Part shown: piece by piece, positions 1 to 64,000 of the stretch | Numbering within the stretch: position 1 is the stretch's first letter | Layout of the letters: every line of letters begins with the position of its first letter | Notes under the pieces: model-generated | Database searches by the model: none | The model's input: the letters and a program-made list of their open reading frames with translations, nothing else | What the model was told of the DNA's origin: nothing | Translations under genes and position numbers: made by a program | NCBI GenBank assembly: GCA_964449165.1 | Contig: CAYVAT010000013.1 | Location: forward strand, 407 to 64,406 | DNA from: an uncultured Eubacteriales bacterium | GTDB lineage: Bacteria > Acidobacteriota > Aminicenantia > Aminicenantales > Aminicenantaceae | Length of the DNA stretch: 64,000 nucleotides | Direction of reading: 5' to 3'

Positions 1-1985
1 TGGGAATTACTCTAAAAGAGATTATTTATGATATTGGAGGCGGGATTCCCAAGGGAAAAAAATTTAAGGCAGTTCAGACCGGTGGACCATCAGGAGGCTG
101 TATCCCTGCAAGTCTGATTGATTTGCCAGTGGATTATGAAAAGTTGACTGAAGCCGGTTCCATAATGGGTTCCGGTGGAATGATTGTGATGGATGAAGAT
201 ACGTGTGTAGTGGATGTAGCGAAATATTTTATCGAGTTTACAAATGATGAATCCTGCGGAAAATGTTCATCCTGTAGAGAAGGCTCATCCCAACTCCTTG
301 AAATACTAAAAAAAATAACCAGGGGAGAAGGTGAAGAACAAGATCTTCAGACTTTGGAGGACCTCAGCCATGTGATAAAAGATACCTCAATGTGTGGATT
401 GGGTCAGACGCTGCCGAACCCGGTATTAAGCACATTGAAATATTTCATAAATGAATATATAGAACATATTAAATATAAAAGATGTTCTGCTTTAGTATGT
501 AAAGGTATAATTTCATCCGCCTGTCAGCATATATGTCCATTATCGCAGGATGTGCCCAGTTATATAGGGCTCATTGCTCAGGGAAAATTTGATGAAGCGA
601 TTAAAGTCGTAAGAAAAGAGAACCCATTACCCCTTATTTGCGGACGTGTATGTCATGCTCCTTGTGAAGAAAAGTGTGTAGCAGGGGAATGGGGTGATTC
701 CATAGCAATTAGATCGCTGAAACGTTTCCTCGCAGATTATGAGATGAAGAATGGGGTTATCATTGAAGAAAAACCGAAAAGTGAGAGAGCGGAGAAGATT
801 GCTGTGGTCGGTTCCGGTCCTGGAGGATTGACTTGTGCACATTACCTCGCCTTGGAGGGATATAAAGTTACTGTTTTTGAGAGTCAGGAAGTACCTGGAG
901 GCATGCTTGCGTTAGGCATCCCGGAATTCAGATTACCCAAGGGTGTATTGAAATATGAAATAGGCAGGATACGAAAATTAGGGGTTGAAATTAAAACAAA
1001 TACTACGATTGGGAAAGATATTCCGCTTGATAAGCTGAAAGAAGATTATAAGGCAATCTTCATTGCTGTCGGTGCCCACAAGGGTTTGAAGATGAAAGTC
1101 CCAGGTGAAGATTCTAAAGGAGTAATCGATGCGGTGGAATTCCTGAGGGATGTTAACCTGGGTCGCGAAGTAAAAATTGGGGATAAGGTTATAGTTATTG
1201 GTGGTGGAAATTCAGCCATAGATGCGGCTCGAGTAGTAAAACGAATGGGAAAGGACACGGAGATTTTATACCGAAGGACAAGAGCAGAGATGCCCGCTAT
1301 TAAGAGTGAAATCGAAGAAGCCATCATAGAGGGCATTGATATACAATTTCTCGCAGCTCCAGTTAAAGTTCTATCGAGCAATGGAAAAATGGAGGCTATA
1401 GAGGCTATCAGGATGGAACTAGGAGATGTAGATGCGAGCGGTAGAAGGCGCCCTGTTCCGATTGAGGGATCTGAATTTAAAATCAATGTGGATACTCTGA
1501 TCCTGGCCATAAGTCAGGAACCAGATGTGTCTTTATTGAATGGAAATGGATTGAATATTTCTAAGTGGAACACAATTGAAGTCGATCCTGAGACTCTTCA
1601 TACAAATATCGAGGGAGTATTTGCAGGTGGCGATGTGGTGACCGGCCCGAATACAGTAACCGAAGCCATGGCTCACGGAAAAGTTGGAGCTCAAATGATA
1701 GATAAATATATACGGGGAGATAAGCTGGAAAGAAAATACAAGGTGACTCGTCCGGCAGTCCGCGTTGAAGCCCTTGAGGTTGCAGAAGAAGAAATCAAAG
1801 AGCTCAAAAAACCTAAAATGCCATCGATGCCTATTGCTGAAAGGGTTAAGAGTTTCAAAGAAGTTGAATTGGGATTCACAGAAGCGGATGCGATTACTGA
1901 AGCGAAGCGTTGTCTCCGGTGTGATCTAGAAAGAGAAGAAGATAAAGCAGCAGAGAAAAAGAAGAATAACGAAGGGAAAAAATAA
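1..1985 (+). CDS. NuoF-like NAD(P)H-binding flavoprotein (C-terminal part) fused to a GltD-like FAD/NAD(P) oxidoreductase. It is 5'-partial: the reading frame is open from nucleotide 3.
   Basis: The frame opens upstream of the ORF-track Met: nt 3-122 translate to [35 protein letters not shown], the NuoF/HoxF FMN-NADH region. The [4Fe-4S] motif [12 protein letters not shown] and MCGLGQT are present. They are followed by a GltD-type Fe-S region ([13 protein letters not shown]) and a Rossmann motif [19 protein letters not shown]. Confidence 0.8.
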
Positions 1986-2085
1986 TGCTTCTTGAGATTG
2001 AAATTTTGGCATCTGATGACAAGAAGATACCAGGAATTGTAAACATAGAGAATTGTATTGAATGTGTTATAAGCGGAGGCTTGGC

Positions 2086-5000
2086 GTGATAGAGCTGACA
2101 ATAGATGGTAAGAAGAGTGAATTTCCTGAGGGTAAAACACTATTAGAATGTATTAAGAGTACTGGAATAAAGATACCGACTCTCTGTTATCATAAAGCTT
2201 TAACTCCATATGGAGCATGCAGATTATGTGTTGTAGAAGTGACTCAAGGCAACAGAACGGCAATTCAGGCTTCATGCACTTATCCGGCTATCAATGGTTT
2301 AATAGTGAACACCCATACTGAAAGAATAATAAAATCGAGAAAAATTATAGTTGAGCTATTATTAGCGAGATGCCCCGATTCAAAGGAGATACAGAAAATA
2401 GCAGAAGAATTGGGTGTAAAGGAAACACGGTTTAAGAAAAAAAATGAGGATTGTTTTCTTTGTGGCTTATGCGTGAGGATGTGTAATGAAAGGATGGGTA
2501 TCAGTGCAATCAATTTCGTTAATCGCGGTCCCCATAAGAAAGTAAGCCCGCCATTTGACGTGGTTTCTGATGTATGCCAGACATGTGGCGCCTGTGCTTT
2601 TATTTGTCCAACAGAAAGGATTAAACTCGAGGAAATCAGCAAGAATAAAGAAGTCCCCATATTGGATGAGTACAATGAAAGATTAATTAAAAGATCAGCT
2701 GCTTATATCCCATATCCTCAGGCTGTTCCTAATAAAGCTGTAATTGATGAGAGATATTGCGTACATATGCTTAAGGATGAATGTGGAGTCTGCAAAGAGT
2801 TTTGTGAAGCAGATGCAATTGATTATGAACAAAAAGAAAAGAAGAGTGAATTAAACGTCGGTGCAGTAGTTGTATCCCCAGGATTTGATATATTTGACGC
2901 AAAAATCAAGGAAGAATATGGATATGGATTATATCCAAATGTTGTTACGTCGCTTGAATTTGAAAGAATCTTATCTTCTACAGGGCCGTATCTCGGCAAA
3001 GTCTTAAGACCCAGTGATGGGACAAAGCCAAAAAGGATAGGATTTATTCAATGTGTCGGCTCGCGTGACATAGATCGGGATTATTGTTCCTCTGTATGCT
3101 GTATGTATGCGACAAAGGAAGCTATCATCGCTAAAGAGCATGCGGGTGAAGATTTAGAATGTGATATATTTTTTATGGACATGCGCGCATTCGGTAAAGG
3201 ATTTGATGCGTATTATCAAAGGGCAAAGGAACTTGGAGTAGATTATATCCGATGTCGTCCAGCTGCTGTGAAAGAAATTTCTCAAACAAAAAATCTTATA
3301 ATTGAGTATCTGATTGAAGATGATAAGAAAGTTTCTCGTGAATATGACATGGTTGTTCTATCTGTCGGTATAGTACCTCCAAAATCTGTAAAGGAAATTT
3401 CTGAAAAATTTGGCATCGAATTGAATGAATTTAACTTCTGTAAGACAGATCCATTTAGACCTGTTGAATCGACACGGGAGGGAATTTATACGTCAGGGCC
3501 TTTCACAGAGCCTAAAGATATACCTGAGACCATAATGCAAGCATCCGGAGCCTCATCAAAAGTTTTATCCCTTTTAAAAGACGTTAAAGGCAACTTAATA
3601 ACCCCAAAGGAATATCCGCCAGAAATAGATGTAGAAGGGCAGGAGCCAAGAATCGGAGTATTTATATGCCATTGCGGGACAAATATAGGCGGAGTGGTAA
3701 ATGTTCCAAGAGTCGTTGAATTTGCAAAAACACTTCCTAATGTTGTTTATGCAGAAGATAATTTATTTACCTGTTCAAATGATACTCAAAAAAAAATAAA
3801 AGAGAAAATAAAAGAACATAAGTTAAATCGTGTAGTCGTTGCTTCTTGTACGCCAAGGACTCACGAACCTCTATTCAGACATACAGTCCGGGAGGCGGGA
3901 CTAAACCCATATCTTTTTGAAATGGCGAATATCAGGGATCAATGCTCATGGATTCATATGCATGAACCTGAAAAAGCCACAGAGAAATCCAAAGACCTGG
4001 TGAGAATGACCGTAGCTAAATCAAGATTATTAGCACCTCTTCAAAAAATATCAGTACCAATAATAAAATCAGCGCTTGTTATCGGTGGCGGACTTTCTGG
4101 GATGACGTCTGCGCTTGAACTGGCAAGTCAAGGGTTTGATGTATATTTAGTGGAAAAAGAAAAAGAGCTGGGTGGAAATCTGAGACGTCTTCACTACTTA
4201 GTAACCGGAGAAAATCCGCAAGATGAGTTAAAAAAGCTTATTGAAAATGTAAAAAAGAATAAGAAAATCCATTTATATACAGAAGCCAGAATAGAAAAAT
4301 TTGAAGGTTCAATCGGAAATTTTAAAACAACTATTTCTTCAAAAGGAAAGTCAATAGAGCTTGGCCATGGTGTAGTGGTTGTTGCAACCGGTGCACAAGA
4401 ATATAAACCGAAAGAGTATTTATATGGTCAGCATGAAAGGGTTTTAACCCAACTCGAACTTGAAGAGCGCCTAAGCACAAACGGCGAGTGGTCAGCTCCA
4501 GATAAAAATCAAATGCCCAGGACCATTGTAATGATTCAATGCGTTGGCTCACGGGATGATGAAAGGCCTTATTGCTCAAGGGTTTGTTGTACAGAAGCTG
4601 TGAAGAACGCCTTAAAAATAAAAGAACTTTCACCTGAAGCATATATATATATATTGTACCGAGATATAAGAACTTATGGATTTAACGAAAGCTTCTATAC
4701 AGAAGCAAGGCGAAAGAACGTTGTATTCGTAAGGTATGATGAAGACCGGAAACCAGAAGTTTCAAAAAACGGAAACGGATTGCGGGTGGAAGTCTTTGAC
4801 CAGACTTTAAGGATGCCGATTGAGATATCTGCGGATTTAGTCGTGTTGTCAGCAGGAATAGTTCCAAATGATGACAGCGAAACAATTTCTCAATTTTTAA
4901 AAGTTCCTTTAAACACCGATGGATTTTTCCTTGAGGCACACATGAAGCTGAGACCGGTTGACTTTTCCACTGACGGTGTGTTTCTTGCGGGGATAGCCCA

Positions 5001-5352
5001 CAGCCCGAAGACGGTTTCAGAAAGCATTGCCCAGGCAGAGGCTGCCGCCTGCCGTGCAGCAGCAATTTTAAGCAAGGACGAGTATGAAACCGAGGCCACG
5101 ATTTCCTCGGTGAATGAAGAACTCTGTACCGGGTGCGGTACATGTGTCGAGGTATGCGAATTTGACACTCTTGAACTTGTCGAAACACCTGAGGGCGAGA
5201 TGGTATGCAGAGTGAATCAAGCGCTCTGCAAAGGCTGCGGCTGCTGCGCAGCGGCGTGCCCGAGCGGGGCGATCGAACAGAATGGCTTCAGGAGAGACCA
5301 GATCCTTTCAGCGGTTGATGCAGCAACAGCCTGGGGAGAAGAAAGTGGCTAA
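2086..5352 (+). CDS. Multidomain fusion: NuoG-like N-terminal 2Fe-2S/4Fe-4S domain, then a partial HdrA-like FAD segment, then a complete HdrA-like module (N-domain, FAD, C-terminal 2x[4Fe-4S]).
   Basis: The N-terminus TIDGKKSEFPEGKTLLECIKSTGIKIPTLCYH...GACRLCVV is NuoG/HydA-like, with Cys motifs CFLCGLCVRMC and CQTCGACAFICP. HdrA signatures QCVGSRD...YCSSVCC occur twice, plus GVFICHCGTNIGG, the dinucleotide motif VIGGGLSGM, and C-terminal CTGCGTCVEVCE / CKGCGCCAAACP. The likely start is GTG 2086 with a GGAGG 6 nt upstream; the ORF-track ATG 2062 is the alternative. Confidence 0.75.
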   Translation: MIELTIDGKKSEFPEGKTLLECIKSTGIKIPTLCYHKALTPYGACRLCVVEVTQGNRTAIQASCTYPAINGLIVNTHTERIIKSRKIIVELLLARCPDSKEIQKIAEELGVKETRFKKKNEDCFLCGLCVRMCNERMGISAINFVNRGPHKKVSPPFDVVSDVCQTCGACAFICPTERIKLEEISKNKEVPILDEYNERLIKRSAAYIPYPQAVPNKAVIDERYCVHMLKDECGVCKEFCEADAIDYEQKEKKSELNVGAVVVSPGFDIFDAKIKEEYGYGLYPNVVTSLEFERILSSTGPYLGKVLRPSDGTKPKRIGFIQCVGSRDIDRDYCSSVCCMYATKEAIIAKEHAGEDLECDIFFMDMRAFGKGFDAYYQRAKELGVDYIRCRPAAVKEISQTKNLIIEYLIEDDKKVSREYDMVVLSVGIVPPKSVKEISEKFGIELNEFNFCKTDPFRPVESTREGIYTSGPFTEPKDIPETIMQASGASSKVLSLLKDVKGNLITPKEYPPEIDVEGQEPRIGVFICHCGTNIGGVVNVPRVVEFAKTLPNVVYAEDNLFTCSNDTQKKIKEKIKEHKLNRVVVASCTPRTHEPLFRHTVREAGLNPYLFEMANIRDQCSWIHMHEPEKATEKSKDLVRMTVAKSRLLAPLQKISVPIIKSALVIGGGLSGMTSALELASQGFDVYLVEKEKELGGNLRRLHYLVTGENPQDELKKLIENVKKNKKIHLYTEARIEKFEGSIGNFKTTISSKGKSIELGHGVVVVATGAQEYKPKEYLYGQHERVLTQLELEERLSTNGEWSAPDKNQMPRTIVMIQCVGSRDDERPYCSRVCCTEAVKNALKIKELSPEAYIYILYRDIRTYGFNESFYTEARRKNVVFVRYDEDRKPEVSKNGNGLRVEVFDQTLRMPIEISADLVVLSAGIVPNDDSETISQFLKVPLNTDGFFLEAHMKLRPVDFSTDGVFLAGIAHSPKTVSESIAQAEAAACRAAAILSKDEYETEATISSVNEELCTGCGTCVEVCEFDTLELVETPEGEMVCRVNQALCKGCGCCAAACPSGAIEQNGFRRDQILSAVDAATAWGEESG

Positions 5353-5770
5353 GGAATTCGAACCCAGAATAGTGGCATTTCTTTGCAACTGGTGCTCGTA
5401 TGCTGGTGCAGATCTGGCTGGCGTCAGCAGGCTGCAGATGCCTCCCACATTCAGGGTTATCCGTGTGATGTGTTCGAGCCGCGTCGACCCGATGTTCGTG
5501 GTCAAAGCGTTTCTCGAAGGCGCTGACGGCGTGATCATGGCCGGATGCCTCCCGGGAGATTGTCACTACTTAAAGGGAAATTACTATGCGCGTCGAAGAT
5601 TTGCGGTTTTGAAAAAGACCTTTGAGAGTCTCGGATTGGAGCCTGAGCGTCTCCGGCTTTCGTGGGTTTCGGCCTCTGATGGACCGCGTTATGCGGAGGT
5701 CGTAAAAGAGTTCACAGAGGAAATACGAAAATTAGGACCTAGCCCGGCTCGTAGGGAAGTGTTTATCTAA
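5347..5770 (+). CDS. MvhD-like protein ([2Fe-2S] electron-transfer subunit of Mvh/Hdr complexes)
   Basis: FEPRIVAFLCNWCSYAGADLAG...RVMCSSRVDP...GCLPGDCHY is the MvhD signature. The start is uncertain: the ORF opens at 5282 and overlaps the upstream gene. GTG 5347 follows a GGGGAG, but ATG 5318 is also possible. Confidence 0.7.
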
Positions 5771-5872
5771 AGAAGACAGTATGTTAGGTCGAAAAAAGTA
5801 GTTCACAGGTTAAAGCAATAAAATTGGATATCGTGCCCATATTATTAAAAATTAAATAAGGAGAGAGAAAAG

Positions 5873-6229
5873 ATGGCAAAGATGGCAATTACATGCAATG
5901 GTTCGGCCGCACCGAATGTTTATCCGACCTTCATTCTCGGATCTTCAGCAGTGGCATCGGGTGATGAGGTAATCCTGTTCTTTACCCCGGGCGGAGCACC
6001 AGCCCTGGTGAAAGGCGAAATGGAGAAGATGCAGGACATAAAAGGGTACCCGAATTTGATTGAGCTGTACAATGGTATGGTCGAACTTGGGGCCAAAATC
6101 TACGCTTGCGAAATTTGCCTTGAGGCAAAGGATTTGAAGAAGGAAGACTTCAGGGAGGGAGTTGAGATCGTTGGGGCTACATCGTTTGTTAACGAGATTA
6201 AGGACGCGACAATTACGTTCTCGTTCTAG
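5873..6229 (+). CDS. DsrE/DsrF-like sulfur-relay family protein
   Basis: 118 aa of small alpha/beta protein with MAKMAITCNGS...ILFFTPGGAP...IYACEICLEAKDL. Size and conserved Cys context fit the DsrE/TusD family. A strong RBS, AAGGAGAGAG, lies upstream. Confidence 0.6.
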   Translation: MAKMAITCNGSAAPNVYPTFILGSSAVASGDEVILFFTPGGAPALVKGEMEKMQDIKGYPNLIELYNGMVELGAKIYACEICLEAKDLKKEDFREGVEIVGATSFVNEIKDATITFSF

Positions 6230-6264
6230 AGATCGATATAGGAAAATAAAAGGAGGAAGGAATA

Positions 6265-6486
6265 ATGGCTAATTATACGTTGGATACCCTAGGACTTAAA
6301 TGCCCACAGCCGGTTCTGAAGGTGGCTGTGAAGGCAAAGGAATTGCAGCCGGGAGACATGTTGGAGGTTATAGCCGACTGTGAGTCTTTTCCTAAAGATA
6401 TTGAGGCATGGTGCCAGAAGACAGGAAAGACGCTGCTTTTCTGTAATACAGAAGGTGGTAAACATACAGCACAGATTCAATTCTAG
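6265..6486 (+). CDS. TusA-like sulfurtransferase (SirA/YedF/YeeD family)
   Basis: 73 aa; LDTLGLKCPQPVLK carries the diagnostic CPxP motif of TusA-family sulfur carriers. RBS AAGGAGGAAGG lies upstream. Confidence 0.75.
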   Translation: MANYTLDTLGLKCPQPVLKVAVKAKELQPGDMLEVIADCESFPKDIEAWCQKTGKTLLFCNTEGGKHTAQIQF

Positions 6487-6606
6487 TTTTCAGTGATTGA
6501 TAGTTAGTAGCTAACAGGGATCGGATTCAGCCTTCCTGTCGGCTATTTCTATCAGCTTGTCGGAGTGGAGGCTGCATTGCCGGAGGAACAAGAAAAGGAA
6601 GAAAAG

Positions 6607-7026
6607 ATGAGCGAGGAATTTGAGCCGCGTATAGTTGCTTTTTTATGCAACTGGTGTTCGTATGCCGGTGCGGATGTGGCGGGTTCGAGCAAACTAGAGA
6701 TGCCGCCTACCATAACACCCGTGAAGGTAATGTGTTCGAGCCGGGTTGATCCGGTAATGGTGATCACAGCTTTTCTGCGCGGGGCCGACGGTGTGCTGAT
6801 TGCCGGATGTCATCCGGGAGATTGTCACTACGACAAAGGCAATTATTACGCGCGCAGGCGATTTGCGGTTTTAAGAGAAATTTTCAATACGCTTAGACTT
6901 GAAGGGGAGCGGTTGAGGCTTTCCTGGGTCTCCGCGTCGGAAGGACCGCGATACGCAGAGGTAGTGCGGGAGTTTTCCGAAAAGATCAAGCAGTTGGGCC
7001 CGAACCCTGTAAAACAGAAGACATAA
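6607..7026 (+). CDS. MvhD-like protein, second paralog
   Basis: MSEEFEPRIVAFLCNWCSYAGADVAG...VMCSSRVDP...GCHPGDCHY. The ORF-track start is GTG 6565; ATG 6607 with AAGGAAG upstream matches paralog N-termini better. Confidence 0.7.
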   Translation: MSEEFEPRIVAFLCNWCSYAGADVAGSSKLEMPPTITPVKVMCSSRVDPVMVITAFLRGADGVLIAGCHPGDCHYDKGNYYARRRFAVLREIFNTLRLEGERLRLSWVSASEGPRYAEVVREFSEKIKQLGPNPVKQKT

Positions 7027-7053
7027 AACACCTTCAGGTGCTGGAGAAAGACT

Positions 7054-8340
7054 ATGACTAAAAAACAGCAAGAGGCCAAGGATCAGGTTCTTGTGATCGG
7101 TGCGGGAATGGCCGGGATCGAGGCCAGCCTTACACTGGCCTCTGCCGACAAGAAGGTCTACCTCGTGGAGAAGGAACCGCTGTTCGGCGGAAAGGTTATC
7201 AAGTTCGAAGAAGTCTTTGCCAACATGGAATGCTCCACATGTATGGCAGCGCCGAAACAGCAAGAAGTGCTTCAGAATGAGAAGATCGAGTTGCTTACGC
7301 TCAGCAAGGTAAAAGAAGTTAAAGGAGAAGCGGGTAATTTTACTGTAAAGATTGAAAAAAAGGCAAGATACGTGAGCCTCGAGGACTGCATAGGCTGTAA
7401 CGAGTGTTTTGAACCCTGCCCGGTAAGTCTGCCCAATGAGTTCGAGGAGAACCTGGGTGAGAGAAAGGCTATATATATCCCCTGTCCCGGCGCGCTACCG
7501 AATGCCCCGTCGATAGATACAGATAATTGCGTGAGATTCACGAAGGGAGAAGATTGCCAGTTGTGCAAGGAAGCCTGCATGTTTGAGGCAATCGATTTCG
7601 ACCAGAAAGATGAAGAAGTGGAACTCAATGTTGGGGCCATAATTGTAGCTACAGGATTTGACCTTATGGATTCCGAGCAGATTTCTGACTGGGGTTACAA
7701 TGGCGAAGCGAACGTGTATACCGCACTTGAGATGGAAAGGTTGTATGCGTCGAACGGGCCAACTGCGGGAAAAATCATTTTAAGAAACAATAAAGAACCG
7801 GCATCCGCGGCAATGATTCACTGTGTGGGACGCGAAAAAGCGGGTTACTGTTCTGGCGTATGCTGTATGTACAGTTTCAAGTTTATTCATTACTTGAAAG
7901 ACAAACTGCCGGAAATAAAACTGTATGATGTCTACAGCGACTTTTGTATGCCAGGCAAGAGCTATCAGCCATTTTTCGAGCATTTGAAAGATAAAACAGA
8001 GTCGGTTCGGTTCCAAGATCTGAAAATCGTGCATCAGAACGGTAAAGTACGGATCAAATATAAATCCTTGGCAGGCAAGGAGGAAAAACTGGATGTAGAT
8101 ATGGTGATTCTTGCACCCGCTATCGTGCCCGCCAAGGGGGCATCGGAATTGGCCAAGAAACTGGGCATTGAACAAACTGAGAGCGGATTTTTTGGTTTTC
8201 AATCGAGTGACCGTTCACCGGAGGAGAGCGGCCGTGAGGGGATTTATCTTGCGGGGTGTGTTCTCGGGCCCGAAGACATTGGCAGAGCAATTGCCCAGGC
8301 CGAGGCAGCGGCAGGGAAAGTACTTGCATTGCTTAGTTGA
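7054..8340 (+). CDS. HdrA-like flavoprotein, central module: FAD domain with inserted 2x[4Fe-4S] ferredoxin, lacking the HdrA N- and C-terminal domains
   Basis: VLVIGAGMAGIEASL, FEEVFANMECSTCM, CIGCNECFEPCP, CQLCKEAC, IHCVGREKAGYCSGVCCMY. It is collinear with residues ~140-560 of the canonical HdrA at 15747-17669. Confidence 0.75.
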   Translation: MTKKQQEAKDQVLVIGAGMAGIEASLTLASADKKVYLVEKEPLFGGKVIKFEEVFANMECSTCMAAPKQQEVLQNEKIELLTLSKVKEVKGEAGNFTVKIEKKARYVSLEDCIGCNECFEPCPVSLPNEFEENLGERKAIYIPCPGALPNAPSIDTDNCVRFTKGEDCQLCKEACMFEAIDFDQKDEEVELNVGAIIVATGFDLMDSEQISDWGYNGEANVYTALEMERLYASNGPTAGKIILRNNKEPASAAMIHCVGREKAGYCSGVCCMYSFKFIHYLKDKLPEIKLYDVYSDFCMPGKSYQPFFEHLKDKTESVRFQDLKIVHQNGKVRIKYKSLAGKEEKLDVDMVILAPAIVPAKGASELAKKLGIEQTESGFFGFQSSDRSPEESGREGIYLAGCVLGPEDIGRAIAQAEAAAGKVLALLS

Positions 8341-8355
8341 GCGAAGAGGAGTGTA

Positions 8356-10038
8356 ATGGAGAAGAAGAGCGTAATGGATAGGAAAATCGGCGTTTATGTT
8401 TGTGAATGCGGGCCGAACATAGCAGATGCTCTGGATATAGACAGGGTTATCGAAGCTGTGTCGGGCATGGAGAATGTCGCTGTTATCGATAGGTATAAAC
8501 TCCTGTGCTCCCCGGACGGGAAGAAATACCTTGCCGAGCAGATAAAAGAACATGGGCTGACACACTTGGTGGTTGGAGCGTGTTCCCCAAAACAGCATGA
8601 AGCGACTTTTATGGGCGTATGTAAAGAAGGTGGGATGAATCCTTTCCTGATGCAGATGGCCAATCTTCGAGAGCAGATCGCATGGATAACTCCAGACAAA
8701 GAAAAAGCTACCGAACGGGCGATCAGGCACATGAAAGCGGCTGTTCGACGTGTCCGGTATCACGCGCCGTTGGAACAAAAAGAAATTGAATGTAATGCAG
8801 ATGTGCTGGTCATAGGTGGAGGTATAGCGGGAATGTCGGCAGCCCTGCTGCTGAGCAGTCCGGACCGAAAAGTGTTTCTAGTCGAAAAGAATACAGAACT
8901 CGGAGGAATGGTTTCAAGATACGAGAAGCTCTTTCCGGATATGATCAGAGGCAGTGAGATTACGGAAAGGCGCGTCAAGAGCTTGAAAGAAGACGATAAT
9001 ATCGAGGTGCTAACAGGTACAAAAGTGGAGAAAATCCTCGGCTTTTTCGGAAACTTTGTAGTTACTGTCCGCGAAGGAGAATCCGAACCTCGAGAGTTTA
9101 AAGTGGGAGCTGTTGTAGTGGCCACAGGTGCAGACCTTTTCGATCCCGGTACCCTGGAGGAATACGCGTACGGGAAGATAAAAAATGTTGTTACTGCCCC
9201 CGAGGTTGAAGAAATGAATCTGAAAGGAAACATTAAGCTCGAAAACGGAAAAGAACCGAAAAGTGTTGGGATTATTCATTGCGTTGGTCGGAAAGAGAAA
9301 GGGTACTGCTCAGAGGTGTGCTGCAGAGCGGGGATGAAGATATCGCGCTATCTGAAAGAAAAGATTCCGGCCGTTTCAATAAAGCATTTTTATCAGGATC
9401 TCTGTGTTCCGGGCTCTGGAGCGCAGGCGTTCTACGAGGAGACCCGGGATGCGGGGGCGGAGTTTGTCTGCACAGATACAGTTAAACTGAAGGAGTCCGA
9501 TAAAAATATCAAAATAGATCACGACGGTAAAGTTGATACAGTAGACATGGCGGTCCTTCTGCCCGCAATAGAACCGGCAGAAGACACTTCTGATATTTCC
9601 GAAATGCTCGGTGTTGAAAAGGGAAAGGGAGGATTTCTTACGGAAGAACACGAGAAGATAAGCCCGGTCACTACAACCGTCGAAGGAGTATGCCTGGCCG
9701 GGTCTGTTTCAGGACCAAAAACCGTACGTGACGCCGTGTCCCAGTCAGAAGCTGCAGCGGGGAAGATACTTTCCTCATTGGTGCCGGGTCGAAAACTGGA
9801 AACAGAAGCCAAGACTTCGAAAATATTCGAGAATTTGTGTACGGGCTGTAGAACTTGTCTGACGGTATGCTGTTACAGCGCAATCGAGTATGATGAATCG
9901 AGAGGAGTTTGTGTGGTTAATGAGGTGCTCTGCAAGGGATGCGGGAATTGCGCAGCAGCTTGCCCCTCTGGAGCGGCAATGCATCAGCAATTTACACCAA
10001 AACAAATCTACAGGGAAGTGATAGAGATATTGCGATGA
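8356..10038 (+). CDS. HdrA-like flavoprotein with N-terminal Cys domain and C-terminal 2x[4Fe-4S], but no inserted ferredoxin domain
   Basis: IGVYVCECGPNI...LLCSPDG...VGACSPKQ; VLVIGGGIAGMSAAL; IHCVGRKEKGYCSEVCC; C-terminal CTGCRTCLTVCC and CKGCGNCAAACPSG. RBS GAGGAG lies upstream. Confidence 0.75.
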   Translation: MEKKSVMDRKIGVYVCECGPNIADALDIDRVIEAVSGMENVAVIDRYKLLCSPDGKKYLAEQIKEHGLTHLVVGACSPKQHEATFMGVCKEGGMNPFLMQMANLREQIAWITPDKEKATERAIRHMKAAVRRVRYHAPLEQKEIECNADVLVIGGGIAGMSAALLLSSPDRKVFLVEKNTELGGMVSRYEKLFPDMIRGSEITERRVKSLKEDDNIEVLTGTKVEKILGFFGNFVVTVREGESEPREFKVGAVVVATGADLFDPGTLEEYAYGKIKNVVTAPEVEEMNLKGNIKLENGKEPKSVGIIHCVGRKEKGYCSEVCCRAGMKISRYLKEKIPAVSIKHFYQDLCVPGSGAQAFYEETRDAGAEFVCTDTVKLKESDKNIKIDHDGKVDTVDMAVLLPAIEPAEDTSDISEMLGVEKGKGGFLTEEHEKISPVTTTVEGVCLAGSVSGPKTVRDAVSQSEAAAGKILSSLVPGRKLETEAKTSKIFENLCTGCRTCLTVCCYSAIEYDESRGVCVVNEVLCKGCGNCAAACPSGAAMHQQFTPKQIYREVIEILR

Positions 10039-11117
10039 AAGAAGGGCATGTAATCAAAGCAGCTGAAGGGACGAGTAAAGCTATAGCCGGGCTTTTAAAG
10101 AGCTCGCTGGAGAAGAAAATCTTTGAGGCTGTGCTTGTGCCAATACGCACAAACGAAGGATATAACTACGTTTTGACGGATAACGCCGACCTTCTGGAAA
10201 GGGCCGAGATAATGCCCCCGGTGATGTCTGTTCAAGGGGGCAAGGTGTTGCAGGCTCTGACTCGGCACGGGAAAAGCAGGAAAATCGCCGCCGTAATGCG
10301 GATGTGCGAAATACGGGCTGCTGTAGAGCTTTCCAAGTTGGAGCAGACGGATTTGGAGAACGTTTTCTTTATCAGTGTGGATTGTAATGGCGTAACACCT
10401 CTCTCCGATTACCTGGAAGATCCGTCCAGCGCCGGCACGAAGCTCCGGCCACTTTGCGAAATCTGTACGTCATTCAGTGTTGTTGGAGATAAACAGGCCC
10501 AGGATGTTGATATACACGCTGCAACCATGGGTGTAGATGAAGGAGAAGTGTTGTTTATTCCCATGAGCGATGACGGTGAAAGTGTGCTGGAGAAACTGGC
10601 CATTGATAAGAAAAAAGACGCCGGGAAATGGGTAAAGGAAACAGAGAAGTTGCAGAAGCAGCGTATAGCCGCCAGGGAAAAAGCTCTGAAAGAAACAAAG
10701 GAAATGGTAAAAGGACTGAACGGTTTGCTGGAGGTGTTCAGCCGGTGCATAGAATGTCACAACTGCCGCAGTGTATGCCCGATATGCTATTGTCGGCTCT
10801 GCTTTTCTGATAAGGATACTTTCCGGGAAACAGGCGCGGAATATCTTGATCGTGTGCAGGCCCAAGGGGTGATGAAGTGTACAGATGACCTTCTGCAGTT
10901 CCATTTGGGCCGGATGTCGCACATGAGCTTATCGTGCGTGTCCTGCGGAATGTGTGAAGATGTGTGCCCGGTGGACATACCGGTTGGACAAGTATTCAGC
11001 GCCGTAGCCGAGAAAACTCAGGCGATATTTGACTATTTTGCGGGTAAAAGTTCTGATGAGGAACAGCCGCTCAGGACATTCGAGCTGGGTGAATTGGTTG
11101 AAGTAGAGGACAAATGA
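10035..11117 (+). CDS. FrhB/FdhB/FpoF-family protein (coenzyme F420 hydrogenase/dehydrogenase beta-subunit-like flavo-Fe-S protein), paralog 1
   Basis: RMCEIRAAVEL corresponds to the FrhB motif GTPCQIQAVR. C-terminal CIECHNCRSVCPICYC and CVSCGMCEDVCP. The start ATG at 10035 overlaps the previous stop (ATGA); the ORF-track Met at 9939 lies inside the upstream gene. Confidence 0.65.
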   Translation: MKEGHVIKAAEGTSKAIAGLLKSSLEKKIFEAVLVPIRTNEGYNYVLTDNADLLERAEIMPPVMSVQGGKVLQALTRHGKSRKIAAVMRMCEIRAAVELSKLEQTDLENVFFISVDCNGVTPLSDYLEDPSSAGTKLRPLCEICTSFSVVGDKQAQDVDIHAATMGVDEGEVLFIPMSDDGESVLEKLAIDKKKDAGKWVKETEKLQKQRIAAREKALKETKEMVKGLNGLLEVFSRCIECHNCRSVCPICYCRLCFSDKDTFRETGAEYLDRVQAQGVMKCTDDLLQFHLGRMSHMSLSCVSCGMCEDVCPVDIPVGQVFSAVAEKTQAIFDYFAGKSSDEEQPLRTFELGELVEVEDK

Positions 11118-11155
11118 ATGGTCTGTGACCGGCCGCGCATGCTTGGAGACTTGAA

Positions 11156-12265
11156 ATGACTAAGATGTTGAAAATAGATAAAGCGATTTCAGACGGGACC
11201 AGAGATTTTCTGCGCTATCTTCTGGACAGCAAGAACGTGCGTAGTGTGGCAGTGCTGAGGAGAGATAGGACGTCTGGCTGGGTCAGCTACAGCCTGATCT
11301 CTGATCCGGAAAAGATAGAGGAAGCGGTCCCTTTTTCTCCGGTCATGCCATACAACGCGGGTGAGTATCTCTCTCGCCTCACATCCAAGGGACCGTTCGA
11401 TAAGCCTGTTGCGGTGGTATTGCGTCCATGCGAACAGCGAGCGTTTGTGGAGCTTGTAAAACGACAGCAGGGCAGTTTGGACAATATCATAACAATCAGT
11501 TCGGTTTGTCCGGGAGTTTATCCTTTGAAAACATTTGTTCGTGAGAACGAGGACAAGCTGTTTAAGGATTACTGGTCGGTGGTAGCTGATGGAAAACAAC
11601 CTGAGGGGATCCGGGACACGTGTTCGTTCTGTGAGCATTTTGTTCCGGCTGAAGCCGACATTGTCATACCCATAGCAGGCGAGAAGGATACGGGCAAAGA
11701 ATGCAAATTGTTCGCGAATACCGAAAAGGGAGCTGAACTACTGAAGGGGATAGATGGGAAAATACAGGAATCTGAACTGGAGACAAAAGGAACCGAAGCT
11801 ATCCGGCAGTTGCGGAAGGAAAACGAAGAAAAGATGCTGGCCGATCTGGGGAAAAAGTTATCGGGATTAGATGGGCTGGTAGAAATGTTCAGTACGTGCA
11901 TTGGCTGTCATGGATGTCGGTCGGTTTGCCCGATTTGTTACTGCCGCTTATGTGAATTTGATTCTTCTCGAAGTGAATACGAGGCACGAAAATATGAAAT
12001 CGAACTGCGCAAGAAGGGGGGCGTAAGAATACCCCCGGGCTCCATAGCCTTTCAGATAGGTCGGATGATCCATATAGGCCTTTCCTGTGTGAGCTGCGGG
12101 ATGTGTAGCGACGTGTGTCCCGCCGATATCCCGGTTGCAAATATTTTCAGGAAAGCGGGAAAGGCGGTCCAGGATGTGTTCGAATACATTCCTGGAAAGG
12201 ACCTTGAGGATAGTATCCCTGTCACGACATTTGAAGAAGAGGAATTGAGAAGTGTTGAGGATTAA
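11156..12265 (+). CDS. FrhB/FdhB/FpoF-family protein, paralog 2
   Basis: RPCEQRAFVELVK; CIGCHGCRSVCPICYCRLC; CVSCGMCSDVCPADIP. It aligns with paralog 1 throughout. Confidence 0.65.
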   Translation: MTKMLKIDKAISDGTRDFLRYLLDSKNVRSVAVLRRDRTSGWVSYSLISDPEKIEEAVPFSPVMPYNAGEYLSRLTSKGPFDKPVAVVLRPCEQRAFVELVKRQQGSLDNIITISSVCPGVYPLKTFVRENEDKLFKDYWSVVADGKQPEGIRDTCSFCEHFVPAEADIVIPIAGEKDTGKECKLFANTEKGAELLKGIDGKIQESELETKGTEAIRQLRKENEEKMLADLGKKLSGLDGLVEMFSTCIGCHGCRSVCPICYCRLCEFDSSRSEYEARKYEIELRKKGGVRIPPGSIAFQIGRMIHIGLSCVSCGMCSDVCPADIPVANIFRKAGKAVQDVFEYIPGKDLEDSIPVTTFEEEELRSVED

Positions 12266-12729
12266 GAGGGTGGTGAATCAGATTTTATTATCTTTGTTAT
12301 TTCATCTACAATTCCCGGAATTTTACTTTTTACCCCAGGAGTACATTCCTCGCCAAACGTAGTATTATCTTCTATTTCTATTGCATAAATTTCAATAATT
12401 TGAGGTATTTTATATCCCAGCTTCCTTCCGAGTTCAATTGCAGTTCTAATATTCACTCCATGTGAGTATGATGGAGTTGAAAAAGTGCCTATATCTTCCA
12501 GGTTTAGTTTGTAAAGGGTGCCAGGTGTTTCTTTTTCTGTTTTTATGGAGTCGATGATGATAAGTCTCTCGTATTCACCAATATAGTCAAGCAGTGAAAT
12601 TCCCGCCAGACTTGTTTTTATCACTTCAATATCAGGAAGGGAAAGTTTCTCTATCTCATTTGCCACACAGATGCCTACCGAATCATCTGTCAGAATTGGG
12701 TTTCCAACTCCCAATATAAGAGTTTCCAT
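12262..12729 (-). CDS. [NiFe] hydrogenase maturation endopeptidase (HycI/HybD/FrhD family)
   Basis: ILGVGNPILTDDSVGICVANEI...IIIDS is typical of hydrogenase C-terminal processing proteases. It sits directly downstream of the large subunit. Confidence 0.8.
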   Translation of the reverse strand: METLILGVGNPILTDDSVGICVANEIEKLSLPDIEVIKTSLAGISLLDYIGEYERLIIIDSIKTEKETPGTLYKLNLEDIGTFSTPSYSHGVNIRTAIELGRKLGYKIPQIIEIYAIEIEDNTTFGEECTPGVKSKIPGIVDEITKIIKSDSPPS

Positions 12730-12786
12730 TTTTGAAGACGGGAAATATCAATCCACAGTAATGAGCGTGAAGAGATCGAAATATTT

Positions 12787-14250
12787 TTACGACCTTCTGA
12801 TAGTGTCTATTATATTCGCTTTATGATCTCTAATGTTGACTTCGAGAGGCATATGCCCGGGCAGTGAATGAGTAGCACAGGCAAGGCAAGGGTCATATGC
12901 ACGGAATGCCATTTCTACCATGTTAAGTAATCCCTCAGATACCTTTCCCTCCTTTATGAGCCCTTTTGCCGCTTTCTCTATTGACATACATATCGAAGCA
13001 GCATTGTTAACTGTAGCAACAATTAAATTGACGTCTGTAAGAACACCTTTATCGTCTGTCTTGTAATGATGATAGAGAGTACCTCTTGGTGCTTCTACTA
13101 CGCCAATCCCTTCATCAGGAACAGCGGTTGGGATACTTCTAACATCGGGGTCGAGAATTTCCTCGTCCTGGGCTAACTCCAAAAGCCTTTCAGCTGCATA
13201 GAGAAGCTCCACTAGCCTTGCCCAATGATAGGCAAGAGTGTTGTGTGCTGGCTTACCACCCAAGATATTATACATTTTTTCATATTCTACTTGAGCCAGT
13301 GGCGTTGCCATACCATCGGACGCATTGAGTCTTGCAAGAGGAGCTACTCGATAAACTCCGCTGTCCTTTCCATCAACGAATCCCTTCCAGCCGACACCTT
13401 TAAGATATGGAAATTTTATGTAGCTCCACGGCTCAACATGCTCCTCAATATGATTCAGATACTCCCGAGACTTAAACTTGGCAAACTCCTTACCTTCAGG
13501 GTCAACTACTCTAATATCTCCGTCATAAAAATTGACTTTATTGTTCTCATCAACAAGTCCCATATAATATGTTTTGTGTTTGTAAATATCTCCCACAATG
13601 ACATCTACATACTCTTTGTTTTTGAGAACAATGTCTTCAAAAGCTTTCAAAGCGAATTTGGCAAATTCTATCGCATCTTTCCCTATTTGGATATATTCTT
13701 CTCTATCTTCTTTGGTAACCCCCTTGGATACACCCCCAGGAAGATTACATACGGGGTGAATAACCCTGCCTCCCTGCTTTGTAATGATGTTGCGCAGCCG
13801 CTTTCTGATATCTATAACCTTCTTGCCCGCGTCAAGACCAACTTTCTGAATGACTCCCAAAATATTCCTCTCTCCTGCGGGTGCCTGTGGTCCAACAACA
13901 AAATCAGGTCCCCCAAGGAAGAAGAAGTGGAGAGTATGGTCTTCAGCCATGAAAGCAGAATTAATAAGCTCTCTTATCTTCTTGGCCGGTGACGGAGGGG
14001 TTACATGGAACAAATCATCAAGCGCCTTGCCAGATGCCATATGATGGGTAGTGGGACATACGCCACATATCTTGGGAGTGATTCTCGGCATTTCCTCTGC
14101 CATGCGTCCTTCAGAAAATTTCTCAAATCCCCTCAGCTCAGGAACTTGAAAAAAAGCCTTCTCCACATTTCCCTCGTTATTAAGAAATATTTCTATCTTC
14201 CCATGACCTTCAAGCCTTGTTATTGGGTCTATCGTTATTCTTTTTGCCAT
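12787..14250 (-). CDS. mvhA: [NiFe] hydrogenase large subunit, Mvh/group-3c-like
   Basis: N-terminal RLEGHGKIEI and PKICGVCPTTHH; C-terminal DPCLACATHSLPGH (the Ni-Fe ligating CxxC pair); RBS AGGGAGA. Confidence 0.85.
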   Translation of the reverse strand: MAKRITIDPITRLEGHGKIEIFLNNEGNVEKAFFQVPELRGFEKFSEGRMAEEMPRITPKICGVCPTTHHMASGKALDDLFHVTPPSPAKKIRELINSAFMAEDHTLHFFFLGGPDFVVGPQAPAGERNILGVIQKVGLDAGKKVIDIRKRLRNIITKQGGRVIHPVCNLPGGVSKGVTKEDREEYIQIGKDAIEFAKFALKAFEDIVLKNKEYVDVIVGDIYKHKTYYMGLVDENNKVNFYDGDIRVVDPEGKEFAKFKSREYLNHIEEHVEPWSYIKFPYLKGVGWKGFVDGKDSGVYRVAPLARLNASDGMATPLAQVEYEKMYNILGGKPAHNTLAYHWARLVELLYAAERLLELAQDEEILDPDVRSIPTAVPDEGIGVVEAPRGTLYHHYKTDDKGVLTDVNLIVATVNNAASICMSIEKAAKGLIKEGKVSEGLLNMVEMAFRAYDPCLACATHSLPGHMPLEVNIRDHKANIIDTIRRS

Positions 14251-14329
14251 TTTATCTCCCTTTTCCTCAAAGTGATGTAAATTGTCTTATAAACTTAACA
14301 AACAATAAAAAATTGCTCCAAGCATTCAT

Positions 14330-15310
14330 CTATGCCATTCTCTTCCTTTTTAACAGCGAAGAAGGCAAACTATACATATAGAAAAGACCTGCCGGATCTA
14401 CTATCTGGTCGATTAACTTCTTCGTGTCTTCCTCTGTCATCTTCTCTTCTTCTTCCACGCCTATTATGGATGCAATTGCTGATAATCCTTTTGCCCCCTG
14501 GTCTACTACTTCCTTTGTCGGTCCAAAACATCCGCGACACGGCATATTTGCATTTATGCATCTCTCACCACAGCCGCTCCTGGTTACAGGGCCTAAGCAG
14601 ATAAGCCCTTCTTCTAAAAAACACTTCTCAGGGTCTGGTATTATCTCGTAGGGTCTCTTTATTTCCTTTATTGAGAGTTTATCCGGTTTTGTCTCTCCAC
14701 GTGGGCAAGTTTCACACAAGGATTTATCAGGTGCGAGAACTGCTCCCTTTTCGGGAAGCTTACCTTCCAATATAGCTGTTACCGCATTCATAATTAAATC
14801 TGGTGGCGGTGCACATCCAGGAAGATAATAATCAACATCGATTGTCTGGTCCAGTGTCTTGACTGTATCATAGAACTCAGGAAGCGTAAGCTCACCCTCA
14901 GGAATATTTGTTTTTTGTTGTGGCACTATCCCATTGGGGTTTGCTATAGAGGGTACTGTCTTGTAAACCCTCGTGAAAATTGTTTCCCTATTCCAAAAAT
15001 TTGCAAGCCCTGGTATTCCACCTAAATGAGAACAGGACCCAAACGCGACTACAAGCCCAGATTTCTTTCTCAATAGTTTCACCATCTCTTCCTGTTCTTC
15101 TGTTCTAATAGCACCGTTTATGAAACTCACTGCTATTTCTCCATCGCCCATCGCCTCCACATCCTTTTTCTTAAAGTCCAGTGCGACTGGCCAGAACGCT
15201 ATATCCACTGCCTCCACTACTTTTAATATATCCTCATTAAGGTCGACAATAGCTTCCTCACATCCACCACATGAAGCGCACCAATAAAATGCTACTTTTG
15301 GTTTAGCCAT
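14330..15310 (-). CDS. mvhG: [NiFe] hydrogenase small subunit, Mvh/group-3c-like
   Basis: VAFYWCASCGGCEE at the N-terminus (proximal cluster), with further Cys motifs. RBS AGGAGG. Positioned between mvhD and mvhA. Confidence 0.8.
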   Translation of the reverse strand: MAKPKVAFYWCASCGGCEEAIVDLNEDILKVVEAVDIAFWPVALDFKKKDVEAMGDGEIAVSFINGAIRTEEQEEMVKLLRKKSGLVVAFGSCSHLGGIPGLANFWNRETIFTRVYKTVPSIANPNGIVPQQKTNIPEGELTLPEFYDTVKTLDQTIDVDYYLPGCAPPPDLIMNAVTAILEGKLPEKGAVLAPDKSLCETCPRGETKPDKLSIKEIKRPYEIIPDPEKCFLEEGLICLGPVTRSGCGERCINANMPCRGCFGPTKEVVDQGAKGLSAIASIIGVEEEEKMTEEDTKKLIDQIVDPAGLFYMYSLPSSLLKRKRMA

Positions 15311-15348
15311 AATTGCCTCCTTCTAAAATAGACATCATTTCTACTTAT

Positions 15349-15750
15349 TTAGGATAATTCTAGGGGACCTAAATTTTTTACAGTTTCTGCCATTTCATTT
15401 GCTACTTTTGCAAATCTCTCTCCTTCGCCTGCTGCAACCCAGTCCAATCTAACTCTTTCTTCTTCAATCCCCAGCTGCTTCAGGGTATTCTTCAAAAGAT
15501 GTGCTCTCCGAAGTGCCTTATAGTTTCCTGTTTTGTAATGGCAGTCCCCGGGATGGCATCCTAAAATTAACACTCCGCTTGCGCCCTCTTTTAATGCTTG
15601 TATCACAAGCTCTGGATCTACACGACCGCTGCACATAACCCGAACGATTCTTACATTCGCAGGATAATTCAATCGTGCGCCCCCAGCCTTATCTGCTCCT
15701 TCGTATGAACACCAATTACATAGAAAACTAACGATTGTTGGCTCATTCAT
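15349..15750 (-). CDS. mvhD: MvhD ([2Fe-2S] subunit linking hydrogenase and HdrA)
   Basis: TIVSFLCNWCSYEGADKAG...RVMCSGRVDP...GCHPGDCHY; RBS AAGGGGG; 4-nt overlap with the hdrA stop. Confidence 0.8.
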   Translation of the reverse strand: MNEPTIVSFLCNWCSYEGADKAGGARLNYPANVRIVRVMCSGRVDPELVIQALKEGASGVLILGCHPGDCHYKTGNYKALRRAHLLKNTLKQLGIEEERVRLDWVAAGEGERFAKVANEMAETVKNLGPLELS

Positions 15751-17669
15751 CTTACTACCCCCTTAATTTCAGCAAATATTTGCTCCTTTGTGAAGTGCTT
15801 TGCTCTCGCTGCACCCGACGGACAGGCTGATACACAAGTTCCACACCCTCTACAAAGAGTCTCATCTACAACTGCAATCTTTTTTTCTACATCCCGAGAT
15901 ATGGCAGAGTATGGACATAGAACAATACATACGTTACAGCCACTGCATAAATCTTCACTTATCTCTGATACCTTTGCTTCTAACTCAAGTTTTTCACCAG
16001 GTATAAGTCTTGAAAGTATTCTTCCTGCAGCGGCTCCTCCTTGAGCCACTGCATCTCCAATATCCTTTGGTCCCTGACAGCTCCCTACTGCAAAAACGCC
16101 TTCAAGTGCTGTAGCAAAAGGCTTCATCAATGTGTGCTCCTCAGCAAAAAAGCCCTGGTCATCTCTGGCTATATCAAGGAGTTCGGCTATTTTTTCAGTA
16201 TCTTCGTTAGGCTCAACTGCAGGTGCAAGTACTACCATATCTACGGATATCTCTTTTCCATTTGTTCCCACTTTTATTTTTTCTCCTTCATCAGTAACAG
16301 TCACATCCTCTCCACTTCTTATAAACTCTATACCTTTCTCCACAGCCTTCTTATGCATCATTTGATGTTCTTTCTTCGGAAGACATAGGTCAGTATAGAA
16401 GTGATGCATCTTTACCGCGGGCAATTTTTCTTTCATAAGATGGGCCAAGGTGAGTGAATACATACAGCATATGCCTGAGCAATAGCCCTTCTCTTTCCTG
16501 CCAACACAGTGAATGAAAGCTATGGATTTTGGCTCCTTCCCGTTCTTTAATTGAATCTTCCCTCCTGTTGGTCCATTTGAGGCATTCAACCTCTCTAATT
16601 GCATGGCTGTTAATACATTGTCATATTTTCCATATCCATATTGAGGAAGTTCTTTGGGATCAAAAAGTGCAGAGCCCGTAGCTAAAATAATTGCACCTAC
16701 GTTCTTCTCAATTGTCTTGTCCTCGTCATCATAATTAATGGCGTCAAAGGAACAACTTTCTTTGCAGATGCTGCATTCCTCTCCCTTGAATCTCTTGCAG
16801 TTATTCTTATCTATGACAGGCACATTAGGAAGACCACCAGCGAACGGAATATATATTGCTTTCCGGGATGACAATCCCTCATCATATTCATTGGGCACTT
16901 CCACAGGACACGGCTCAAAACATGCATCACATCCAATGCAGGCTTCTTCGTTTACGTATCGGGCTTTCTTCTTAACCTTGACAGTGAAATTCCCAAACGA
17001 CCCAACAACTTCCTCTAGCTCGCTATAAGTGAATGCTTCTATATTCTCTTTTTGAAGGACTTCTTGCAGTTCAGGTGCTATCATGCAAGGTGCACACTCC
17101 AAAGTTGGGTAAACTTCTTCAAATCTTGCTGTAAGCCCACCAATACAGGGGCTCTTTTCCACGAGATAGACCTTCCTGCCCTTCTGTGCGAGTGATAGAC
17201 ATGCCTCTAATCCAGCTACCCCTCCCCCTACTACTAGAACATCAGGCTGAATATCAATTTCCTTTTTCTCTATAGGTTCTTGTAAAGAAGTCCTGTTTAT
17301 TGCAGCTATAACAAGACTTTTTGCTTTTTCAGTTGCAGCAGATTTTTCAGCGGTAACCCAGGCACACTGCTCCCTTATGTTCGTCATCTGCATAAGATAA
17401 GGATTCAGCCCTGCTTCCTCACAAGCCCTCATAAATTTAATCTCGTACTGCTTTGGAGTGCAGGCAGCAATCACAACTCTTGAAAGCTTCTCATTCTTTA
17501 TTTCTTCTTTGAGAAATTTTAGCCCTTCTACTGAACACAGGAGATTATGACTCTTTGCCACTGCTACATCCTCGATGCCCTTTACTTCATTGGCAATAGC
17601 ATCTACATCTACCTTGTCTCCTATGTTTGGTCCACATTTACACACATATACGCCTATCTTTTCAGCCAT
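15747..17669 (-). CDS. hdrA: Heterodisulfide-reductase subunit A-like flavoprotein, canonical full-length HdrA architecture
   Basis: IGVYVCKCGPNIG, VLVVGGGVAGLEACL, inserted ferredoxin CIGCDACFEPCP/CSICKESC, IHCVGRKEKGYCSGICCMY, C-terminal CSGCNVCIVLCP/CRGCGTCVSACPSG; RBS AAGGAGG. Confidence 0.85.
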   Translation of the reverse strand: MAEKIGVYVCKCGPNIGDKVDVDAIANEVKGIEDVAVAKSHNLLCSVEGLKFLKEEIKNEKLSRVVIAACTPKQYEIKFMRACEEAGLNPYLMQMTNIREQCAWVTAEKSAATEKAKSLVIAAINRTSLQEPIEKKEIDIQPDVLVVGGGVAGLEACLSLAQKGRKVYLVEKSPCIGGLTARFEEVYPTLECAPCMIAPELQEVLQKENIEAFTYSELEEVVGSFGNFTVKVKKKARYVNEEACIGCDACFEPCPVEVPNEYDEGLSSRKAIYIPFAGGLPNVPVIDKNNCKRFKGEECSICKESCSFDAINYDDEDKTIEKNVGAIILATGSALFDPKELPQYGYGKYDNVLTAMQLERLNASNGPTGGKIQLKNGKEPKSIAFIHCVGRKEKGYCSGICCMYSLTLAHLMKEKLPAVKMHHFYTDLCLPKKEHQMMHKKAVEKGIEFIRSGEDVTVTDEGEKIKVGTNGKEISVDMVVLAPAVEPNEDTEKIAELLDIARDDQGFFAEEHTLMKPFATALEGVFAVGSCQGPKDIGDAVAQGGAAAGRILSRLIPGEKLELEAKVSEISEDLCSGCNVCIVLCPYSAISRDVEKKIAVVDETLCRGCGTCVSACPSGAARAKHFTKEQIFAEIKGVVR

Positions 17670-17733
17670 CGTTCCTCCTTATTATTTGAATTTTGACACT
17701 CCTCAATTGCGGCCATCTTCTGTATTTAATTAT

Positions 17734-17755
17734 CTTGATAATTAGATATATCAAG
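17734..17755. promoter_or_regulatory. Inverted repeat CTTGATA-N8-TATCAAG between the ArsR-family gene and hdrA; candidate operator
   Basis: A perfect 7-nt inverted repeat, read directly, about 65-85 nt upstream of the hdrA start codon and immediately downstream of the ArsR-family gene. Confidence 0.4.
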
Positions 17756-17763
17756 GGGAATAA

Positions 17764-18042
17764 TTATCTTTTTAATATTTGTAAGATTTTAACAACACGC
17801 TTATCAATAACTTTATAACATACTTCTACTCCCTTTTTGCTTCCATCAATTATACCTCTGTTCCTTAATATCTGAAGGTGCTGAGAAATTGTAGGTTGAG
17901 GAATGCCTAATATTTTCTGTATTGAACTAACGCTACATCCTTCATTGTGGAGTCCTAATAATAGCAGCTCTATTATTTGCAGACGTACAGGGTGAGCGAA
18001 TGCTTTCAAGAGCTCACTTTCATCCTTGTATTTATATTGCAT
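17764..18042 (-). CDS. ArsR/SmtB-family transcriptional regulator
   Basis: 92 aa; HPVRLQIIELLL...SVSSIQKILGIPQPTISQHLQILRNRGII is a winged-helix ArsR signature. Confidence 0.8.
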   Translation of the reverse strand: MQYKYKDESELLKAFAHPVRLQIIELLLLGLHNEGCSVSSIQKILGIPQPTISQHLQILRNRGIIDGSKKGVEVCYKVIDKRVVKILQILKR

Positions 18043-18350
18043 TTGTGGAAAGAACCATTATTTGACAGAGTATAATAACATAGTGAAACTTCTGCGTCTT
18101 ATATGCATCATTTCTTTTAACCGCATATTTAAATATATAAATAATGCAGTGTCAAGGGAAAAAATAATACATATGGGATTGTGTTATTTGTGAATCTAAA
18201 AAAGAGGTCCAGGATATGATGCGGAAATTCAAAAATGCTGGCTTTGAAGAAGAATTTATGAACCTAATGTTATATATCCCGTTTCTTAAAAAACAGGGGT
18301 AATACTTCCTCGGAAGTAAAAATCTTTACTAAAGAATTTGTTATTATATA

Positions 18351-19895
18351 ATGGTATCAGATGGAGAAATTGGTTTGAGACAGGAAGATAAAGTAACAAA
18401 AGAATTCTTAGAAAATATCTTAGAGAGCATGGAAGGGGGAGTGCTTACTGTAGACAAAAATGGCAGGATCACCTCGTTTAACCGTTCTGCTGAGGAAATT
18501 ACTGGTTTCAAGAGAGAGGAAGTACTGAATAAGGAATGTTGTCATATTCTTAAGACCGATCTCTGTGAAGAATTATGTCCTTTAGAAGAGATCTTAAAAG
18601 TTGGAAAGACAGTCCACAATTATGAGATTATGATTGCCAGCAAAGATGGGAATAAGGTTCCTGTAAACATAACGACTTCAGCATTACGATCCAGCAATAA
18701 TGAGATAATTGGCGCTATAGAAAACTTCAGGGATTTGACCAAACATAAAGGATTATGGGGGAAGCTGCGCCAGGAAAGAAACAAAGCACAGCAGTACCTC
18801 AACATTGCGGGAGTTATAATCATTGCTATTAATGACAAGGGAATAGTCACCCTTATCAACAAGAAGGGGTGCGATGTCTTGGGTTACAGAGAAGAAGAGA
18901 TCATCGGTAAAAACTGGTTTGATTTATGTGTTCCTGAAGCAGAGAAAAAAGAAAGAGAGGATACTTTTAAAAAAGTGATGGCAGGAAAAATACAGGAAGC
19001 TGAAGACTACGAAAACTCAATTCTGGCTAGATCTAGTGAGGAAAGGATTATCGCATGGCACAATACGACACTCACAGATGAAAAAGGTCATATCGTTGGC
19101 ACTCTTAGCTCAGGAGAAGACATCACCAAGCGCAAACAAACAGAGGAAGAATTGATCAGATCTGAAAAACTAGTCTCTTTAGGTCAGCTAGCTGCCAGCG
19201 TTGCTCACGAAGTGAATAATCCATTGGCCGGTATTATGGTTTATATCAAGCTTCTTATCAAGAAGTATAAAGAAAAGAAACTGCAGACAGGAAAAACTGA
19301 AGAGCAGCTTTTGAAAATGGAAAAAGAACTGGATAGGACTACCCGAATAATCAGAAATCTTCTCGATTTCGCCCGCCAATCAGAACCGGCCATAAGACCA
19401 GTCGAAATAAATAAAGTAGTAGAAGCCGCTTTGTTATTAGTCGGACATCAAATCAGCCTTGAAAACATAAAGCTCGAGAAGGAATTAGATACTGAGCTTC
19501 CTCTTGTTCTTGCGGACTTTGATAAAATCCAACAGGTATTGATAAACATCATCATGAACGCGATTCAGGCGATGCCTGAGGGGGGCAACTTGACAGTCTC
19601 TACATCGGTTGCTAAAAACGTTAAAATCAATCAGTTTCTCAAAGATACTGTTAGGATTGAAATCAAGGATACAGGAGTGGGAATTCCCAAAGAAAACTTA
19701 AGCAAACTTTTTACGCCTTTCTTCACTACTAAAGAAAAAGGCAAAGGTGTGGGGCTAGGACTCCCTGTTGTTCATGGAATTATTGAGCAGCATAAGGGAA
19801 AGATAGAAGTAGAAAGTGAACCCAACATAGGTACAGCATTCACGATATATCTGGAGGTAATGAATGAGGAAAAAGACAAAAATACTCGTAGTTGA
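18351..19895 (+). CDS. Cytoplasmic PAS-domain sensor histidine kinase
   Basis: Two PAS-like segments, then the H-box SVAHEVNNPLAGI and an HATPase region with N/G boxes (NAIQAM, DTGVGIP, GKGVGLGL). No TM segment. The Cys cluster ECCHILKTDLCEELCP lies in the first PAS. Confidence 0.8.
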   Translation: MVSDGEIGLRQEDKVTKEFLENILESMEGGVLTVDKNGRITSFNRSAEEITGFKREEVLNKECCHILKTDLCEELCPLEEILKVGKTVHNYEIMIASKDGNKVPVNITTSALRSSNNEIIGAIENFRDLTKHKGLWGKLRQERNKAQQYLNIAGVIIIAINDKGIVTLINKKGCDVLGYREEEIIGKNWFDLCVPEAEKKEREDTFKKVMAGKIQEAEDYENSILARSSEERIIAWHNTTLTDEKGHIVGTLSSGEDITKRKQTEEELIRSEKLVSLGQLAASVAHEVNNPLAGIMVYIKLLIKKYKEKKLQTGKTEEQLLKMEKELDRTTRIIRNLLDFARQSEPAIRPVEINKVVEAALLLVGHQISLENIKLEKELDTELPLVLADFDKIQQVLINIIMNAIQAMPEGGNLTVSTSVAKNVKINQFLKDTVRIEIKDTGVGIPKENLSKLFTPFFTTKEKGKGVGLGLPVVHGIIEQHKGKIEVESEPNIGTAFTIYLEVMNEEKDKNTRS

Positions 19896-21231
19896 TGATG
19901 AAGATATAGTAAGAGAATCACTCCGCGATTGGCTGAGCAGTGTTGGCTATAAAGTGGAAATTGCCTCCTCTGGAGAGGAAGCCCTCCGGATAATCAAACA
20001 GAAAAAGATCAAAATTATGCTTGCTGACCTCATCATGCCGGGCATGGACGGTATCGAACTGATGAAAAAGGCAAGAGAAATAGTTCCAACACTCTCAACG
20101 GTCATTATAACAGCCCATGGAACGATTCAAACAGCGATAACCGCGATCAGAGAAGGCGCTCATGATTACGTAGAGAAGCCGTTCTGCCCGGAAAAGGTCG
20201 AACTTATCATAAAGAATCTGGTGGAACATCAGGATCTGGTTGAGGAAAATATATCTCTTCGGCGGAAGATTGAAGCAAGATTCCACTTTGAGGGCATCAT
20301 CGCAAAGAGCCCCAAGATGTTGAAGATAATTGAACTTATTAAAACAGTAGCGCCGACTAATGCCACCATACTGATTATTGGGAGAACCGGAACGGGCAAG
20401 GAAGTCATTGCACGGACTATTCATCATCAAAGTCCGCGTCGAAGCAAACCTTTCATCGCCACAAGTTGCGCATCCCTTCCGGAAAGTCTGCTGGAAAGTG
20501 AACTTTTCGGCCACGAAAAGGGCTCTTTTACAGGGGCAATAGGAAGAAAAAAAGGCAAGTTTGAAGCTGCAGACAGAGGCACTTTATTCCTTGATGAAAT
20601 AGGCGAGATAAATCCCAACACCCAGATCCATCTCCTAAGAGCACTTGAGGAGAAGAAAATTACCAGAGTGGGTTGTAATGAAGAAATTGGTGTTGATGTA
20701 CGTATCATTGCTGCCACAAATAGAGATTTGAAAACTATGGTTGAGCAGGAGAAATTCAGAGAGGATCTGTATTACCGGTTGAATGTGGTAACTATAGACC
20801 TCCCTCCGCTTAAGGATAGGATGGAGGATATTCTACCGCTGGCAGAGCATTTTTTGAAGAAGTATGCTCAAGAAAATAATAAAAGCATCAAAAAATTTTC
20901 TCCTGAAATAGTAGAATTTATGCTGAATTATTCATGGCCTGGTAATGTTAGAGAGTTAGAGAACATGATCGAACGCGGTGTGATTATATCGAAGAATACG
21001 ACAATCACTCTGGGCGAACTTCCACATGAAATTATTCACCCAGCTCCTAAAGAAGGAAAAACCATCGAGGCGGTCGAGAGAAATCACATCATTAGTGTGC
21101 TCGAAGAGACAAAAGGCAATGTTTCAAAGGCAGCTAAGATACTCGGTATTCGGCGGACGACCCTTTATAACAAGCTGAAAAAATATAATTATACTGTCCA
21201 TAAATTAGACACGAATTGTCCAATTAATTAA
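19864..21231 (+). CDS. Sigma-54-dependent response regulator (NtrC family: receiver, AAA+, HTH)
   Basis: KILVVDDEDIV receiver; Walker A GRTGTGKEV; ESELFGHEKGSFTGA (GAFTGA motif); C-terminal HTH AAKILGIRRTTLYNKLKK. Confidence 0.85.
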   Translation: MRKKTKILVVDDEDIVRESLRDWLSSVGYKVEIASSGEEALRIIKQKKIKIMLADLIMPGMDGIELMKKAREIVPTLSTVIITAHGTIQTAITAIREGAHDYVEKPFCPEKVELIIKNLVEHQDLVEENISLRRKIEARFHFEGIIAKSPKMLKIIELIKTVAPTNATILIIGRTGTGKEVIARTIHHQSPRRSKPFIATSCASLPESLLESELFGHEKGSFTGAIGRKKGKFEAADRGTLFLDEIGEINPNTQIHLLRALEEKKITRVGCNEEIGVDVRIIAATNRDLKTMVEQEKFREDLYYRLNVVTIDLPPLKDRMEDILPLAEHFLKKYAQENNKSIKKFSPEIVEFMLNYSWPGNVRELENMIERGVIISKNTTITLGELPHEIIHPAPKEGKTIEAVERNHIISVLEETKGNVSKAAKILGIRRTTLYNKLKKYNYTVHKLDTNCPIN

Positions 21232-21341
21232 CACCTTTTCATTTTTTGGCCATTCTTCGGCAATCTTGTCCTTTATCATAAATCATTTATTTTTAGAGCG
21301 TTAGCGCTTTTCCTAAAAAAATTTTTGAACTGCGTCTATTT

Positions 21342-21357
21342 TGGCACGCTGCTTGCA
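21342..21357 (+). promoter_or_regulatory. Sigma-54 (-24/-12) promoter
   Basis: TGGCACGCTGCTTGCA is an exact match to TGGCAC-N5-TTGCA, about 100 nt upstream of the receiver gene at 21458 and downstream of the NtrC-type activator. Confidence 0.7.
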
Positions 21358-21457
21358 CTATAAATGAAATGAGATGACTAATTCCAATAGGATAGTCACT
21401 GTCGCCAAAGCTGTCCTGGTGGAAATTGACTAAAAAAACAAAAATTGGAGGTTAACA

Positions 21458-22252
21458 ATGAAAAAAGAAACTATGTTGGTTGTAGAAGATGAGGATATTA
21501 TGCGGGAGGCATTATCCGATTACTTCTCTGACGGGGGCCATAAAGTTGATACCGCCAATAATGGGGATAACGCATTGGAAAAATTTAATTTAGAAGATTA
21601 CAACGTCATGATAGTCGATCTTAAATTACCCGGGCGTGATGGGCTTTCCGTGCTGAAGGAGATTAGAGCGAAGAATCCGAAGGCAAAAGTTATTATCATC
21701 ACGGCTTATCCCTCGATTGATACTGCAAAAGAGGCTATACGTGGTGGTGCGCTTGACTACTTACCAAAACCTTTTGAGCTGGACTATCTTGAAACCATAA
21801 TCAACCGATCTTACGAAGTTGAAATAGTACCTACACCGCCTGTTGAAGAACCAATAGTTGAAGAGAAAATTGTAACTCCATGCATCTGGATGCAAGCTGG
21901 CTTAGTAAAAAAACGGATGTGTACGCTCGGTTATCAATGCAATAATGCGTGTAAGTTTCATGCAGCAATGATGAAAAAAGAGGAATTCAGGAATGATCCA
22001 AGGATTAAACCTTTTCTTGACAAACTTAACTCTCAAATAGGAAGGAAGCAGTGCAGATATACTATGAGTGGAGAAATTGCTCTGCGATCCTGCGATAGGC
22101 TTTACCGCTGCGAGAGCTGCGAATTTCACCAGACAATCGAGGATGAGGTAGACCGCCAACTTGCCATTAAGGCCGCAAATCAAAAAAGGAAGCAGGCCAA
22201 AATGTATGGCCGGGTGGCAACGATGCATAGTCCATCCCGAAGTGACCACTAA
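21458..22252 (+). CDS. Response-regulator receiver protein with a C-terminal cysteine-rich domain of unknown function
   Basis: CheY-like receiver (LVVEDEDIM...DLKLPGRDG...YLPKPF). The ~130 C-terminal residues carry about 10 Cys (CIWMQ...CTLGYQCNNACKFH...CRYT...SCDRLYRCESCEFH) and no recognizable DNA-binding motif. Confidence 0.65.
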   Translation: MKKETMLVVEDEDIMREALSDYFSDGGHKVDTANNGDNALEKFNLEDYNVMIVDLKLPGRDGLSVLKEIRAKNPKAKVIIITAYPSIDTAKEAIRGGALDYLPKPFELDYLETIINRSYEVEIVPTPPVEEPIVEEKIVTPCIWMQAGLVKKRMCTLGYQCNNACKFHAAMMKKEEFRNDPRIKPFLDKLNSQIGRKQCRYTMSGEIALRSCDRLYRCESCEFHQTIEDEVDRQLAIKAANQKRKQAKMYGRVATMHSPSRSDH

Positions 22253-22455
22253 ATCCGACTTGTTCCAACTACCTAACCCGTTTTGATTCGATGGCTCCTT
22301 GGTTGATTGCGGATTTAAGAAAAACATCGAGCTTATCTCATTCCCCCTGTTTTTCTAGTCTGCTTTTCTGCAGGAGAAGTGGCGGAAATAAATCAATCTA
22401 TTTGGTGCTTTCAATTCAGTGATGTTCTGTATCTTTTCTTTAAGAGTTGTTATTC

Positions 22456-22989
22456 TTATTTTCTATCTTTTTTTAGATTTTCCCTAATCATTCTTATCCC
22501 GTCAGGAGAATTGATAGGCATCTCCTTGAGCTGAGCCTTTATTTTTCTTGTGTCTAAATAGAACTTGTAGCTATTCTTTTTGTGGACATAGATTAAATCT
22601 ATTTCAGGATTCCCCAAAATAAGAGTTATGATTGTTTGTCCAATATCACCCAAAGGCTTCCGGTCGATATGGCTGTGCTGGAAATCGGCTTTGACTTTAG
22701 TCCCTTCTCCCTTTTTGGATTTTATGGAGAGGTGACCATTTGCTGCATTGGCGGCTTGTGATAAGAGAGACAGTCCTAGGCCAAATCGGCGAACCGTTTT
22801 AGAAGTGTAAAAGGGATCAAGCACCTTTTCCATGGTTTGCTTATCCATACCCATACCGTTGTCGGTGATTTCGATAGACAGAAAATCTTTCTCTTTGTCT
22901 TCTTTTATCCTTATTTCAATCTTATCGGCTTTGGCTGCCACAGAATTTTCGACGATGTCTAGAATGTGCAAAGAGAGATCTTCCATCAA
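22456..22989 (-). CDS. Small GHKL-type ATPase (anti-sigma-factor/Ser-kinase-like HATPase_c protein)
   Basis: LHILDIVENSV...ITDNGMGMD...GLGLSL are the N, G1 and G2 boxes of a histidine-kinase-like ATPase lacking a DHp domain. Confidence 0.6.
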   Translation of the reverse strand: MMEDLSLHILDIVENSVAAKADKIEIRIKEDKEKDFLSIEITDNGMGMDKQTMEKVLDPFYTSKTVRRFGLGLSLLSQAANAANGHLSIKSKKGEGTKVKADFQHSHIDRKPLGDIGQTIITLILGNPEIDLIYVHKKNSYKFYLDTRKIKAQLKEMPINSPDGIRMIRENLKKDRK

Positions 22990-23012
22990 AACCTCAGCCT
23001 GGATTATTCAGG

Positions 23013-23744
23013 TTAGTGAATTAATTTTCTCCCATCTTCATTTTTCAAGGCTTTTTTTATTTCGGCCACTGTGCCGTCCTTGAGCAAGAATGATGTAAAG
23101 CTTTTTCCGATATCATCGGGATAATGGGCATCTGAAGAGCAGGTGATCGGATAATCCTTTGAATACCTTTTCTTTGCCTCTTCGGAAGTGATTGCAGGAG
23201 AAATTTCTAAAGCATCCAATTCCAAATTATCCGGGATGAACCCCAGTTGGCCGATGATGCTGAAAGATTCTCTATCTATATGGGAGGCGATCGCTATTCC
23301 GTCGAGAGAGTGAATGATTTTGATGATTTTTTCAAGAGGAATAGTCGTAGCTCCAATCAAGAGTTTATTATTGAAACCAAGCACTTCCTCTTTTTCATTC
23401 ACGATGACTTGCATCCCGAAGGCTTCTTCATCATTTTCTCCAGGCAACTTATCATAGACATGCTCCTGCAGTTTTAGAGCGTTTTCTATTTCGTCAAAAA
23501 GTGCCAAGACATGAACTTCTTCTTGAGAGGTCACTTCCATCCCGGGGAAAACATTAATATTCATCTTCTTGGCAGCGTTCATTATGGCCAGAGAATTTTC
23601 AGATGAATTATGATCACAGATGCCTATGATATCTATTTTTTTTTTCTTTGCCGCCTTGAGTATTCTCTTTGGAGACATATCCAGTTCAGTACAGGGAGAA
23701 AGGCAGGTGTGGATATGCAAGTCCGCTTTGAAAGGTCTGAGCAT
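23013..23744 (-). CDS. PHP-domain metal-dependent phosphoesterase
   Basis: ADLHIHTCLSPC...IIGICDHN fits the PHP (polymerase/histidinol-phosphatase) His-rich motifs. Confidence 0.65.
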   Translation of the reverse strand: MLRPFKADLHIHTCLSPCTELDMSPKRILKAAKKKKIDIIGICDHNSSENSLAIMNAAKKMNINVFPGMEVTSQEEVHVLALFDEIENALKLQEHVYDKLPGENDEEAFGMQVIVNEKEEVLGFNNKLLIGATTIPLEKIIKIIHSLDGIAIASHIDRESFSIIGQLGFIPDNLELDALEISPAITSEEAKKRYSKDYPITCSSDAHYPDDIGKSFTSFLLKDGTVAEIKKALKNEDGRKLIH

Positions 23745-23747
23745 GAA

Positions 23748-24089
23748 TTAATCTTTTAAACTTATCAATTCATACAATTTACCCGAAACTTCAAAGGCCA
23801 TTTCTTCACTGCCAAGGAGGGGCAAATTTTCCTCCTTTGCTTTTTGAAGCGTGTTTTCATCAGGTTCTCGGTTATTGACTATGATTATTCCAGACAGGTC
23901 TTTCAGTTTGGCCACAGCGATAATATTCTGATGGGTCTGAAGAGTGATCCAGAGATTGTTTTCTTTGCTGTTGGCAATCACATCACTAAGAAGATCGCTC
24001 GTGTATCCACTTGTAACCTCTACATCCAACTTATCTTGGCCTGTCAAAACTTTAAGCTGTAATTTTTCAATGATCTCTTTAAGTTTCAT
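23748..24089 (-). CDS. DRTGG-domain protein
   Basis: 113 aa resembling the DRTGG/CBS-associated domain (TSDLLSDV...LWITLQTHQNIIAVA), and paralogous to 25905-26270. Confidence 0.5.
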   Translation of the reverse strand: MKLKEIIEKLQLKVLTGQDKLDVEVTSGYTSDLLSDVIANSKENNLWITLQTHQNIIAVAKLKDLSGIIIVNNREPDENTLQKAKEENLPLLGSEEMAFEVSGKLYELISLKD

Positions 24090-25462
24090 TTTATCGCCTT
24101 TCCTTTTTTGCTTGTTTTATTGACGGTAGACTTGGATTGAGTTAAAAAAGCAGATTTATTAAGCAATTTTGAAAATTCTTGGGTGAGTTTTTTTAACCTT
24201 CGGGGAAGATTGAAAATACAGTCAGTGAGTTCTGCTTCTCCTTTAACCACGTCTTCAGCAAAGGTTAAGCAAGTGGGAGCACCACATGCTCCGCAGTCAA
24301 TTTTGGGCAGTGATTCGTAGATATCCTCTTTTTCTTTTCTCTTCTTTATTGCTTTGGCTAAATCTTTATCGAGAGGTTTGAGGGGGCGGGGCTCCAGTTT
24401 TCCATCTAAGAAAAAGTATTTCTGGTTATAGAGCTTTCGTACCTCCCTGATGTCTGGACAAGCTTTTATTTGTTCGAACTCTAAGGTCTCGATCAATTTC
24501 AGAATTTTGTTGTAAGAAATATAAATATTTTGCACTGTCAAAGAGCCTCCGACACACCCTTGAGGGCAAGAATAGGCTTCGACGAAGTCAATGTTTCTCA
24601 GTTTTCCTCTTTCAATATCATCAAAGACTTTTAAGATTTCAGCTAGACCTGAAACAGCCAGGGAGTTTTTCATTCTCAAGGTTCGGCAGATGCCTCCAAC
24701 CATTGCCCATCCAATTCCCAGAATGCAGATGCTCTCCAGTGCTTTCCGGTAGCTGCCTTTTTCTATGCCTTCCATAGCCGAAAGAAGAGGTGGGTAAATG
24801 TCTGAGATAGAGATGGCTCCGTCTATGTAAGATTTCCCTCTTTCTGCAGGCTGTCTGATAGATATCATTTTCACCGGGCATGGTGTGAGATAAAAGATTC
24901 CGATCTCTTTTTCTTTAAGTTTTAGTTGTTTTGATTTTTCCTTTTTGATTTCTCGAGCAGCCAATTCTCGTGGAGTATCAATGGGTATAACTTGGTCGAT
25001 GAGGCCTGGATATTTGACCTGGATTAAACGCACGATAGTCGGACATACATTAGAAATAAGCGGCTTGGGACCCTTATATTCTCGGAGATATTCCTGGATG
25101 GCGAAACTAACTTCTCCGCAGGTAAACGCCAGGTCAAAAGCATCATCGAATCCCAGTTTTTTTAATCCGACGAGGATTTTCTCTGGCAGAATTTCTCTTC
25201 CGAATTGAGCATATAGAGCAGGAGAGGGCATGGCAACTGTGTGGCGGAATTTAGTGAGTTCTCCAAAGGGATCTGTCAAAGGGATGATGGCGTTGTGAGG
25301 ACAAACTGTGATACATTCTCCACAATCGATACATTTTTCTTCGATGATGGTTGACTTTCCATTTCTGATCCTGATGGCTTGAGTGGGACACACCCGCAAA
25401 CATTTCATACGGCCATGACACTTTTCCGGATCAATCCGGATGGAATGAAAGTATTGATTCAT
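24086..25462 (-). CDS. [FeFe]-hydrogenase-like protein with degenerate H-cluster motifs, an N-terminal 2x[4Fe-4S] ferredoxin and a C-terminal CxxCx4C..C Fe-S domain; probably sensory or non-catalytic
   Basis: CHGRMKCLRVCP and CIDCGECITVCP. H-domain motif equivalents: L1 NVCP (versus TSCCPxW), L2 TPCPVKM (versus MPCxxK), L3 EAYSCPQGCVGG (versus ExMACxGGCxxG). The C-terminus CGACGAPTC...C resembles the RnfB-type Fe-S domain. Confidence 0.6.
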   Translation of the reverse strand: MNQYFHSIRIDPEKCHGRMKCLRVCPTQAIRIRNGKSTIIEEKCIDCGECITVCPHNAIIPLTDPFGELTKFRHTVAMPSPALYAQFGREILPEKILVGLKKLGFDDAFDLAFTCGEVSFAIQEYLREYKGPKPLISNVCPTIVRLIQVKYPGLIDQVIPIDTPRELAAREIKKEKSKQLKLKEKEIGIFYLTPCPVKMISIRQPAERGKSYIDGAISISDIYPPLLSAMEGIEKGSYRKALESICILGIGWAMVGGICRTLRMKNSLAVSGLAEILKVFDDIERGKLRNIDFVEAYSCPQGCVGGSLTVQNIYISYNKILKLIETLEFEQIKACPDIREVRKLYNQKYFFLDGKLEPRPLKPLDKDLAKAIKKRKEKEDIYESLPKIDCGACGAPTCLTFAEDVVKGEAELTDCIFNLPRRLKKLTQEFSKLLNKSAFLTQSKSTVNKTSKKGKAIK

Positions 25463-25908
25463 TTTTTTTCTGTTTTATCCAGGCAGATCGTTATCTCTAA
25501 TGACGTTCCTTTGCCAGGGATTGAAGAAATTTCAAATTTATCAGCATTTTTTTTAATATTGGGAAGTCCCATGCCTGCGCCAAATCCCATCTCTCGCATT
25601 TCCTCGGTGGCGGTCGAAAAACCTTTCTCCATGGCCAAATCTACATTCTCAATCCCAGGACCTTCGTCTTCGAGCTTAAAATGAAGTTTCTCAGGAGTAA
25701 TGTTCAGAGTGAGCACACCTCTGTGAGCATACATAACAACATTCATTTCTGCCTCATAGGAGGCGATGGCTGCACGGACGATGACAGAATGGTCGATACC
25801 AATCTCCTGGAGAATTTCTTTGATACTTGTGGATGTCCTTCCTCCATTGCTGAAATCACCGCCTTTGATTTCAAAGCGATGAGATAATTTATTCTTGTCG
25901 CTCATCAT
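25459..25908 (-). CDS. Small GHKL-type ATPase (HATPase_c-only protein), paralog of 22456-22989
   Basis: LEDEGPGIENVDLAMEKGFST...GFGAGMGLPNIKK (G1/G2 boxes). The likely start is MMSDKNK, since the ORF-track N-terminus overlaps the upstream DRTGG gene. Confidence 0.55.
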   Translation of the reverse strand: MMSDKNKLSHRFEIKGGDFSNGGRTSTSIKEILQEIGIDHSVIVRAAIASYEAEMNVVMYAHRGVLTLNITPEKLHFKLEDEGPGIENVDLAMEKGFSTATEEMREMGFGAGMGLPNIKKNADKFEISSIPGKGTSLEITICLDKTEKK

Positions 25909-26270
25909 CGTTTTTTTGGGGAGAGGCCACTTACACCTGGAAGACCATGACTGAAGAGAAGGCCACAAGCTGTGTACATCATGTATTTGGTTAATAGAAG
26001 GGGGATTCTTTTTTCTCTGGCTAGCTCGATTCCCGTTTTATCTGGCTTTTTGCCCCGGACATACACAATAGCTTTGGCATCTATTATATTTGCTGTCCTG
26101 ACAGATTGAGCATTGGATAAACCAGTCAGAAGCAGAATTCCTGGTTTACCAAAAGCTAAGACATCGCTCATCAGGTCAGATCCTCCTGCAAATTTGATTT
26201 CCATGTCAAGACAGTCAATTCCGCTGATGACCTCAGCCTGAAGGAGTTCCTTGATTTCTTTTAAGGTCAT
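25905..26270 (-). CDS. DRTGG-domain protein
   Basis: 121 aa; SDLMSDVLAFGKPGILLLTGLSNAQSVRTANIIDAKAIVYVRG is paralogous to 23748-24089. It is the first gene of the minus-strand cluster. Confidence 0.5.
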   Translation of the reverse strand: MTLKEIKELLQAEVISGIDCLDMEIKFAGGSDLMSDVLAFGKPGILLLTGLSNAQSVRTANIIDAKAIVYVRGKKPDKTGIELAREKRIPLLLTKYMMYTACGLLFSHGLPGVSGLSPKKR

Positions 26271-26458
26271 TTTAGTTTTCTGGGGCGTTTCTTCTAAGTA
26301 AAGGAATGACTTTGGCTATTTTTATGTTGGCCGACGCCATATTCGCCCTTACTCTGGCTTTCTATGAATCTACCTTTTAGGAATTCATATGATAACTGTT
26401 CGGGTAGTCAGAAGTCAATATTAGTAAGCAGAGAGAAGGCATGCAAATCTAATGGGGA

Positions 26459-26893
26459 TCAGTTGCTTTTTCTTATTCCCGTACCCACATCTAGTAAGCA
26501 TATGTTTTCTGGAATATTGCAGGGATTTTTTCCATTTTGAAATCGAAGCATCTGTTGGGCAAGACGGCTGAATTTTTCTCTGAATTCTTCAAGTTCAGCT
26601 TGAGCCAGAGGCGTATCGATTTTATCAACGACATTGATTCTAGCCAGTGTATTGGTCCGATAAATCCCATTTGGATTATCCAGATCCATAGAAAATTCAC
26701 CTGCTTTCTTCGCATAAGGGAACTTCAAATAGGTCTAGGGTTCAACATGCTCACGGATATAATCGGTGCACTCATCGCATTTGAAATCTTCATAAGAACC
26801 GTCGACAGACATCATCCTCAGCTTTCCATCATAAAGATCGAGCAAACCATCTTCAGTCACAGTTCCTAAAAATCCTGTGTTTATAACACCCAT
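26459..26893 (-). pseudogene. Decayed fragment of a [NiFe] hydrogenase large-subunit gene (internal segment only, with an in-frame TAG)
   Basis: The minus-strand translation ...DGKLRMMSVDGSYEDFKCDECTDYIREHVEP*TYLKFPYAKKAGEF...IYRTNTLARINVVDKIDTPLAQAELEEF aligns with mvhA residues ...DGDIRVVDPEGKEFAKFKSREYLNHIEEHVEPWSYIKFPYLKGVGW...VYRVAPLARLNASDGMATPLAQVEYEK. The stop at 26735-26737 replaces the conserved Trp. There are no N- or C-terminal metal-binding regions. Confidence 0.65.
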
Positions 26894-27053
26894 GGATTTA
26901 ACGACTTCCAAATATTATATTAGGCCGAACAAATATCTTCACTGATCCTGGGTGACATTATTCAGGAATCAAAAATGTATTTAAACTTGCTTTTTTGCTG
27001 GAAAAAAAAGTAAAATGAGAAAAATTAAATCATAAAGAAAAGAAGGAGGAAGA

Positions 27054-27746
27054 ATGAGAAGAAAAATTCCAATCATTCTTGGATTAGCTTTTCTCATGTT
27101 CATCATGCAAACCTGCAAGCATAATCCAGAAGAGGGCCTTCTAAAAAGATATTTTCATGCTGTTTCTTTGAATGATTTAACAACCATGTCCACCATGGCA
27201 CTGGAGCCACTGACATTGGATGTTAAGAGTTGGAATATTACCAGCGTCAGCGAAGAAGTTATTGAGCCTGCATCGCTTCCAGAGCTGAATAAGAAGGAAT
27301 TGGAATTTAAGAAGAAATTGGAGGATCATGTAGGAGTCACCCTCGATGCAAGAGATGCTTTGGATGATGCTGAGTTTGAGCGGGAAAATGCCCGGACGAG
27401 AGCGGCGAGGAATGCAGCCCGGGCAAAGGTAAACGAACTCCAGACCAAGTATGATGAAATATATGAAGAACACAAAGAGCTTCAGAAGCAATACAACGAA
27501 TCCAAAGCTGCTGCGGCCAGAGAGGAAGAAATAACTCTCTTTTCCCTGGGTGCGGGAGAGCTTCCCAATGTCAGAGATTTAACAGGTAATATCCATTCCA
27601 AAGAGGTCGATGTGAAGATTGTGAGCAAGGATGGAGAAGAAAAGACCTATAAATTTTATTTGAGAAGATACGACTTAAGAGACGAAGCCATGGGCCTCGA
27701 TCGCAAGGGAAGATGGGTCATCATCCAATTCGAGCCCGTGGGCTGA
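27054..27746 (+). CDS. Hypothetical secreted or lipoprotein with a coiled-coil region
   Basis: N-terminal signal-like IPIILGLAFLMFIMQTC, a charged coiled-coil middle, and a strong RBS AAGGAGGAAG. Confidence 0.5.
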   Translation: MRRKIPIILGLAFLMFIMQTCKHNPEEGLLKRYFHAVSLNDLTTMSTMALEPLTLDVKSWNITSVSEEVIEPASLPELNKKELEFKKKLEDHVGVTLDARDALDDAEFERENARTRAARNAARAKVNELQTKYDEIYEEHKELQKQYNESKAAAAREEEITLFSLGAGELPNVRDLTGNIHSKEVDVKIVSKDGEEKTYKFYLRRYDLRDEAMGLDRKGRWVIIQFEPVG

Positions 27747-27747
27747 T

Positions 27748-27778
27748 ATTGACTTTTTTTCTGTATACTTATAATTAT
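27748..27778 (+). promoter_or_regulatory. Sigma-70-like promoter for the tRNA pair (TTGACT-N~16-TATAAT)
   Basis: A near-consensus -35 and perfect -10 sit about 14 nt upstream of tRNA-Lys. Coordinates are approximate, within ±2 nt. Confidence 0.5.
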
Positions 27779-27789
27779 TTTTTCCTTTC

Positions 27790-27864
27790 GGGCCGTTAGC
27801 TCAGAGGGAGAGCACCGGCCTTTTAAGCCGGGTGTCGCTGGTTCGAGTCCAGCACGGCTCACCA
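27790..27864 (+). tRNA. tRNA-Lys (anticodon UUU)
   Basis: GGGCCGTTAGCTCAGAGGGAGAGCACCGGCCTTTTAAGCCGG...GGTTCGAGTCCAGCACGGCTCACCA is a cloverleaf with anticodon loop CTTTTAA and an encoded CCA. Confidence 0.85.
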
Positions 27865-27874
27865 CGTCATGAAC

Positions 27875-27949
27875 GCCCCTGTCGTCTAGCTTGGTCTAGG
27901 ACATCGCCCTTTCAAGGCGGCAACACGGGTTCAAATCCCGTCGGGGGCG
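27875..27949 (+). tRNA. tRNA-Glu (anticodon UUC)
   Basis: GCCCCTGTCGTCTAGCTTGGTCTAGGACATCGCCCTTTCAAGGCGG...GGGTTCAAATCCCGTCGGGGGCG with anticodon loop CTTTCAA, followed by a T-run. Confidence 0.85.
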
Positions 27950-28054
27950 TTTTTCTATAGAGTTGCCAATGATGGGCAATGTCCATATAATCATATTTGA
28001 TTATATCCACTATCATGAGTAAGCTTGACCCGATTATGATGGCTTATCCTGAGG

Positions 28055-28702
28055 TTGATTGAGAGAGGAAAGTTGGCCAAAAAAATTCTTTTCATCATTT
28101 TGATGCTAACCGTTTTGTCTGGTCTCTATGCGGACGGATTCAAGCTTATGGTGGGATTGAATCTTTTAAAGTATTCAGCCAAGGCTAGTGAGGGCACTTT
28201 CCGATGGAGCCAAAAATTGGGATTGTGCGTGGGCGGTGGGTTCGAGTTTGATCTGTCCGAGAGTCAGAAGATTGCTATTGAGATTGATGGATTCATCGTG
28301 CAGAAGAAGGGGACCCGGATTGAGGAAGGCGAGCCCACAAATGGAGAATTGACCTTCAGCATGAGCACTCTTCGTATCCCCCTTCTCGTTCGGTTCAAAC
28401 CCAAAGCTTCCTTACCTCTTTATGTGCTAGGCGGGAGTGAATTTTCGCTTGTTTTATCTCATTCGTTTGAGAGAAGGATCGGAGAAAGCAAGCAGCAAGG
28501 GGATATAAAGGAGTTGACAAGAGGATCAGATCTGGGGATTGTTTTGGGTTGCGGTGTTGAGGTAAGAATGAAAGAATTCCAGAACCTTTTTGTGGAGATG
28601 CGATTCCATTATGGCTCGTTGAATATGAATGGAGATTATGAGGAATTTTCTTCTTTAAGAACTCATGTTCTTCTCTTAATTGTGGGTATCAAGGCCTTTT
28701 GA
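28055..28702 (+). CDS. Outer-membrane beta-barrel protein (OmpA-like/OMP_b-brl family)
   Basis: Signal peptide ...LSGLYA/DG, then alternating amphipathic beta-strand pattern, ending in an aromatic residue (...GIKAF). Confidence 0.55.
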   Translation: MIERGKLAKKILFIILMLTVLSGLYADGFKLMVGLNLLKYSAKASEGTFRWSQKLGLCVGGGFEFDLSESQKIAIEIDGFIVQKKGTRIEEGEPTNGELTFSMSTLRIPLLVRFKPKASLPLYVLGGSEFSLVLSHSFERRIGESKQQGDIKELTRGSDLGIVLGCGVEVRMKEFQNLFVEMRFHYGSLNMNGDYEEFSSLRTHVLLLIVGIKAF

Positions 28703-28734
28703 GGAGTTGAGTCCATCGGCCAGCCGGGTATGGG

Positions 28735-29358
28735 ATGAGAATCAGGAAAAAACCAATCAATCTGGCTATCCGGCTTCTTTTATGGACTGTGGTTATTTTC
28801 CCCCTCTATGCTGATTTTAAGATAATGGGAGGAATGAACATCTCCTGGTATGATGTCTCGCCTGAGTCAGCAAATATCCAGTGGGATTATAAAAGAGGAT
28901 TTTCGGCTGGAATCGGACTGGAAAAAATTTTGAATCCATTCATGCTGCTGGAACTGGATATTCTCTACTTCCAGAAAGGAAGTCGATCTGAATCGTCTTA
29001 TTTCCAAGACTCAGAGGCAAAATACAAGCTGAATGTCCTCAGTCTTCCCATTCTCTTCAGAAGCAAGTTTCTGTATAACTCCTCGCCTTATGTTGTGGGA
29101 GGAATTGAATTCTCCTCAATACTCTCCCATGAATTTGTCACCGGAGGAGAGGAGCCAGTGGATCTTAAGAATGATACCCGCAGCTTTGATTTCGGGTTTG
29201 TGTTCGGATGTGGTTTTGAGATCAAGATAGAGGATCGCCTGTTTTTTTTCGTCGAAGGGAGATACCACCTCGGATTCAGAAACATAGTGGCTAACCCTTT
29301 TTTGGAAGAAACCAAGAAAACCAGAGCTATCTTGATCCTCATCGGCCTCCGTTCTTGA
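28735..29358 (+). CDS. Outer-membrane beta-barrel protein, tandem paralog
   Basis: Signal peptide ...IFPLYA/DF. Motifs shared with the upstream gene: LYAD(G)FK(L/I)M(V)G(L/M)N, GCG(V/F)E. Confidence 0.55.
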   Translation: MRIRKKPINLAIRLLLWTVVIFPLYADFKIMGGMNISWYDVSPESANIQWDYKRGFSAGIGLEKILNPFMLLELDILYFQKGSRSESSYFQDSEAKYKLNVLSLPILFRSKFLYNSSPYVVGGIEFSSILSHEFVTGGEEPVDLKNDTRSFDFGFVFGCGFEIKIEDRLFFFVEGRYHLGFRNIVANPFLEETKKTRAILILIGLRS

Positions 29359-29424
29359 GTTTAGGGAATATCAAGGTTCATCATATCAAGGAATAAACTG
29401 AAAAATGTATGTTAGGTAGTGAGG

Positions 29425-29496
29425 CCGCGGTTCCCCTCCATCCTTGCCAAGACCCTCCCACCCTCCACCATGGGCTTCGGATGGACAGCAACCGCT
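29425..29496. repeat. Copy 1 of a ~72-nt structured repeat (hairpin with a C-rich loop), downstream of the GH38 gene
   Basis: GCGGTTCCCCTCCATCCTTGCCAAGACCCTCCCACCCTCCACCATGGGCTTCGGATGGACAGCAACCGC is about 90% identical to 33026-33102. Nested inverted repeats: GCGGTT/AACCGC and TCCATCC/GGATGGA. Confidence 0.6.
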
Positions 29497-29565
29497 GCTG
29501 GGATTGATTATATTCCTTATTATTAGCTGCCAAGGAAATGGCTTCCTTGGTAATTTTTATAGGCT

Positions 29566-32500
29566 CTAAAATACGACTTCGATGGTCTTGATTTCCGATT
29601 TTCCAAATTTGAGGGTTAGAGCATTTTTTTCCCAAGAGAGAGCTTGCTGCCGGTTTTCCATAAGATCCAGTTCGAAAATTTTCTTCGGAGATCGGAAGAA
29701 TTCAACCTGAGCTTGGGTGGGTGTTCCTTCTGCTTCATAAAGCCTGAGGATAAGACTTTCTCTGTCTTCTGCCTTCTTCACGGTCACCAGGATGATGTTT
29801 GAGGGAGATGCTTTAATGAAAGAATGCGAAGGTGGGAGTTCGCCGGAGTGAGAATCAACGAAGAGGGCTATCAGAGGGTAGTTAAATTCATAGCCCCTCT
29901 GGACTGTATCAGCCTTCCGCCAGTCGCCTTGATGGGGATAGAGAGCATAAGAGAAGCGATGTTTTCCCATGTCGGCCATGGGATCAGGCCACTTCGGAGA
30001 GCGCAGAAGGGTGAGTCTGATGACATTGTCTTTGATATCGTGGCCATATTTAGAATCATTGAGAAGGCTGACTCCGTAATTTTCGCTTGAGAGATCTGCC
30101 CAGCGGATGGCAGAGACTTCGAAGCGCGCTTTTTCCCAATCTGAGTTGCGGGAGGCGGGTCTTTGGACAGAAGCGAAAGGAATCTCATAAGTAGCCCAGT
30201 TGCTTCTGACATCGACTGGGAAAGCCACTTTGAGGAGGATGTGATCCTCCCACCAATCGGCCTTCATGTGGATGTCGATCCGGGGCAGATTTTCGTAGAG
30301 GACGATCTCCTGAGAAAAGAAAGAAGAGGGGAAGTCAGGAGTCGGTCCCCGGCGGGCCTTGGAAAGACCCAGAAAATGTTTCTCCACTTCCAGGGAGGCC
30401 AGGGCTGGCCCGTCATGGACGATTCTGATACCATCGGCTTTATCCAGCTTCCAGCTACGCCCAGTATAACCGATGTTCCATGCATCCCATCGGTCGGGCT
30501 TATCTTCAAAGAGCTGGAGTTCATTTCCGCAAGCTTCTGATGAGAGGACTTCTTTTTTCGCCAGCTTGTCGAATATGCTGATAATGTTTCCTGTTTCTGG
30601 ATGGAGATGGATGGAGAAATAACGATTTTCTAAGGATGTCTTGTTCACTTTCAAGGAACTCTCGTAGGAAGAACTCTTTCCTTCCTGGATGGTGAAGACC
30701 TTGTATCCCAGAGAGGGAATATTTCTGGCGATGAAGCAGAGAAATTTTCCTTTGTGAGAAGAAAGTACCTGGGAGGGGATTACTTCTCCCTGGTCATCGA
30801 AAACCAAGGCTCCGGCTTGCAAGGAGTCCGGCATTTTCACTTTGACTATTCCATCCCTTGCCCATGAGAGAGAGTTGAAGACGAGAAGCGGTGTTCCTTT
30901 ATTTTCTCTTGCTGTATTTATTCTCTGGGCGAGATGAAGAAGGCTTTCGTGGAGGATTGTGTTAAGAGTGCGGTAGGCTTCCAGATAGGATTCTCTAGCG
31001 TCTCTGTAGACAGGAGTAATGCTTGAGCCGGGGAGGATGTCGTGGAATTGATTCATCAAGACCTTTTCCCAGGCCTCCTTGAGTCCAGCTTGGTCGTATT
31101 CCTTGCCGAAAAGAGATGATATGGAGGCCAGTTTTTCCGTGTGGGAAAGAAGAACCTCAGATTTTCTGTTGAATTTTTTTGTTTCAGATTGGGTGGTATA
31201 GGTTCCTCGGTGGTACTCCAGATAAAGCTCATCCTTCCATACAGGAAGTGCCTCCAGATTTTTTTTGGGAAGTCCGTTCAAATATTTGGAAGCTCCGAGA
31301 TGTTTTACCTTGGGAAATATGGTCTGCTCTTTGTATTCTGTAAGACGATCGAGCATCTGGCGGTTGGGCCCCCCGCCGTGATTTCCAAGCCCGTAAAGGA
31401 TCAGGACATTCCTCAATCCTGTATTTTTTTCAAACTGTTTGAGGCCGACTGACATCCTTTCTGCCATCAGCTGGCCTACGTAGCCTGTCGGCGGGAAATA
31501 AGTCAGGATTCGCGACCCGTCCGGGCCTTCCCACCAGAAGAGGAAATAGGGGAAGAGGGTGGTGTCGTTCCAGCTTATTTTTTGGGTAATGAAGGCATCG
31601 ATACCACTCTTCTTGAAGAATTGGGGCATATTCCAGTTATAGCCGAATGAATCGGGATTCCAGCCAAGTTGCACATCGACTCCGAATTTTTGCTGGAAAT
31701 ACCTTTTCCCGTAGAGAATCTGCCGAATGAAGGACTCTCCATCTATGAGGTTGCAATCCGGCTCAACCCACATGCCTCCCACTATTTCCCAGCGGCCTTC
31801 CCGAACTTTCTTCTTGATGCGCTCAAAGACTTGAGGGTAATATTCTTCCATCCACTTGTAGGCTTGGGCCTGGCTCTGGGCATAGATAATATCAGGGTAT
31901 TCCTCCATGTTGTCCAAAATGGCAGAGAAAGTTTCTTTGGCAACCTCCACAGTCTCACGCCACCGCCACAACCAGGCCAGGTCGATATGAGAGTTTCCCA
32001 CAACAGCGATTTCATATTTATTTGAAAATTGTGAAACAGGTTTTGTTTGTTGGTAGAATTTAAGGAGAGAAGCCTTTGCTTCTGAAAGGTCGCCCTGTCG
32101 GAGGGCTTCCAGATCGAAGGTCATGACAGCCTTCTGGAACCTTTGTCTCAGGTTCTGAAATTCCTTTGAATCGATGAGGCGGGTGTACTGCTCAGAGAGA
32201 GGTCTATCACCTCTGCGGTCTGGACTCTTTTGAGCTTGCATATCGAGAAGGATGGCTCCGATTTTAAGATCCAGCAAGAACCGTGAGAGCCATTGAAAAG
32301 GCTCTTGGGCATTCTTGACAAGAAATCGGGCTTCTTGAAGTTGAAGGAATGTACCTGGTTCAGCTTCTTTTCTTTTGATCAGAGGCAAAAAGCCGGTGTT
32401 TTCGAAGTGGAAAGCCAGAAGCATCCTTTCTCCGGGTTTCGCCTTTTGGGTAAGGACAAAGGCTTTTTGGATTTCTTCGACTTGGTTTCCGAATTCGAGC

Positions 32501-32883
32501 TGGAAGCTCTCCTTGAGCTGCTCATTTTGGAAGAACTTGCCTTTGACCACCCCTATACCCCGAAAGAGGCAGGAAAGGATGATTTCGCTTCCTTGGGTTG
32601 AGACTCCGGAGAAGACGTCTGGTACCTCGAAGCGATGGCGCATCCAGAAGGCTTTGTCGCGGACTGTGGATCCTGTTCTTATCGACTGCCATGAAGCATC
32701 TTCAGTGCTAACCTTTTCTGCATCAGGGATATCTTGGATTGTCATTTTCCAGAAGGAAAGAGAATTATCCAGCAGCTTTTCTATCTCATCGATGCGATTT
32801 TGAAGAGTGTTCTGTCCGAAACCAAGGATGGTCACAGATAGAATAAAAACCAATAGAAAGTGCTTTGTCTTGAAGAATCTCAT
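29566..32883 (-). CDS. Secreted GH38-family alpha-mannosidase
   Basis: HIDLAWLW...GGMWVEPDCNL...LGWNPDSFGYN...HRGTYT are GH38 N-terminal catalytic motifs. Signal peptide MRFFKTKHFLLVFILSVTILGF. Start chosen at ATG 32883 behind AGGGGAG; the ORF-track Met at 32937 is the alternative. Confidence 0.8.
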   Translation of the reverse strand: MRFFKTKHFLLVFILSVTILGFGQNTLQNRIDEIEKLLDNSLSFWKMTIQDIPDAEKVSTEDASWQSIRTGSTVRDKAFWMRHRFEVPDVFSGVSTQGSEIILSCLFRGIGVVKGKFFQNEQLKESFQLEFGNQVEEIQKAFVLTQKAKPGERMLLAFHFENTGFLPLIKRKEAEPGTFLQLQEARFLVKNAQEPFQWLSRFLLDLKIGAILLDMQAQKSPDRRGDRPLSEQYTRLIDSKEFQNLRQRFQKAVMTFDLEALRQGDLSEAKASLLKFYQQTKPVSQFSNKYEIAVVGNSHIDLAWLWRWRETVEVAKETFSAILDNMEEYPDIIYAQSQAQAYKWMEEYYPQVFERIKKKVREGRWEIVGGMWVEPDCNLIDGESFIRQILYGKRYFQQKFGVDVQLGWNPDSFGYNWNMPQFFKKSGIDAFITQKISWNDTTLFPYFLFWWEGPDGSRILTYFPPTGYVGQLMAERMSVGLKQFEKNTGLRNVLILYGLGNHGGGPNRQMLDRLTEYKEQTIFPKVKHLGASKYLNGLPKKNLEALPVWKDELYLEYHRGTYTTQSETKKFNRKSEVLLSHTEKLASISSLFGKEYDQAGLKEAWEKVLMNQFHDILPGSSITPVYRDARESYLEAYRTLNTILHESLLHLAQRINTARENKGTPLLVFNSLSWARDGIVKVKMPDSLQAGALVFDDQGEVIPSQVLSSHKGKFLCFIARNIPSLGYKVFTIQEGKSSSYESSLKVNKTSLENRYFSIHLHPETGNIISIFDKLAKKEVLSSEACGNELQLFEDKPDRWDAWNIGYTGRSWKLDKADGIRIVHDGPALASLEVEKHFLGLSKARRGPTPDFPSSFFSQEIVLYENLPRIDIHMKADWWEDHILLKVAFPVDVRSNWATYEIPFASVQRPASRNSDWEKARFEVSAIRWADLSSENYGVSLLNDSKYGHDIKDNVIRLTLLRSPKWPDPMADMGKHRFSYALYPHQGDWRKADTVQRGYEFNYPLIALFVDSHSGELPPSHSFIKASPSNIILVTVKKAEDRESLILRLYEAEGTPTQAQVEFFRSPKKIFELDLMENRQQALSWEKNALTLKFGKSEIKTIEVVF

Positions 32884-33025
32884 TTTCTCCCCTCTTATTT
32901 CTTGGATTGTGTATATCTGATGGACATTTGAGCGCAAAAATCTTATCAGTTAAATGATGCAAGGTCAACAAGAATTAGGGGCGGTCCTCACGGGAAGAAT
33001 CTCCATTTCAGTCGTAGCTAATAAA

Positions 33026-33102
33026 GGTGTCGGTTCCTATCCATCCTTGCCAAGACCCTCCCACCCACCACTATGGGCTTCGAATGGACAGGAACCGACA
33101 CC
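33026..33102. repeat. Copy 2 of the ~75-nt structured repeat, upstream of the GH38 gene start
   Basis: GGTGTCGGTTCC...TATCCATCCTTGCCAAGACCCTCCCACCCACCACTATGGGCTTCGAATGGACA...GGAACCGACACC has a perfect 12-bp outer stem. The complementary strand carries GGTGGGTGGGAGGG. Confidence 0.6.
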
Positions 33103-33244
33103 TAATCCGAGCAGTCAAGCAAGCTGACTCGTCAGCCCGCGAATTTTCCCCAGCGAGGATGGAGAGGATCAGCTTTAGAGATTCAGGATTTTTTTCGACA
33201 TATCAGGCGGGGTTGCTGGATCTTTTCGATCTCAGGGAAAAATT

Positions 33245-33439
33245 TTAGGTTTTTTTCTTTTTTTTCCAGAGCCAGTAAATATACACTGCAGGCCACTGAT
33301 AAATGGCAAAGATGATGGGAGAAAGGATGAGCCAGTAGATGTTGAAATCCAGAACAAAAAGAAAAACAAAGGCTGTAACACCACCTAGGGAGGCTAAAAT
33401 GGAAGCAGCAAGAAGAGGCCAGCAGTGTATCTTTTTCAC
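33245..33439 (-). CDS. Small hypothetical membrane protein (2 predicted TM helices)
   Basis: 64 aa, hydrophobic with a K-rich C-terminus, GTG start and weak RBS; could be spurious. Confidence 0.25.
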   Translation of the reverse strand: MKKIHCWPLLAASILASLGGVTAFVFLFVLDFNIYWLILSPIIFAIYQWPAVYIYWLWKKKKKT

Positions 33440-33770
33440 ACTTCTTTTTTACTCTTAGAAACTGCGTATTGCAAGTGATTTAGGGAGAAGGCTGCTCGAG
33501 TCTTTCCTTATCTTTAAACTCGGTGGTTTGAAGGTTTCGGTTGATTTGTTTCTCTTTTCTGGATGTTGACCTTGCCTTTTTGGAATGTGATACTCTTATT
33601 TCTGGATGTCAGTGGATAGAAATTATAGAAAATTGAAATTCTTTAGGTGAATACACATGTCCTGAAAAGATTACAGTCTTGTATAGAGGAGACAGGTATA
33701 GGCTCTAATCAATTCTGGCATGAGATTTGCTGAAGGAATAAGCAAAGGTGACTCGAGCTGGAAAAATTGA

Positions 33771-35885
33771 TTGCAAATAAGGATGTTCATATTGAATAAA
33801 AAAAATTCCTTTATCATCCTCCTTCCCAGTTTTCTCATGATTCTTTATGGTTATGTATCGAATTCCGCTTATTCACAGGAAAAGAAAGATCAAGAAGTCA
33901 TGGAATATGAAGTGAGTGTTACTCTAAAACTGGTCCAGGTTTATGTCACGGACAGCGACGGCAAACCTGTGATAAATTTAGAAAAAGAAGATTTTGAGCT
34001 TTACGACAACGGAAAGCTCCAGTCCATCACAGATATTGAGAAACACACCCTCTTCATGCCCTCCGACAAGCCAAGGCCGCAACAAAAAGAAGAAATCCCA
34101 TCTCGCACTAATTTAAATCGTAAATTTTTTCTCTTCTTTGATTTTGCATTCAATTCTCCCAGAGGGATAAAAAACGCCAAGGAAGCAGCTCTCTATTTTA
34201 TTGATCATCAATTGGACCCATCTGATGAGGTTGGGGTTCTTTCTTATTCCATTACCAAGTATTTGACTGTTCATGAGAACTTAACGACCAATCACAAAAA
34301 AGTCAGGGAAGCTGTTGAAGGGTTGGGCATAAAAGGTATCTTGGGAAGAGCAGAAGACGTGGAGCAAAAATACTGGGAAATGGTAGGTGAAATCGATAGA
34401 AATCCTAATTTACCGGAGATTGAGAAAATAAGTTTAGAAAATGATTTTATTCAACTCAGCTATGATAGGATTTATTTCAAACAGCACGTGTCAAATTTTT
34501 CTAGAACAATGAAAGAATTAGGCCAAGCACTCAGCCATGTACAAGGACGTAAGAATATTCTTTATCTCTCAACCGGGATTCCCGGTTCAATATTTGAAGG
34601 TGGCGGAACAAAATCCCCATATCACTCACGGAAGTTAATCTTTAAGGGTGCTATTGCAGATACACACCTAAACGATAGATACGAAGAGATGATAAAGATT
34701 TTAGCCGCGTCGAACAGCTCTGTTTACCCTATATATGCAGAAGGAACAAGCATGGACTTAAATCAGAGATATGGCTTTCAGGATAAGGGTCAGCTTGGAA
34801 AATCTTCACTCCAGAGAATGGCTATAGGAACAGGAGGAAAGTATTTTGGCAACATCAACAGCTACGAGACATTCATGGAAGAGATTCAAAGTGCCACCAG
34901 CTCTTTTTATGTGCTGGGTTACTACATAGGGGAGAAATGGGATGGAAAATATCATAAAATAACAGTAAAAGTCAGGCGAAAAGGATGCAAAGTCCGCTCT
35001 CAAGCAGGATATTTCAATCCCAAGCCATTCAGCGAGCTATCTGAGTTCGAAAAGGAGTTAGATTTTATAGAATTGGCCCTGGAAGAAAGCTCACAATATC
35101 AGGCTCCTCTTAGTTTTCCTGTGGGAACCATCTCTTTTTCGGCTGAAAGAATATCTGGACTTGCTACCATATCTAAAATACCCGTTGAAATGGTTCGCGA
35201 GCTCTCCGGAAAAAAGGTTGAATTCGTTAATCTTATCTTCGATGAGAAGGACGATCTCTTTTCCTTCAAGGGTTGGAGAATAAATCTTGCTAAATTACCT
35301 CAAAATGACATTTTTTATTATTCTCTTGCCTCTCTTCCTCCCGGCAAATACACATCCCGCATTGTCATACGAAACACGAAAACGGGAAAATCAGCAGTGT
35401 CTTCTTCGCCGGTTATCATTCAAAGACCTCTAGATTCCGGCTTAAATCTCTCCTCTCCTCTGCTACTTGTGTCTGAAAAAAGTCCGGTCTATTTGAAAGG
35501 AGGTCTTATAGAGCAGGAGGATGAAGATAAAAAATCTATCGACCTGATAGACTTGTATTCCTGCAACCTCAAATTTTTTGCGCCTGTTGTGAAAGAAATA
35601 GAGCAAGGAATTCCAGAGCTTACAGCGGTGATTCGCAGTTACATTCCTCAAATCCAATATCCAGACATGAAGATTTCTCTTCGTGTGATGGATCAATCTT
35701 CAGGTGAAATCATGCCTATACCTTTTTCTATTCTTCGCCAAGATCCCAAGAATCATACTCAAATATCCTTTATCATTCTTGAAGTTCACTCCTTAAAACC
35801 AGGTAACTATATTATCTATTTCGATGCGGAAGAGACAAAGACTCGATGGAAATCCCAAGTCAGCACCACTTTTTCCATTAAATGA
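33771..35885 (+). CDS. Secreted von Willebrand factor A (VWA)-domain protein
   Basis: Signal peptide, then a VWA-like segment RKFFLFFDFAFNSPRGIKNAKEAALYFID...DEVGVLSYS that resembles the 'VWFA-related' domain common in Acidobacteria-like lineages. Confidence 0.55.
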   Translation: MQIRMFILNKKNSFIILLPSFLMILYGYVSNSAYSQEKKDQEVMEYEVSVTLKLVQVYVTDSDGKPVINLEKEDFELYDNGKLQSITDIEKHTLFMPSDKPRPQQKEEIPSRTNLNRKFFLFFDFAFNSPRGIKNAKEAALYFIDHQLDPSDEVGVLSYSITKYLTVHENLTTNHKKVREAVEGLGIKGILGRAEDVEQKYWEMVGEIDRNPNLPEIEKISLENDFIQLSYDRIYFKQHVSNFSRTMKELGQALSHVQGRKNILYLSTGIPGSIFEGGGTKSPYHSRKLIFKGAIADTHLNDRYEEMIKILAASNSSVYPIYAEGTSMDLNQRYGFQDKGQLGKSSLQRMAIGTGGKYFGNINSYETFMEEIQSATSSFYVLGYYIGEKWDGKYHKITVKVRRKGCKVRSQAGYFNPKPFSELSEFEKELDFIELALEESSQYQAPLSFPVGTISFSAERISGLATISKIPVEMVRELSGKKVEFVNLIFDEKDDLFSFKGWRINLAKLPQNDIFYYSLASLPPGKYTSRIVIRNTKTGKSAVSSSPVIIQRPLDSGLNLSSPLLLVSEKSPVYLKGGLIEQEDEDKKSIDLIDLYSCNLKFFAPVVKEIEQGIPELTAVIRSYIPQIQYPDMKISLRVMDQSSGEIMPIPFSILRQDPKNHTQISFIILEVHSLKPGNYIIYFDAEETKTRWKSQVSTTFSIK

Positions 35886-36142
35886 TTTGACCTGGCCTCT
35901 TCCGTTCCAGTCCGCAGCCGCTTCTTATGGCCGCTGAAGAAAGCACAAAATTTTTGGGCTGAGCCGAGACTAGTATGACGAAGAGCAGAGGCAAAAACAG
36001 GGTTGAAAGGCTCACAGGAATCTTCTTAAAGCATCCCCGCTTCTTCAGATTAGCAATTACACTTGCTATTTATGGCTTACATTTTCGAGAAATTATGGGA
36101 ACATAAGCGCCAAAAGAGAGTTATCCTTCTATGCTTGCCCGA

Positions 36143-36379
36143 TTACTCTTTTTCGATTAATTCGAGATTAAATCTTTTTTTCAGCTTCATTCCAGCAGCA
36201 CCGAGAATAACTCTGATAGCCTGGACATTTCTTCCCTGTTTTCCGATAATCTTACCCACATCTTCAGGAGCAACCTTTAATTCAATGATCGAGCTCTGCT
36301 CTCCGTCTAATTGGGAAACCTTAACCTTTTCTGGATTGTCCACTAATGACTTGGCAATCAATTCAACGATTTCTTTCAC
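36143..36379 (-). CDS. KH-domain RNA-binding protein (KhpA/YlqC-like)
   Basis: 78 aa; IIGKQGRNVQAIR is a GxxG KH motif, and LVDNPEKVKV is typical of this family. Confidence 0.75.
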   Translation of the reverse strand: MKEIVELIAKSLVDNPEKVKVSQLDGEQSSIIELKVAPEDVGKIIGKQGRNVQAIRVILGAAGMKLKKRFNLELIEKE

Positions 36380-36775
36380 TGTAACCTCCCTTAATACTTA
36401 AATTTTTTTCACTTTTGAGAATATCTTTCTCCTCATTCGTCTTTTCCAAGGACCGTCAATTCACATAAGCGTTCCTTAAAGCTCTGAAATTTTTTCTTTC
36501 ATTACTCTTTTTTGGAATTTAACAGCTGAACACAACTTCTCAAATTCAACTCAAGTTGCCTCTGCCTTGTATGGAAGGCCAATGATCGAGTGGCCTGACG
36601 TTTAACAAACAATCACGAGGCAGATTAGGTGCTTTTCAGGAGGGATTTTCCATTTTTTAACTGGAATGATAGGTGTATTTACGGATTTGTAGAGGCAAAT
36701 GAGCTGGTCAAGCAACCCTCATATATGCTTTGATGTGGAATTCGGCTATGATCTTGAATCTCTGAGTGCCTCTTG

Positions 36776-37060
36776 TCAGAAGCGTCTTTTTCCCCCAAAT
36801 CCACCTCGGCGGTCGTCACGGCGAGGGCGGGCCTCGTTGACCTTAATAGTTCGCCCCTTCAAATCTTTGCCGTCGAGCCCGGAAATTGCGGACTGAGCTT
36901 CGCTGGAGTTAGGCATCTCGACGAATCCGAATCCCCTCGATTCGCCAGTGTACTTGTCTGTTATGATTTTGGCAGATGTGACCTGCCCGAAGGCTTCAAA
37001 AGCCTCTCGTAAATCTCCTTCTGTGGATTCCCGTGACAAATTGCCTACATAAATATTCAT
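36776..37060 (-). CDS. RRM-type RNA-binding protein with a Gly/Arg-rich tail
   Basis: NIYVGNLS (RNP2), RGFGFVEM (RNP1), C-terminal RRDDRRGGFGGKRRF. Confidence 0.8.
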   Translation of the reverse strand: MNIYVGNLSRESTEGDLREAFEAFGQVTSAKIITDKYTGESRGFGFVEMPNSSEAQSAISGLDGKDLKGRTIKVNEARPRRDDRRGGFGGKRRF

Positions 37061-37342
37061 TCTGGCTTCCTTTAATATTGGAATTGTAATAAGGGAGGGA
37101 TGTCATTTTTACCTGTTGAAATTTTCCCTCATCCTTTGTGATCCCTGCCTCTTCTTGGAAGCGGACAGGTCTCTTTTATTTCAACGCAAAAGATGATAGC
37201 ACAAGAAAGCTATGTCGTCAATGAATGTTGGGGTATTTACTTTCTTATCAACCATAATCTTCTGAGGCTCTGAATGAATGCTTGAATAGGCAAGTTGACA
37301 AAAAGAGGATTAGAACAGAAGCAGGGCTCCGTTTTTTTAGCT

Positions 37343-37804
37343 TTAATTATAAAATTTAGTTAAAACGCCTACTAATCGCTCTGCATGCACCTTGTCGTCA
37401 GCAGAGAGTCTCTCAAATAATTCTTTTAAAGATGCATCATTTACTTCTGCAAGTGTTTTTAGATGAAATTGCTCAAAAAGCCTTTCCAGCTCTGCAGCAT
37501 CATTTATGGCCTCTTGTAAGTCGATTCTTTTGTTGTGAACATCATCAATGAGCTTGATAACCCTGTATAATCCAATTTTTAACTCAGTTATTCTTTCTGA
37601 TTTCAGACTGAATGCATCAGGCGTCTCTTTTAAATAATTTTTGCCGGTGATCAAAAGCCTCATATGGTCTGTCTCGTCTTTAGAGAGCATCATTAATTCT
37701 CTTGAAATTGATCCAACACGACATAACTGACCAATCTGTTCATAGCATTCTGACATTTTCTCTTCCACCTGAATAGCAAGATTAAAAAGTTCATTGACAC
37801 TCAT
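37343..37804 (-). CDS. Ferritin-like/rubrerythrin-family diiron protein (no rubredoxin domain)
   Basis: ExxH-type motifs EEKMSECYEQ, DETDHMRLL, ELERLFEQFH, DDKVHAERL. Start chosen at MSVNELF because AGGAGG lies 5 nt upstream; the ORF-track start at 37891 is the alternative. Confidence 0.55.
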   Translation of the reverse strand: MSVNELFNLAIQVEEKMSECYEQIGQLCRVGSISRELMMLSKDETDHMRLLITGKNYLKETPDAFSLKSERITELKIGLYRVIKLIDDVHNKRIDLQEAINDAAELERLFEQFHLKTLAEVNDASLKELFERLSADDKVHAERLVGVLTKFYN

Positions 37805-38036
37805 ATCTCCTCCTTTTTCAACACAGATAGTCTTTAGTTCTTGATGGGAATACTGATTTTTCTCCTTATAACGGGCAAACAGCGAGAACATGTTAATAGA
37901 TATATTTTCTGTGAGTAAATAGCCTTAAAAGATGATTTCAGGGGTGATTTAAAAATAACCCCCTAGGTGCATATCTCTGCAAAGAACAATATGTTTTGTC
38001 TAATTGATAAGAAATTCGTTTTTCCCCTTATATCTC

Positions 38037-38111
38037 TGGTGGGCGGTACTGGGTTCGAACCAGTGACCCCCGGTTTGTAAGACCGGTACTCTACCGCTGA
38101 GCTAACCGCCC
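38037..38111 (-). tRNA. tRNA-Val (anticodon UAC)
   Basis: The reverse complement GGGCGGTTAGCTCAGCGGTAGAGTACCGGTCTTACAAACCGG...GGTTCGAACCCAGTACCGCCCACCA has anticodon loop CTTACAA and an encoded CCA. Confidence 0.85.
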
Positions 38112-38122
38112 GTTGTTTTCTA

Positions 38123-38151
38123 ATTAAAATCGAGAAGAGATTTTTTGTCAA
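38123..38151 (-). promoter_or_regulatory. Sigma-70-like promoter for tRNA-Val (TTGACA-N17-TTTAAT on the minus strand)
   Basis: The reverse complement reads CTTGACAAAAAATCTCTTCTCGATTTTAAT, about 12 nt upstream of the tRNA 5' end, divergent from the rplU promoter. Confidence 0.45.
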
Positions 38152-38163
38152 GCCGAAGGGTGA

Positions 38164-38192
38164 TTGACATAAAAATAACCATATGTTAAATT
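38164..38192 (+). promoter_or_regulatory. Sigma-70-like promoter for rplU-rpmA-obg (TTGACA-N17-TAAATT)
   Basis: TTGACATAAAAATAACCATATGTTAAATT lies about 40 nt upstream of the rplU start. Confidence 0.45.
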
Positions 38193-38232
38193 TAGATTCC
38201 TTTTACAATAAATTTCATTAAAGGTCAGAAGG

Positions 38233-38709
38233 ATGTTTGCTGTTATTAGAACAGGAGGAAAACAGTACCGAGTCCAGGAGGGAGATATTCTCGAGGTGGA
38301 GAAACTCCGGAAAAAAGAGGGACAGAAAGTCGTCTTTAAGGAAGTCCTTCTCGTCGAAGACGGAGATAGTGTTCTGTTGGGCATGCCTCTGGTCGATAAG
38401 GCCCAGGTAAAAGCAGAAGTGGTGGAAAATTTCAAGGATGAGAAGATCATCATTTTTAAGAAGAAGAGAAGAAAGCAGTATCGAAGGACAACAGGACACC
38501 GTCAGGAGTTGACTCGGGTGAAGATTGAACAGATTATCGCCGAGGCCAAAGCTCCTGTCGAGAAGCCCAAGGTCAAAAAGAAGGAGGAAGAGAAGACTCC
38601 AAAGAGACCGAAGGCGAAAAAAACCAGAGCCTCGAAGACACCAGAGAAAAAACAGAAGGTAGCCAAGAAAGCTCCTTCCTCCAGAAAAGTGACCAGGACA
38701 AAGGAGTAA
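38233..38709 (+). CDS. rplU: 50S ribosomal protein L21 with a long Lys-rich C-terminal extension
   Basis: [18 protein letters not shown]...; about 55 extra residues [25 protein letters not shown]... Confidence 0.9.
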
Positions 38710-38713
38710 GAGG

Positions 38714-38968
38714 ATGGCGCATAAAAAATCCGGCGGAAGTGCAAAAAACGGAAGGGACAGTTACTCAAAGCGGCTGGGCGTGAAACGTTCAGGAGGCCAG
38801 TTTGTCAAGGCGGGTTCTATCCTGGTGCGGCAAAGAGGAACGCCCTTCAAGCCTGGTTTAAACGTAGGTCGGGGGAAAGACGATACTCTCTTTGCCAAAA
38901 TCACCGGCTTTGTCCGTTTTGAGACAAGAGGAAGAGGACAGAAATTCGTTTCCGTCCTTCCTTCCTAG
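38714..38968 (+). CDS. rpmA: 50S ribosomal protein L27
   Basis: [16 protein letters not shown]...[10 protein letters not shown]. Confidence 0.9.
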
Positions 38969-38992
38969 AAGGAGGGCCGAGCCTCTTTAAGC

Positions 38993-40012
38993 ATGTTCGT
39001 TGATCAAGTTAAAGTGACCCTCCGAGCTGGCAAGGGAGGCAACGGCTGTATGAGTTTCCGCCGGGAATGGGGGGTTCCTCGTGGCGGACCCGATGGGGGC
39101 CGGGGCGGAAATGGAGGAAATATCCATATCGTTTCCGACAGCCACATCAATTCACTGGCTTATTTCCGGTTTCATCCCATAATCAAATCCCAGAGAGGTG
39201 CACACGGGGAAGGGGGGAATCGCCAGGGAAAGAGCGGCGAAGACCTCTTCCTGAAAGTCCCTGTTGGAACCGTTGTCAGAGAAGAGAATAGAGACGAGGT
39301 TCTTTTCGATTTTACCGCCCCTGATCAGAAGTATTTAGCTGTCCGTGGAGGAAAAGGAGGGAGGGGAAACGCTTCCTTCGCCACTCCGACTCATCAGGCT
39401 CCTCGAGAGTCAGAGAAAGGGAAGGAAGGAGAGGAGCACAGCTTTATTCTGGAACTTAAACTCATCGCTGATGTTGGGGTTGTCGGTTTTCCCAACGTGG
39501 GAAAGTCAACGCTCATCTCCAAAATTTCTGCAGCCAGACCCCTCATCGCCGATTATCCGTTCACCACTCTGGTGCCTAATTTAGGGGTGGTGGATGTAGA
39601 TGAATTCCGAAGCTTTGTCATCGCCGATATTCCCGGTCTCATCCAAGGAGCTCATTTGGGCCATGGCCTGGGAATCCAGTTCCTGAAGCACGTGGAGAGG
39701 ACAAAAATTTTGGTTCACATGGTCGATGTCTCCCCTTACAACCAGAGAGATCCTGTCGAGGATTTCCAGACGGTGATGAAAGAGCTCGAGGCTTTCGGTC
39801 CTCAGCTGGTTGAGAAAAGCCAGATATTAACAGCCAACAAGATAGACCTTCTGGGCAAGGAAAAAGAGAGACTCGAGAGGGTGGAGAGATTAGCTCGGAG
39901 AGAAAAATTACCCTTTTTTGCCATTTCAGCCTTGAAGGCAGTCGGGTTGAGAGGGCTCGTGGCAAAAATGGCAGAAACTCTGAATTTTCCCGGAGACGAG
40001 AGACGGGTTTGA
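38993..40012 (+). CDS. obg: GTPase Obg/CgtA
   Basis: MFVDQVKVTLRAGKGGNGCMSFRRE (Obg fold); G motifs GFPNVGKST, DIPGLI, NKID. Confidence 0.9.
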   Translation: MFVDQVKVTLRAGKGGNGCMSFRREWGVPRGGPDGGRGGNGGNIHIVSDSHINSLAYFRFHPIIKSQRGAHGEGGNRQGKSGEDLFLKVPVGTVVREENRDEVLFDFTAPDQKYLAVRGGKGGRGNASFATPTHQAPRESEKGKEGEEHSFILELKLIADVGVVGFPNVGKSTLISKISAARPLIADYPFTTLVPNLGVVDVDEFRSFVIADIPGLIQGAHLGHGLGIQFLKHVERTKILVHMVDVSPYNQRDPVEDFQTVMKELEAFGPQLVEKSQILTANKIDLLGKEKERLERVERLARREKLPFFAISALKAVGLRGLVAKMAETLNFPGDERRV

Positions 40013-40674
40013 TGGAACGAATAGGAGTCCTCGGAGGCACTTTCAATCCCATACATATGGGGCATTTGAAGGTTGCAGATACGGTCCAGAGGTCATTTTA
40101 TCTCAGCAAGATTCTCTTCGTTCCCTCTTACATCCCTCCCCACAAAAAATCTTCGGAGATTGCTGCACCTTCGGATCGGTTGAAGATGGTGGAATTAGCT
40201 CTTGCCTCCTCCCCTCGGTTCATTCCCTCTTCGATCGAGATTCGAGCCAAGGGAAAGTCTTACTCCATCCTGACATTGAAGAAGCTGAAGAAACTCTATC
40301 CTCAGGCTTCAATCTTTTTCATCCTGGGTATAGATGCTTTCTTGGAGATTGACACGTGGAAGGAATACAGGGAAGTTCTCCAGCAGTGCTTTTTCGTGAT
40401 CGTCAGCCGTCCAGGATACAGGCTGGAAAATGCCAGGAGTGTTCTGGAAGAGAATTATCGAGAGAGGATGATTGAAATTTCAGAATCGGAAAGGATTAGG
40501 GAAGATATGCTTCAGAACTATCGGCTCTTTCTTCTATCCATGAACAGCGTGGATGTTGCCTCCACAGAAATCCGTGAAAAGATAAGGAGCGGAGAATCTA
40601 TTCGAGGAATGGTCCCACAGGCCGTGGAAAAATACATATTGGAGAACAGTCTCTATCGCGATAAAAATGATTGA
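40009..40674 (+). CDS. nadD: Nicotinate-nucleotide adenylyltransferase
   Basis: RIGVLGGTFNPIHMGHL (HxGH motif); conserved synteny after obg. Confidence 0.85.
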   Translation: MMERIGVLGGTFNPIHMGHLKVADTVQRSFYLSKILFVPSYIPPHKKSSEIAAPSDRLKMVELALASSPRFIPSSIEIRAKGKSYSILTLKKLKKLYPQASIFFILGIDAFLEIDTWKEYREVLQQCFFVIVSRPGYRLENARSVLEENYRERMIEISESERIREDMLQNYRLFLLSMNSVDVASTEIREKIRSGESIRGMVPQAVEKYILENSLYRDKND

Positions 40675-41038
40675 GAAAAAGACTAAAAAGCTGACCAAGC
40701 GCAATCTTCCTCCTGAAGTGAGGATTTCGGTCAAGGCCAGCTTAGCCAAGAAGGGCGAGGATCTTGTGGTGCTCGATTTAAGAGGCATTTCCTCTTTCAC
40801 CGATTTCTTCGTCATTACCCACGGAAACTCGCTCAGGCAGAATATCGCTCTTTATGAGAGTGTCGAAGAGGAATTAAAGAAGAAAGATATCCGTCCTTTG
40901 AGCATCGAGGGCAAGGAACATAGCGAATGGATCTTGATGGATTATGGAAGTTTTATAGTGCACATCTTCTCCAAAAGAGCAAGAGAGTATTACTCTCTGG
41001 AAAAATTATGGGGAGATGCACAGAAACTCTTCTATTGA
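40667..41038 (+). CDS. rsfS: Ribosomal silencing factor RsfS (Iojap family)
   Basis: About 120 aa; LVVLDLRGISSFTDFFVITHGNS is Iojap-like; synteny nadD-rsfS-rlmH. Confidence 0.8.
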   Translation: MIEKKTKKLTKRNLPPEVRISVKASLAKKGEDLVVLDLRGISSFTDFFVITHGNSLRQNIALYESVEEELKKKDIRPLSIEGKEHSEWILMDYGSFIVHIFSKRAREYYSLEKLWGDAQKLFY

Positions 41039-41341
41039 TCCTCTAATTTCATCGTGTTTCTTCAAGGAGTAGAGCTCCGCAGAAGTCACATTGGGAGAAG
41101 ATTGGCTTATCTGGATCTTTTATAACTCCATGTTATAGAAAATCAAGAAACAGTCCATTTTTATTACTGTCAGTAAGATCCTTAATCCCCGGTTTTCTCT
41201 ATAATCTAGGTGAGAGACAAATTAAAATCTCAGAGAATATTTTTCTACAAAAAATGGTTGACATTTGACTGGATAGGCATTATTTTATTGTAAATTTTTA
41301 AGTAATATTTCTCGAGATGGGAGGTAAATCAGCGTTCCACT

Positions 41342-41809
41342 ATGAGATTGAAGATTCTGTGGCCAGGAAAAACACGGAACAAAGAAATCGGACGATTGGA
41401 GGAGTTCTATCTCAGAAGAATCAATCAGTTAGAAAAGTGTGAACTGATTGAAACCAAGGAAGCGAGAGGTATTGAAGAAAGGTTTGCCGAAAAAATAATG
41501 AAGATAGAAGCCCAAGGTCTTGAAAAACACATCGGAGATGATTATATTATCTGCCTTTCTGATAGAGGAAAGGAAATGAATTCTGAGGAATTTGCCCGAT
41601 ATTTAGAGCAGAGAGTATCCCTGACTCCTAAGGTTGTCACTTTTGTGGTGGGTGGATTTCTCGGGCTGGAGGAGAGATTTTTAAGGAAGGCCCATTTTCT
41701 GCTGTCTCTTTCTCGAATGACATTTTCTCATGAACTGGTGCGTCTTCTTCTCTTGGAACAGATTTATCGTGCCTTGACCATCATGAAAGGAAGTCATTAT
41801 GTTAAATAA
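41342..41809 (+). CDS. rlmH: 23S rRNA (pseudouridine1915-N3)-methyltransferase RlmH (SPOUT)
   Basis: MRLKILWPGKTRNKEIGRLEEFYLRRI...; 155 aa SPOUT fold. Confidence 0.8.
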   Translation: MRLKILWPGKTRNKEIGRLEEFYLRRINQLEKCELIETKEARGIEERFAEKIMKIEAQGLEKHIGDDYIICLSDRGKEMNSEEFARYLEQRVSLTPKVVTFVVGGFLGLEERFLRKAHFLLSLSRMTFSHELVRLLLLEQIYRALTIMKGSHYVK

Positions 41810-41820
41810 GGGGGTTAAGA

Positions 41821-42174
41821 GTGAAAAAGCAAGATAAAGAGCGATACAAGAAGAAGCTGTTGAACAGGAAGAATGAGATCATCGACAAACTGAATGAGGC
41901 CTACACAGAGAGCATAGAAGTGGAGCCCAACTTTGCTCAGGATGTGGGGGACAAGGCTGAGACATCTTACACCAAGGAATTCCTCTTAAGCCTCTCTGAC
42001 TCGGAAAGAAAACAGCTTTTTATGATCGATGAAGCCTTGAAGAAAATCGGAGAGTGCACATACGGAATGTGCCAGATGTGCAACAAGCCAATAGGTAAAA
42101 AAAGGCTGAATGCCATCCCTTGGGCTCTCTATTGCATTCAGTGTCAGGAGAAGGCTGAGAGAGAATCCCCGTGA
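41821..42174 (+). CDS. DksA/TraR-family C4 zinc-finger protein
   Basis: CQMCNKPIGKKRLNAIPWALYCIQCQ is the C-terminal C4 finger typical of DksA/TraR. Confidence 0.7.
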   Translation: MKKQDKERYKKKLLNRKNEIIDKLNEAYTESIEVEPNFAQDVGDKAETSYTKEFLLSLSDSERKQLFMIDEALKKIGECTYGMCQMCNKPIGKKRLNAIPWALYCIQCQEKAERESP

Positions 42175-42911
42175 TTTCTCTCCGAGATAGATACTCTTCT
42201 CTCGCCAAATTAACAGAACTCATTTTTTTCCCCTCCCGTTGTCACATCTGTTCCGCACTGCTTGAGCAGCCCCATGAGAAAATCGTCTGTCAGTCCTGTC
42301 TGGCAAGCATGAAAAGGCCTCGGTTTTGTTTTTGCTTGTGCTGCGGTCGTTTTTTCGATTATTTAGGAGAACCCCACCTCTGTTCAACATGCATAAAAAG
42401 TGCGCCTCCTTTCTCCCGTCATCGTTCTTGCGGTCGGTATCAAGGGATATTGAAGGATGTTATCCTTCTCTACAAATACCGGAAATATAAAGTGTTGGGG
42501 AAGAGACTGGCCATTTTTGCCCACCAGGCCTTGGGAAAAAGCGAAGAGCTGTGGGAAGGGACAGAAGTTGTTATGGCGGTTCCTCTACATCCTGAGAAGA
42601 AAAGACAGCGGGGATTTAACCAGGCCGGGATCATAGCCCGGGAGATAGCCAGGATGCAAGGATTGGTTTTTGTCGAGGATGCCCTGACAAAATTTAAGAT
42701 GACACCTGCTCAGACTTCGCTCGCAGCAGAAGAGAGAAGACGCAATGTCAAAGGAGTCTTCCGCCTTAAAAAAAGAGAGAGAATCGAGAAGAAAACAGTC
42801 ATCCTTGTGGATGATGTTTTTACAACAGGCTCAACTCTGCGCGAATGCAGTATTGTGCTCAGAGAAGGAGGAGCCAAGGAAGTCAGGGCATTGACTTTAG
42901 CTCAAGCTTAG
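42171..42911 (+). CDS. ComF-family phosphoribosyltransferase-domain protein
   Basis: N-terminal Cys zinc-ribbon; C-terminal PRTase motif VILVDDVFTTGST. Confidence 0.75.
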   Translation: MISLRDRYSSLAKLTELIFFPSRCHICSALLEQPHEKIVCQSCLASMKRPRFCFCLCCGRFFDYLGEPHLCSTCIKSAPPFSRHRSCGRYQGILKDVILLYKYRKYKVLGKRLAIFAHQALGKSEELWEGTEVVMAVPLHPEKKRQRGFNQAGIIAREIARMQGLVFVEDALTKFKMTPAQTSLAAEERRRNVKGVFRLKKRERIEKKTVILVDDVFTTGSTLRECSIVLREGGAKEVRALTLAQA

Positions 42912-42927
42912 ATGTTTTATTAGGCAT

Positions 42928-42962
42928 AAAAAAAGAGCCCTGAGCTCTAGGGCCCAGGGCTC
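42928..42962 (-). terminator. Rho-independent terminator downstream of hsp20
   Basis: On the minus strand: GAGCCCTG-GGCCCTAGAGCT-CAGGGCTC followed by TTTTTTT. Placed between the convergent comF-family and hsp20 genes. Confidence 0.6.
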
Positions 42963-42973
42963 AGAATATTCGC

Positions 42974-43444
42974 TTATTTCTTAGCTTTCTCTGCGGATTT
43001 TGTTTTGAGGACCTTGACTTTTCGAGGCTTTAACTCTGGCTTTTTGGGCATGGTAATCTTGAGGACGCCGTTTTCATGATGAGCTTCGATCTTGTCTTGG
43101 TTGATGTAGTTGGGAAGAGTGAAAGAACGGTAGAAGGATCCGTAAGCACGTTCGATTCGGTGGTAGCTTTCCTCCTTAGTTTCTTTTTCGAATTTTCTCT
43201 CTCCAGAGAGAGTAAGGGTATTATCTTCTATCTTGATCTCGATGTCGTTCTCGTCGATTCCAGGAACTTCAGCACTAAGGATAAGGGCATTCTCGGTCTC
43301 GTAGATATCGACTGAAGGTGTCCATGTGCCGGCAACAAGATCTTTTTCTTCGCCTCGAGATGTGAAAGTTTCCTCAAAAAGCCGATTCATTTTTTCTCGC
43401 AGAGAAACAAGATCTCTAAATGGATCCCATCTGATGATCGCCAT
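42974..43444 (-). CDS. Small heat-shock protein (Hsp20/alpha-crystallin family)
   Basis: MAIIRWDPFRDLVSLREKMNRLFEE...; alpha-crystallin domain with ...LPGIDENDIEI... and a C-terminal I/L-K-I motif. Confidence 0.85.
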   Translation of the reverse strand: MAIIRWDPFRDLVSLREKMNRLFEETFTSRGEEKDLVAGTWTPSVDIYETENALILSAEVPGIDENDIEIKIEDNTLTLSGERKFEKETKEESYHRIERAYGSFYRSFTLPNYINQDKIEAHHENGVLKITMPKKPELKPRKVKVLKTKSAEKAKK

Positions 43445-43700
43445 TTTAAATACCTCCTTAAATCTTAGTCAAGAAACAATATAATATATTAGTGCCTATT
43501 TGTCAAGTAATTTTAAAAAAATTTTTAATTTTTACATAAAATAGGCTGATTTGTCTTGAATGAGAGCAAATCCTGCTGAAAAAGCCATTATATGGCTTAA
43601 TTTTGATCTATAAAGAGGATATCCGGATGAAAATACTTTTTTTTGGGAAGATACAGGGATTTACGCAGATAAGACTTCTGACATTAGAGAAAAAAAGAAG

Positions 43701-44453
43701 TTACTCTCCTGATATGTTTCTTGCTGATTTTCTTTTTGATGCCCTTTCCCTGGAGCCCTGAACAAGGATGGTGGATTCACCCTTTAATTTCCGCTTCTCC
43801 AAGCTCACCAATAGTTCTCCAGGGGTTCCTCTTAAGAATTCTTCATACATCTTGGTCATCTCTCGGGCTATAACAACCTGTCTTGGACCCATTTCTTCTG
43901 CGGTCAGGCTTAAAAATGAGGAGAGCCTTCGTAAGGGAAGATAAAAAACCAGAGTCCCCTCTTCTTCCTTCAGAGAGGAGAGCAGTTTTCGAGTGGCTTC
44001 CTTTTTTGGAGGTGGAAATCCGATAAAGAGGAATCTATGGGTTGAAAGTCCGGAGGCAGAAAGGGCTGCGGTCAGGGCAGAGGCTCCTGGTATGGGGACG
44101 ATACTGATTTTCTCTTCTATGGCTTTTTTTATCAGAGGAAAACCAGGATCGGAGAGACCGGGAGTACCGGCATCTGAGACAAGGGCTATGTCGCGTCCTT
44201 CTTTGAGCAGCTTGATAATTTTGGGGACCTTTTGTCTTTCTTTTGGTTGGTAGTAGCTTATCAGATTCTTTTTGAGTTGATACCTGCCCAGCAATTTCCT
44301 TGTCTGGCGGGTATCTTCGCAGGCGATCCAGTCCACTTCACCCAGAATCCTCAAGGCTCTCAAGGTCAGGTCTTCGAGGTTTCCGATAGGGGTGGCCACG
44401 ATATAAAGCTTTCCCTTGTTTTTTTGCTCTTGGGGTTCCTCTGCGTTGACCAT
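43701..44453 (-). CDS. rsmI: 16S rRNA (cytidine1402-2'-O)-methyltransferase
   Basis: LYIVATPIGNLEDLTLRAL...ACEDTRQTRKLL. Confidence 0.8.
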   Translation of the reverse strand: MVNAEEPQEQKNKGKLYIVATPIGNLEDLTLRALRILGEVDWIACEDTRQTRKLLGRYQLKKNLISYYQPKERQKVPKIIKLLKEGRDIALVSDAGTPGLSDPGFPLIKKAIEEKISIVPIPGASALTAALSASGLSTHRFLFIGFPPPKKEATRKLLSSLKEEEGTLVFYLPLRRLSSFLSLTAEEMGPRQVVIAREMTKMYEEFLRGTPGELLVSLEKRKLKGESTILVQGSRERASKRKSARNISGE

Positions 44454-44458
44454 GACCT

Positions 44459-45271
44459 CTATTTATCCCAGTCATAGGGAAAGAGAAAATCATGGCCGAC
44501 TGTCCGGGAGGATATTTTTGCTATAGGAGGAAGCTTTCTTTTGAATTCAGAATTTTTTATCAGATGGATGATCCTCTTTACATCCTCTTTCTTGAAGCCG
44601 GCTGTGATAACATCATTTTTTGATTTCCTCAGGTCAACAAGCTGGAATAGAATCTCATCCATGGTCTCGTAAGGAAGGCCAAGCTCTCCTTCATCGCTTT
44701 GGCCAGTCCAGAGCCCGGCTGATGGGGCTTTTTTTCGTATTTTCTCGGGAACACCCAGATGGACGGCCAATTGCCTGATTTGAGTCTTGTACAGATCACC
44801 CAGAGGATTGATGCCGGAGGCCATATCGCCATGAATTGTGCCGTACCCCAGGAGGAGCTCTGTTTTGTTGCTTGTGCCCAGAATGATCGCTTTCTCTCGG
44901 GCAGAAAAGTCATAGAGGATGGACATTCGTTCTCTGGCCATCTTGTTTCCCTTGATAATCCTGCTGGGTGTGGGGTATTTCGAAAAGTAGGCATCCACCA
45001 TGGGAGAGATATCGATCGTTTTTGAGCGGATGCCCACTAGCTTCGCTATCTCTTGAGCATCCCGGATATCATCTTGGCAGGCTTTTCCGTAGGGAAGGAT
45101 GAGAGCAATCACATTGTCCGGCTTGAGGGCCCTGGCAGCCAGGAAGGCACAGACAGAAGAGTCCACGCCCCCTGAAAGACCCAGGATACCCTTTTTGAAA
45201 TGAAACTTGGCCAGCTCCTCCTTGATAAAGGAGGTAAGGACTTTTTCCACAAAACCTGGGTTAATCTTCAT
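44459..45271 (-). CDS. nadE: NH3-dependent NAD+ synthetase
   Basis: GLSGGVDSSVCAFLA is the PP-loop (SGGxDS). Start chosen at MKINPGF to avoid overlapping the upstream gene. Confidence 0.8.
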   Translation of the reverse strand: MKINPGFVEKVLTSFIKEELAKFHFKKGILGLSGGVDSSVCAFLAARALKPDNVIALILPYGKACQDDIRDAQEIAKLVGIRSKTIDISPMVDAYFSKYPTPSRIIKGNKMARERMSILYDFSAREKAIILGTSNKTELLLGYGTIHGDMASGINPLGDLYKTQIRQLAVHLGVPEKIRKKAPSAGLWTGQSDEGELGLPYETMDEILFQLVDLRKSKNDVITAGFKKEDVKRIIHLIKNSEFKRKLPPIAKISSRTVGHDFLFPYDWDK

Positions 45272-46109
45272 AATCTTGGATGATCCTTTGGAGTGAATGA
45301 AGAATGATTTCGGGTTTTTCGTCTCTTTTGTAAGGCCATTTCTTGCGGGTTTCCCGGATATCATCCAGGTTGATCTTCTGGATCAGCAGCTCTTCATCCA
45401 GATAGGAGGCCTGGGCAAGAAGTTGACCCAGGGGGTTGAAGATGAACGAACCGCCGGAAAAATGTTTTCCGTCCTCAAAACCTACCCGGTTGCAGTAAAA
45501 AAGAAAGGCTGATGAAAAACGGGAGATAGCTTCTCCCATCACCTCCCACATCCGGTTTGACTCATATTTTTCTTTTTCTGAGAAACCGCGGCCTGGTGCT
45601 GCGCTGATAACGGTGATGATTTCAGATCCGCCAGCAAAGAGGAGGTAGCTTGACCCGTAGTGAAGAAAATCATAACAGATCAGCATTCCCATTTTGCCAA
45701 AAGGCGTAGAAAAGGTCTTGAAGTTTTTTCCCAAAGCAAAAAATTTCATTTCTTCGAACATCCCGTAGGTAGGAGGGAACACTTTGCGGTGGATATGCAG
45801 GATCTTCCCGCCAGAGAGGAAAGCCGCTGAATTGTAGAAAAGCCCTTTCTCCTTCTCCTCCACAAAACCGACAACAAGAGAAAGATCGCGGCTCAAGGTC
45901 TTGAGCTTTGAAAAGACAGGATCCTTCTCTGGACGTATGGCTACCTCTTCCACGAGATCCTTGAGAGTATATCCTGTCAAACTAAGCTCGGGGAAGATCA
46001 GGAGATCGACCTTTTTCTTTTTTGCTTTTTCGATTGTACGGAGATGGAGGTCGAAATTTTTGCGGACATTCCCCAGAACAGGGGCAATCTGAGCCAATCC
46101 CGCTTTCAT
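45261..46109 (-). CDS. Carbon-nitrogen hydrolase (nitrilase superfamily), likely glutamine amidotransferase partner of NadE
   Basis: MKAGLAQIAP...LIFPELSLTGY...catalytic Cys in MLICYD. The start uses the internal Met of the ORF-track model. Confidence 0.7.
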   Translation of the reverse strand: MKAGLAQIAPVLGNVRKNFDLHLRTIEKAKKKKVDLLIFPELSLTGYTLKDLVEEVAIRPEKDPVFSKLKTLSRDLSLVVGFVEEKEKGLFYNSAAFLSGGKILHIHRKVFPPTYGMFEEMKFFALGKNFKTFSTPFGKMGMLICYDFLHYGSSYLLFAGGSEIITVISAAPGRGFSEKEKYESNRMWEVMGEAISRFSSAFLFYCNRVGFEDGKHFSGGSFIFNPLGQLLAQASYLDEELLIQKINLDDIRETRKKWPYKRDEKPEIILHSLQRIIQDYED

Positions 46110-46307
46110 GATGCAGAAATTAACACAATTTATCCTCCTTTGCAATTCCGCTCTGGAAGAATATAATATATAAAGAAAATGAATGGTATGATATGGTTCT
46201 TAGGTAAAAAAGATGAGGAAATCAGAGACATATGCCGATCTTCTGAAATCGGTGGTATGCCCTTGATTTCCATGCTTAAGAAGGAGAGGAGTATCGTCTG
46301 AACTGAG

Positions 46308-47741
46308 ATGGAACATGTCGCTTGTTATTTAAAGGATATTCATTTTAACAAAAAAAGCGGTCGTCTTGTCTTTCGCCATCAAGATATCCAAAAATACTTT
46401 TTCTTCCAGGATGGGGCTCTCATCCACGCCAAGACCAATCAGAAACAAGAATTGTTGGGCGAAATTCTATTCAGATTAGGGAAGCTTCCCAAGGAAGATT
46501 TTGAGAGGATTGATGAATACATCAAGCCCGGAGAGAGCTTGGGAGAATCATTGATAAAAAAAGGGCTTATATCCAGGAAGGATCTGAGCGATGGCCTCGT
46601 CTATCAAATGAGAGAGATCACTTTGAACATTTTCCCCTTCTTTGAGGGAGAGTTGAGTTTTCAAGAAATAGATGAGTTTGTGGATAAAGCCCAGGATGTG
46701 GAGATCGATGTTGCTGCTTTGATCGAGGACGGGATAAGGAGGATGAAATTCGATCCTTCCCTGAAGGACTTTCTGGCCAAGAGAGTCCCCTTTACCAAGA
46801 ACAGGGAGTTTTTCTACCGTCTGGCAGAGGATGAAAGAGACGTCTTGAAGCATGTTGATGGCTCATCTATGAGCGAAAAACTTCTTACTGAATCCAAGAT
46901 GAATCCAGAAATCTTCTGGAAGAATCTCTTCCTTTTTTACTGCTTGGATTTGATCGACTTTGAAAAAGAGAAGGAACCCACAGTAGAAGAGAAGAAAAAG
47001 GAAGAAACAGACGAGGATGTCAGAAGAAAGCTTGAAAATGTCATAAGCCTGAGTGAGAATCTTTCTCGGATGAACTATTATCAGATTTTGAGTGTTCCAC
47101 CTTCTTCTTCCCAAGAGGAAATAAAAAAATCCTATTTTAGGCTGGCTCGCACCTACCATCCAGACCTTTTTGACCAGGCACTTCCCCAAGATATGAAACA
47201 GAAAATCGAGGAAGTATTTGCCTCGATCACCAAAGCCTACCGCACTCTCAGCGACGATGGGGAAAGGCACGTTTATGACTCCAAGATGGAATCTGTTTCT
47301 CCAGAGAGAAAAAAAGATGTGGTCAAGGATGCAGAGATTAAGTTTCGCCAGGGAAAGACTCTCTACGACAAAGGGATGTATGAGGATGCTATGCTTCTTT
47401 TAGAAGAAGCAACACGACTGATAAAGGAAAAGGGAAGCTATTTTTTGCTCCTTGCCCTCGCAGAGTCCAAGATTCCAGCTTATCATAAAAGGGCCGAGGA
47501 ACATTTTATGCGTGCCGTAAAATTAGATCCGTGGAATCCAGAGGCGCATGTGGGATTAGGGCTTCTCTACAAAAAGTCCGGGCTTACGGTGAAGGCGAAA
47601 AAGCGCTTTGAAAAAGCCCTCAGCCTCGACCCCGATCACCCCATTGCCAGCAAGGAATCAAGTCCCCTTAAGAAAGAAAAAAAGAAAATGGGATTAAAAG
47701 ATATCCTGTCAATGGATATCTTCGGCAAAAAGAAAAAGTAG
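46308..47741 (+). CDS. J-domain (DnaJ-like) protein with C-terminal TPR repeats
   Basis: YYQILSVPPSSSQEEIKKSYFRLARTYHPD (J domain with HPD); C-terminal TPR-like repeats. Confidence 0.7.
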   Translation: MEHVACYLKDIHFNKKSGRLVFRHQDIQKYFFFQDGALIHAKTNQKQELLGEILFRLGKLPKEDFERIDEYIKPGESLGESLIKKGLISRKDLSDGLVYQMREITLNIFPFFEGELSFQEIDEFVDKAQDVEIDVAALIEDGIRRMKFDPSLKDFLAKRVPFTKNREFFYRLAEDERDVLKHVDGSSMSEKLLTESKMNPEIFWKNLFLFYCLDLIDFEKEKEPTVEEKKKEETDEDVRRKLENVISLSENLSRMNYYQILSVPPSSSQEEIKKSYFRLARTYHPDLFDQALPQDMKQKIEEVFASITKAYRTLSDDGERHVYDSKMESVSPERKKDVVKDAEIKFRQGKTLYDKGMYEDAMLLLEEATRLIKEKGSYFLLLALAESKIPAYHKRAEEHFMRAVKLDPWNPEAHVGLGLLYKKSGLTVKAKKRFEKALSLDPDHPIASKESSPLKKEKKKMGLKDILSMDIFGKKKK

Positions 47742-47788
47742 AGGATAAGCTTTTTTCCGTAACGAAAAAATTGTCCGTTGTCTTCCCT

Positions 47789-49861
<2,073 letters not shown>

Positions 49862-49922
49862 TTAGGTCAGGGAAAAGTGCAATCGGGTGGAATCAGGAAG
49901 ATGGAGGATTAGAGAATAATAT

Positions 49923-51113
49923 TTAACTGATGCCTAATCTTTTCTTGGCTTGATCGATGAGCTTTTGAAATTCTGCCAAGGCTTCCTTTTGTTCGGCCTC
50001 TAGTTTCTTGATGGCTGCTTCTTCATTCTTGATTTTTGCCAGGGTTTCTTTCATTTCTTTTTTTTCCTGGTCGCTCAGGTCCTCCTCAACTTTCTCTCCG
50101 AATTTCTTGTTGAATTCTTCTGTGAGAGCATCCAGTTCTTCGGTTTTTTCCTTAAGCTCTTTGACCTTCTCGTTGTAGTTGAGTTTGCTGTTTCCTGTGA
50201 AGAATAGCCTTTCGGCCAGGGACATGGCTTTTTCAGAATTTTTGGGGGAGAGGAAGCTGGCATCCAGCAAGTATTTTATAGCTTCTGGCTGGAAAGATGG
50301 ATCTTTTTTTGCCTTTCCGGCCAGGATGATTCCTATATTGTAGGCAATTTCACCGCTTTTTTGTTGGCCGTAGGCCTGTTTGAAATAAGTGAGCGCTTCG
50401 TCTTTTTTCCCAGTTCGATAGAGAGTCTTGGCATAGAAAAGGCAGCTGGCGAAATCTTTTAAAGTATCACAGGCCACTCGAAAAGCTTTCTCTGCATCAT
50501 TGTAAAACTTGAAATCATAAAGGGATTTCCCTACCTTCATTAGATCATTGGCGATCTGTTTATTTTTTAAGATTTTGAAAGAATTTATGTATGAATCGAC
50601 CGAGCCCTTAAGGTCCTTGTTCTTCTCCAAGGCTTGGGCTTGGGCATAATACCCAGCTCCCATAAGCTGATTCCATTGTTCTGGAGGCTCAGGGGTAGAT
50701 TCTTTATTCTTGTTCGCTTTGCTGATTTGGACAACCTGAAGGGCATAGTTTTGGGCTTTATCTAGATTTTGACCGAGGCTGCTGTATATTCCTGAAAGTA
50801 CGATGTAGATCTGACACTTGGTAAAATCATCCAGGCCGCCGAGCGCCAAGGCCTTTTCTCCGTAGCTTATGGTTTCATTTGGCGTCTTACCCTGATAAGG
50901 AGTGAGACAGAGCTGAGCATAAACATGATTTTCGTATTTTGTCCCCTTACCTCCGTATGAGTTGATATATTCCTTTAGAAGCTTAACTTTCTGAGCAGTA
51001 TCAGGTGTGGTGACAGCCTTGATGTACAGTTCATCAGCCGTGTTTTGGCCGAGAAGGGAAAAAGGCAGGATAAAGAGGATGAGGACAACTATGGTCAGTG
51101 TTCTTCCTTTCAT
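49923..51113 (-). CDS. TPR-repeat protein with N-terminal signal peptide
   Basis: Signal peptide LTIVVLILFILPFSLLGQ; TPR-like repeats; C-terminal coiled-coil EKKEMKETLAKIKNEEAAIKKLEAEQ. Confidence 0.5.
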   Translation of the reverse strand: MKGRTLTIVVLILFILPFSLLGQNTADELYIKAVTTPDTAQKVKLLKEYINSYGGKGTKYENHVYAQLCLTPYQGKTPNETISYGEKALALGGLDDFTKCQIYIVLSGIYSSLGQNLDKAQNYALQVVQISKANKNKESTPEPPEQWNQLMGAGYYAQAQALEKNKDLKGSVDSYINSFKILKNKQIANDLMKVGKSLYDFKFYNDAEKAFRVACDTLKDFASCLFYAKTLYRTGKKDEALTYFKQAYGQQKSGEIAYNIGIILAGKAKKDPSFQPEAIKYLLDASFLSPKNSEKAMSLAERLFFTGNSKLNYNEKVKELKEKTEELDALTEEFNKKFGEKVEEDLSDQEKKEMKETLAKIKNEEAAIKKLEAEQKEALAEFQKLIDQAKKRLGIS

Positions 51114-51376
51114 CTTATGACCTCTCTACAGAATTTTATGCATAATAGCCTGACATGAGATAAAAGTCAATATCTGAAATATTATTACCAAATAAATGGT
51201 AGCAAAATATGTGCCAAATTTAAATCTCGGCTTGGCGAGGATGGATAGGAACCGGAGCTGTGTCTAATTATATCCCTCATCATAGAAATGGATGTTTCCT
51301 TCTCTATCATTGAGATAGAGATGTTTCAACTCTTACCTTTTTGGACTTTTTAGATGACATTGTATAGAATGAGTCC

Positions 51377-52321
51377 ATGGCTCCGGAGAAAGATTTCTCC
51401 TCCCTTTTCATGAGGGCTTTTGGAAGGTCATTCCGAAGGTCTGTTCCTTTGAGCGAATATTCCCATTTCAAGATAGGCGGTCGAGCCGATTACTTTTTCG
51501 AAGCCGAAACACTCGCGGAACTGGTGAGAGCTGTCAAGATCTGCCGTAAATCCAATTTTCCCTATTATGTCATAGGAGCAGGCTGCAATCTTTTATTTGA
51601 TGATCAAGGATTCCGCGGTATCATCATCAAGAACGCAGCCAAAGGTATAAGCCTGAGAAAGGAGAGAGGAGAGGTAGAAGCCTTGTCAGGTACATCGTTG
51701 AATGAGCTTGTTGATTTTTGTCTGCAGAGAGGCTTAGCCGGTGTCGAAATTTTAGCTGGAATTCCAGGAACTGTGGGAGGAGCTGTCTTCAGTAATGCTG
51801 GAGCGTTCGGGAAGAGCATGGGAGATCTTTTGAAGGAAGCCATTCTCCTCGATGAAGAAGGTAAAAAGATAAGGGTCAGCAGGGATTATTTTGCATTTGA
51901 TTATAGGGACAGTTTTCTCAAGAGAAAACATCTTCTTCTGTTGAAGGCTGTCTTTATCCTTCAACCAGGTGAGAAAGAGAGGATAAAAGAGACCATCGAG
52001 GAAAATCTCAAGAGCAGAGAAAACAAGCATCCGCCCCAGAATACAGCCTATGCCGGAAGTTATTTCAAGAATCCTGTTTTTCCCGATGGGAAGAAAGTTG
52101 CAGCTGCCTATCTTCTGGACCAGGTTGGAGCCAAGGCGCTTAAAGTCGGTGGGGCAGCCGTCTCCAGCTTACATTCCAATTTTATCATTAACCAGGAGAA
52201 TGCCTCTTCCAGAGATATTCGGGCTTTGGCCCAGGAATTGAAAGGCCGGGTGAAAGATAAATTCAACATCGAGCTTGAGGAAGAGGTCATTTATCTTCCA
52301 GCAAGCTCATCAATGCCTTGA
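51377..52321 (+). CDS. murB: UDP-N-acetylenolpyruvoylglucosamine reductase
   Basis: FAD-binding region GGRADYFFEA...YYVIGAGCNLLFDD; C-terminal MurB domain. Confidence 0.85.
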   Translation: MAPEKDFSSLFMRAFGRSFRRSVPLSEYSHFKIGGRADYFFEAETLAELVRAVKICRKSNFPYYVIGAGCNLLFDDQGFRGIIIKNAAKGISLRKERGEVEALSGTSLNELVDFCLQRGLAGVEILAGIPGTVGGAVFSNAGAFGKSMGDLLKEAILLDEEGKKIRVSRDYFAFDYRDSFLKRKHLLLLKAVFILQPGEKERIKETIEENLKSRENKHPPQNTAYAGSYFKNPVFPDGKKVAAAYLLDQVGAKALKVGGAAVSSLHSNFIINQENASSRDIRALAQELKGRVKDKFNIELEEEVIYLPASSSMP

Positions 52322-53153
52322 TTTTTTGAGAAGAAAGCTTTCCCTCTTTTCTGGCGATTTCCAAGGTTTGTTTAGCGAGAGTAATGTAGACCTCTTGATA
52401 GAGCGGGAAACAGCGCAAGGCCTGGATATGTTTTTCTATCGAACGCCGGTCTCCTCTAACCAGAGGCCCGGTCAGAGAGGACTCGATGTTAAATTTTTTT
52501 ACATTATGTAAAGTACCTTTCACCAGCGGGAAGAGAATCTGGAAGGATTCTTCTTTAAGTCCCATCTGCTGGAGAAGAGAGGTGGCTATCTCCAGCAGGG
52601 CCACAAAAAAATTGGAGGCGATGCTGCAGGCCGCGTGGTAGAGCGGTTTGTCGGAGGCCTCAAGGATGATGACTTTCCCACCAAGATGACGCACCATTTC
52701 CTTGCCTAGAGACAAGGATTCCGCACATCCTTCCAGGCCAAAATAGATACCCTTAAACTGGCTTTCCTCGCTTCTCTTGGAAGGAAAAGACTGGACAGGA
52801 TGGAAGGAAGCGGTGAAGGCCCCTTTCTTCCTCAAAGGAGAGAGAATTCGAGAGGGATGAAGGCCGCTGCAATGAAAAACGTATCTCTCTGACCAATTGA
52901 AATCTGAGCGGGAAAGCTCTTTGGCAACCTTCGCGATCTCTTCGTCCGGAACACAGATGAAAACAATCTCTCCTTTACTTGCCGTTTCCCTGTTATCGGT
53001 GAGCGCTCTTCCCTGTCCGATGATTTTTCGACTCTCTCTTGCAGAAGAGATGCTTTTGCAGGTTATGGCTTTTATCGTGTATCCTTTTTTCCTGAACGCA
53101 TAACCCAGGGAAGTGCCCAATCTGCCGGCACCGATTATAGCGATATCCATCAT
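52287..53153 (-). CDS. Rossmann-fold NAD(P)-binding protein (DUF2520-like)
   Basis: N-terminal MDIAIIGAGRLGTSLG dinucleotide motif; C-terminal DUF2520-like region. Confidence 0.5.
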   Translation of the reverse strand: MMDIAIIGAGRLGTSLGYAFRKKGYTIKAITCKSISSARESRKIIGQGRALTDNRETASKGEIVFICVPDEEIAKVAKELSRSDFNWSERYVFHCSGLHPSRILSPLRKKGAFTASFHPVQSFPSKRSEESQFKGIYFGLEGCAESLSLGKEMVRHLGGKVIILEASDKPLYHAACSIASNFFVALLEIATSLLQQMGLKEESFQILFPLVKGTLHNVKKFNIESSLTGPLVRGDRRSIEKHIQALRCFPLYQEVYITLAKQTLEIARKEGKLSSQKIKALMSLLEDK

Positions 53154-53629
53154 TTCCTCCTCTCAAAAATTTTGCTCCAATGGTCTATTTCGAGAGGCGA
53201 AAGTATGATCTCTTCTTTTTTCATCTCCAAAGATTTCCTGTATTCTTTGAGCGAAGCTTTTAACAGGCGATGAAATTCTCTCGAGTTGAGGGATTTTGCT
53301 CCCCTGGCCTTGGTAAAACGGCGGATCTCGCGGTCAGAGCTGACCACAAAGAATCTCCTCAAATATGTCTGTTTCTCGATGATTCGTTTTATCACCTGGT
53401 CTGCATTTTCCTCTAAAGACGGGAAAATGACAGTCAGCGATTTTTTCTGGAGCTTGTCAGTTTCCAAATCTGGAAGAGGGGGGCCATCAAAGACCAGATA
53501 GATTTTTGTCTTTTTCAGGTGCTTGAAAATCAACAGCTGTGAGATCAAGATGTACTTGCTTTTTGGCTCTCTGAGATGTGAGGGCCAGAGGTAACCGATT
53601 AAGTTGTTGCCATCGATTAGATATGCCAC
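53150..53629 (-). CDS. NYN-domain (YacP/Rae1-like) putative ribonuclease
   Basis: MAYLIDGNNLIG...YLVFDGPP...FVVSSDREI is the NYN/PIN-like acidic triad. Confidence 0.6.
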   Translation of the reverse strand: MAYLIDGNNLIGYLWPSHLREPKSKYILISQLLIFKHLKKTKIYLVFDGPPLPDLETDKLQKKSLTVIFPSLEENADQVIKRIIEKQTYLRRFFVVSSDREIRRFTKARGAKSLNSREFHRLLKASLKEYRKSLEMKKEEIILSPLEIDHWSKIFERRK

Positions 53630-53665
53630 TTGCGGGGTGGTCCCTCAATCATGGGCGTTTTGGCA

Positions 53666-54319
53666 TCACAAGGTATAGGATTCTCCTGGCTTGAGGATGA
53701 TAACCTCTGCCATGTTTCCGACTCTCTGTTTGAACTCCTCAGGATTGGATTCGATTATGGGGAAGGTTCCGTAATGGATGGGGATCACTTTTTTGGTTTG
53801 GATAAATTCCACGGCTTTCACAGCAGAAGGCACACCCATGGTATAACGATCTCCTATGGGAATAAAGCTCAAATCGGGCTTGAAGAATTCGGCGATAAGC
53901 TTCATATCATAGGTGAGGCCTGTATCGCCGGCGTGATAGAGGGTCTTTCCATCCAATTCAATAACCACGCCTGATGGATCCCCTTTTTCGGCTGAATGGA
54001 GAGCGGTGACCATATGGACGGTGACTCCCTTGGCTTCCACTGTGCCTCCTATGTTCATCCCCTCTGTTTTTATGCCCTCTGCTTCAGCCTCCACAGCCAC
54101 TTCATGGATGGAGACCAGGGTGGCTGCTGTTTTTTTACAGATGGCGAAGGCATCTCCGAGATGATCGCTATGATAATGGGTGACCACCACTACATCTGCT
54201 TCTGTGATTTCTTCGGGGGTAATAGAGGCAGCAGGATTATCAGTTAAGAAGGGATCGATATATATTGTCTTTGAGCCCTTGATTTTAACTGCTGAATGTC
54301 CTAACCAGGTGATTTCCAT
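53666..54319 (-). CDS. Metallo-beta-lactamase-fold hydrolase (UPF0173 family)
   Basis: THYHSDHLGD motif; about 217 aa. Confidence 0.75.
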   Translation of the reverse strand: MEITWLGHSAVKIKGSKTIYIDPFLTDNPAASITPEEITEADVVVVTHYHSDHLGDAFAICKKTAATLVSIHEVAVEAEAEGIKTEGMNIGGTVEAKGVTVHMVTALHSAEKGDPSGVVIELDGKTLYHAGDTGLTYDMKLIAEFFKPDLSFIPIGDRYTMGVPSAVKAVEFIQTKKVIPIHYGTFPIIESNPEEFKQRVGNMAEVIILKPGESYTL

Positions 54320-54372
54320 TTTTTACCTCCTGTGGTAATTTTTTTCCCGGATAAATTATGCTTTTTCCCAGA

Positions 54373-54717
54373 CTATCCGGGAGGCCAATGCATCCTTCTT
54401 CCTCCCAGTAAATGCAGGTGTATGTGGAAGACTTCCTGTCCAGAGTCCCTCTCGGTGTTGAGTACGATCCTGTAGCCGCTTTGGGCGATCCCTTTTTCCT
54501 CTGCAATCTGGCGAGCCTTAAGAAGAAGATAGCTGAGAATTTCCTTCTTTTCCTCTGGAATTGCGTTTAAGGAACCGAAGTGTTCTTTGGGGATAAGCAG
54601 GATATGGGTGGGTGCCTGAGGGTTGATGTCGTTAAAGGCAAGAATGTCCTTATCTTCATAAACAATCTTTGAGGGAATTTCTTTATTGACGATTTTGCAA
54701 AAAATGCACTCGTCCAT
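54373..54717 (-). CDS. HIT-family (histidine triad) nucleotide hydrolase
   Basis: CIFCKI...HIHLHLLGG (HxHxHxx). Confidence 0.85.
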   Translation of the reverse strand: MDECIFCKIVNKEIPSKIVYEDKDILAFNDINPQAPTHILLIPKEHFGSLNAIPEEKKEILSYLLLKARQIAEEKGIAQSGYRIVLNTERDSGQEVFHIHLHLLGGRRMHWPPG

Positions 54718-54719
54718 TT

Positions 54720-55994
54720 TTATGGTGTCTCCCTGTCTTTTATCCTCTCTATCTGGGCGCCTATGGATTTCAGCTTCTCCTCGATTCTCTCATAACCCCT
54801 GTCCAGGTGTTCAACCTCGTTGATCATGGTTTCTCCGCTGGCGATCAATCCAGCCAGGACGAGGGAAGCTGAGGCCCTCAGGTCTGTGGCTATGATCTCT
54901 GCCCCTGAAAGGGGAGTTTTTCCTCTGACTATGGCTTTATCACCGGAGACTTCGATAGAAGCTCCCAGACGCAAAAGCTCGTTTATATGGCTGAACCGCC
55001 GGTCAAAGATGGTCTCTGTTATGATGGATGTGCCTTCCGCCTGAGTCATCAACATGATGAACTGGGCCTGCATATCGGTGGGAAAGCCTGGATATGGAGA
55101 GGTGGTCACATCCTGCGGCCTGATCCGGGGGCTTCCTTTGATTCTGAGAGAATTGAGGTTTAATTTTTCTATCACTGCTCCTGAGTATCTCAGCTTTTCG
55201 ATGATGGTGTCGAGATGATCGGTCCGGACCTTGGTGAGGGAGAGGTCCCCTCGAGACAAAGCACCTGCCACCAGGAAAGTGCCGGCTTCGATACGGTCAG
55301 GGATGATTTCATGGACGGCACCTCCCAGATCATCCACTCCCTTAATCCGGATGGTCTCCTCACCGACTCCATCGATTTTCGCTCCCATTTTCAGCAGAAG
55401 CTCGCAGAGATTGGTTACTTCCGGTTCGACGGAACAGTTTTTAAGGGTAGTCTCTCCCCGAGCCAGGGAAGCGGCCATGATCAGGTTTTCTGTCCCGCCT
55501 ACGGTTTTCTTCTCGAATTCGATCTCCGAACCCTGAAGCCTTCTCGCTTCAGCCTGGATATAGCCGTGCTGGAGACTGATGGTAGCCCCCAGTTTTTCCA
55601 GGCCGTGGATATGAAGGTCTATGGGACGAGAACCGATGGCGCAGCCTCCGGGTAAGGCAACAACAGCTCTTCCCCGCCTGGCAATCAAGGGGCCGAGGAC
55701 AAGGATGGAGGCTCTCATCGCCCGAACCAATTCATAGGCGGCTTCTTCTGAGCGGATCTTTCTGGTTTGGATGGAGAGAGAATTTTTCTTGATGCTGTAA
55801 TCTGCTCCCAGCTCTTTCATCAAGGTCAGGATGGTGAAAACATCTTTCACTCTGGGTGTGTTTTTCAGCTTTATCTTTTCCCGCGTCAGGAGAGAGGCGG
55901 TGATGGCTGGAAGCACTGCATTCTTGGCTCCGCTGATTTTTACTCTTCCTTTGAGCCGAAGGTTATGATTTCCCAGAATTCTGATCTTATCCAT
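54720..55994 (-). CDS. murA: UDP-N-acetylglucosamine 1-carboxyvinyltransferase
   Basis: MDKIRILGN...VKISGAKNAVLP...; EPSP-synthase fold; catalytic Cys region LPGGCAIGSRPIDLH. Confidence 0.9.
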   Translation of the reverse strand: MDKIRILGNHNLRLKGRVKISGAKNAVLPAITASLLTREKIKLKNTPRVKDVFTILTLMKELGADYSIKKNSLSIQTRKIRSEEAAYELVRAMRASILVLGPLIARRGRAVVALPGGCAIGSRPIDLHIHGLEKLGATISLQHGYIQAEARRLQGSEIEFEKKTVGGTENLIMAASLARGETTLKNCSVEPEVTNLCELLLKMGAKIDGVGEETIRIKGVDDLGGAVHEIIPDRIEAGTFLVAGALSRGDLSLTKVRTDHLDTIIEKLRYSGAVIEKLNLNSLRIKGSPRIRPQDVTTSPYPGFPTDMQAQFIMLMTQAEGTSIITETIFDRRFSHINELLRLGASIEVSGDKAIVRGKTPLSGAEIIATDLRASASLVLAGLIASGETMINEVEHLDRGYERIEEKLKSIGAQIERIKDRETP

Positions 55995-56081
55995 ATAGTG
56001 TAATTCTAAAATAATATCTCTGAAAATTCAATGTGTTGACTTATCCGGGATTGTGTTTTATTAGTGAGGAAAGGAGGTCTC

Positions 56082-57467
56082 ATGGGAATTTCGAGGCGAA
56101 ATTTTATGAAGAATCTAAGCTATGGGTTTGCTGCCGCAGGGTTAGGCAGGAAATCCGGATCCTTTTCTTTTCCTCAGAAGGAGGGCTCGGAAAGCCTGCT
56201 GATTAAGAACCCAGACCATCCCCAGGAAGCGGCATTCGACCGGCTTCCCCTCTCATGGTACAAGAAGACAGTGAGCCGGCTGAAGGAGAAAGTTGCCGAG
56301 AAGGGCATTGAAGCGATTATCCTTCAAAATCGGTGGAACCTGATCTACTTTACCGGACTCTTTCATAGTACTACGGAACGTCCCTTCTATGTTCTCTTCC
56401 CGGTCAAAAAGGATGCGATCTACTGGTATCACCCGGGTCTGGATAGAGACCTGGTTTCGTCCTGGTGGTCTACAGAGAATGATTACTACTTTGACTATCT
56501 CCATGCCGAGGGAGGTTTTCCTGAAAAGGGAAAAGTGGTCCAGGGGAAAACCGTTGATCTTTTTGAGTGGCTGCTCGAAGGATTGAAAAAGAGAGGATAT
56601 GCCGATAAGGTCATCGGAGTGGACAAAGAATTTCCTCCTTCCAGGATGAAAAAGATCAAGAAGATCCTTCCTCAGGCCAAGTTTGTCGATATCAGCCAGG
56701 CCTGCCTCAAGATGAGGATAGTCAAGACCCCCGAAGAGATCGCTCTCACTCAGAGGGCCATGAATTACTTCAGCAAGATCCACGCTTTTGCTCGTGATTA
56801 TCTTCTGGAAAAGGGGACAGATGCCACAGACTTTGAGGTGGGACATGCGGCTTCAGAATACGGCACTGATCTGATCATGAAGGATGTAAAGAGAGACGGT
56901 AAGCCTCACAATGCCGTGGGAATTTCCGTGCACATAGGCTGCCGCACAGGTGTGGCCACAGCCTATCCCCATCCCAACCAGTTCTTCCACAAGAGGATCG
57001 AAAAAGGTGATGCTTTGCAGATATCTGGCGTGGTCAGGGTTGGAGGCTACGGAGGGGAGCTCTACCGCTATTTCCAGATCGCTCCCTGGGACGCTCATCG
57101 GGAGAAGCTGTGGCAAGTGGTGACCGACTGTGTCCGGATCCAGGAGGAGGAGTCCATGGCTGGGAAGACCTGTTCTGAGCTGGCTTTCAAGATCCATCAG
57201 TACCAGGTCAAGAACGGAGTGGCCAAATACATCTATCATCGGCCTGCCCACGGAGAGGGGATGGAAGGGCACCAGGCACCCTGGCTCGCTCTGGGTGATT
57301 ACACTGTTTTAGAAGAAGGGATGACCTTCAGTGTGGAACCTGGCCTTTATGATCCCGAGAATGGCTTTGGCTATAATCCCAGCGATAACCTGCTGGTGAC
57401 AGAGAAGAAGGGAGTGCTGATGAGCAGCGTTCCCTACTCCAAAGCGTGGATGTTCTTGAAGCTTTAA
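56082..57467 (+). CDS. Tat-exported M24-family metallopeptidase (creatinase/Xaa-Pro peptidase-like)
   Basis: Twin-arginine signal MGISRRNFMKNLSYGFAAAGLG; creatinase N-domain; C-terminal pita-bread metal ligands (HGEGMEGHQAPW, VEPGLY). AAGGAGG RBS before ATG 56082. Confidence 0.7.
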   Translation: MGISRRNFMKNLSYGFAAAGLGRKSGSFSFPQKEGSESLLIKNPDHPQEAAFDRLPLSWYKKTVSRLKEKVAEKGIEAIILQNRWNLIYFTGLFHSTTERPFYVLFPVKKDAIYWYHPGLDRDLVSSWWSTENDYYFDYLHAEGGFPEKGKVVQGKTVDLFEWLLEGLKKRGYADKVIGVDKEFPPSRMKKIKKILPQAKFVDISQACLKMRIVKTPEEIALTQRAMNYFSKIHAFARDYLLEKGTDATDFEVGHAASEYGTDLIMKDVKRDGKPHNAVGISVHIGCRTGVATAYPHPNQFFHKRIEKGDALQISGVVRVGGYGGELYRYFQIAPWDAHREKLWQVVTDCVRIQEEESMAGKTCSELAFKIHQYQVKNGVAKYIYHRPAHGEGMEGHQAPWLALGDYTVLEEGMTFSVEPGLYDPENGFGYNPSDNLLVTEKKGVLMSSVPYSKAWMFLKL

Positions 57468-57552
57468 GAATAGCAAGAGAGTCAGGTGTTGTGATAAGCT
57501 GGAGGATCAGTGTGTTTAGCGGAATAGAATTTTTTTGTAAGGAGGAAGTCCA

Positions 57553-58965
57553 ATGAGAATGCTTATCGGAGAAAATTGGGTGGAAAAGGATGAGAAGATC
57601 GATGTCCGCAACCCCTACAATAACGAACTCATCGACACTGTTCCCTCCGCAGATAAGAGTGATGTGGAAGCCGCTTATCAGGCGGCTGAGCAAGGATACA
57701 GAATCAATCGCGATCTGCCCGTCCACCAGCGTATTTCCATCCTCTACAGGACAGCAGAAATACTCAGAGAACGCTCCGAAGAATTCGCCAAGACCATCGC
57801 CACTGAAGGAAGCAAAACCATCAAAGAGGCCAGAAAAGAGGCAAGCCGCTGTATCGATACCATCACCATCTCTGCCGAGGAGGCAAGGCGTGTGGTGGGA
57901 GAGACCGTGCCATTTTCGAGCCGAGAGGGATCTGAAAACAGAGTGGGCTACTACTACCGGTTTCCCATCGGAGTTATCCTGGCCATTACTCCCTTTAATG
58001 ACCCTTTGAACCTGGTAGCTCATAAGGTAGGGCCGGCCATTGCGGGAGGAAACTCCGTAGTCCTCAAACCGGCCACTGTCACTCCTCTCTCTGCGCTTAA
58101 GCTGGGAGAGGCCATGATAGAAGCCGGCCTTCCCTGGAAAGTATTGAACATCGTCACCGGTTACGGCTCCAAAATCGGCGATGCCTTGGTCACGGATCCA
58201 AGGCCCAGGATGATTTCCTTCACCGGAGGCACCGAAGCAGGGCAGGAGATCGTTAAGAAAGCCGGGTTAAAGAAAATAGGAATGGAACTGGGGTCAAACT
58301 CTCCTGTCATCGTCATGGATGATGCAGACCTCGAGCAGGCTGTGGAGCTCTGTGTTTCAGGAGCGTTCTGGGCGGTGGGACAGAATTGTATCGGAGTGCA
58401 GCGTATCTATATCCACGAAAACATCTATGATCGCTTTGAAAGAGCGTTTGTGGAGCAGACCAAGAAGATGAAAATTGGTTACCAGCTGGATGAAGCGACA
58501 GACATGGGCCCTATGATCACAGAATCAGAAGCAGAGCGGGTGGAGAGATGGGTTAAGGAGGCCTCGGAGGAAGGGGCAGAACTTCTCTGTGGGGGGCGCA
58601 GAAATGGGACACTCTTTGACCCCACGGTCTTTAAGAATATGCCCGACCAAGCCAAGCTGAACTGCGAAGAAGTGTTCGGTCCTGTGGTCAGCCTGTATAA
58701 AGTCTCTTCCCTTGATGAGGCCATCTCATCAGCCAACAGCGTCAAGTACGGCCTGCATGGCGCGATTTTTACCCGTTCCCTCACCCGTGCCTTCAAAGCT
58801 ATCAAAGAGCTTGATGTGGGAGGGGTGATGGTCAACGACTCCACAGATTACCGCATCGATATGATGCCTTTTGGAGGAGTGAAGTGGAGCGGGCTGGGAA
58901 GAGAAGGAATCAAATTTGCTCTGCTTGAGATGACCGAACCCAAGGTTGTCTGCTTTAACCTCTAG
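57553..58965 (+). CDS. NAD(P)-dependent aldehyde dehydrogenase family protein
   Basis: ELGSNSP (catalytic Glu), GQNCIGVQRIY (catalytic Cys), GGTEAGQEI. Confidence 0.85.
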   Translation: MRMLIGENWVEKDEKIDVRNPYNNELIDTVPSADKSDVEAAYQAAEQGYRINRDLPVHQRISILYRTAEILRERSEEFAKTIATEGSKTIKEARKEASRCIDTITISAEEARRVVGETVPFSSREGSENRVGYYYRFPIGVILAITPFNDPLNLVAHKVGPAIAGGNSVVLKPATVTPLSALKLGEAMIEAGLPWKVLNIVTGYGSKIGDALVTDPRPRMISFTGGTEAGQEIVKKAGLKKIGMELGSNSPVIVMDDADLEQAVELCVSGAFWAVGQNCIGVQRIYIHENIYDRFERAFVEQTKKMKIGYQLDEATDMGPMITESEAERVERWVKEASEEGAELLCGGRRNGTLFDPTVFKNMPDQAKLNCEEVFGPVVSLYKVSSLDEAISSANSVKYGLHGAIFTRSLTRAFKAIKELDVGGVMVNDSTDYRIDMMPFGGVKWSGLGREGIKFALLEMTEPKVVCFNL

Positions 58966-58968
58966 GCC

Positions 58969-60375
58969 TTAAACAGAGCGGAGGGCCTGGTCGAGATCCC
59001 TGATAATATCATCCGGATCTTCGGCTCCCACGCAGAGCCGTATCATCTGAGGGGGGACATCCGCCATTTGGCGGGCTTGCTCGCCTTGCTGGAGATGGGT
59101 GGATATGGCCGGGATTGTGGCGATACTTTTGATCCGGCCCAGGTCCCCTGCTCTCATGATTATCTTGAAGCTGTCGAAGACTTTGCGGGCGTTTTGAGCA
59201 GGACCATCCACCCGGAAGCTCAACAGGTGGCCGTAGCGGTTTATCTCGTTTCCCTCTCCGTCGTCCGAATCAACCAGTTTCATGTATTTTCTGGCCAGAT
59301 CGTGGAGAGGGAAGCTGGGAAGTCCCAGATAGTCGACCTGGTATACTCTAGGATGCTGGCTGAGGAATTCAGAAACCTTCTCTGAGTTCTGGCTTAGAAG
59401 ATCCATTTTCGATCGCAGGGTGCGCAGGTCGTTCAAGGTAAAAAGAGCATTCATCGGAGATGCTGCCGGCCCGTTATCGCGGAAGGGAAGAAACTTTATG
59501 TATTCAGCGAACCTTTCTCTGAAAAGCGGATTGTCATTCCTGACTTTGGTGGTGATGGGGTTGCGGCTGATCAAAGCCCCTCCCATGGCCAGTCCCCCTG
59601 AAGTCATGGATTTGGTGAGGGAATGGATGACCAGATCTGCTCCATAGGCGATGGGTCTCATCAGGGCAGGAGTGGCACAGGTGGAATCGATGATGAAGGG
59701 AATATCCCAGGAGTGGGCCAGATCTGCCAAGGCCTTCACATCGCAGAAAGCCTGTTGAGGATTGCTCGGCGCCTCTGCAAAGAGAAAGCGTGTGTTGTCA
59801 TCGATTTTTGCCTTCCATTCTTCTATGTCCTCTGGATGGTGCACCCATCGCACATCGATTCCCCGTTCTTTCATCTTGCGGATCGAGAAATGCTGGTAAG
59901 TGCCTCCATAGATTTGGATGGATGAGACAAAATTTATTTCTTCTGGGCCTTGTTTTTGCTTGACCAGCAGGGCATCCACAGCCAGCATGATGGCTGACAT
60001 CCCGGAAGCCGTCACCACACAGGAGGTCTCGCAGCCAGTTTGGTACCCTTCAAGAAGAGCCAGAAGACATTCCAGATAGTAGGTAGTTGGATTGGCAAAA
60101 CGCGTGTAGCACCAGGTAGGGATGAGATAGGCTAAAGCGGCTTCCAGCTCATCAGAATCGCGGTAGGCCTGTGCTGTTGAAAGGTAGAGAGGCTCTATGA
60201 CAGCCCCCTGGTTCTGGCTCAGAGCTTCCTCCACTGTGTAGAAGCCGTGGACTGCTATGGTGTCGAACTTAAGTTTTTTTACCCGCTTCAGCTCTTCCTG
60301 TTTTTGAGCCAGGAATTTTTTGGCTTGTTCAATGTACTTCTGAACACCGGGTGAATATTTTTGCTCCTTGCTCAT
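58969..60375 (-). CDS. PLP-dependent Cys/Met-metabolism enzyme (O-acetylhomoserine/cystathionine family)
   Basis: HSLTKSMTSGG (PLP-Lys region), about 468 aa, and an N-terminal region typical of the trans-sulfuration family. Confidence 0.6.
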   Translation of the reverse strand: MSKEQKYSPGVQKYIEQAKKFLAQKQEELKRVKKLKFDTIAVHGFYTVEEALSQNQGAVIEPLYLSTAQAYRDSDELEAALAYLIPTWCYTRFANPTTYYLECLLALLEGYQTGCETSCVVTASGMSAIMLAVDALLVKQKQGPEEINFVSSIQIYGGTYQHFSIRKMKERGIDVRWVHHPEDIEEWKAKIDDNTRFLFAEAPSNPQQAFCDVKALADLAHSWDIPFIIDSTCATPALMRPIAYGADLVIHSLTKSMTSGGLAMGGALISRNPITTKVRNDNPLFRERFAEYIKFLPFRDNGPAASPMNALFTLNDLRTLRSKMDLLSQNSEKVSEFLSQHPRVYQVDYLGLPSFPLHDLARKYMKLVDSDDGEGNEINRYGHLLSFRVDGPAQNARKVFDSFKIIMRAGDLGRIKSIATIPAISTHLQQGEQARQMADVPPQMIRLCVGAEDPDDIIRDLDQALRSV

Positions 60376-60443
60376 GCGTCCATCTCCTTAGAAAAGGCCA
60401 CTTGCTTTTTTTTAAAAAAAGAGAGCTGTTTGTCCCTTTTTCC

Positions 60444-61658
60444 TTATCTCTGGTCTTGATGCCGCTTGATAACTTTGCTTAACCTTCTTACTCCCTCGGC
60501 AATCTGGTCCTTGGTGGGGTAAGAAAAATTGATTCTCATGGTATTGAAGCGGCGAAAGTCTTGAGGGTAGAGCACCTCTCCCGGGACGAAAGCCACATTC
60601 TCTTCGATGGCTTTGTAGAAGAGGTCGGTGGTGTTGATATTTTCCGGGCCTGTGATCCAGAGGAAGAGTCCCCCTTCGGATTTTGTCCACTTGACCACCA
60701 TTTCTTCGGGAAAATTCTCTTCCAAGGCCTCGAGGAAGAAATTCAGCTTCTCGGAGTTGTACTTGATGACTTTATCGAAGTGGGCATCCAGGTCATATTC
60801 GCGCAGAAAGGCTGTGCAGATATCCTGGTTGAGCTTTGGAGTGTTGAGTGTGTTTCCTCCCTTTATGAAAGTGAATTTCTGGATAACCTCCGGAGGACCG
60901 ATGTTGAATCCCACGCGAAGGCCAGGGCAGAGGATCTTGGAGAAGGTGTAAATGCCGATGACATTTCCCTGGTTTTTGTCCAGAGAATAAATAGAGGGGA
61001 TGGTCTCTCCTCTGTAGCGCAGCTCCCTGTAAGGGCTGTCCTCCACGATGGGGATTCCAAATTTTTTGCCCAGGGAAAGAAGGGAAAGCCTTTTTTCAAG
61101 GCTCATGGTTATCCCGGAGGGATTCTGGAAATCAGGAACCACATAGATGAACTTGGGCTTTCTGCCCCGGTTGATGGATTGTTCTATCTCCTGCTCCATG
61201 CCTTTAACATCAGATCCATCCTCCTCGATATCGAGGGCGATGTATTTGGCATCTTCCATCTCGAAGGAAGCCAAAGCGCCTCCGAATGTGGGAAGATCTG
61301 AAACGATTAGATCTTGGGGTTCCAGGAAAAGCCTGCCTATCAGGTCGATGCCGTGCTGTCCGGAGGTGGTGATGAGAATATTTTCTGGTTCGATGTGGAT
61401 ATCGTCCCGCTTAAGGTATTCGATGACCGCCTCTATCAGATCATCTTCTCCGGGAACTGAGGAATACTGGAGTACCTGATCCCAGTCTTGTTTGAGTGAT
61501 GTCTCTGCAGCCTTGCGGATAAGGTCGAGAGGAAAGACATCCGGGCTGGGCAGACCTCCTGCGAAAGAGATGACTTTAGGATCACTGATATAACCCATCA
61601 TTTTTCCTATGGTATATCCCTCGTATCCTTGCATGATTTTGGTGAATAATTCTTTCAT
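60444..61658 (-). CDS. PLP-dependent aminotransferase (class I/II fold)
   Basis: YTFSKILCPGLRVGF (Lys-containing SKxxxxPGxR motif), size 404 aa. Confidence 0.65.
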   Translation of the reverse strand: MKELFTKIMQGYEGYTIGKMMGYISDPKVISFAGGLPSPDVFPLDLIRKAAETSLKQDWDQVLQYSSVPGEDDLIEAVIEYLKRDDIHIEPENILITTSGQHGIDLIGRLFLEPQDLIVSDLPTFGGALASFEMEDAKYIALDIEEDGSDVKGMEQEIEQSINRGRKPKFIYVVPDFQNPSGITMSLEKRLSLLSLGKKFGIPIVEDSPYRELRYRGETIPSIYSLDKNQGNVIGIYTFSKILCPGLRVGFNIGPPEVIQKFTFIKGGNTLNTPKLNQDICTAFLREYDLDAHFDKVIKYNSEKLNFFLEALEENFPEEMVVKWTKSEGGLFLWITGPENINTTDLFYKAIEENVAFVPGEVLYPQDFRRFNTMRINFSYPTKDQIAEGVRRLSKVIKRHQDQR

Positions 61659-61680
61659 TGCGTCCCTCTAGAAATTTCTT

Positions 61681-62037
61681 TCATTTGATTTTATAACGAT
61701 TGGGATCGTCAAAGACATCTATCACATGAACCCTGGTCAGGAAAGTTGCTGAATGCACAACCCCTTCAGGGATGAAATACCAGTCTCCCTTGCTGTAAAC
61801 CTTGGTTTTCTTTCCGATGGTCAGCCTCATTTTTCCTTCCACCACCAGCCCCCATTGAGCGCAGTGAGAGTGGGGAGGGACTACTCCTATGGGAAGGATA
61901 TCGAAAAAAACCACTTGCTTATCTTTGCTCTGGATGGCCCAGCCTCTTATTCCTTCCAGAGGTGTATCGATTTCTGGAAGTTCTCTGATTATTCCTGGAT
62001 AGAATGTTTGGTCCTGTTCTTTTTTTGGATTCTTCAT
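61681..62037 (-). CDS. Cupin-domain protein
   Basis: GVVPPHSHCAQWGLVVEG...VHSA contains cupin motif 1 and 2 histidines. Confidence 0.6.
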   Translation of the reverse strand: MKNPKKEQDQTFYPGIIRELPEIDTPLEGIRGWAIQSKDKQVVFFDILPIGVVPPHSHCAQWGLVVEGKMRLTIGKKTKVYSKGDWYFIPEGVVHSATFLTRVHVIDVFDDPNRYKIK

Positions 62038-62082
62038 CTCACCCTTCCTTTTGGAGACAGCCTCCTCATTAGTTGTCCCCGT

Positions 62083-62874
62083 TTACAACAGTCCTTTCAC
62101 CCATCCGCCGTCGACCTGAAGAGAAACTCCGGTAATGTAGGAGGCTCTCTCCGAGGCCAAAAAGGCCACAGCATCGGCGATCTCCTCCGGCCTGCCCAAC
62201 CTTCCCAGAGGAATGTTCTCTTCCACAGCGCGGTAGAAGTCTTCTTCGCTCCCTTTTCCTTTCTTGGCGAATGCCCTGGCCAGCTCTTCGACTCTTTCCG
62301 TCCTGGCGTAACCCGGACAGACCGAGTTTACCGTGATTCCATGGGGGGCCAACTGCTCTGAGAGGGATTTGGAAAAGCCCAGAACTCCAGCCCTTGCCGT
62401 GTTGGAAAGAATCAGGGTTTTCAAGGGTTGCTTGGCCGATATGGAAGTCATGGTAATGATCCGCCCCCATTTCTGTTTTTTCATCAAGGGCATCACTTCA
62501 TAACAGAGATTAACCGTGCTCATAAGATTGAGCTCTAAGGCCTGCCTATAGTCGTCCACAGTAAAATCTTCCACCAAGCCTGCCGGAGGTCCCCCAGCAT
62601 TGCAGACCAGGATATCCACAGCGGAAAACTCGTCCACTGCCTGTTGGACCATCTGTTTGACCTGATCTCTATCTGTAACGTCTGCCACGATGGCCTTAAC
62701 AGCTCCTCCGGTTTCAGAGATGATTTCATCCCTTGTCTTTAAGAGCTTCTCTTTTCCTCTGGCGCAGATAAAGACCTTTGCTCCTTCCCTGGATAACCGG
62801 AGGGCGATGGCCTTTCCCAGGCCACGGCTGGATGCTGCCACCAGAGCCACTCTGTTTCTTATGCCCATATCCAT
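62083..62874 (-). CDS. Short-chain dehydrogenase/reductase (SDR)
   Basis: VALVAASSRGLGKAIA (TGxxxGxG-like), NAG motif (VCNAGGP), YxxxK catalytic region. Confidence 0.8.
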   Translation of the reverse strand: MDMGIRNRVALVAASSRGLGKAIALRLSREGAKVFICARGKEKLLKTRDEIISETGGAVKAIVADVTDRDQVKQMVQQAVDEFSAVDILVCNAGGPPAGLVEDFTVDDYRQALELNLMSTVNLCYEVMPLMKKQKWGRIITMTSISAKQPLKTLILSNTARAGVLGFSKSLSEQLAPHGITVNSVCPGYARTERVEELARAFAKKGKGSEEDFYRAVEENIPLGRLGRPEEIADAVAFLASERASYITGVSLQVDGGWVKGLL

Positions 62875-62900
62875 CTAGTTTCTCCTGGTTTAGTCCCGAT

Positions 62901-63983
62901 TTATTCTCTGTAGGAGATTTTGGCAAACCTTGTCTTATGGCCTCTTCTCATGATCTCCTTAGCGTCTTTGTCACAGCGGACACATTTATGATAGATCACA
63001 TCGCCGATGAAATCCGCCTTCTCGTTTCTTTCTTCATCGGGGAGAAAATAGGCTTCCATGGTATCGTAGGGCCTCGACTCGCCATCGCTTTCGTATTTTA
63101 TGGTCAGATCTTTTCCAGCATCGAGTACCTTATAGGCGTTCTCTGTCCAGTTGAAATCAGCTATTCCCAGGTCGGGATTGATCCTGAGATGGGCAGCTAG
63201 ATAGATTTTGGGAAGGCCCGAGGCCTCGATCTCTTCTGCGCACTGGATGAACGTTTCCGGAGTGGCGGCGTTTCCGATGTTGATCTCGTAGATAGGTGTG
63301 GAGCCGTCATCTCGAATGTATTCTTTGAAGATGTTGAGCAGCATCCGCAGCTGGATGGTGTTCTGGGTGGAGAGCAGCATGGAGATTTTGAAGGAGAGGT
63401 TGGGAATTTCCCGGGCGTAATAGCAGGCTGCCACGATGGTTGACCAGCTGGGATTGAGGTAGAAATTCCCGCCTGTCTCGAGCGCGGCCCGGGTGATTCC
63501 GTCAAGATAAACGAGATGGTTGTTGTTTCCCACTTCCACCCCGCCGAGATTGCCGAAGGGAGTCCCCATATTCTTCAGGATGATCTGGTTTAAACCTTCA
63601 CCCAGATCCCTTCTTTCGAATTTCTCGCCGGTGACTTTCTCCACTCTCAAAAACCTCTCCTCAGGAAGTGGGGTGCCCAGGAGGTTGGTGGAGCAGAACT
63701 TGCTTGCTCCTAGAATATTTTCAGCCATGGCCAGAGTTGCCAGAAGGTCTCCGCTGTAAACATAGTTCTCCGTCAGTCCGACCACAGAAATCATCTCGGT
63801 GGGAAAGAGCACATCCCCGTTCTCAGCCACTCTTTTTATGCAGTCAAAGGTGGGACGGGCTCCCTGAAAGCCGGAGACTTGAGCTGTGCAGATACCCTCC
63901 TTGCTGGTTGTGATTCCTTCTTTCTTTATAAAGTCCTCCACCTTGGCAAATTTCTTCACATATTCTTCTGCTCGCTCCAGCAT
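62901..63983 (-). CDS. Uncharacterized conserved protein of about 360 aa
   Basis: An intact ORF with good codon periodicity and no motif I can assign by eye. It is co-oriented with the SDR, cupin and PLP-enzyme genes. Confidence 0.4.
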   Translation of the reverse strand: MLERAEEYVKKFAKVEDFIKKEGITTSKEGICTAQVSGFQGARPTFDCIKRVAENGDVLFPTEMISVVGLTENYVYSGDLLATLAMAENILGASKFCSTNLLGTPLPEERFLRVEKVTGEKFERRDLGEGLNQIILKNMGTPFGNLGGVEVGNNNHLVYLDGITRAALETGGNFYLNPSWSTIVAACYYAREIPNLSFKISMLLSTQNTIQLRMLLNIFKEYIRDDGSTPIYEINIGNAATPETFIQCAEEIEASGLPKIYLAAHLRINPDLGIADFNWTENAYKVLDAGKDLTIKYESDGESRPYDTMEAYFLPDEERNEKADFIGDVIYHKCVRCDKDAKEIMRRGHKTRFAKISYRE

Positions 63984-64000
63984 TTCCCCGTAGCCTTTAT

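Follow-up and report, generated by a model that had tools for sequence, protein, structure and literature searches.

The genes for a sensor histidine kinase, an NtrC-type activator, and a receiver protein with a cysteine-rich C-terminal (CYS) domain, here called REC-CYS, form one instance of a cassette that is widespread in anaerobe genomes and metagenomes and in which a gene for a CYS domain with eight invariant cysteines has a sigma-54 promoter directly 5′ of it and the kinase and NtrC-type activator adjacent to it. The CYS domain is previously undescribed. The best explanation of the locus, which in its full form we regard as probable on balance, is a two-component cascade of two tiers that depends on sigma-54 and has only one target locally, a second signalling protein. 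The features on which this reading is based, all located within the analysed window (the whole 64-kb stretch of DNA), are listed in Table 1.

Table 1. Features of the cassette and of its surroundings in the window
Feature	Position	Strand	Evidence
Cluster of ArsR-type HTH, HdrA, MvhD, MvhG-like, [NiFe] hydrogenase large subunit, and HycI protease genes	12262–18042	−	Context; no evidence as target
Cytoplasmic sensor histidine kinase, 514 aa, PAS-PAS-HisKA-HATPase_c	18351–19895	+	Pfam: PAS_9 1e−30, HisKA 1e−14, HATPase_c 9e−28
PAS1 cysteine motif, C63-C64-x7-C72-x3-C76-P77	18537–18581	+	Sequence; core C-x8-C-x3-C-P
Sigma-54 enhancer-binding response regulator (activator), 455 aa, REC-AAA+-HTH_8	19864–21231	+	Pfam: Response_reg 2e−28, Sigma54_activat 2e−71, HTH_8 2e−17
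Candidate enhancer (UAS), TGTC-N9-GACA-N5-TGTC	21195–21220	+	Invariant columns in five loci
Sigma-54 promoter, −24 TGGCAC / −12 TTGCA	21342–21357	+	Pattern count versus shuffles; conserved in L001–L004
REC-CYS, 264 aa, monocistronic: NtrC-like receiver (1–121), Pro/Glu linker, 8-Cys domain, basic C-terminal helix	21458–22252	+	Pfam, NCBIfam
Cys4 unit 1, C142-x12-C155-x5-C161-x3-C165-x-F-H	21881–21961	+	Invariant columns, alignments A4 and A5
Cys4 unit 2, C199-x12-C212-x5-C218-x2-C221-x-F-H-Q	22052–22132	+	Alignments; AlphaFold2
Stand-alone [FeFe]-hydrogenase-like sensor protein (24086–25462) with HATPase, PHP, and DRTGG proteins	22456–26270	−	Pfam

Locus layout and sigma-54 promoter

The genes are arranged in the order kinase, activator, sigma-54 promoter, and REC-CYS; the activator gene starts 32 nt before the end of the kinase gene, and the two are translationally coupled. 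The −24/−12 element of the original prediction, TGGCACGCTGCTTGCA, was found exactly at the position given in Table 1, approximately 100 nt 5′ of the REC-CYS ATG, and it carries the GG and GC dinucleotides 10 bp apart in a TGGCAC-N5-TTGCW context. As predicted, it fronts a single gene, which is preceded by GGAGG at 21447–21451, and the next gene (22456–22989, − strand) is convergent. Two exact TGGCAC-N5-TTGCW matches were counted in the 64-kb window, compared with 0.04 expected from shuffles; within the window, neither a sigma-54-like site nor a UAS was found upstream of the Hdr/Mvh operon. All four related loci (L001–L004) have kept the −24/−12 element, while the surrounding intergenic DNA has diverged, and given this conservation the arrangement is, as judged from sequence comparison, more than chance.

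The candidate enhancer lies approximately 130 bp 5′ of the −24 element, within the 3′ end of the activator gene, and is the sole occurrence of GACA-N5-TGTC in the window. Its TAGAC and TGTC columns are invariant across five loci; in those other than the window the candidate UAS straddles the stop codon, and other subfamilies have palindromes of their own, 90–150 bp 5′ of their promoters. No rpoN gene was found within the 64-kb window.

The trio of kinase, activator, and receiver genes is kept amid unrelated flanking genes (in Aminicenantes and in a Phycisphaerales genome). HdrA and MvhD genes adjoin the trio in L001 too, as Hdr/Mvh genes do in the window, and in L003 Hdr genes are absent near it. 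On the other flank, the protein encoded at 24086–25462 shares its architecture with the sensor part of kinases from related cassettes (BLASTP, E = 1e−33).

The kinase and the activator

The activator combines a receiver, an AAA+ domain with a GAFTGA-type loop, and a Fis-type HTH, the full set of NtrC-type features; the loop, here GSFTGA, and the motif ESELFG are encoded at 20494–20538, and Pfam also identifies AAA_lid_14. It was given no named orthologue because it scores below the AtoC, ZraR, and NtrC equivalog cut-offs. In L001 and L003, too, the gene directly 5′ of the activator encodes an orthologue of the kinase.

The first PAS domain of the kinase does contain the predicted cysteine cluster, ECCHILKTDLCEELCP, at residues 62–77. 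Relatives keep only C63, C72, and C76, which form the core C-x8-C-x3-C-P, and C64 is not conserved; the core is shared with the L001 and L003 kinases and with 10 further kinases of related cassettes. By analogy with textbook PAS topology, the motif would sit where the helices of the cofactor pocket lie. The PAS Fe-S signature of NreB consists of four cysteines, C-x2-C-x11-C-x2-C, and an NreB-type Fe-S PAS kinase was rejected because PAS1 of the window has C63, C64, C72, and C76, of which three are conserved, in the spacing C-x8-C-x3-C. Some partner kinases of related cassettes carry [FeFe]-hydrogenase-like sensor domains, and others carry a PAS cysteine motif of the window type.

REC-CYS and its cysteine-rich domain

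REC-CYS had been described as a CheY-like receiver followed by approximately 130 HTH-free C-terminal residues with about 10 cysteines; the receiver and the absence of an HTH were borne out, and the number of cysteines proved to be eight (C142, C155, C161, C165, C199, C212, C218, and C221). The receiver matches Pfam Response_reg (residues 7–115, E = 7e−28), contains zero cysteines, and has the acidic pair E10/D11, the phospho-acceptor Asp D54, T82, the aromatic switch Y101, and K104, with D11, D54, T82, and K104 invariant in 49/49 REC-CYS proteins. Its best receiver matches are AtoC and NtrC, and it scores approximately 100–120 bits against the activator receivers across all loci; a search for co-evolution with the activator receiver of the same locus gave no signal.

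The cysteine-rich domain, which the original prediction did not recognise, has no match in Pfam, NCBIfam, or PDB, and no similarity of the C-terminal domain to a known DNA-binding or enzymatic family emerged. For residues 125–264, Pfam and NCBIfam yielded only sub-threshold noise, even with the limit relaxed to E ≤ 10. The known response-regulator outputs (OmpR, NarL, LytTR, and Fis HTH, ANTAR, GGDEF/EAL/HD-GYP, CheB, and PP2C) were rejected for want of a C-terminal profile match, and Fer4, CCG, PF04060 FeS, WhiB, zf-HC2, and zinc ribbons were rejected because no profile, sequence, or fold match was obtained. The profile region of unit 2 matches unit 1 positions in other family members, indicating an internal duplication; from these alignments, the CYS domain consists of a four-cysteine unit, C-x12-C-x5-C-x2/3-C, duplicated in tandem. 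The AlphaFold2 model of the domain is confident (mean pLDDT 82), the units have a knuckle-plus-helix secondary structure, and a basic helix follows the last CxxC. The eight cysteines and one tryptophan are invariant over 42 diverse sequences, and the conservation of all eight cysteines and of flanking residues over deep divergence argues for a function of the CYS domain itself. It seems likely, given this pattern, that the domain binds metal.

A widespread family with a conserved arrangement

The CYS family comprises at least 156 clusters at 50% identity and was seen in anaerobe sediment metagenomes and metagenome-assembled genomes (MAGs), to which it is apparently restricted. Its fusion partners are receivers (15/65 members), non-lipoylated GcvH-like domains (36/65), and, rarely, a kinase; in one histidine kinase, P0067, the CYS domain occupies the sensor position. 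Such a range of architectures is more in keeping with a module for sensing or interaction than with one that binds DNA. The GCV_H matches of the CYS-GcvH relatives fall below the NCBIfam equivalog cut-offs, and these relatives were rejected as glycine cleavage H proteins because the lipoylated lysine of the E-S-V-K-A-type motif is absent; the corresponding column is N, R, Q, F, or M in 35 aligned GcvH-like domains, as placed by an E. coli reference sequence.

Across 80 metagenome loci, a sigma-54 promoter precedes 56/73 family genes, compared with 6/405 control ORFs. Of the loci whose upstream DNA was long enough, nearly all show the order kinase, activator, CYS gene. Distant members, at about 35% identity, are wired alike, and a receiver is lacking from approximately half of the members under sigma-54 control. 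HdrD/HdrB/HdrA/MvhD genes lie downstream in approximately 22 related loci and Nuo/Mrp-like genes in approximately seven, and many loci have no nearby Hdr genes. In ten loci of one lineage, REC-CYS ends in its own terminator, and the hdrD operon has a sigma-70-like promoter (TTGCC-N17-TGTTATACT) located between REC-CYS and hdrD. The hdrD leader contains a terminator-like hairpin with compensatory changes, which is missing in L119, and no Rfam family matches the leader.

Proposed cascade and alternatives

That the NtrC-type activator drives the sigma-54 promoter of a second receiver protein, as originally predicted, is supported by the promoter and palindrome conserved in L001–L004, by the retention of the trio, and by the promoter frequency in the family relative to the control ORFs. 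The two-tier wiring outlined here is very probably correct as far as the sequences can tell. The C-x8-C-x3-C-P core of PAS1 would let the kinase sense a redox or metal signal in the cytoplasm; the kinase would phosphorylate the activator, which would bind the candidate UAS and open the promoter, so that REC-CYS would be made only with the pathway on. REC-CYS would then be phosphorylated itself, probably by the same kinase, and synthesis and activation together would constitute an AND gate. Its CYS domain probably binds metal at two Cys4 sites, as Fe-S or Zn/Fe-thiolate, and would act as a sensor and partner-binding module, neither an enzyme nor a classical HTH output. REC-CYS may relay the signal through protein contacts, either with the activator or kinase, whose inducible co-regulator it would then be, or with the hydrogenase/Hdr machinery encoded nearby; that its output is of this kind rather than nucleic-acid binding we propose only tentatively, at a little below an even chance. 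The Hdr/Mvh flanks, the Hdr-type operons downstream in related loci, the hydrogenase-like sensors, and the conserved PAS cysteine motif lend circumstantial support to a redox theme. Counting against the cascade are the absence of a sigma-54 site and of a UAS from the Hdr/Mvh operon of the window, a REC-CYS for which no target can be named, the lack of rpoN within the window, and the co-evolution test, from which a shared kinase drew no support.

The basic C-terminal helix fits a second-tier regulator that binds nucleic acid at least as well as it fits an output by protein contact, and the same holds for the terminator, sigma-70-like promoter, and leader hairpin of the one lineage. REC-CYS would then be induced through sigma-54 and activated by phosphorylation, and with its CYS domain, a zinc-ribbon-like output on DNA or RNA to which the basic helix contributes, it would control sigma-70 redox operons of the hdr/mvh type or antiterminate at leader hairpins. 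Nac, downstream of NtrC, links sigma-54 input to sigma-70 promoters, and ANTAR regulators antiterminate at leader hairpins. The position of REC-CYS or CYS-GcvH genes immediately 5′ of hdrD/hdrB/hdrA/mvhD operons and a receiver typical of phosphorylation-competent transcription factors agree with such a role. However, one would not normally expect a domain of this type at the start of a GcvH-like protein or where a kinase has its sensor, matches to known families or folds that bind DNA or RNA were not found, no candidate operator or leader was identifiable in the window, and L119 lacks the hairpin. We regard this explanation as rather unlikely.

It is improbable that the CYS domain is instead a redox-active accessory of Hdr/Mvh-type complexes (an electron carrier, a DsrC-like dithiol/disulfide protein, or an assembly factor) that the receiver or GcvH-like part tethers or regulates and that sigma-54 merely co-induces. 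Eight invariant cysteines, a family apparently confined to anaerobes of sediment metagenomes and MAGs, the frequent neighbourhood of Hdr, Mvh, and Nuo-like genes, and the fusion to GcvH-like domains, comparable with carriers of Hdr-like systems (PMC6067878), would all suit an accessory. Yet these GcvH-like domains have no lipoyl lysine, a receiver with full catalytic residues is unexpected on a structural redox subunit, and the CYS gene appears to be transcribed apart from the hdr genes where this is visible; moreover, Hdr genes are missing near many loci, including L003, and the invariant partner is the kinase–activator pair, not Hdr. A phosphate sink, in which REC-CYS is a decoy receiver that drains the kinase in a negative feedback and the cysteines form a structural zinc module without a signalling role, would account for the similarity of its receiver to the activator receivers and for a gene apparently induced by its own pathway. 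This is highly improbable: the conserved element of the family is the CYS domain, with its eight cysteines and flanks kept over deep divergence, and not the receiver, which so many sigma-54-controlled members do without.

Comparison with known systems

The HoxBC-HoxJ-HoxA system of Cupriavidus and its Rhodobacter counterpart HupUV-HupT-HupR sense H2 and act on the hydrogenase operons. Like related cassettes, these systems, which govern hydrogen metabolism genes, lead from a hydrogenase-like sensor through a histidine kinase to an NtrC-family regulator; their sensor, however, is a separate [NiFe]-type protein, whereas the cassettes have [FeFe]-hydrogenase-like (kinase-fused) or PAS-Cys sensors and a CYS-domain protein as the conserved output. 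Sigma-54 activators that induce regulators are also familiar: PspA feeds back on PspF, and Nac relays the NtrC signal. In pspF-pspA, as in the window, the activator gene adjoins a regulator-type target gene, but PspA and Nac are unrelated to REC-CYS in sequence and fold, and neither has a receiver or a Cys-rich domain. Small Fe-S or thiol-based cysteine clusters serve as oxygen or redox sensors in regulators such as the PAS [4Fe-4S] kinase NreB, FNR, the WhiB-like (Wbl) proteins, which act through sigma factor binding, and zinc anti-sigma (ZAS) domains. The spacing is C-x2-C-x5-C in FNR and Wbl and H-x3-C-x2-C in ZAS; the spacings in the window (C-x8-C-x3-C in PAS; 2 × C-x12-C-x5-C-x2/3-C in CYS) are unlike these and that of NreB, and no profile or fold match was found.

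According to the passages on DVU2394/DVU2395 of Desulfovibrio vulgaris Hildenborough in two published accounts, this sigma-54 activator system controls the adh-flx-hdr operon DVU2405-2397 (PMC3333781, PMC4641369). As described there, it resembles the window in its NtrC-type regulator with the same GSFTGA variant, its kinase partner, its heterodisulfide-reductase-type genes, and its anaerobic host (PMC3333781, PMC4641369). By the same passages, DVU2394 targets the enzyme operon directly and has a direct repeat as its mapped site, whereas the window has a single regulatory gene as the target, an inverted repeat as the candidate site, and no sigma-54 site for Hdr/Mvh; a Cys-domain protein is not mentioned in these passages on DVU2394 (PMC3333781, PMC4641369). 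GcvH-like (LbpA lipoate-binding) carriers serve the Hdr-like systems of sulfur oxidisers (PMC6067878). Many CYS relatives likewise end in a GCV_H-fold domain, some beside Hdr-like genes, but their lipoyl-lysine position is not conserved, and the window protein has a receiver in place of the GcvH-like domain.

The cassette occurs in dozens of anaerobe genomes, often beside energy genes that handle hydrogen and disulfides, and it looks like an unstudied redox control module.

The sigma-54 signalling trio

The original prediction placed in this region a PAS kinase, an NtrC-type activator, a sigma-54 promoter, and a receiver protein with a Cys-rich C terminus, and analyses of ORFs, Pfam, and NCBIfam found all of them as described. 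The sigma-54 contact loop of the activator is a GSFTGA variant. The receiver protein (designated “REC-CYS”) has a GGAGG ribosome-binding site, and because the next gene is convergent, it is monocistronic, in line with the single gene expected behind the promoter; a consensus terminator scan 3′ of the REC-CYS gene in the window found none. Its C-terminal region is indeed Cys-rich, but the cysteines number eight and not about 10. The cysteine cluster noted in the kinase PAS domain (ECCHILKTDLCEELCP) is also present, and three of its four cysteines are kept in relatives (C63-x8-C72-x3-C76-P). All phosphorylation residues are retained in the receivers of 49 REC-CYS proteins, indicating that the REC-CYS receiver is competent for phosphorylation. 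No rpoN gene was seen within the 64-kb window.

Features of the trio and its surroundings in the window
Feature	Position	Strand	Details
ArsR-type HTH gene (92 aa) and intergenic region	17764–18350		Heads the Hdr/Mvh operon, divergent from the kinase gene; intergenic region 308 bp, AT-rich, with a TTGACA-type −35 box
Sensor histidine kinase, 514 aa	18351–19895	+	Two PAS, HisKA, HATPase_c (Pfam)
Activator, 455 aa	19864–21231	+	REC / Sigma54_activat / AAA_lid_14 / HTH_8 (Pfam)
Candidate enhancer	21195–21220		TGTC-N9-GACA-N5-TGTC
−24/−12 element	21342–21357		TGGCACGCTGCTTGCA, before the REC-CYS gene
REC-CYS, 264 aa	21458–22252	+	N-terminal receiver; final ~130 residues without Pfam or NCBIfam match
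HATPase_c proteins	22456–22989, 25459–25968	−	
PHP phosphoesterase	23013–23744	−	
DRTGG protein	23748–24089	−	
Stand-alone [FeFe]-hydrogenase-like protein	24086–25462	−	Fer4 + Fe_hyd_lg_C + PF04060; 1.8 kb 3′ of the trio
Small ORF	25905–26270	−	No Pfam match
Sigma-54 element, one mismatch (TGGCAT)	33716–33731	+	~40 nt 5′ of the following ORF
ORF, 704 aa	33771–35885		No Pfam family
ORF, 396 aa	49923–51113		No Pfam family; weak TPR-like signal
Sigma-54 element, exact	51201–51216	−	~90 nt 5′ of the 396-aa ORF

Promoter, candidate enhancer, and close relatives

The −24/−12 element proposed for the REC-CYS gene matches the consensus exactly and lies above shuffle expectation: the pattern TGGCAC-N5-TTGCW occurs exactly twice in the window, against 0.04 occurrences expected from shuffles. 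A search for further TGGCAC-N5-TTGC sites had also been suggested, for example before the Hdr array; the window contains the second exact site, before the 396-aa ORF, but none before that array. Within the window, the candidate enhancer motif GACA-N5-TGTC is unique to the position listed in the table, and because it is missing from both additional sigma-54 elements, these are probably under other activators.

In a scan of one genome per species (185,579 species), the receiver protein had just four full-length relatives, located in two Aminicenantes metagenome-assembled genomes (MAGs), one Phycisphaerales chromosome, and one 96%-identical contig that probably belongs to the window's own species. 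In the alignment of related loci, the DNA between the activator and receiver genes has diverged except for two conserved islands, the −24/−12 element (TTGGCAY-N5-TTGCA) and, approximately 130 bp 5′ of it, TGTC-N9-GACA-N5-TGTC. In the loci outside the window, the latter spans the activator stop codon, and its distal half-site is kept though non-coding. This layout has the anatomy expected of an enhancer-dependent sigma-54 promoter, with an enhancer that would be bound by the adjoining activator. A hairpin predicted in the 5′ UTR (21368–21470) was not significant (z = −1.6).

Two of the related loci (L001 and L003) carry the whole kinase-activator-receiver trio among unrelated flanking genes. 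In L003 (CP070806.1, 3356979–3377767), the Phycisphaerales locus, the trio lies between a sulfatase gene and a secreted thioredoxin-like gene, and no Hdr genes were found near it. Because this locus carries the trio, promoter, and enhancer otherwise found in Aminicenantes, the comparison suggests that the cassette was horizontally transferred as a unit.

The eight-cysteine domain and its family

The C-terminal domain of REC-CYS (CYS domain) had not been recognized in the original prediction, and the Pfam run found no known DNA-binding or enzymatic family: neither NCBIfam nor Pfam gave a match, the latter even with a cut-off of E ≤ 10. Sequence-profile searches of the PDB with narrow and broad alignments gave nothing meaningful, and Foldseek with an AlphaFold2 model of the domain found no match in the PDB, the sole fold library searched. 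With the C-terminal region as query, a word-indexed search recovered only 18 close relatives, and 156 of 1.84 billion cluster representatives matched a profile at E ≤ 0.001. Members are annotated in their sources as “hypothetical protein” or “response regulator”. Across an alignment of 42 diverse CYS domains, eight cysteines and one tryptophan are invariant. The unit C-[IV]-W-x3-G-x6-C-x5-C-x2/3-C-x-F-[DH]-Q is duplicated in tandem in the domain, as shown by the region of the profile covering the second unit, which also matches the first in many proteins. The domain-only AlphaFold2 model based on the 42 sequences (pLDDT 82) predicts a short strand, cysteine, loop, C-x2-C, and helix, twice, followed by a long C-terminal helix; the full-length model, built on a shallow 19-sequence alignment, had a mean pLDDT of 66, with the second Cys unit below 50.

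A Pfam scan of the domains adjoining CYS in 65 members identified a C-terminal GCV_H domain in 36 (the CYS-GcvH proteins), an N-terminal receiver in 15, TPR in a few, and, in a single protein (P0067), HisKA/HATPase, with the CYS domain placed as the sensor. The GcvH-like domains lack the lipoyl lysine, and we therefore rejected the possibility that they are true lipoate carriers. Several other variants were observed. Five CYS-GcvH proteins (P0025, P0028, P0038, P0049, and P0056) have an extra N-terminal segment of ~50 residues without a Pfam match, MKCPFLEE-x3-V-x-YC-x-A-x-P-x-(R/K)K-x-IP...C...C, with 4–6 further cysteines. The C-termini of some REC-(TPR)-CYS proteins (P0033, P0044, and P0054) are tryptophan-rich (WWWSYWS / WWWPYWS), possibly forming a membrane or partner anchor. 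There are also single-unit Cys4 proteins of 72–98 aa (P0197–P0223). The gene for one of 98 aa (L170:7001–7297) has a sigma-54 site, a separate GcvH-like gene, and an adjacent activator and kinase. For the 72-aa proteins, one locus pair (L168/L169) has no sigma-54 site, kinase-activator neighbours, or GcvH-like gene, so that these proteins may be a separate subgroup. In the metagenome locus L081, an 89-aa ORF (1955–2233) that follows the sigma-54 promoter and precedes the REC-CYS gene resembles a truncated receiver start fused to one Cys4 unit.

Conserved wiring across the family

Distant members of the family, at ~35% identity, are arranged in the same way. The P0026 gene is preceded by one for an NtrC-type activator and by a TTGGCATACCTGTTGCT element, and that for P0023 has TGGAAC-N5-TTGCT 5′ of it and is flanked by kinase and activator genes; the genes for P0033 and the GcvH-fused P0025 have −24/−12 elements 12–32 nt 5′ of the start. 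In metagenomes, more than 542 stretches matched the narrower sub-family alignment A6, and the 80 loci that we then considered thus represent one part of the family; ~45 encode REC-CYS and ~33 CYS-GcvH. When sigma-54 sites were scored between −300 and +60 of the start (GG-N10-GC plus at least six of seven further consensus positions), 56 of 73 family genes had a site, compared with 6 of 405 control ORFs (other ORFs of at least 150 aa from the same loci). Where enough upstream DNA was available, the gene order in nearly all of these loci was kinase, REC-AAA-HTH activator, and CYS gene. CYS genes are thus statistically linked to sigma-54 promoters beside kinase-activator pairs, and the wiring is a property of the family. 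Distinct strong palindromes occur in the subfamilies 90–150 bp 5′ of the promoter (e.g., TTGACCA-N5-TGGTCAA and GTTGAA-N3-TTCAAC), as would be expected if each activator had its own site. REC-CYS receivers showed no bias in similarity toward the activator receiver of their own locus over those of other loci. The proposed wiring is supported by the conserved trio order, promoter, and enhancer island together with the enrichment of sigma-54 sites, and the overall reading of the original prediction is essentially right; the comparative data extend it from one curious operon to a conserved cassette.

Hydrogenase, Hdr, and redox surroundings

Genes for HdrD-like (Fer4 + 2 CCG), HdrB-like, HdrA-like, and MvhD proteins lie 3′ of the CYS gene, in the same orientation, in ~22 loci, some of the HdrA-like proteins having an NfnB/GltD-like insertion; those for Mrp/Nuo antiporter-like and NuoB-like subunits do so in ~7. 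The window has HdrA-MvhD-MvhG-[NiFe] large subunit-HycI genes just upstream of the trio on the opposite strand, behind the ArsR-type gene, and in L001, HdrA-MvhD lies immediately 5′ of the trio. No sigma-54 element or upstream activator site was found before the Hdr/Mvh array or arsR in the window, and because both are absent, direct control of the Hdr/Mvh operon by the trio's activator was rejected for the window. In five loci (L115, L122, L125, L133, and L156), a short sigma-54 paralogue and then a second kinase-activator pair occur; the paralogue (366–388 aa, 105–161 nt 3′ of REC-CYS) has only the Sigma54_DBD domain in Pfam and a region-I-like N-terminus.

Four classes of sensor occur among the partner kinases: a kinase-fused [FeFe]-hydrogenase-like sensor (Fer4 + Fe_hyd_lg_C + PF04060), a single PAS domain with the motif G-K-x-C-x8-C-x3-C-P that the window kinase shares, a multi-pass membrane sensor, and sCache-HAMP. 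Kinases of ~650 aa with the complete hydrogenase-like module fused to HisKA/HATPase are encoded at L108:1910–3868 and ~20 other loci (e.g., L089, L093, L107, L121, L129, and L136), and are candidate H2- or redox-sensing kinases judging from their domain content. The stand-alone [FeFe]-hydrogenase-like protein in the window shows full-length similarity to the sensor half of these kinases (E = 1e−33), and the cluster at 22456–26270 is a putative sensory-hydrogenase partner-switch module. From the Hdr/Mvh/Nuo neighbours and the hydrogenase-like or PAS-Cys sensors, it follows that the theme of the surroundings is hydrogen and redox energy metabolism. The same observations lend circumstantial support to the redox-sensing cascade originally proposed, in which the kinase would carry a possible metal- or redox-sensing site.

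Possible mechanism and function of the CYS domain

In the mechanism that we propose, the kinase would sense a cytoplasmic redox or metal cue at its PAS cysteine site, which, following textbook PAS domains, we take to be where cofactors bind. It would phosphorylate the activator, which would then bind at 21195–21220 and open the sigma-54 promoter. REC-CYS, once made, would itself be phosphorylated, such that production and activation would form an AND gate, and its CYS domain would bind two metal centres and transmit the signal by contact.

The main rival, which has real support, is that REC-CYS regulates hdr-type operons as a second-tier protein that binds nucleic acids, with a logic like that of NtrC-Nac or ANTAR antiterminators. 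In ten loci (L119:6358–6696, L103:6376–6661, L110, L128, L139, L157, L159, L137, L105, and L108), from lineages distant from the window, the REC-CYS gene ends in its own hairpin terminator and the adjacent hdrD operon has a sigma-70-like promoter (TTGCC-N17-TGTTATACT). Its leader of ~100 nt contains a second terminator-like hairpin (GGGTAGCTA...TAGCTACCC plus a T-run) with compensatory changes, missing in L119, which could be an attenuator of the hdr operon. In the window and eight related loci, tRNAs were the only Rfam matches; the hairpin matches no Rfam family and was rejected as a known riboswitch. We nevertheless favour a role as a sensor or partner-binding domain over DNA binding, since it would be unusual for a DNA-binding output to precede GcvH-like domains or to take the sensor's place in a kinase, as the CYS domain does. 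Two further readings, that the CYS domain is an accessory or electron carrier of Hdr complexes and that REC-CYS is a pure phosphate sink, are less likely and less likely still, respectively, because the family has the kinase-activator pair, not Hdr, as its invariant partner, and half of its members lack a receiver.

A broader proposal, which we regard as possible rather than probable, is that CYS may be a new Fe-S or metal-thiolate redox-switch domain, the dedicated output of a widespread family of sigma-54 two-component systems whose hydrogenase-like or PAS-Cys kinases would sense H2 or redox state. Anaerobes might use this domain to tune Hdr/Mvh-type electron-bifurcating and Nuo/Mrp-type complexes, by direct contact either with the complexes or with a component of the transcription machinery, such as the activator, sigma-54, or RNA polymerase.

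Relation to known systems and significance

The trio is a two-component, sigma-54 cascade of an already known type. HoxBC-HoxJ-HoxA, a hydrogen sensor, likewise has a hydrogenase-like sensor feeding an NtrC-type regulator, and in PspF-PspA and NtrC-Nac an activator also induces a regulator. To our knowledge, little is known of how Hdr/Mvh-type (flavin-based electron-bifurcating) modules are regulated in bacteria, as opposed to methanogens, and the only mapped case that we know of is the Desulfovibrio DVU2394 regulon. DVU2394/DVU2395 of D. vulgaris is the closest studied system: its GSFTGA-type activator controls the adh-flx-hdr operon (PMC3333781, PMC4641369), so that the activator type and the link to hdr are shared, whereas it targets an enzyme operon directly and through a direct-repeat site. 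The idea of a cysteine-cluster sensor is common to NreB, FNR, Wbl, and ZAS, but their spacing, sequence, and fold differ, and the CYS domain has none of the defining features of the compared families. Full-text literature searches found no description of the CYS domain or the cassette. The cassette is conserved and apparently undescribed, and a new eight-cysteine signalling domain is central to it.

The cassette, which can be recognized computationally, has an unannotated eight-cysteine domain as its invariant product and, among its sensors, hydrogenase-like domains on histidine kinases. It provides a new domain family for protein databases, a new class of output (or second input) for response regulators, and a search rule for regulons in uncultured anaerobes such as Aminicenantes, namely a sigma-54 promoter and CYS domain beside a kinase-activator pair. 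It also offers a handle on H2/redox signalling to energy-conserving complexes, consisting of one small protein, one promoter, and one candidate enhancer. If the broader proposal is true, the cassette would represent a regulatory layer of anaerobic energy metabolism so far unrecognized.

Follow-up and report, generated by a model that had tools for sequence, protein, structure and literature searches.

A conserved six-gene operon centered on a group D (M2e-type) [FeFe]-hydrogenase homologue: a candidate signaling module

Six genes on the minus strand occupy positions 22456–26270 of the 64,000-nucleotide stretch of DNA analyzed here (the window), which comes from an uncultured Aminicenantes bacterium, and the open reading frames and Pfam assignments together bear out the original prediction of co-oriented genes for DRTGG, GHKL ATPase, HydA-like, DRTGG, PHP and GHKL ATPase proteins. 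The first gene (25905–26270, 121 aa) encodes a DRTGG-domain protein (DRTGG1); the second reading frame (25459–25968) has HATPase_c and HATPase_c_2 matches and encodes a small ATPase (ATPa); the third gene (24086–25462, 458 aa) encodes the HydA-like protein (HydS), with two Fer4 domains, Fe_hyd_lg_C (E 1e-26) and a PF04060 FeS domain (E 4e-15). The fourth gene (23748–24089, 113 aa; DRTGG and Hpr_kinase_N) encodes a paralogue of DRTGG1 (DRTGG2), the fifth (23013–23744, 243 aa; PHP and PHP_C) a PHP-family metal-dependent phosphoesterase, and the sixth reading frame (22456–22989; HATPase_c, E 7e-18) a second ATPase (ATPb). ATGA stop/start overlaps at junctions 1–3 join the first four genes, and junctions 4 and 5 are gaps of 3 and 23 nt; from this spacing, gene 2 starts at the ATG at 25908 (25459–25908, 149 aa) and gene 6 at the ATG at 22986 (22456–22986, 176 aa). 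The six genes form one intact, translationally coupled operon. A tentative promoter-like site, TTGACT-18-TATCAT, lies about 120 nt upstream of gene 1 (26389–26418, minus strand); the number of such sites found in the region by the consensus scan is not above the shuffled expectation.

HydS consists of a 2x[4Fe-4S] domain, an H-domain and a C-terminal Cx2Cx4Cx16C domain (CGACGAPTC-x16-C), this last confirming the predicted gain of an Fe-S domain, and it has no PAS domain. Its motifs were paired by alignment to the Desulfovibrio hydrogenase (DdH): SNVCP aligns with TSCCP, with Val (V139) at the proton-relay Cys (DdH C299) and C300 kept; TPCPVKM aligns with MPCxxK, with M353 replaced by Thr and K358 kept as K198; and EAYSCPQGCVGG aligns with EYMACPGGCVCG, with M497 replaced by Tyr. 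The H-cluster motifs are thus degenerate, as had been proposed, with all four cluster cysteines retained, and L1 contains no shifted second Cys in this alignment, which disposes of the possibility, raised earlier, that the L1 Cys is present but displaced. Among 58 family members, pairwise at most about 50% identical, the four H-cluster cysteines are invariant and the DdH C299 position is never Cys; in the numbering of the window protein the invariant cysteines are C15/21/25/44/47/50/54, C140, C195, C299, C303 and C390/393/398/415. Because it agrees in domain order and motifs with the group D definition of PMC8163306, we assign the protein, on sequence, as a HydS-type group D (M2e) putative sensory [FeFe]-hydrogenase homologue that lacks the proton-relay Cys.

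The class and its proposed H2-sensing role are already known: group D (M2e) proteins have been proposed to be sensory since 2010–2012, because they are encoded near protein kinases and bifurcating hydrogenases (PMC3561251). In vitro studies of TamHydS, the group D member of Thermoanaerobacter mathranii, dated 2020–2026, show that the protein incorporates [2Fe]adt, works in both directions but about 1000-fold more slowly than group A enzymes do, and undergoes secondary-structure changes induced by H2. The earlier view that the cluster is without known characterization therefore stands for the accessory proteins and the signal path but not for the central protein. We lean, with moderate confidence, towards reading the whole operon as a signaling module built on HydS. 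[quoted passage not shown] In the window protein, TamHydS residues E252, S249 and D265 are replaced by I258, V255 and S271, and E295 is the equivalent of E289, so that the Glu relay suggested to carry protons in group D is missing as well; the E252V substitution in TamHydS removes >99.99% of H2 oxidation, and the window protein naturally has Ile at this position. Bacillota proteins with the exact TamHydS signature (A/S/E/D/E/L) are 39–41% identical to the window protein over ~430 residues.

That both candidate proton-relay positions, V139 and I258, are hydrophobic also fits a different explanation, in which HydS of this clade is a cofactor-less redox sensor that resembles eukaryotic Narf/Nar1 in having only [4Fe-4S] clusters, without a [2Fe] subcluster; it would respond to cellular redox state, ferredoxin or O2, not to H2, with the same ATPase, DRTGG and PHP partners for its signaling. 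No HydEFG genes were found in the 64-kb window, a point against a sensor module and in favor of this explanation, and a [4Fe-4S]H cubane alone would keep the four cysteines conserved. Further, no true [FeFe] HydA was found beside the module in Aminicenantes or Acidobacteriota loci, which have [NiFe] Mvh genes in its stead, so there may be no other need for a maturation system. We nevertheless think a cofactor-less protein unlikely, given that the protein keeps the Pro/Ser pocket motifs and the Lys (equivalent to K358) that hydrogen-bonds a CN ligand, that the family is continuous with cofactor-binding TamHydS-type proteins, and that the module is persistently linked in genomes to hydrogenases, which speaks for H2 as its signal.

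The accessory proteins were compared with known folds and families. ATPa matches the NCBIfam anti-sigma F factor (spIIAB, 7e-12), and the best Foldseek matches of its AF2 model (pLDDT 85) are SpoIIAB (1l0o/1til/1th8), RsbW (6m36) and UsfX (8ih8), with TM 0.75–0.84 to SpoIIAB and RsbW; its conserved boxes are the N-box E72/N76, G1 D101xGxG and G2 GFGxGMGLPN. ATPa is thus modeled as a SpoIIAB/RsbW-type Ser-kinase fold with intact ATP-binding boxes, and is a putative Ser/Thr kinase. The best PDB sequence matches of ATPb are instead the CA domains of KinB, YycG and CckA, and it conserves N15, D43xGxG, D58PF and G70LG72, followed by a conserved C-terminal extension of ~70 aa with the motif F103...H107-x-D109-x-x-P112-x-G114. 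The description of both surrounding ATPases as serine-kinase-like accordingly fits ATPa but not ATPb, an orphan histidine-kinase-type catalytic domain. For DRTGG1 (AF2 pLDDT 91.6), Foldseek returned DRTGG domains (3l2b, 2ioj) and then the HPrK/P N-terminal domain as best matches, and no STAS match; at least 90% of 47 orthologues retain D32, S35, T49 and A60. DRTGG2, 35% identical to DRTGG1, has the conserved motif Y29, D32-L-L-S35-x-V37, W47, T49, H53 and N55. Both proteins have the DRTGG/HPrK N-terminal fold, which is not a known phospho-acceptor fold and in this respect counts against a sensor module; their phosphorylation is conjectural. The PHP metal ligands D8, H10, H12, H45, E70, H155, D205 and H207 are conserved among 36 orthologues and the metal site is intact; the nearest sequence relatives, alike at the domain level only, are the PHP domains of TrlF, Ppl and EndoQ. 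Partner switching in its canonical form, which the original prediction had suggested as output, does not match these components: DRTGG is not STAS, PHP is not PP2C, and no sigma factor or DNA-binding output is encoded within the operon, the last also weighing against a sensor module.

The module recurs across many phyla. All six genes occur in the same order in 17 of 60 well-flanked loci, a survey of gene order that establishes them as a conserved unit; ATPa is directly upstream of HydS in 51 of the 60 and DRTGG1 is present in 43. ATPb was found only alongside PHP: 22 of the 32 loci with PHP have it, and none of the 28 without. DRTGG-ATPase-HydS is the core, and DRTGG2-PHP-ATPb is an optional block gained and lost together. 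Natural fusions are of three types, DRTGG-HydS, ATPa-HydS (P0158) and HydS-DRTGG (a DRTGG domain at the HydS C-terminus in P0143, P0163, P0177 and P0264), and they count for physical coupling of the module components. This analysis adds the recurrence across phyla, the division into core and optional block, the fusions and the naming of likely, putative signaling partners, along with the SpoIIAB/RsbW-like fold of ATPa beside non-STAS DRTGG proteins, the absence of the group D Glu relay, and, described next, the gene setting outside Bacillota and the decay of the upstream [NiFe] genes in the window.

Hydrogenase-related genes are frequent neighbors: NuoF-type genes lie within 10 kb of the module in 48 of 71 loci, accompanied by either [NiFe] Mvh/Hdr genes (17 loci) or a true HydA (10 loci). 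Outside Bacillota the neighbors are NuoEF, Hdr and [NiFe] Mvh, not [FeFe] HydABC, and in relatives within Aminicenantes the module comes immediately after mvhG-mvhA-hycI, an arrangement (NiFeS-NiFeL-HycI-module) that is intact in L001 and L083. In the window, an intact HdrA-MvhD-MvhG-MvhA-HycI locus lies at 12262–17669, and the remains of another Mvh-type [NiFe] hydrogenase operon, an internal mvhA fragment and a hycI fragment, at 26456–26916 (minus strand), where tblastn recovers large-subunit residues 211–336 of 480 aa (82.5% identity) and HycI residues 54–73; it has an in-frame stop at codon 60, and comparison with L084, a near relative, shows that three deletions have taken out 1.8 kb, 268 bp and 371 bp. 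Both of the hydrogenase-related loci said to flank the module are thus real, but the upstream one is merely a pseudogene relic. Its decay beside an intact module means that the module cannot depend on that particular hydrogenase. The same decay, together with the truncation to DRTGG-ATPa-HydS-DRTGG of a second module copy in CP070825.1, a complete Aminicenantes genome, could be taken to mean that the operon itself is a non-functional remnant of a larger hydrogenase locus being lost in the lineage. This is very improbable: the six reading frames are intact with coupled starts, the proteins are 77–91% identical to those of L001, the module DNA is 98.3% identical to L084 versus 92–93% in the flanks, and the catalytic and cluster-binding residues are all kept.

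Type C loci (Zixibacteria, Bacteroidales, Calditrichota, Ignavibacteria) have HydS directly followed by NuoE-NuoF, a NuoG/molybdopterin protein and NfnAB, with no other H-cluster protein or hydrogenase, which counts against a sensor module and fits HydS as a true catalytic subunit that converts H2, if slowly, and hands the electrons on via its ferredoxin domain to partners of the NuoEF, Hdr or Nfn type; regulation or assembly of this enzyme would then be the task of the ATPases, DRTGG proteins and PHP. TamHydS is, after all, bidirectionally active, though slow, and its N-terminal F-clusters are an essential electron path. For the window, however, a catalytic role is quite doubtful: no NuoEF adjoins the operon, the protein lacks every proposed proton-relay residue save the E289 equivalent, mutation of E252 nearly abolishes H2 oxidation by TamHydS, and Bacillota and type A loci always have a separate bona fide hydrogenase beside HydS.

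In the signaling module that we favor, HydS would bind an H-cluster; with neither the proton-relay Cys of group A nor the Glu relay of group D, very slow H2 turnover is expected, and it would report H2 or redox state by conformational change, not flux. Its state would be read by ATPa and the two DRTGG proteins in the same complex, DRTGG2 taking the place of the PAS domain of group C sensors. ATPa may use ATP to phosphorylate or lock a partner, most likely a DRTGG protein at the conserved Ser35/Thr49 site, and the optional DRTGG2-PHP-ATPb block could contribute a phosphoesterase for resetting the system and another step that depends on ATP. Judged by its genomic neighbors, the module probably controls a bifurcating hydrogenase system that is NAD(H)-linked and contains NuoEF: [FeFe] HydABC in Bacillota, and in Aminicenantes and the other lineages outside Bacillota a [NiFe] hydrogenase of the Mvh type together with Hdr.

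Among known systems, TamHydS and the Bacillota group D loci share with the window the 2x[4Fe-4S], H-domain, Cx2Cx4Cx16C order without PAS, the replacement of C299 and of the two pocket Met residues, and the set of DRTGG, SpoIIAB-like ATPase, DRTGG, PHP and histidine-kinase-like ATPase; the window protein is ~40% identical to proteins with the TamHydS signature. They differ in the proton path proposed to be group-D-specific (E252, S249, D265 versus I, V, S) and in setting: the Bacillota module lies upstream of trimeric HydABC with ATPb interleaved with hydC/hydD, whereas in the window ATPb directly follows PHP, no HydABC follows the operon, and in relatives it is coupled instead with genes for Mvh-type [NiFe] hydrogenase and Hdr/NuoEF. 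Group C (M2f) sensors, such as T. maritima HydS, R. albus HydS and Thermoanaerobacterium HfsB, likewise combine an H-domain without C299, the same C-terminal four-Cys cluster and linked GHKL-type Ser/Thr kinase and phosphatase genes, but with a PAS domain where the window has a DRTGG protein after the C-terminal cluster (fused in some lineages), and PP2C in place of PHP. Deletion of hfsB rewires fermentation, from which a regulatory role for such sensors has been argued (PMC5707799).

The SpoIIAB-SpoIIAA-SpoIIE and RsbW-RsbV-RsbU/P modules resemble the window in the ATPa fold and intact ATP-binding motifs, in the adjoining gene for a small (~115-aa) alpha/beta protein and in a phosphoesterase two genes on; they have a STAS partner, PP2C and a sigma factor where the window has DRTGG, PHP and no linked sigma factor, and the window module has an Fe-S/H-cluster protein inside. 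HoxBC-HoxJ-HoxA of Cupriavidus necator (PMC5707799) follows the same logic, a slow hydrogenase sensing for the expression of energy-conserving hydrogenases, albeit with a regulatory [NiFe] rather than an [FeFe]-type sensor. As in that system, PAS histidine kinase and NtrC-type sigma-54 activator genes adjoin the module in the window and in three Aminicenantes relatives; they are convergent to it and not co-transcribed, unlike the Hox genes, and since they are absent from L001 and just 4 of 82 loci have a sigma-54 activator close to the module, this adjacency looks lineage-specific.

Six minus-strand open reading frames occupy positions 22456-26270 of the window, with the Pfam families named in the original prediction, and the six genes form a tight operon, since its first three junctions are ATGA stop/start overlaps and the fourth and fifth are gaps of 3 and 23 nt. 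In transcription order the genes encode DRTGG1 (121 aa; DRTGG); ATPa (HATPase_c / HATPase_c_2; likely start ATG at 25908); a HydA-like protein, here called HydS (458 aa; two Fer4 matches, Fe_hyd_lg_C at E 1e-26 and PF04060 at E 4e-15); DRTGG2 (113 aa; DRTGG and also Hpr_kinase_N); PHP (243 aa; PHP and PHP_C); and ATPb (22456-22986, likely start ATG at 22986; HATPase_c, E 7e-18). None of the six encodes a sigma factor or a DNA-binding protein. About 120 nt ahead of the operon there is a sigma-70-like site, the number of such sites not being enriched over shuffles; promoter and terminator scans of the operon region returned nothing above the shuffled background, and Rfam and ARAGORN placed no RNA gene in or adjoining the operon, the Rfam total being three tRNAs.

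Alignment of HydS to a Desulfovibrio hydrogenase bears out the motif reading originally made for loops L1, L2 and L3: SNVCP aligns with TSCCP, placing Val at the proton-relay Cys with the cluster Cys retained, TPCPVKM aligns with MPCxxK, and EAYSCPQGCVGG aligns with EYMACPGGCVCG. The H-cluster cysteines C300, C355, C499 and C503 (CpI numbering) correspond to C140, C195, C299 and C303 of the window protein and are invariant in its relatives; V139, T193 and Y297 stand at the pocket and relay positions where C299, M353 and M497 (CpI) are expected, and the CN-binding Lys is retained (K198). The Fer4 families span residues 8-60, and the C-terminus carries CGACGAPTC-x16-C (residues 390-415) with the PF04060 match; Pfam finds no PAS domain. 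Searched exhaustively with HMMER, 1.8 billion representatives yielded 365 relatives at E<1e-30, of which 58 with pairwise identity of at most about 50% were aligned. Across these 58, the 11 alignable accessory-cluster cysteines, among them C15, C21, C25, C44, C47, C50 and C54, are invariant, as are the 4 H-cluster cysteines, and the position of CpI C299 is occupied by A, F, S, T, V, H, L or Y, never by Cys. The published definition of M2e, or group D, comprises an F-domain, an H-domain, Cx2Cx4Cx16C, absence of PAS, and replacement of C299, M353 and M497 (PMC8163306); judged from its sequence, the window protein has this architecture. The original prediction of an H2-sensing/regulatory cluster thereby holds in part: the HydA-like protein belongs to a putatively sensory class, but that class was already known and is rediscovered here.

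Group D has carried the label 'sensory' since 2012, because its genes lie near those of kinases and bifurcating hydrogenases (PMC3561251). TamHydS, the group D protein of Thermoanaerobacter mathranii, takes up a synthetic [2Fe] cofactor in vitro and is then about 1000-fold slower than group A enzymes; it is CO-tolerant, and its secondary structure shifts under H2 (PMC8163306 and PMC13104023 among the sources). A 2024 survey still describes group D as functionally undefined (PMC11216029), and a 2026 paper on TamHydS states that its interaction partners are unknown and calls finding them critical (PMC13104023). Our literature search returned no relevant work joining DRTGG proteins to hydrogenases and nothing on a PHP domain with a sensory [FeFe]-hydrogenase. 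The group D signalling route is therefore an openly stated gap, for which the comparative data here offer partner candidates in the two DRTGG proteins, the PHP phosphoesterase, a kinase resembling SpoIIAB and an orphan kinase domain.

The source names of near-identical proteins point to a Candidatus Aminicenantes bacterium as the origin of the window. When one genome per species was scanned, HydS relatives turned up in at least 593 species, ranging over Aminicenantes, Terriglobia, Bryobacterales, Ignavibacteria, Sumerlaeota, Chlorobi, Eisenbacteria, Zixibacteria, Calditrichota, Gemmatimonadota, Bacteroidales, Planctomycetota, Chloroflexi, Desulfobacterota and Bacillota. The locus search was seeded with a 12-sequence alignment, the 58-sequence alignment being too diverse for seeding; in 81 loci open reading frames were called and clustered, and the clusters were labelled by Pfam and home-made HMMs. 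Because the ORF caller was crude and missed small genes in high-GC loci, gene counts per locus are lower bounds. In the 60 loci with sufficient flanking DNA, ATPa precedes HydS in at least 51 and DRTGG1 in at least 43, and all six genes occur together in at least 17; the conservation of gene order, which the original prediction had proposed to survey, thus extends to many phyla. Where PHP is present, DRTGG2 is found in at least 26 of 32 loci and ATPb in at least 22 of 32; where PHP is absent, the same crude calling finds them in 2 and 0 of 28. DRTGG2, PHP and ATPb are gained or lost as one optional block, separate from the core module. A complete Aminicenantes genome (CP070825.1, 1629617-1650066) holds a further copy of the module, cut down to DRTGG-ATPase-HydS-DRTGG, with 3.2 kb upstream in which no genes were called, possibly another decayed hydrogenase locus.

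Natural fusions occur among the 50% representatives of the HydS family, in the orders DRTGG-HydS (P0126, P0204), HATPase_c_2-HydS (P0158) and HydS-DRTGG (P0143, P0163, P0177, P0264), which argues that HydS and its fused partners work in one complex. Ten longer HydS relatives likewise lack PAS and are extended by DRTGG or HATPase_c_2 instead; where group C sensors have PAS, this module has DRTGG2. Some candidate partners are thus joined to the hydrogenase in nature, and the core and optional parts of the module can now be told apart.

The hydrogenase genes around the module differ between clades. The Bacillota loci run DRTGG-ATPa-HydS-DRTGG-PHP-NuoE-ATPb-HydD-NuoF-HydA, which is the classical HydABC setting. 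In Aminicenantes, Acidobacteriota, Sumerlaeota, Chlorobi and some Ignavibacteria, HdrC-HdrB-HdrA' precedes the six genes and NuoE-HydD-NuoF-(Fer2+HdrA-like)-MvhD-MvhG-MvhA follows them, which is the context of a [NiFe] system of the Mvh/Hdr kind with a link to NAD(H); in the Aminicenantes loci L001 and L083 the module comes directly after mvhG-mvhA-hycI. In Zixibacteria, Bacteroidales and Calditrichota, and also in Ignavibacteria, a reduced module, DRTGG-ATPa-HydS, stands behind a conserved Cys-rich protein of 184 aa that has no Pfam match, and NuoE-NuoF-(NuoG/molybdopterin)-NfnAB comes next, with no other H-cluster protein nearby (loci L022, L025-L029, L031, L038, L039, L045, L048, L054 and L078). 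A second [FeFe]-hydrogenase after NuoF was considered and rejected for both non-Bacillota arrangements: in the Mvh/Hdr-type loci the gene encodes a Fer2 + HdrA-like protein without H-cluster motifs, and in the reduced-module loci a NuoG/molybdopterin protein. What these contexts share is the NuoEF module, found in at least 48 of 71 loci, and not one hydrogenase type. The group D class is not limited to fermentative Bacillota with HydABC and is widespread in sediment and soil phyla, in which it goes with [NiFe] Mvh/Hdr systems; this would mean cross-talk between the two hydrogenase superfamilies. The bifurcating-type HydA beside the Bacillota module has TSCSPGW instead of TSCCPGW in L1 (L059, L063, L066-L068, L071, L074, L079, L080); this is no novelty, being found also in the solved HydA1 of Acetobacterium woodii (7q4v).

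Directly upstream of the module in the window, at 26456-26916 on the minus strand, lies a pseudogene relic of a second Mvh-type [NiFe]-hydrogenase: an internal piece of the large subunit (residues 211-336 of 480, 126 aa, 82.5% identity, with an in-frame stop) and 20 aa of the HycI protease, at a spot where relatives have intact mvhG-mvhA-hycI. Against the near relative L084 (92-98% DNA identity), in which the large subunit is already shortened, the loss is explained by three deletions. That the operon is itself a decaying remnant is very improbable: the relic adjoins it, yet the module is intact in the window although the upstream [NiFe] genes have decayed, and its DNA (23000-26456, against 9453-12909 of L084) is 98.3% identical where both flanks are 92-93%. 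This difference points to a recent exchange or to constraint of unusual strength. Between PHP and the last ATPase, L084 has a 230-bp spacer that is absent from the window.

Downstream of the operon and convergent with it are a response regulator (264 aa, 21458-22252, plus strand), an NtrC-type sigma-54 activator and a double-PAS histidine kinase, followed by an ArsR regulator and an intact HdrA-MvhD-MvhG-MvhA-HycI locus. In its C-terminal half, for which Pfam has no match, the response regulator is rich in Cys (roughly C-x12-C-x5-C-x3-C ... C-x13-C-x5-C-x2-C). The trio is syntenic in L083, L084 and L085; since it is absent from L001, and since sigma-54 activators lie near the module in 4 of 82 loci and are not enriched, its adjacency is treated as lineage synteny, and a PAS kinase or sigma-54 regulator as the general output of the module was rejected, the arrangement being confined to close Aminicenantes relatives. 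Elsewhere in the window, 123-12265 (plus strand) holds a large Hdr/Flx-like cluster with a NuoF C-terminal + GltD-like fusion (620 aa), a Fer2 + HdrA2-like protein (1096 aa), two MvhD, DsrE, split HdrA-like flavoproteins and an FrhB-like protein; the Mvh hydrogenase encoded on the other strand may have its NAD(P)H-linked partner here. A 704-aa open reading frame at 33771-35885 (plus strand) has no Pfam match.

ATPa matches the NCBIfam anti-sigma F factor family (spIIAB, 7e-12), and its close homologues are named RsbT or anti-sigma regulatory factor in their source records. Its AF2 model (pLDDT 85) is nearest by Foldseek to SpoIIAB, RsbW and UsfX (TM 0.6-0.84; 0.75-0.84 for SpoIIAB and RsbW), and the N, G1 and G2 ATP-binding boxes are conserved in 56 orthologues. 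For the DRTGG1 model (pLDDT 91.6) the best Foldseek matches are DRTGG domains, those of CBS-pyrophosphatase and AF1212, followed by the N-terminal domains of HPrK/P and Mur ligase; no STAS protein is among the matches. DRTGG1 and DRTGG2 are 35% identical and have in common a conserved D32-x-x-S35 and T49, which the DRTGG1 model places at a helix N-terminus and a strand-loop junction. PHP retains the complete set of metal ligands, and its nearest relatives are the PHP domains of TrlF, Ppl and EndoQ, a similarity at the level of the domain; an anti-phage defence system of the Ppl/TrlF type was rejected, as the PHP domain alone matches and the other five proteins have no PADLOC match. ATPb is a histidine-kinase-type CA domain in which residues 103-119, after the CA domain, carry a conserved F103...H107-x-D-x-x-P-x-G that could be a permuted phospho-acceptor site. 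It reads SHIDRKPL here and resembles the HisKA H-box SHELRTPL.

A proton path specific to group D has been proposed through E252, S249, D265 and E289 of TamHydS, in which E252V or E252D abolishes H2 oxidation (PMC10407848). In an alignment of 128 family members, the window protein has I258, V255 and S271 at the first three of these positions, differing there from TamHydS, and retains the E289 equivalent only (E295). The full TamHydS signature (A/S, S/T, E, D, E, L) appears in Bacillota-type loci only; outside Bacillota the E252 position is mostly Q, I, V, M or L, with I, V or M in Aminicenantes, Q in Acidobacteriota, Chlorobi and Ignavibacteria loci, and I, M, V or L in Zixibacteria and Bacteroidales loci. 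As far as these residues indicate, the proposed path holds only for the Bacillota branch, which is relevant to work on how the protein scaffold tunes the H-cluster. The window protein is hydrophobic at both positions that could relay protons to the amine bridgehead, and with K198 retained this fits a non-catalytic, signal-type role; a catalytic role for HydS, which would find some precedent in the slow turnover of TamHydS, accordingly strikes us as decidedly unlikely. The same residues would also fit a protein never given a [2Fe] subcluster. The main rival, that the HydS-like protein would be a cofactor-less Fe-S redox sensor, is one we hold to be rather unlikely: the CN-binding Lys is retained; on the other side, an NCBIfam scan found no HydE, HydF or HydG among the large open reading frames of the 64-kb window. 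Radical-SAM genes of the HydE/G type are absent from the flanks of the 81 module loci, and the literature search found no report of HydG in Aminicenantes.

On balance we lean slightly towards a signalling module whose very slow HydS would report H2 or redox state to its bound SpoIIAB-like kinase and DRTGG partners, the PHP phosphoesterase and second kinase-type domain would provide an optional reset or second layer, and NuoEF-linked hydrogenase systems would be controlled; all steps beyond these proteins being encoded together and looking competent are ones we infer. It is possible, though doubtful, that an [FeFe]-type H2 sensor controls [NiFe] Mvh/Hdr/NuoEF through previously undescribed chemistry, with three elements jointly: DRTGG-fold proteins would replace STAS as the target of the SpoIIAB-like kinase, reset would come from a PHP phosphoesterase in place of PP2C, and an H-cluster pocket stripped of all proton relays would turn H2 binding into a conformational signal, not turnover. 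The new points are that the accessory module and its sub-blocks are explicitly defined, that fusions exist, that outside Bacillota the module is associated with [NiFe]/Hdr, that these clades lack the proton relay proposed for group D, and that in this genome the [NiFe] neighbour has decayed.

Compared with known systems, the window protein shares with group D the F-domain, the four H-cluster cysteines, the replacement of C299, M353 and M497, Cx2Cx4Cx16C and the absence of PAS; TamHydS-type genes are followed by HydABC (trimeric group A3), whereas no NuoE, NuoF or HydA comes after the window operon. Group C (M2f) sensors differ in having PAS after the C-terminal Fe-S domain. The original interpretation is therefore partly supported, its sensory class standing as a known one, and the partner-switching output it proposed survives in ATPa but not in canonical form, two of whose defining features are missing. 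With SpoIIAB/RsbW systems ATPa shares the GHKL Ser-kinase / anti-sigma fold and the ATP-binding boxes; those systems use a STAS antagonist with a phosphorylated Ser, a PP2C phosphatase and a sigma-factor target, whereas this operon has the DRTGG fold, PHP and no sigma factor. Finally, two-component histidine kinases join CA to DHp/HisKA with a phospho-accepting His; ATPb has a CA domain without DHp/HisKA, and the conserved motif resembling an H-box comes after it.

Follow-up and report, generated by a model that had tools for sequence, protein, structure and literature searches.

We analysed a stretch of 64,000 nucleotides (the window) from contig CAYVAT010000013.1 of an uncultured bacterium of the Aminicenantaceae, in which a relic of hydrogenase genes sits in a 784-bp gap between two divergent units. 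One of these units is an intact cluster on the minus strand (22456..26270) of DRTGG, HATPase_c, [FeFe]-hydrogenase-like, DRTGG, PHP and HATPase_c genes, as assigned by Pfam, whose products show 97-100% amino-acid identity to those of the related locus L005. On the plus-strand side, a lipoprotein-like gene (27054-27746) is followed by tRNA-Lys and tRNA-Glu. Both margins of the gap consist of retained intergenic DNA, namely 141 bp next to the lipoprotein-like gene (26913..27053), which borders the left edge of the largest deletion described below (~26913-26916), and the upstream region of the minus-strand cluster (26271..26456, minus strand), which is 98.5% identical to L005 9007-9192.

The [FeFe]-hydrogenase-like protein (24086-25462, minus strand, 458 aa) carries H-cluster cysteines in SNVCP, PCPVK and CPQGCVGG and, at its C-terminus, a PF04060 Fe-S domain, but no detectable PAS domain. 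Where catalytic enzymes have TSCCP this protein has SNVCP, with Val for the first (proton-relay) Cys, and we take the H-cluster cysteines together with this Val to fit the label "sensory" given to the cluster by the first-pass annotation, in the light of the HydS literature. The best sigma-70-like match upstream of the cluster is a promoter-like TTGACT-N18-TATCAT (26389-26418, minus strand), directly downstream of the relic. A raw scan for the promoter consensus was not above chance (2 sites found versus 2.2 expected), so that the promoter call is supported by conservation: TTGACT-N18-TAnnAT (TA(C/T)CAT) and its spacer are found upstream of the first DRTGG gene (DRTGG1) in most aligned related loci, with or without a hydrogenase. 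Across most loci of the L005-L053 alignment the conservation of the spacer (CTTCTGG-ATACCTGAATAGTTA) is striking and suggests that it is a putative operator as well as part of a promoter. In the window, a divergent PAS histidine kinase, a sigma-54 activator and a response regulator (18351-22252) separate the sensory cluster from an mvhA operon. In L009, L011, L015, L037, L043, L045, L048, L050 and L053 an orthologue of this mvhA follows the sensory cluster in the same orientation, ~6-7.5 kb beyond the last gene of the cluster, and in L001 and L002 the DRTGG/HATPase/PHP genes come directly before an operon of HdrA-like, MvhD, MvhG and MvhA genes. Given these varied gene orders, the sensory cluster appears linked to NiFe hydrogenase genes in several layouts.

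The large-subunit remnant spans 366 bp or ~122 codons (window 26916-26551, minus strand) and corresponds to residues 210-331 of a 480-aa orthologue, with no start codon and neither metal-binding motif. Its frame runs from 26914 downward on the minus strand (YLEVVKSMGVINTGFLGTV...EHVEP*TYLKFPY...LARINVVDKIDTPLAQAELEEFREKFSRLAQQ, the asterisk marking a stop; around this stop it reads YLEVVKSMGVINTGFLGTVTEDGLLDLYDGKLRMMSVDGSYEDFKCDECTDYIREHVEP*TYLKFPYAKKAGEFSMDLDNPNGIYRTNTLARINVVDKIDTPLAQAELEEFREKFSRLAQQ...) and is open over 58 and 89 codons on either side of this single stop. Using phmmer against PDB, the relic aligned to residues 217-327 of MvhA (5odc_F, E = 3e-21), to 9sfi_g (E = 9e-21) and to the equivalent parts of 9sw2_F, 7t2r_D and 5xf9_D; the matching chains include FrhA-named ones (E about 1e-21). 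Identity to the orthologous gene in related loci was 75-90% by tblastn (E down to 4e-76) and 75-83% at the amino-acid level to full-length orthologous large subunits, with nucleotide identities of 98.1% to L005 7931-8296 and 86.8% to L006 7573-7936. The homology of the relic to [NiFe]-hydrogenase large subunits is thus far beyond chance. A Pfam scan of the relic gave no match to the NiFeSe_Hases model, which is uninformative on homology since this model matches the family mainly at its N-terminus.

What survives is the middle of the gene. We found no homology in any frame 5' of the relic, which begins at the equivalent of residue 210 with a TAA directly 5' of its first homologous codon, and the homology stops at the equivalent of about residue 331-336, before DPCxxCxxH and the protease cleavage site; the first ~209 and the last ~150 codons are missing, and neither an RxCGxC nor a DPCxxC motif occurs in the relic. 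When the proteins of the intact L006 operon were searched against the window with tblastn, the only matches were residues 211-336 of the large subunit (82.5% identity, E = 2e-63) and residues 54-73 of the maturation protease (E = 6e-5), and no small-subunit remnant was detectable in the window by this search. No Shine-Dalgarno-like sequence precedes either of the two TTG-started ORFs of the relic (58 aa and 89 aa), Rfam and tRNA scans returned nothing within it, and there is no terminator-like site in 26200-27100. The relic is a [NiFe]-hydrogenase large subunit by descent, that is, a pseudogene, and not a functional member of the family. These results sharpen the first-pass annotation, which had aligned about 145 codons with the middle of mvhA: the match is real, but its hydrogenase part amounts to ~122 codons (26916-26551), and it begins 23 bp upstream of the limit set there at 26893. 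The string then quoted for the relic (EHVEPWSYIKFPY, LARLN) is the sequence of the mvhA gene in the window, the relic itself having EHVEP*TYLKFPY and LARIN. The absence of both metal-site ends (N-terminal RxCGxC and C-terminal DPCxxC) was seen correctly, and the homology search that it proposed places the relic at large-subunit residues ~210-336.

The last ~25 of those 145 codons (MLRFQNGKNPCNIPENICLLDVGTGIRKSN*, 26553-26459) do not belong to a large subunit at all; they are scraps of a maturation-protease gene, so that the earlier description of the flanks as non-coding is not quite right for the 3' side. The first scrap (26520..26553, minus strand) covers approximately codons 3-14 of the L005 protease ORF (97% identity to L005 8449-8482); these 34 bp of the protease 5' end are out of their original frame and abut the large-subunit remnant at the junction of a ~155 bp deletion. 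The second scrap (26459..26531, minus strand) consists of a piece from the middle of the protease (...IPENICLLDVGTGIRK) fused to the final codons of the gene with their stop, and is bounded by deletions of ~100 bp and ~361 bp; the tail of the previously proposed ORF (..NIPENICLLDVGTGIRK..) aligns here to approximately residues 52-74 of the protease of the lost operon, as represented by L006. In total ~33 codons of the protease gene survive in two pieces, about 90 bp. They match the protease of the lost operon and not the HycI-like gene present elsewhere in the window. The parent protease matches Pfam HycI (4e-24) and NCBIfam hydrog_prot above its cut-off, and scores 127 bits for frhD against a cut-off of 134.95.

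The stop within the relic is a TAG (26735..26737, minus strand) in place of an invariant Trp codon, as the first-pass annotation had reported, and is TGG in L005 and in 17/17 intact orthologues. Against L005, the 121 codons that can be compared show five amino-acid-changing substitutions specific to the window (L8M, Y49C, W60*, G116S and P118L), all on residues invariant in the 17 orthologues, and one synonymous difference. Five changes at invariant residues with one synonymous change are what a sequence free of selection would be expected to show. A sequencing error is no relevant explanation of the TAG, which recurs in the independent assembly L061, and the gene lacks both of its ends anyway.

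To place the relic among its relatives, we scanned the [FeFe]-hydrogenase-like protein against one genome per species, yielding 49 loci, 26 of which are titled Ca. Aminicenantes (or Aminicenantales/Aminicenantaceae). At least 15 related loci (L006, L007, L012, L014, L019, L024, L025, L031, L033-L036, L038, L039 and L047) have an intact operon in this slot. It has the same orientation as the DRTGG/HATPase/[FeFe]-hydrogenase-like cluster, lies immediately before the first DRTGG gene and codes for three proteins: a small subunit of 308 aa (Oxidored_q6), a large subunit of 480 aa and a HycI/FrhD-type protease of 179 aa. The large subunit is uninterrupted in 15/15 of these loci and has RICGVC at residue 60 and DPCLSCATH at residue 447. 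An intact orthologue at this position, which the first-pass annotation had proposed to look for, is therefore present in 15 relatives. On its far side L047 has the same lipoprotein-like gene, two OMP genes and GH38 as the window, and L005, L007 and L012 share with the window a response regulator and a sigma-54 (NtrC-type) activator downstream; this synteny on both sides indicates that the loci of the window and its relatives are orthologous. The operon is patchy across Aminicenantes loci, and the slot is empty in L052 and L021, where the lipoprotein-like gene lies 355-408 bp from DRTGG1.

Several further loci were inspected individually. L007 and L013 are both on CP070825.1, a complete Aminicenantes chromosome with two copies of the sensory cluster; the L007 copy has the intact hydrogenase operon upstream, and L013, considered as a further protease relic, retains the last 54 protease codons only, with a run of N directly upstream, and was set aside as not interpretable. 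L020, L026 and L040 keep the protease with neither a small nor a large subunit upstream of it. The nearest homologues of the relic in protein databases (60-83% identity) are all partial Mvh-like large-subunit entries, and partial proteins of 150-260 aa had raised the suspicion of a naturally split or recoded large subunit; in L001-L004 they proved to reflect contig ends, frameshifts and one internal deletion. The frameshifted long-read assemblies ERZ250395xx and ERZ250396xx lie behind such 150-260 aa entries (L001 9400-11000; L003 9300-10800), and the internal deletion, of ~20 codons with a frameshift, is in L002 (7000-7110). Some of the short hydrogenase entries in databases may be real pseudogenes. 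P0017, a homologue of the lost large subunit on a 26312 bp contig, ends ...AIRAYDP, just before the first Cys of DPCxxC, and could have either a TGA-encoded selenocysteine (a [NiFeSe] variant) or a broken gene.

The closest relative of the window is L005, with neighbouring proteins 97-100% identical to those of the window, and it holds an earlier state of the same operon (state A). Its small-subunit gene is gone save for the last ~50 bp, and the DNA in its place includes an ISNCY-like transposase remnant (NCBIfam NF033594, 1e-19). Its large subunit is an open stump of 374 codons that has lost the C-terminal quarter and has changes at otherwise invariant positions, namely C65Y (the second Cys of RxCGxC, a Ni ligand), H16N and W67P; the protease ORF is still open. 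A blastn comparison resolved the window and L005 into five collinear blocks of 93-98% identity: window 27800-26913 with L005 5230-6117 (93%), 26916-26551 with 7931-8296 (98.1%), 26553-26520 with 8449-8482 (97%), 26531-26467 with 8571-8635 (94%) and 26456-25800 with 9007-9663 (98.5%). The four intervening deletions in the window (about 1817, 155, 100 and 361 bp) each have 3-5 bp of microhomology at the junction and together make up the whole 2433-bp length difference between the two loci.

An exact-protein look-up with the neighbouring DRTGG protein yielded 16 contigs in which it is identical. One of these, the JGI metagenome contig L061, matches the window over 2001 bp at 99.65% identity with seven SNPs and no gaps and carries all four deletion junctions and the TAG (state B, as in the window); the recurrence of this structure in an independent contig excludes an assembly artefact or read error. 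Exact-pattern scans of metagenomes for the double deletion junction gave no match, which is explained by a SNP at window position 26550 in L061, the sole other carrier. The L005-type allele is also present in five contigs of other samples (L054-L057 and L059). In L058 and L060 (state C) one large deletion (about 6120-8464 in L005 coordinates) has removed the IS remnant and the entire large subunit, and protease codons 8-65 are contiguous. States B and C cannot be derived from each other, and a junction internal to the protease (GAAAAAGCAACTGAYCCCC) is identical in L058/L060 and the window; this shared deletion points to common descent followed by separate erosion. In L058 and L060 the promoter-like element is kept, the DRTGG and HATPase ORFs are full-length and the [FeFe]-like gene is present from its start to the contig end, which indicates that the large-subunit remnant is dispensable.

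We also compared the deletion endpoints. The left endpoints in window/L061 (~26913-26916) and in L058/L060 (~3640 in L058) are at most 5 bp apart and the right ends more than 500 bp apart, and the unrelated insert of L005 begins at the same left point (L005 6117-6122). The region of the ISNCY-like remnant (L005 6118-7302) is also present in L054-L057 and L059, and L043 has a related element (5163-6549) with inverted repeats of ~56 bp; no homologue of L005 6118-6596 was found in any other locus. An IS terminus was considered as the shared left boundary and rejected: by comparison with the IS of L043, the inverted repeat lies at about L005 6597-6659 and not at 6118, which does not support a deletion anchored at an IS end. 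The near-identical left ends of the two deletions, the L005 insert at the same point and the patchiness of the operon might mean that the slot of the hydrogenase, from the lipoprotein-like gene to the promoter of the sensory cluster, is a hot spot of recurrent rearrangement whose left boundary is defined, a reading that we consider improbable. If it did hold, there could be a site-specific or structure-directed recombination point, or a hydrogenase module behaving like a cassette, and the putative H2-sensing [FeFe] cluster would be kept and would function without an adjacent NiFe enzyme.

We then compared the lost enzyme with the hydrogenase that the window retains. A paralogous operon of hdrA-like, mvhD, mvhG, mvhA and protease genes (12262..17669, minus strand, Pfam) is intact and is not the source of the relic. 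Its mvhA (12787-14250) encodes both KICGVC and DPCLACATH; KICGVC (13900-14100, minus strand) stands instead of the canonical RxCGxC at the N-terminal Ni-Fe site. This MvhA is ~40% identical to the relic over its length and ~46% identical to the intact orthologue of the relic. The top NCBIfam family is the same for both proteins; for the intact orthologue the top matches are VhuA (474 bits, cut-off 800) and VhuG (235 bits), both below their cut-offs. Its top PDB matches (9sfi_g, 9sw2_F, 5odc_F, 7t2r_D and 5xf9_D, 361-442 bits) mix a chain named "F420-reducing" (9sfi) with MvhA-type chains and 7t2r, and canonical FrhA and sulfhydrogenase chains reach about 110-120 bits only. No mvhD or hdrA gene was found beside the orthologous Aminicenantes operon, upstream of which, on the other strand, there is a gatCA or lipoprotein-like gene; the more distant homologues in L001 and L002 lie behind HdrA-like and MvhD genes. 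Because the two large subunits share their best matches (NCBIfam VhuA, PDB Mvh-type chains), they fall in the same broad class, and the sequences point to the lost gene having been a distinct, old paralogue within this group-3 Mvh/Vhu-like class, in a different type of operon. The suggestion that the relic came from a different hydrogenase group thus stands as far as a distinct, diverged paralogue is concerned (~40%/~46%), but not for the broad class, and the view that it is no recent duplicate agrees with 40% identity to the MvhA of the window versus 98% nucleotide identity to L005. Group 3b, 3c and 3d hydrogenases are the most abundant in a deep-sea seep MAG set (PMC6472368) to which Aminicenantes E29_bin47, with the loci L049 and L051, belongs.

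Other explanations of the relic have to be weighed against this evidence. That the gene is alive, with a TAG that is recoded or a mistake of sequencing or assembly, and with the remainder of the coding sequence in the flanks, would suit a frame that is open over 58 and 89 codons around a single stop; however, ~209 first and ~150 last codons and the small-subunit gene are absent, tblastn recovers residues 211-336 only, a TAA stands right upstream of the first homologous codon, the same TAG and deletions occur in the independent contig L061, and five of the 5-6 lineage-specific changes strike invariant residues. The missing metal-binding ends by themselves refute this explanation, to which we assign practically no probability. 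Just as negligible is the chance that the relic is a recent partial duplicate of the mvhA of the window (12787-14250), or a product of gene conversion from it. Both genes are of the Mvh/Vhu-like class and they lie 12 kb apart, yet the identity values refute the idea, with 40% at the amino-acid level to mvhA against 98% at the nucleotide level to the L005 pseudogene and 75-83% at the amino-acid level to the syntenic orthologues, and the protease scraps likewise match the lost operon and not the HycI-like gene of the window.

Import of the relic, for example by a mobile element, as opposed to decay in place, draws on the IS transposase remnant in the same slot of the sister allele L005 and on the patchy distribution of the operon among Aminicenantes loci. 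We nevertheless hold it to be very unlikely: the pieces run in exactly the order and orientation of the intact operon (middle of the large subunit; 5' end, middle and stop of the protease; promoter), both flanks have kept their synteny, and no transposase homologue was found near the relic in the window. Exaptation of the remnant, whether to give a small protein, a leader or a regulatory RNA, or to control the sensory cluster or the lipoprotein-like gene from upstream, might be read from its position between two divergent promoter regions and from the 99.65% identity between the window and L061; since the flanks are equally identical, this last value speaks for recency and not for constraint. 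L058 and L060 lack the large-subunit part, yet their promoter-like element and visible downstream genes are intact; the substitutions look neutral; and neither a Shine-Dalgarno-like sequence before the TTG-started ORFs nor an Rfam match was found. Such a role for the remnant seems to us hardly credible.

We conclude that window 26459-26916 is, with high confidence, a non-functional mosaic remnant of a three-gene operon for the two hydrogenase subunits, small and large, and a maturation endopeptidase; no observation spoke against its being a pseudogene. The first-pass proposal of a decayed hydrogenase remnant beside the sensory cluster is borne out by the intact operon in at least 15 relatives, the intermediate state of L005 and the collinear deletions. 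The ancestral operon would have had the divergent lipoprotein-like gene on one side and the promoter of the DRTGG/HATPase/[FeFe]-like cluster on the other and, judging from the order of events in the three alleles, was probably inactivated before the lineages of L005 and the window split; neutral deletional erosion may then have shrunk it. Only the DNA between the two flanking regulatory regions would have tolerated deletions, and erosion presumably spared both promoter regions because they are still under selection. The remnant itself probably does nothing. The cell would keep the paralogous Hdr-linked Mvh-type hydrogenase 9 kb away, and the sensory cluster is likely its own transcription unit, with its own promoter, independent of the lost enzyme.

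For annotation, the 58-aa and 89-aa ORFs of the window are to be flagged as pseudogene fragments and not as proteins, and a second hydrogenase, that of the lost operon, should not be credited to this genome on the 64 kb seen. In L061 (2076-2510; 52 aa and 89 aa), a public metagenome contig, both halves of the relic have been called as protein-coding genes, and these are pseudogene fragments too. In the Aminicenantes, a two-subunit Mvh-like NiFe hydrogenase would have been ancestrally linked to the cluster of the putative sensory [FeFe] hydrogenase; as the sensory cluster and the promoter-like element persist where the hydrogenase is lost, as here, or missing from the slot, as in other loci, the sensor does not appear to be dedicated to the lost enzyme. 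The three states of decay in near-identical lineages amount to a natural time series, from an uncultivated phylum, of how microhomology-mediated deletions erode a pseudogene.

Among known systems, the Mvh/Vhu hydrogenases of group 3c (5odc_F, 9sw2_F) are close to the intact orthologue of the relic, which aligns with MvhA-type chains from end to end (E = 1e-122 to 1e-130). Unlike them, it is not a VhuA equivalog and its operon has no mvhD or hdrA, and the window keeps a dead quarter-gene. The NiFe large subunit of HydABCSL (7t2r_D, E = 8e-120), which we take to be part of the electron-bifurcating enzyme of Acetomicrobium mobile, likewise ranks high among structural relatives of the intact orthologue, and the two systems resemble each other in having a NiFe small/large pair encoded near an [FeFe]-hydrogenase-like protein; in contrast to HydABCSL, the cluster of the window is without HydB- or HydC-like (NuoF/NuoE) genes, and its [FeFe]-like neighbour stands among regulatory-type genes (DRTGG, HATPase, PHP). 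With the HycI/FrhD/HybD maturation endopeptidases the relic shares a tail that matches residues 52-74 of the operon protease, but it lacks the complete ~150-aa domain with metal-binding residues, and one of its pieces is out of frame. Erosion of bacterial pseudogenes follows a deletional bias, often with inactivation initiated by an IS and then microhomology-mediated deletions. An IS remnant in the sister allele, nested collinear deletions, a nonsense mutation and substitutions of invariant residues are all features that the present locus has in common with this process, from which it does not differ in kind; what is unusual is that three successive states are seen among near-identical lineages. 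The relic is a fresh and unusually well documented example of an ordinary process of gene loss, and is not surprising in kind.

Follow-up and report, generated by a model that had tools for sequence, protein, structure and literature searches.

The analysed window, 64,000 nucleotides of DNA from an uncultured Eubacteriales bacterium (GTDB family Aminicenantaceae), carries a GH38 alpha-mannosidase gene with a C-rich-loop hairpin close to each of its ends. An earlier note on this DNA considered the pair as a small-RNA or REP/MITE-like family, as att-like borders of an acquired cassette, or as a cis-regulatory RNA. In this study, we aimed to determine what the two hairpins are and whether they belong to the gene between them. 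Both hairpins are very probably copies of one module (H), located at the centre of a non-autonomous DNA transposon (MITE), whose terminal repeats are common to ISKra4/ISLre2-like (Mutator-like, UPF0236) insertion sequences (IS). The REP/MITE-like option was the correct one, in its MITE form; terminal inverted repeats, target site duplications (TSDs), and dispersed copies were found.

A repeat search of the window identified positions 29428-29494 and 33031-33097 as one 67-nt direct repeat with 91% identity. Each copy folds into an extended hairpin capped by a C-rich loop, and the two are in the same orientation, as originally described. The window contains exactly two occurrences of a 26-mer common to both hairpins, TCCATCCTTGCCAAGACCCTCCCACC, a count reached in 0 of 100 shuffles. 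The arms of copy 2 are a near-perfect 20-bp inverted repeat (33025-33044 and 33084-33103, 95% complementary), and the loop of H is 38 nt long. The inner stem of copy 2, given earlier as TCCATCC/GGATGGA, is actually TCCATCC/GAATGGA, with one C-A mismatch on the plus strand. The predicted RNA fold of copy 2 had an energy of -38.3 kcal/mol on the plus strand (z = -7.0) and -47.7 on the minus strand (z = -6.9); copy 1 folded more weakly (-28.1, z = -2.6, and -36.3, z = -2.1, respectively). Similarity between the copies is confined to the hairpin. The earlier note had regarded longer duplicated flanks as a finding that would speak against it; the flanks are unalignable as a direct repeat, but inverted flanks, which it had missed, were found. 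Positions 29520-29541 are the reverse complement of 33003-33024 (repeat I2), and these are terminal repeats of a larger element.

The loop 19-mer matched 64 loci, almost all in Candidatus Aminicenantes MAGs, with approximately 24, 22, 9, and 9 copies in four MAGs. In several Aminicenantes MAGs, the family numbers dozens of copies per genome. Many of these loci lie at contig ends, and Logan contigs with the window's OMP gene terminate inside copy 1. The full family element is non-coding, approximately 183 bp long (178-184 bp), and consists of a terminal repeat, an L module, H, an R module, and the second terminal repeat. The terminal inverted repeats are 22 bp long (GTAAGCATCTCTATTTCCGTGA) and nearly perfectly complementary. 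TSDs of 9 bp in which 7 or more of the 9 positions agreed were present in 7 of 21 complete copies versus 4 of 420 mismatched control pairs; perfect TSDs were TATTCGTGC in L044 and ATCTCATTA in L015. Filled and empty orthologous sites were paired in three cases, namely window copy 1 versus L067/L068, L041 versus L025, and L058 versus window positions ~38112-38200. The family thus has the length, terminal repeats, TSD, dispersed polymorphic copies, and autonomous element with the same ends that characterise a MITE.

Different internal modules occur inside the same terminal repeats: H, tandem H-H, M, N, and a type-2 foldback. The type-2 cargo is a long foldback and was dropped as a candidate structured RNA because only 5 of 82 pairs covaried. 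H is also present in two distant MAGs (L022 and L038) without recognisable terminal repeats, and for this reason it may have its own origin and function; a transposase adjoining H was looked for in both and none was found. The Rfam search suggested earlier returned no family at gathering thresholds (best sub-threshold match DUF3800-VIII, 24.2 bits versus the 40.2 needed). A tRNA search and an Rfam search at permissive thresholds returned nothing, and viral contigs scanned with the terminal repeat and the loop gave chance matches only, without extension.

A partner transposase was recognised by its ends. L158 encodes, at 1670-2839, a 389-aa transposase whose ORF stops 6 nt short of a family terminal repeat and whose sequence matches the NCBIfam ISKra4 (1.4e-52), NCBIfam ISLre2 (1.4e-42), and Pfam UPF0236 (1e-23) profiles. 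The ORF is N-terminally truncated and scored 179 bits for ISKra4 (cut-off 205), 146 for ISLre2 (200), and 84 for UPF0236 (24.3). L130 contains a complete 1.3-kb IS that has the family's terminal repeats and the TSD ATGATTGAG/ATGATTGAC. The transposase copies found are truncated (L158) or frameshifted (L130), and the autonomous IS does not contain H. An IS66 parent, guessed from the GTAAGC at the start of the terminal repeat, was rejected (E = 0.0011 for IS66 versus 1.4e-52 for ISKra4). A transposase of the ISKra4/ISLre2 type probably mobilises, or once mobilised, the MITEs in trans.

The positions of the element ends relative to promoters were consistent with this type of transposase. In the genome set, promoter-like sites (sigma-70 -35) started at offset 16 from the element end in 14 of 76 unique ends. 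In an independent set of 110 unique ends, chosen by terminal repeat, 26 had such a site at offset 16, compared with ~0.3 per other offset. A promoter-like site lay at 15-17 in 32 of the 110 ends and at 14-18 in 20 of the 76. The offset was seen on either side of the element, at both ends. This rule is already known and published for this transposase group, and it was rejected as a new one for that reason: the ISKra4 group (p-MULT 4) inserts 13-17 bp upstream of sigma-A promoters at more than 20% of sites, and symmetric terminal repeats go with insertion on both sides (Guerillot et al., 2014, PMC3942029).

The two window copies are independent, partly degraded insertions of this family (Table 1). 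Copy 1 sits between the convergent OMP gene (stop 29358) and the GH38 gene (stop 29566). It has lost the terminal repeat of the R end and all but the first ~14 nt of the R module; the other terminal repeat, the L module, and H are still there. In copy 2, the terminal repeat is followed by a short linker, AGCTAATAAAG, typical of the 'short-L' sub-type, and the region matches elements in L057 and L008 at 87% over 116 nt. At the far end of copy 2, H-type and M-type modules are patched together; the M fragment beside it is also present in L067, the 93% relative, which has no H. The site of copy 2, a short way upstream of the GH38 promoter, is an insertion hot spot; remnants of the element family occur there in three relatives as well, a different one in each. 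Neither window copy is complete, each having one recognisable terminal repeat, and no clean TSD was readable for either, nor exact borders for copy 2. ORFs overlapping the copies had no ORF-family matches, and no transposase was found in the window. The third copy, which the first reading of the sequence had missed, lies upstream of a promoter-like TTGACT-17-TATTAT.

Table 1. Positions of the GH38 gene, its promoter, and the MITE-derived features in the window
Feature	Position	Strand	Description	Basis
GH38 alpha-mannosidase CDS	29566..32883	-	1105 aa; start is ATG 32883, not TTG 32937	
GH38 promoter	32940..32968	-	-35 TTGACC 32968..32963; 17-nt spacer; TG-extended -10 TAAGAT 32945..32940	
Copy 1	29395..29546	-	Truncated MITE insertion, ~152 nt	Alignment with L067 and L068 empty sites; module matches to CAYSCW-type elements
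Copy 1 terminal inverted repeat	29525..29546	-	Outer end 29546; reads GGAAGCCATTTCCTTGGCAGCT; degenerate, 4-nt deletion versus consensus	
Copy 1 hairpin module H	29421..29500	+	C-rich loop CCCTCCCACCCTCC on + strand	
Copy 2 terminal inverted repeat	32993..33014	+	Outer end 32993; GGAAGAATCTCCATTTCAGTCG	
Copy 2 hairpin module H	33025..33103	+	20-bp arms	
'M' cargo-module fragment	33110..33159	+	Abuts copy 2; from type-3 elements, whose terminal repeats are the same	
Third family copy, truncated	51231..51326	-	Terminal repeat, L module, 5' arm of H, first loop bases	

H is the best-conserved internal part of the element. In copies found without reference to H, column identity was 0.90 for the loop, 0.83-0.89 for the stems, 0.80 for L, and 0.77 for R. 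The partly compensatory stem changes reported earlier amount to 1-2 pairs between the two window copies; across the family the signal is much stronger. Double changes were seen at 14 of 19 outer-stem pairs with 87.5% of cells paired, a level reached in 0 of 500 shuffles, which bears out the proposed selection on structure. Diverged copies have stems that are unrelated in sequence yet complementary, and the loop is unchanged. The loop keeps CC-N-CCC-A-CCC-N-CCC; across diverged copies the C/G runs are constant and the single-base linkers vary. The corresponding minus-strand pattern, GG-N-GGG-T-GGG-N-GGG, is present and conserved, and G4-aware folding predicted a two-layer G4 in the apical loop that improved the minus-strand energy by 6-11 kcal/mol. 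The G-quadruplex potential ascribed to this strand is thus real at the sequence level, the G-runs being kept and the two-layer G4 being a prediction. The covarying stems, the conserved loop runs, and the high internal conservation suggest that H is a passenger module under constraint.

These same observations, together with the presence of H in several distinct element scaffolds, also speak for a rival reading, in which H functions in its own right as a structured nucleic acid and the MITE spreads it. H would be either a C-loop small RNA pairing with G-rich (Shine-Dalgarno-like) sequences or a G-quadruplex-capped hairpin on the other strand, and would serve as a portable regulatory or insulating module near promoters. 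Several results count against it. Relative to the flanks, the loop is found either way round, with a flip at one orthologous site, and this inversion also weakens the anti-Shine-Dalgarno mimicry that had been suggested for the loop. The orientation of H with respect to the adjoining promoter (10 of 28 on the H+ side, 5 of 23 on the H- side) or to genes in tandem contexts (13 versus 5) was not significantly biased. An internal promoter in the L module was not supported, as the motif is not conserved: its -10 varies (TAATCT, TGATCT, TCATCT) and its spacer in copy 1 is only 15 nt. The second copies of tandem arrays lose their G-runs, and template switching between arms can maintain DNA palindromes without any RNA function. 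On balance, we regard a functional H as doubtful. A more detailed version is decidedly unlikely, namely that H is a selected portable module whose loop forms a G4 on one strand and, on the opposite one, either an i-motif or a C-rich surface for pairing, deposited by the MITE ~60-100 bp upstream of sigma-70 promoters, where it would act as an insulator/terminator or strand-dependent promoter modulator with loop inversion as a two-state switch.

An intrinsic-terminator scan detected none at H. Most family H copies have no U-tract; the 'short-L' sub-type, including copy 2, has a U-rich tract on one strand, and in copy 2 a terminator-like UUUAUUA directly follows the stem on the minus strand. Wobble pairs across the family (A-C 79 versus G-T 36) were dropped as a pointer to the transcribed strand because two inherited positions dominate the counts. 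For H as a constrained passenger of the MITE, the flipped loops suggest that an exchange between the two arms can invert it where it stands. Our best guess is that H would be a DNA- or RNA-level hairpin aiding the persistence of the element. It may bring together both ends of a very short element; alternatively, it may stand between the targeted promoter and the gene upstream, serving there as an insulator or transcript-end hairpin.

The GH38 locus itself bears on whether the two copies are a gene-specific cis-regulatory pair of the GH38 mRNA, one in the 5' leader and one in a 3' element. The G-rich loop of both copies is on the GH38 sense strand. Copy 1 does lie just after the GH38 stop, as had been noted, with the element beginning 19 nt and the hairpin ~70 nt past it, and is in the likely 3' UTR. 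However, copy 2 is separated from the start codon by the GH38 promoter, which four genomes have in conserved form; the copy 2 terminus is 24 nt upstream of the -35, so copy 2 is not in the 5' leader as was first proposed. H is absent from the orthologous GH38 loci at 93%, 87%, and 73% identity. Copy 1 is missing from L067 (GH38 93% identical) and L068 (87%), where the OMP-GH38 spacer is only 54-55 nt. The identical type of hairpin is found beside dozens of unrelated genes, which contradicts a gene-specific cis-regulatory RNA. H is therefore probably not a mannosidase-specific regulator, and a paired role in the GH38 mRNA is highly improbable.

A dispersed extragenic palindrome in many copies would also fit a REP/REPIN-type family whose movement depends on a RAYT (HUH) transposase. 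The family, however, has 22-bp terminal inverted repeats and ends common to DDE (Mutator-like) IS, and its 9-bp TSDs are not left by single-strand HUH transposition. No RAYT gene was seen among the incomplete genomes examined, and we give this origin very little credence.

Least probable is that the copies are att/attC-like recombination borders of a mobile GH38 cassette, as their bracketing of one gene as direct repeats with equally oriented loops had suggested, since relatives keep GH38 and its OMP neighbours in synteny without hairpins (empty sites), the copies are different sub-types with mutually inverted flanking modules, the arms (CGGTTCC...GGAACCG) place GTT before AAC in the opposite order to attC R''/R' (RYYYAAC...GTTRRRY), and no integrase is nearby. 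Because they are separate, partly decayed copies of a dispersed mobile element, the hairpins are neither a gene-specific regulator nor cassette borders.

Among known systems, the family resembles the ISKra4 group (with the related TnGBS/ISLre2; PMC3942029) in that the L158 transposase beside identical terminal repeats fits ISKra4/ISLre2 models best, the terminal repeats are near-perfectly complementary, and -35 boxes begin 16 bp beyond the element ends, on either side. It differs in that the window elements are 150-190 bp long, without a transposase, and carry a hairpin cargo lacking in the IS; the partner transposase also scores below the curated family cut-offs. The word MITE is absent from Guerillot et al. 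(2014, PMC3942029).

Like the Correia elements (CREE/NEMIS) of Neisseria, the family is small, bounded by terminal repeats, multicopy, and mostly located just upstream of genes, with a conserved internal site. Correia elements have a TA duplication, 26-bp terminal repeats, an IHF site, and outward promoters, and no transposase is known for them. Inversion has been reported for them as well (reviewed in PMC10969869). In contrast, the Aminicenantes family has a 9-bp TSD, a known partner IS, and inversion of the central loop only. Its terminal repeats enclose varied modules, a modular mosaic resembling pneumococcal BOX and enterobacterial BIMEs; those elements are not known to have such terminal repeats, TSDs, or an ISKra4-type partner. 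As a stable GC-rich intergenic hairpin, with a U-rich tract in the 'short-L' sub-type, H also resembles the terminator-like or mRNA-stabilising SPRITE and REP elements; however, most H copies have no U-tract, and the 38-nt loop far exceeds a terminator loop.

For annotation, none of the labels mannosidase riboswitch, small-RNA gene, or cassette border should be given to these hairpins. The MITE copies account for short-read assembly breaks at such sites in these uncultured bacteria. Aminicenantes is a candidate phylum without genetics, and promoter-targeting transposition of the ISKra4/TnGBS type is now extended to non-autonomous elements within it. Diverged elements retain a single internal hairpin, G/C-runs included, and yet it has been flipped among them, which is a testable puzzle. 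Because they land at a fixed distance from promoters, the elements may have rewired the regulatory DNA upstream of many of the phylum's genes.

A direct repeat of 67 nt with 91% identity was the only long repeat within positions 28500-34000 of the window. It corresponds to the two same-orientation hairpins, about 90% identical, that the earlier note had described on either side of the GH38 mannosidase gene. The 64-kb window contains just two occurrences of the 26-nt core of the repeat, which was absent from shuffled sequences. The hairpin of copy 2 is near-perfect (folding z of about -7 on both strands), and copy 1 folds more weakly (z = -2.6 and -2.1 on the two strands). The sequences outside the two hairpins could not be aligned with each other. 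tRNA and Rfam searches, the latter suggested in the earlier note, returned no match or family for either copy. An inverted repeat lies immediately outside the hairpins; it had escaped the first reading and is the key to the identity of the whole element.

Copies were searched with the exact 19-mer of the loop, each species being represented by a single genome. The search yielded 64 loci, not just two copies; all but one chance match lay in MAGs that belong to Candidatus Aminicenantes or share these elements. Four MAGs held approximately 24, 22, 9, and 9 copies, many at contig ends, and short-read contigs with the window's own OMP gene (the GH38 neighbour) terminated within copy 1, as is typical of dispersed repeats. 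Alignment of the copies revealed that the hairpin module (H) forms just the middle part of a ~183-bp element, arranged as terminal repeat (G)GAAGCATCTCTATTTCCGTGA, L module, H, R module, and terminal repeat TCACGGAAATAGAGATGCTTAC. Target-site duplications (TSDs) of 9 bp, with at least seven of nine bases matching, flanked 7/21 complete copies vs 4/420 mismatched control pairs; perfect TSDs were ATCTCATTA in locus L015 and TATTCGTGC in L044. The same terminal repeats also enclose a "type 2" foldback (~320 nt), an M module ("type 3"), H-H tandem arrays, and additional hairpin modules; hence, the family is a mosaic. All features that define a MITE are present at the family level, and the dispersed copies, terminal repeats, TSDs, and partner insertion sequence (IS) bear out the MITE-like option raised earlier.

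Type 2 (L044:4600-4940, L004:1142-1480, and ~34 ends in L098-L217) is a commoner cargo than the H type. This long foldback carries an exchangeable hairpin at its apex (GTCTGACTG..TCAGA or ACAATATGGGGACGTCCCCATATTGT) and was found in both orientations, with no Rfam match and little covariation. The M cargo, with motifs GCTGAYTCGTCAGCCC and TTTTCCCCAGCGAGGA, forms its own 200-bp element (a window fragment; L012:118-317; L046:4918-5170; L067:1-24), and H is inserted in the middle of the L046 element. MAGs labelled "uncultured Eubacteriales" share the family with Aminicenantes MAGs (L008, L012, L017, L027, L035, L042, L043, L046, L057 (CAYSCW01); L022, L038, L048). The CAYSCW01 elements are the nearest to those of the window, and the best matches of the window's GH38 are from Aminicenantes. 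The "uncultured Eubacteriales" labels of these MAGs are probably wrong.

A scan of metagenome contigs that used only the terminal repeat as query yielded an independent sample of 120 loci, the autonomous partner among them. Sediment samples (for example, Ga0114922, Ga0209636, and SRR14817123) are among the sources of contigs with these elements. The 389-aa ORF of contig L158 ends 6 nt short of the terminal repeat and matched the models of ISKra4 (1.4e-52), ISLre2 (1.4e-42), the ISH6 transposase, and Pfam UPF0236. Contig L130 carries a full-length 1.3-kb IS that contains a frameshift; its terminal repeats are the same, and it has a duplication of 9 bp (ATGATTGAG/ATGATTGAC). The autonomous IS has no H module. 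The ISKra4-like element of L158 has lost its 5' end to an IS481-like transposase gene (L158:735-1586), a case of nested insertion sequences.

Sequences outside the element termini were scanned for sigma-70-type promoters (TTGACA, 16-18 nt, TATAAT; at least 9/12 matches). Among the unique ends of the genome set, a promoter began at offset 16 in 14/76 and at offsets 14-18 in 20/76. The independent metagenome set gave 26/110 at offset 16 and 32/110 at 15-17, vs ~0.3 per other offset. The 16-nt offset, far commoner than any other, applied to about a quarter of all ends; it was seen at both ends and with every cargo type, the IS included (L003-L066, L098-L217). Transposases of the TnGBS/ISLre2 and ISKra4 groups were shown to target sites 15-17 bp upstream of sigma-A promoters, most often at 16 bp, and to do so on both sides where the terminal repeats are near-perfectly complementary (Guerillot et al., 2014; PMC3942029). 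The offset was thus dropped as a new discovery, being already published for ISKra4/TnGBS; its agreement with this rule is strong independent support for the ISKra4-group assignment. Because of promoter-upstream targeting, H copies lie mostly in divergent (13) or tandem (18) gene contexts and in only 4 convergent ones; IS elements usually show the reverse preference, for convergent gene pairs (PMC2942039). The rplU (L21) locus gave one filled and one empty orthologous site: the conserved promoter of rplU has an element 14 nt upstream of it in L058:2809-2987, from another Aminicenantes MAG, and the window has the promoter without the element, so the promoter is older than the insertion.

Every GH38 homologue comes from Aminicenantes and has a length of 1105 aa, which sets the start codon at 32883. 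The convergent spacer between the OMP gene and GH38 is 54-55 nt in the relatives L067 (GH38 93% identical) and L068 (87%), which have the same OMP neighbours, vs 207 nt in the window. Copy 1 accounts for the difference. What it retains is a single degenerate terminal repeat, the L module, H, and no more than the initial ~14 nt of R; copy 1 is therefore truncated and immobile. The orientation of its flanks with respect to the loop is the reverse of that seen most often. The hairpin at its terminal repeat/flank junction resembles a terminator and would stop transcripts of the OMP operon; it is missing in relatives without the insertion.

Copy 2 is a different sub-type with the short linker AGCTAATAAAG; its identity to the L057 and L008 elements is 87% across 116 nt. 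Its terminus lies 24 nt, not 16, upstream of the GH38 -35 box. The conserved GH38 promoter is downstream of this terminus, which places copy 2 outside the GH38 mRNA leader and contradicts the leader position proposed earlier. No H was present at this position in L067, L068, or L069, the GH38-bearing relatives; in each of them a different family remnant abuts that point (an M module, a terminal repeat on its own, or the end of another element). The point upstream of the GH38 promoter is a recurrent insertion hot spot. The solo terminal repeat of L068 faces the promoter of the divergent gene at exactly 16 nt. The far side of copy 2 runs into an M-module fragment, with no discrete border readable. 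The apparent bracketing of GH38 is therefore the chance outcome of two independent insertions. Between copy 2 and the gene that follows lies an ORF of 64 codons with 82% DNA identity to L058:2452-2541, which may be a small gene. Copy 3 lies upstream of a promoter-like site, TTGACT-17-TATTAT, for the gene at 49923-51113.

Coordinates of the features in the window and at the GH38 locus of its relatives
Feature	Position	Strand	Description
Direct repeat	29428-29494; 33031-33097		Hairpins of copies 1 and 2
Inverted repeat	29520-29541; 33003-33024		Outside the hairpins
Copy 1	29395-29546		Extra 152 nt relative to the relatives' spacer
Junction hairpin of copy 1	29528-29552	+	10-bp hairpin, then ATTTTTAT
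Copy 2 terminus	32993		
Copy 2 hairpin arms	33025-33044; 33084-33103		
GH38 promoter	32968..32940		TTGACC/G, 17 nt, TG-TAAGAT; conserved in 4/4 genomes
M-module fragment	33110-33159		
64-codon ORF	33245-33439	-	
rplU promoter, empty site	~38112-38200		Beside tRNA-Val
Copy 3, truncated	51231-51326	-	Terminal repeat, L module, 5' arm of H, loop start
Remnants upstream of GH38	L067:1-40; L068:856-894; L069:59-85		~23 nt upstream of -35

The 19-bp outer stem of H was 86% paired across 44 distinct copies, with 14 pairs changed on both sides; shuffles and slid registers fell far short. Stems of unrelated sequence yet still pairing surround the same loop in diverged elements (L140, L155, L176, L169) and in MAGs without recognisable terminal repeats (L022, L038). 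In the loop (CC-N-CCC-A-CCC-N-CCC; complementary strand GGG-N-GGG-T-GGG-N-GG), the C-runs are conserved and the single spacer bases vary. In an unbiased set of copies found by the terminal repeat only, column identity was ~0.93 for the terminal repeat, 0.90 for the loop, 0.83-0.89 for the stems, 0.80 for L, and 0.77 for R. Judged from these alignments, H behaves as a constrained module although it is missing from the autonomous IS.

Covarying stems and conserved runs with variable linkers would suit a functional RNA or G-quadruplex (G4) module in its own right. The G4 potential noted earlier holds at the level of prediction: with G4s enabled, ViennaRNA folded the apical loop of the two window copies, and that of diverged copies, into a two-layer G4, with a gain of 6-11 kcal/mol. 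However, both loop orientations relative to L and R were found (~10% flipped). L050:7440-7720 and L062:1-216 are one orthologous insertion in two MAGs, with identical flank, terminal repeat, and R module and the same stem, in which the 38-nt loop is inverted; this is an in-place flip between the hairpin arms. Such flipping argues against a strand-specific RNA role, as do the lack of significant bias in H orientation relative to the neighbouring promoter or genes and the non-conservation of a promoter-like motif in the L module. Template switching between the arms can both preserve a palindrome in DNA and flip its loop; stem covariation is therefore no proof of RNA. Covariation of the RNA type would tolerate G-U pairs on one strand. 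An independent RNA or G4 function is rather unlikely. The preferred reading is that H is retained as a structural hairpin that would benefit the element. As the element is very short, H could help its two ends to meet; alternatively, it could serve as a transcript terminator or insulator that separates the targeted promoter from the gene upstream. UUUAUUA follows the minus-strand hairpin of the short-L sub-type, to which copy 2 belongs.

Among known systems, the ISKra4 group of Mutator-like IS comes nearest, and the window elements are non-autonomous derivatives of it that carry hairpin cargo. By analogy with the published behaviour of this transposase group, they would be mobilised in trans, with promoter-directed integration. 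The family shares its position upstream of genes and its inversion with Correia elements, and its mosaic build with BOX and BIME elements. No report of MITEs in Aminicenantes was found in the literature, and the word MITE is absent from the 2014 study (PMC3942029). The observation of the hairpins is confirmed, and its earlier interpretation was partly right, as regards the MITE-like family and the G4 potential.
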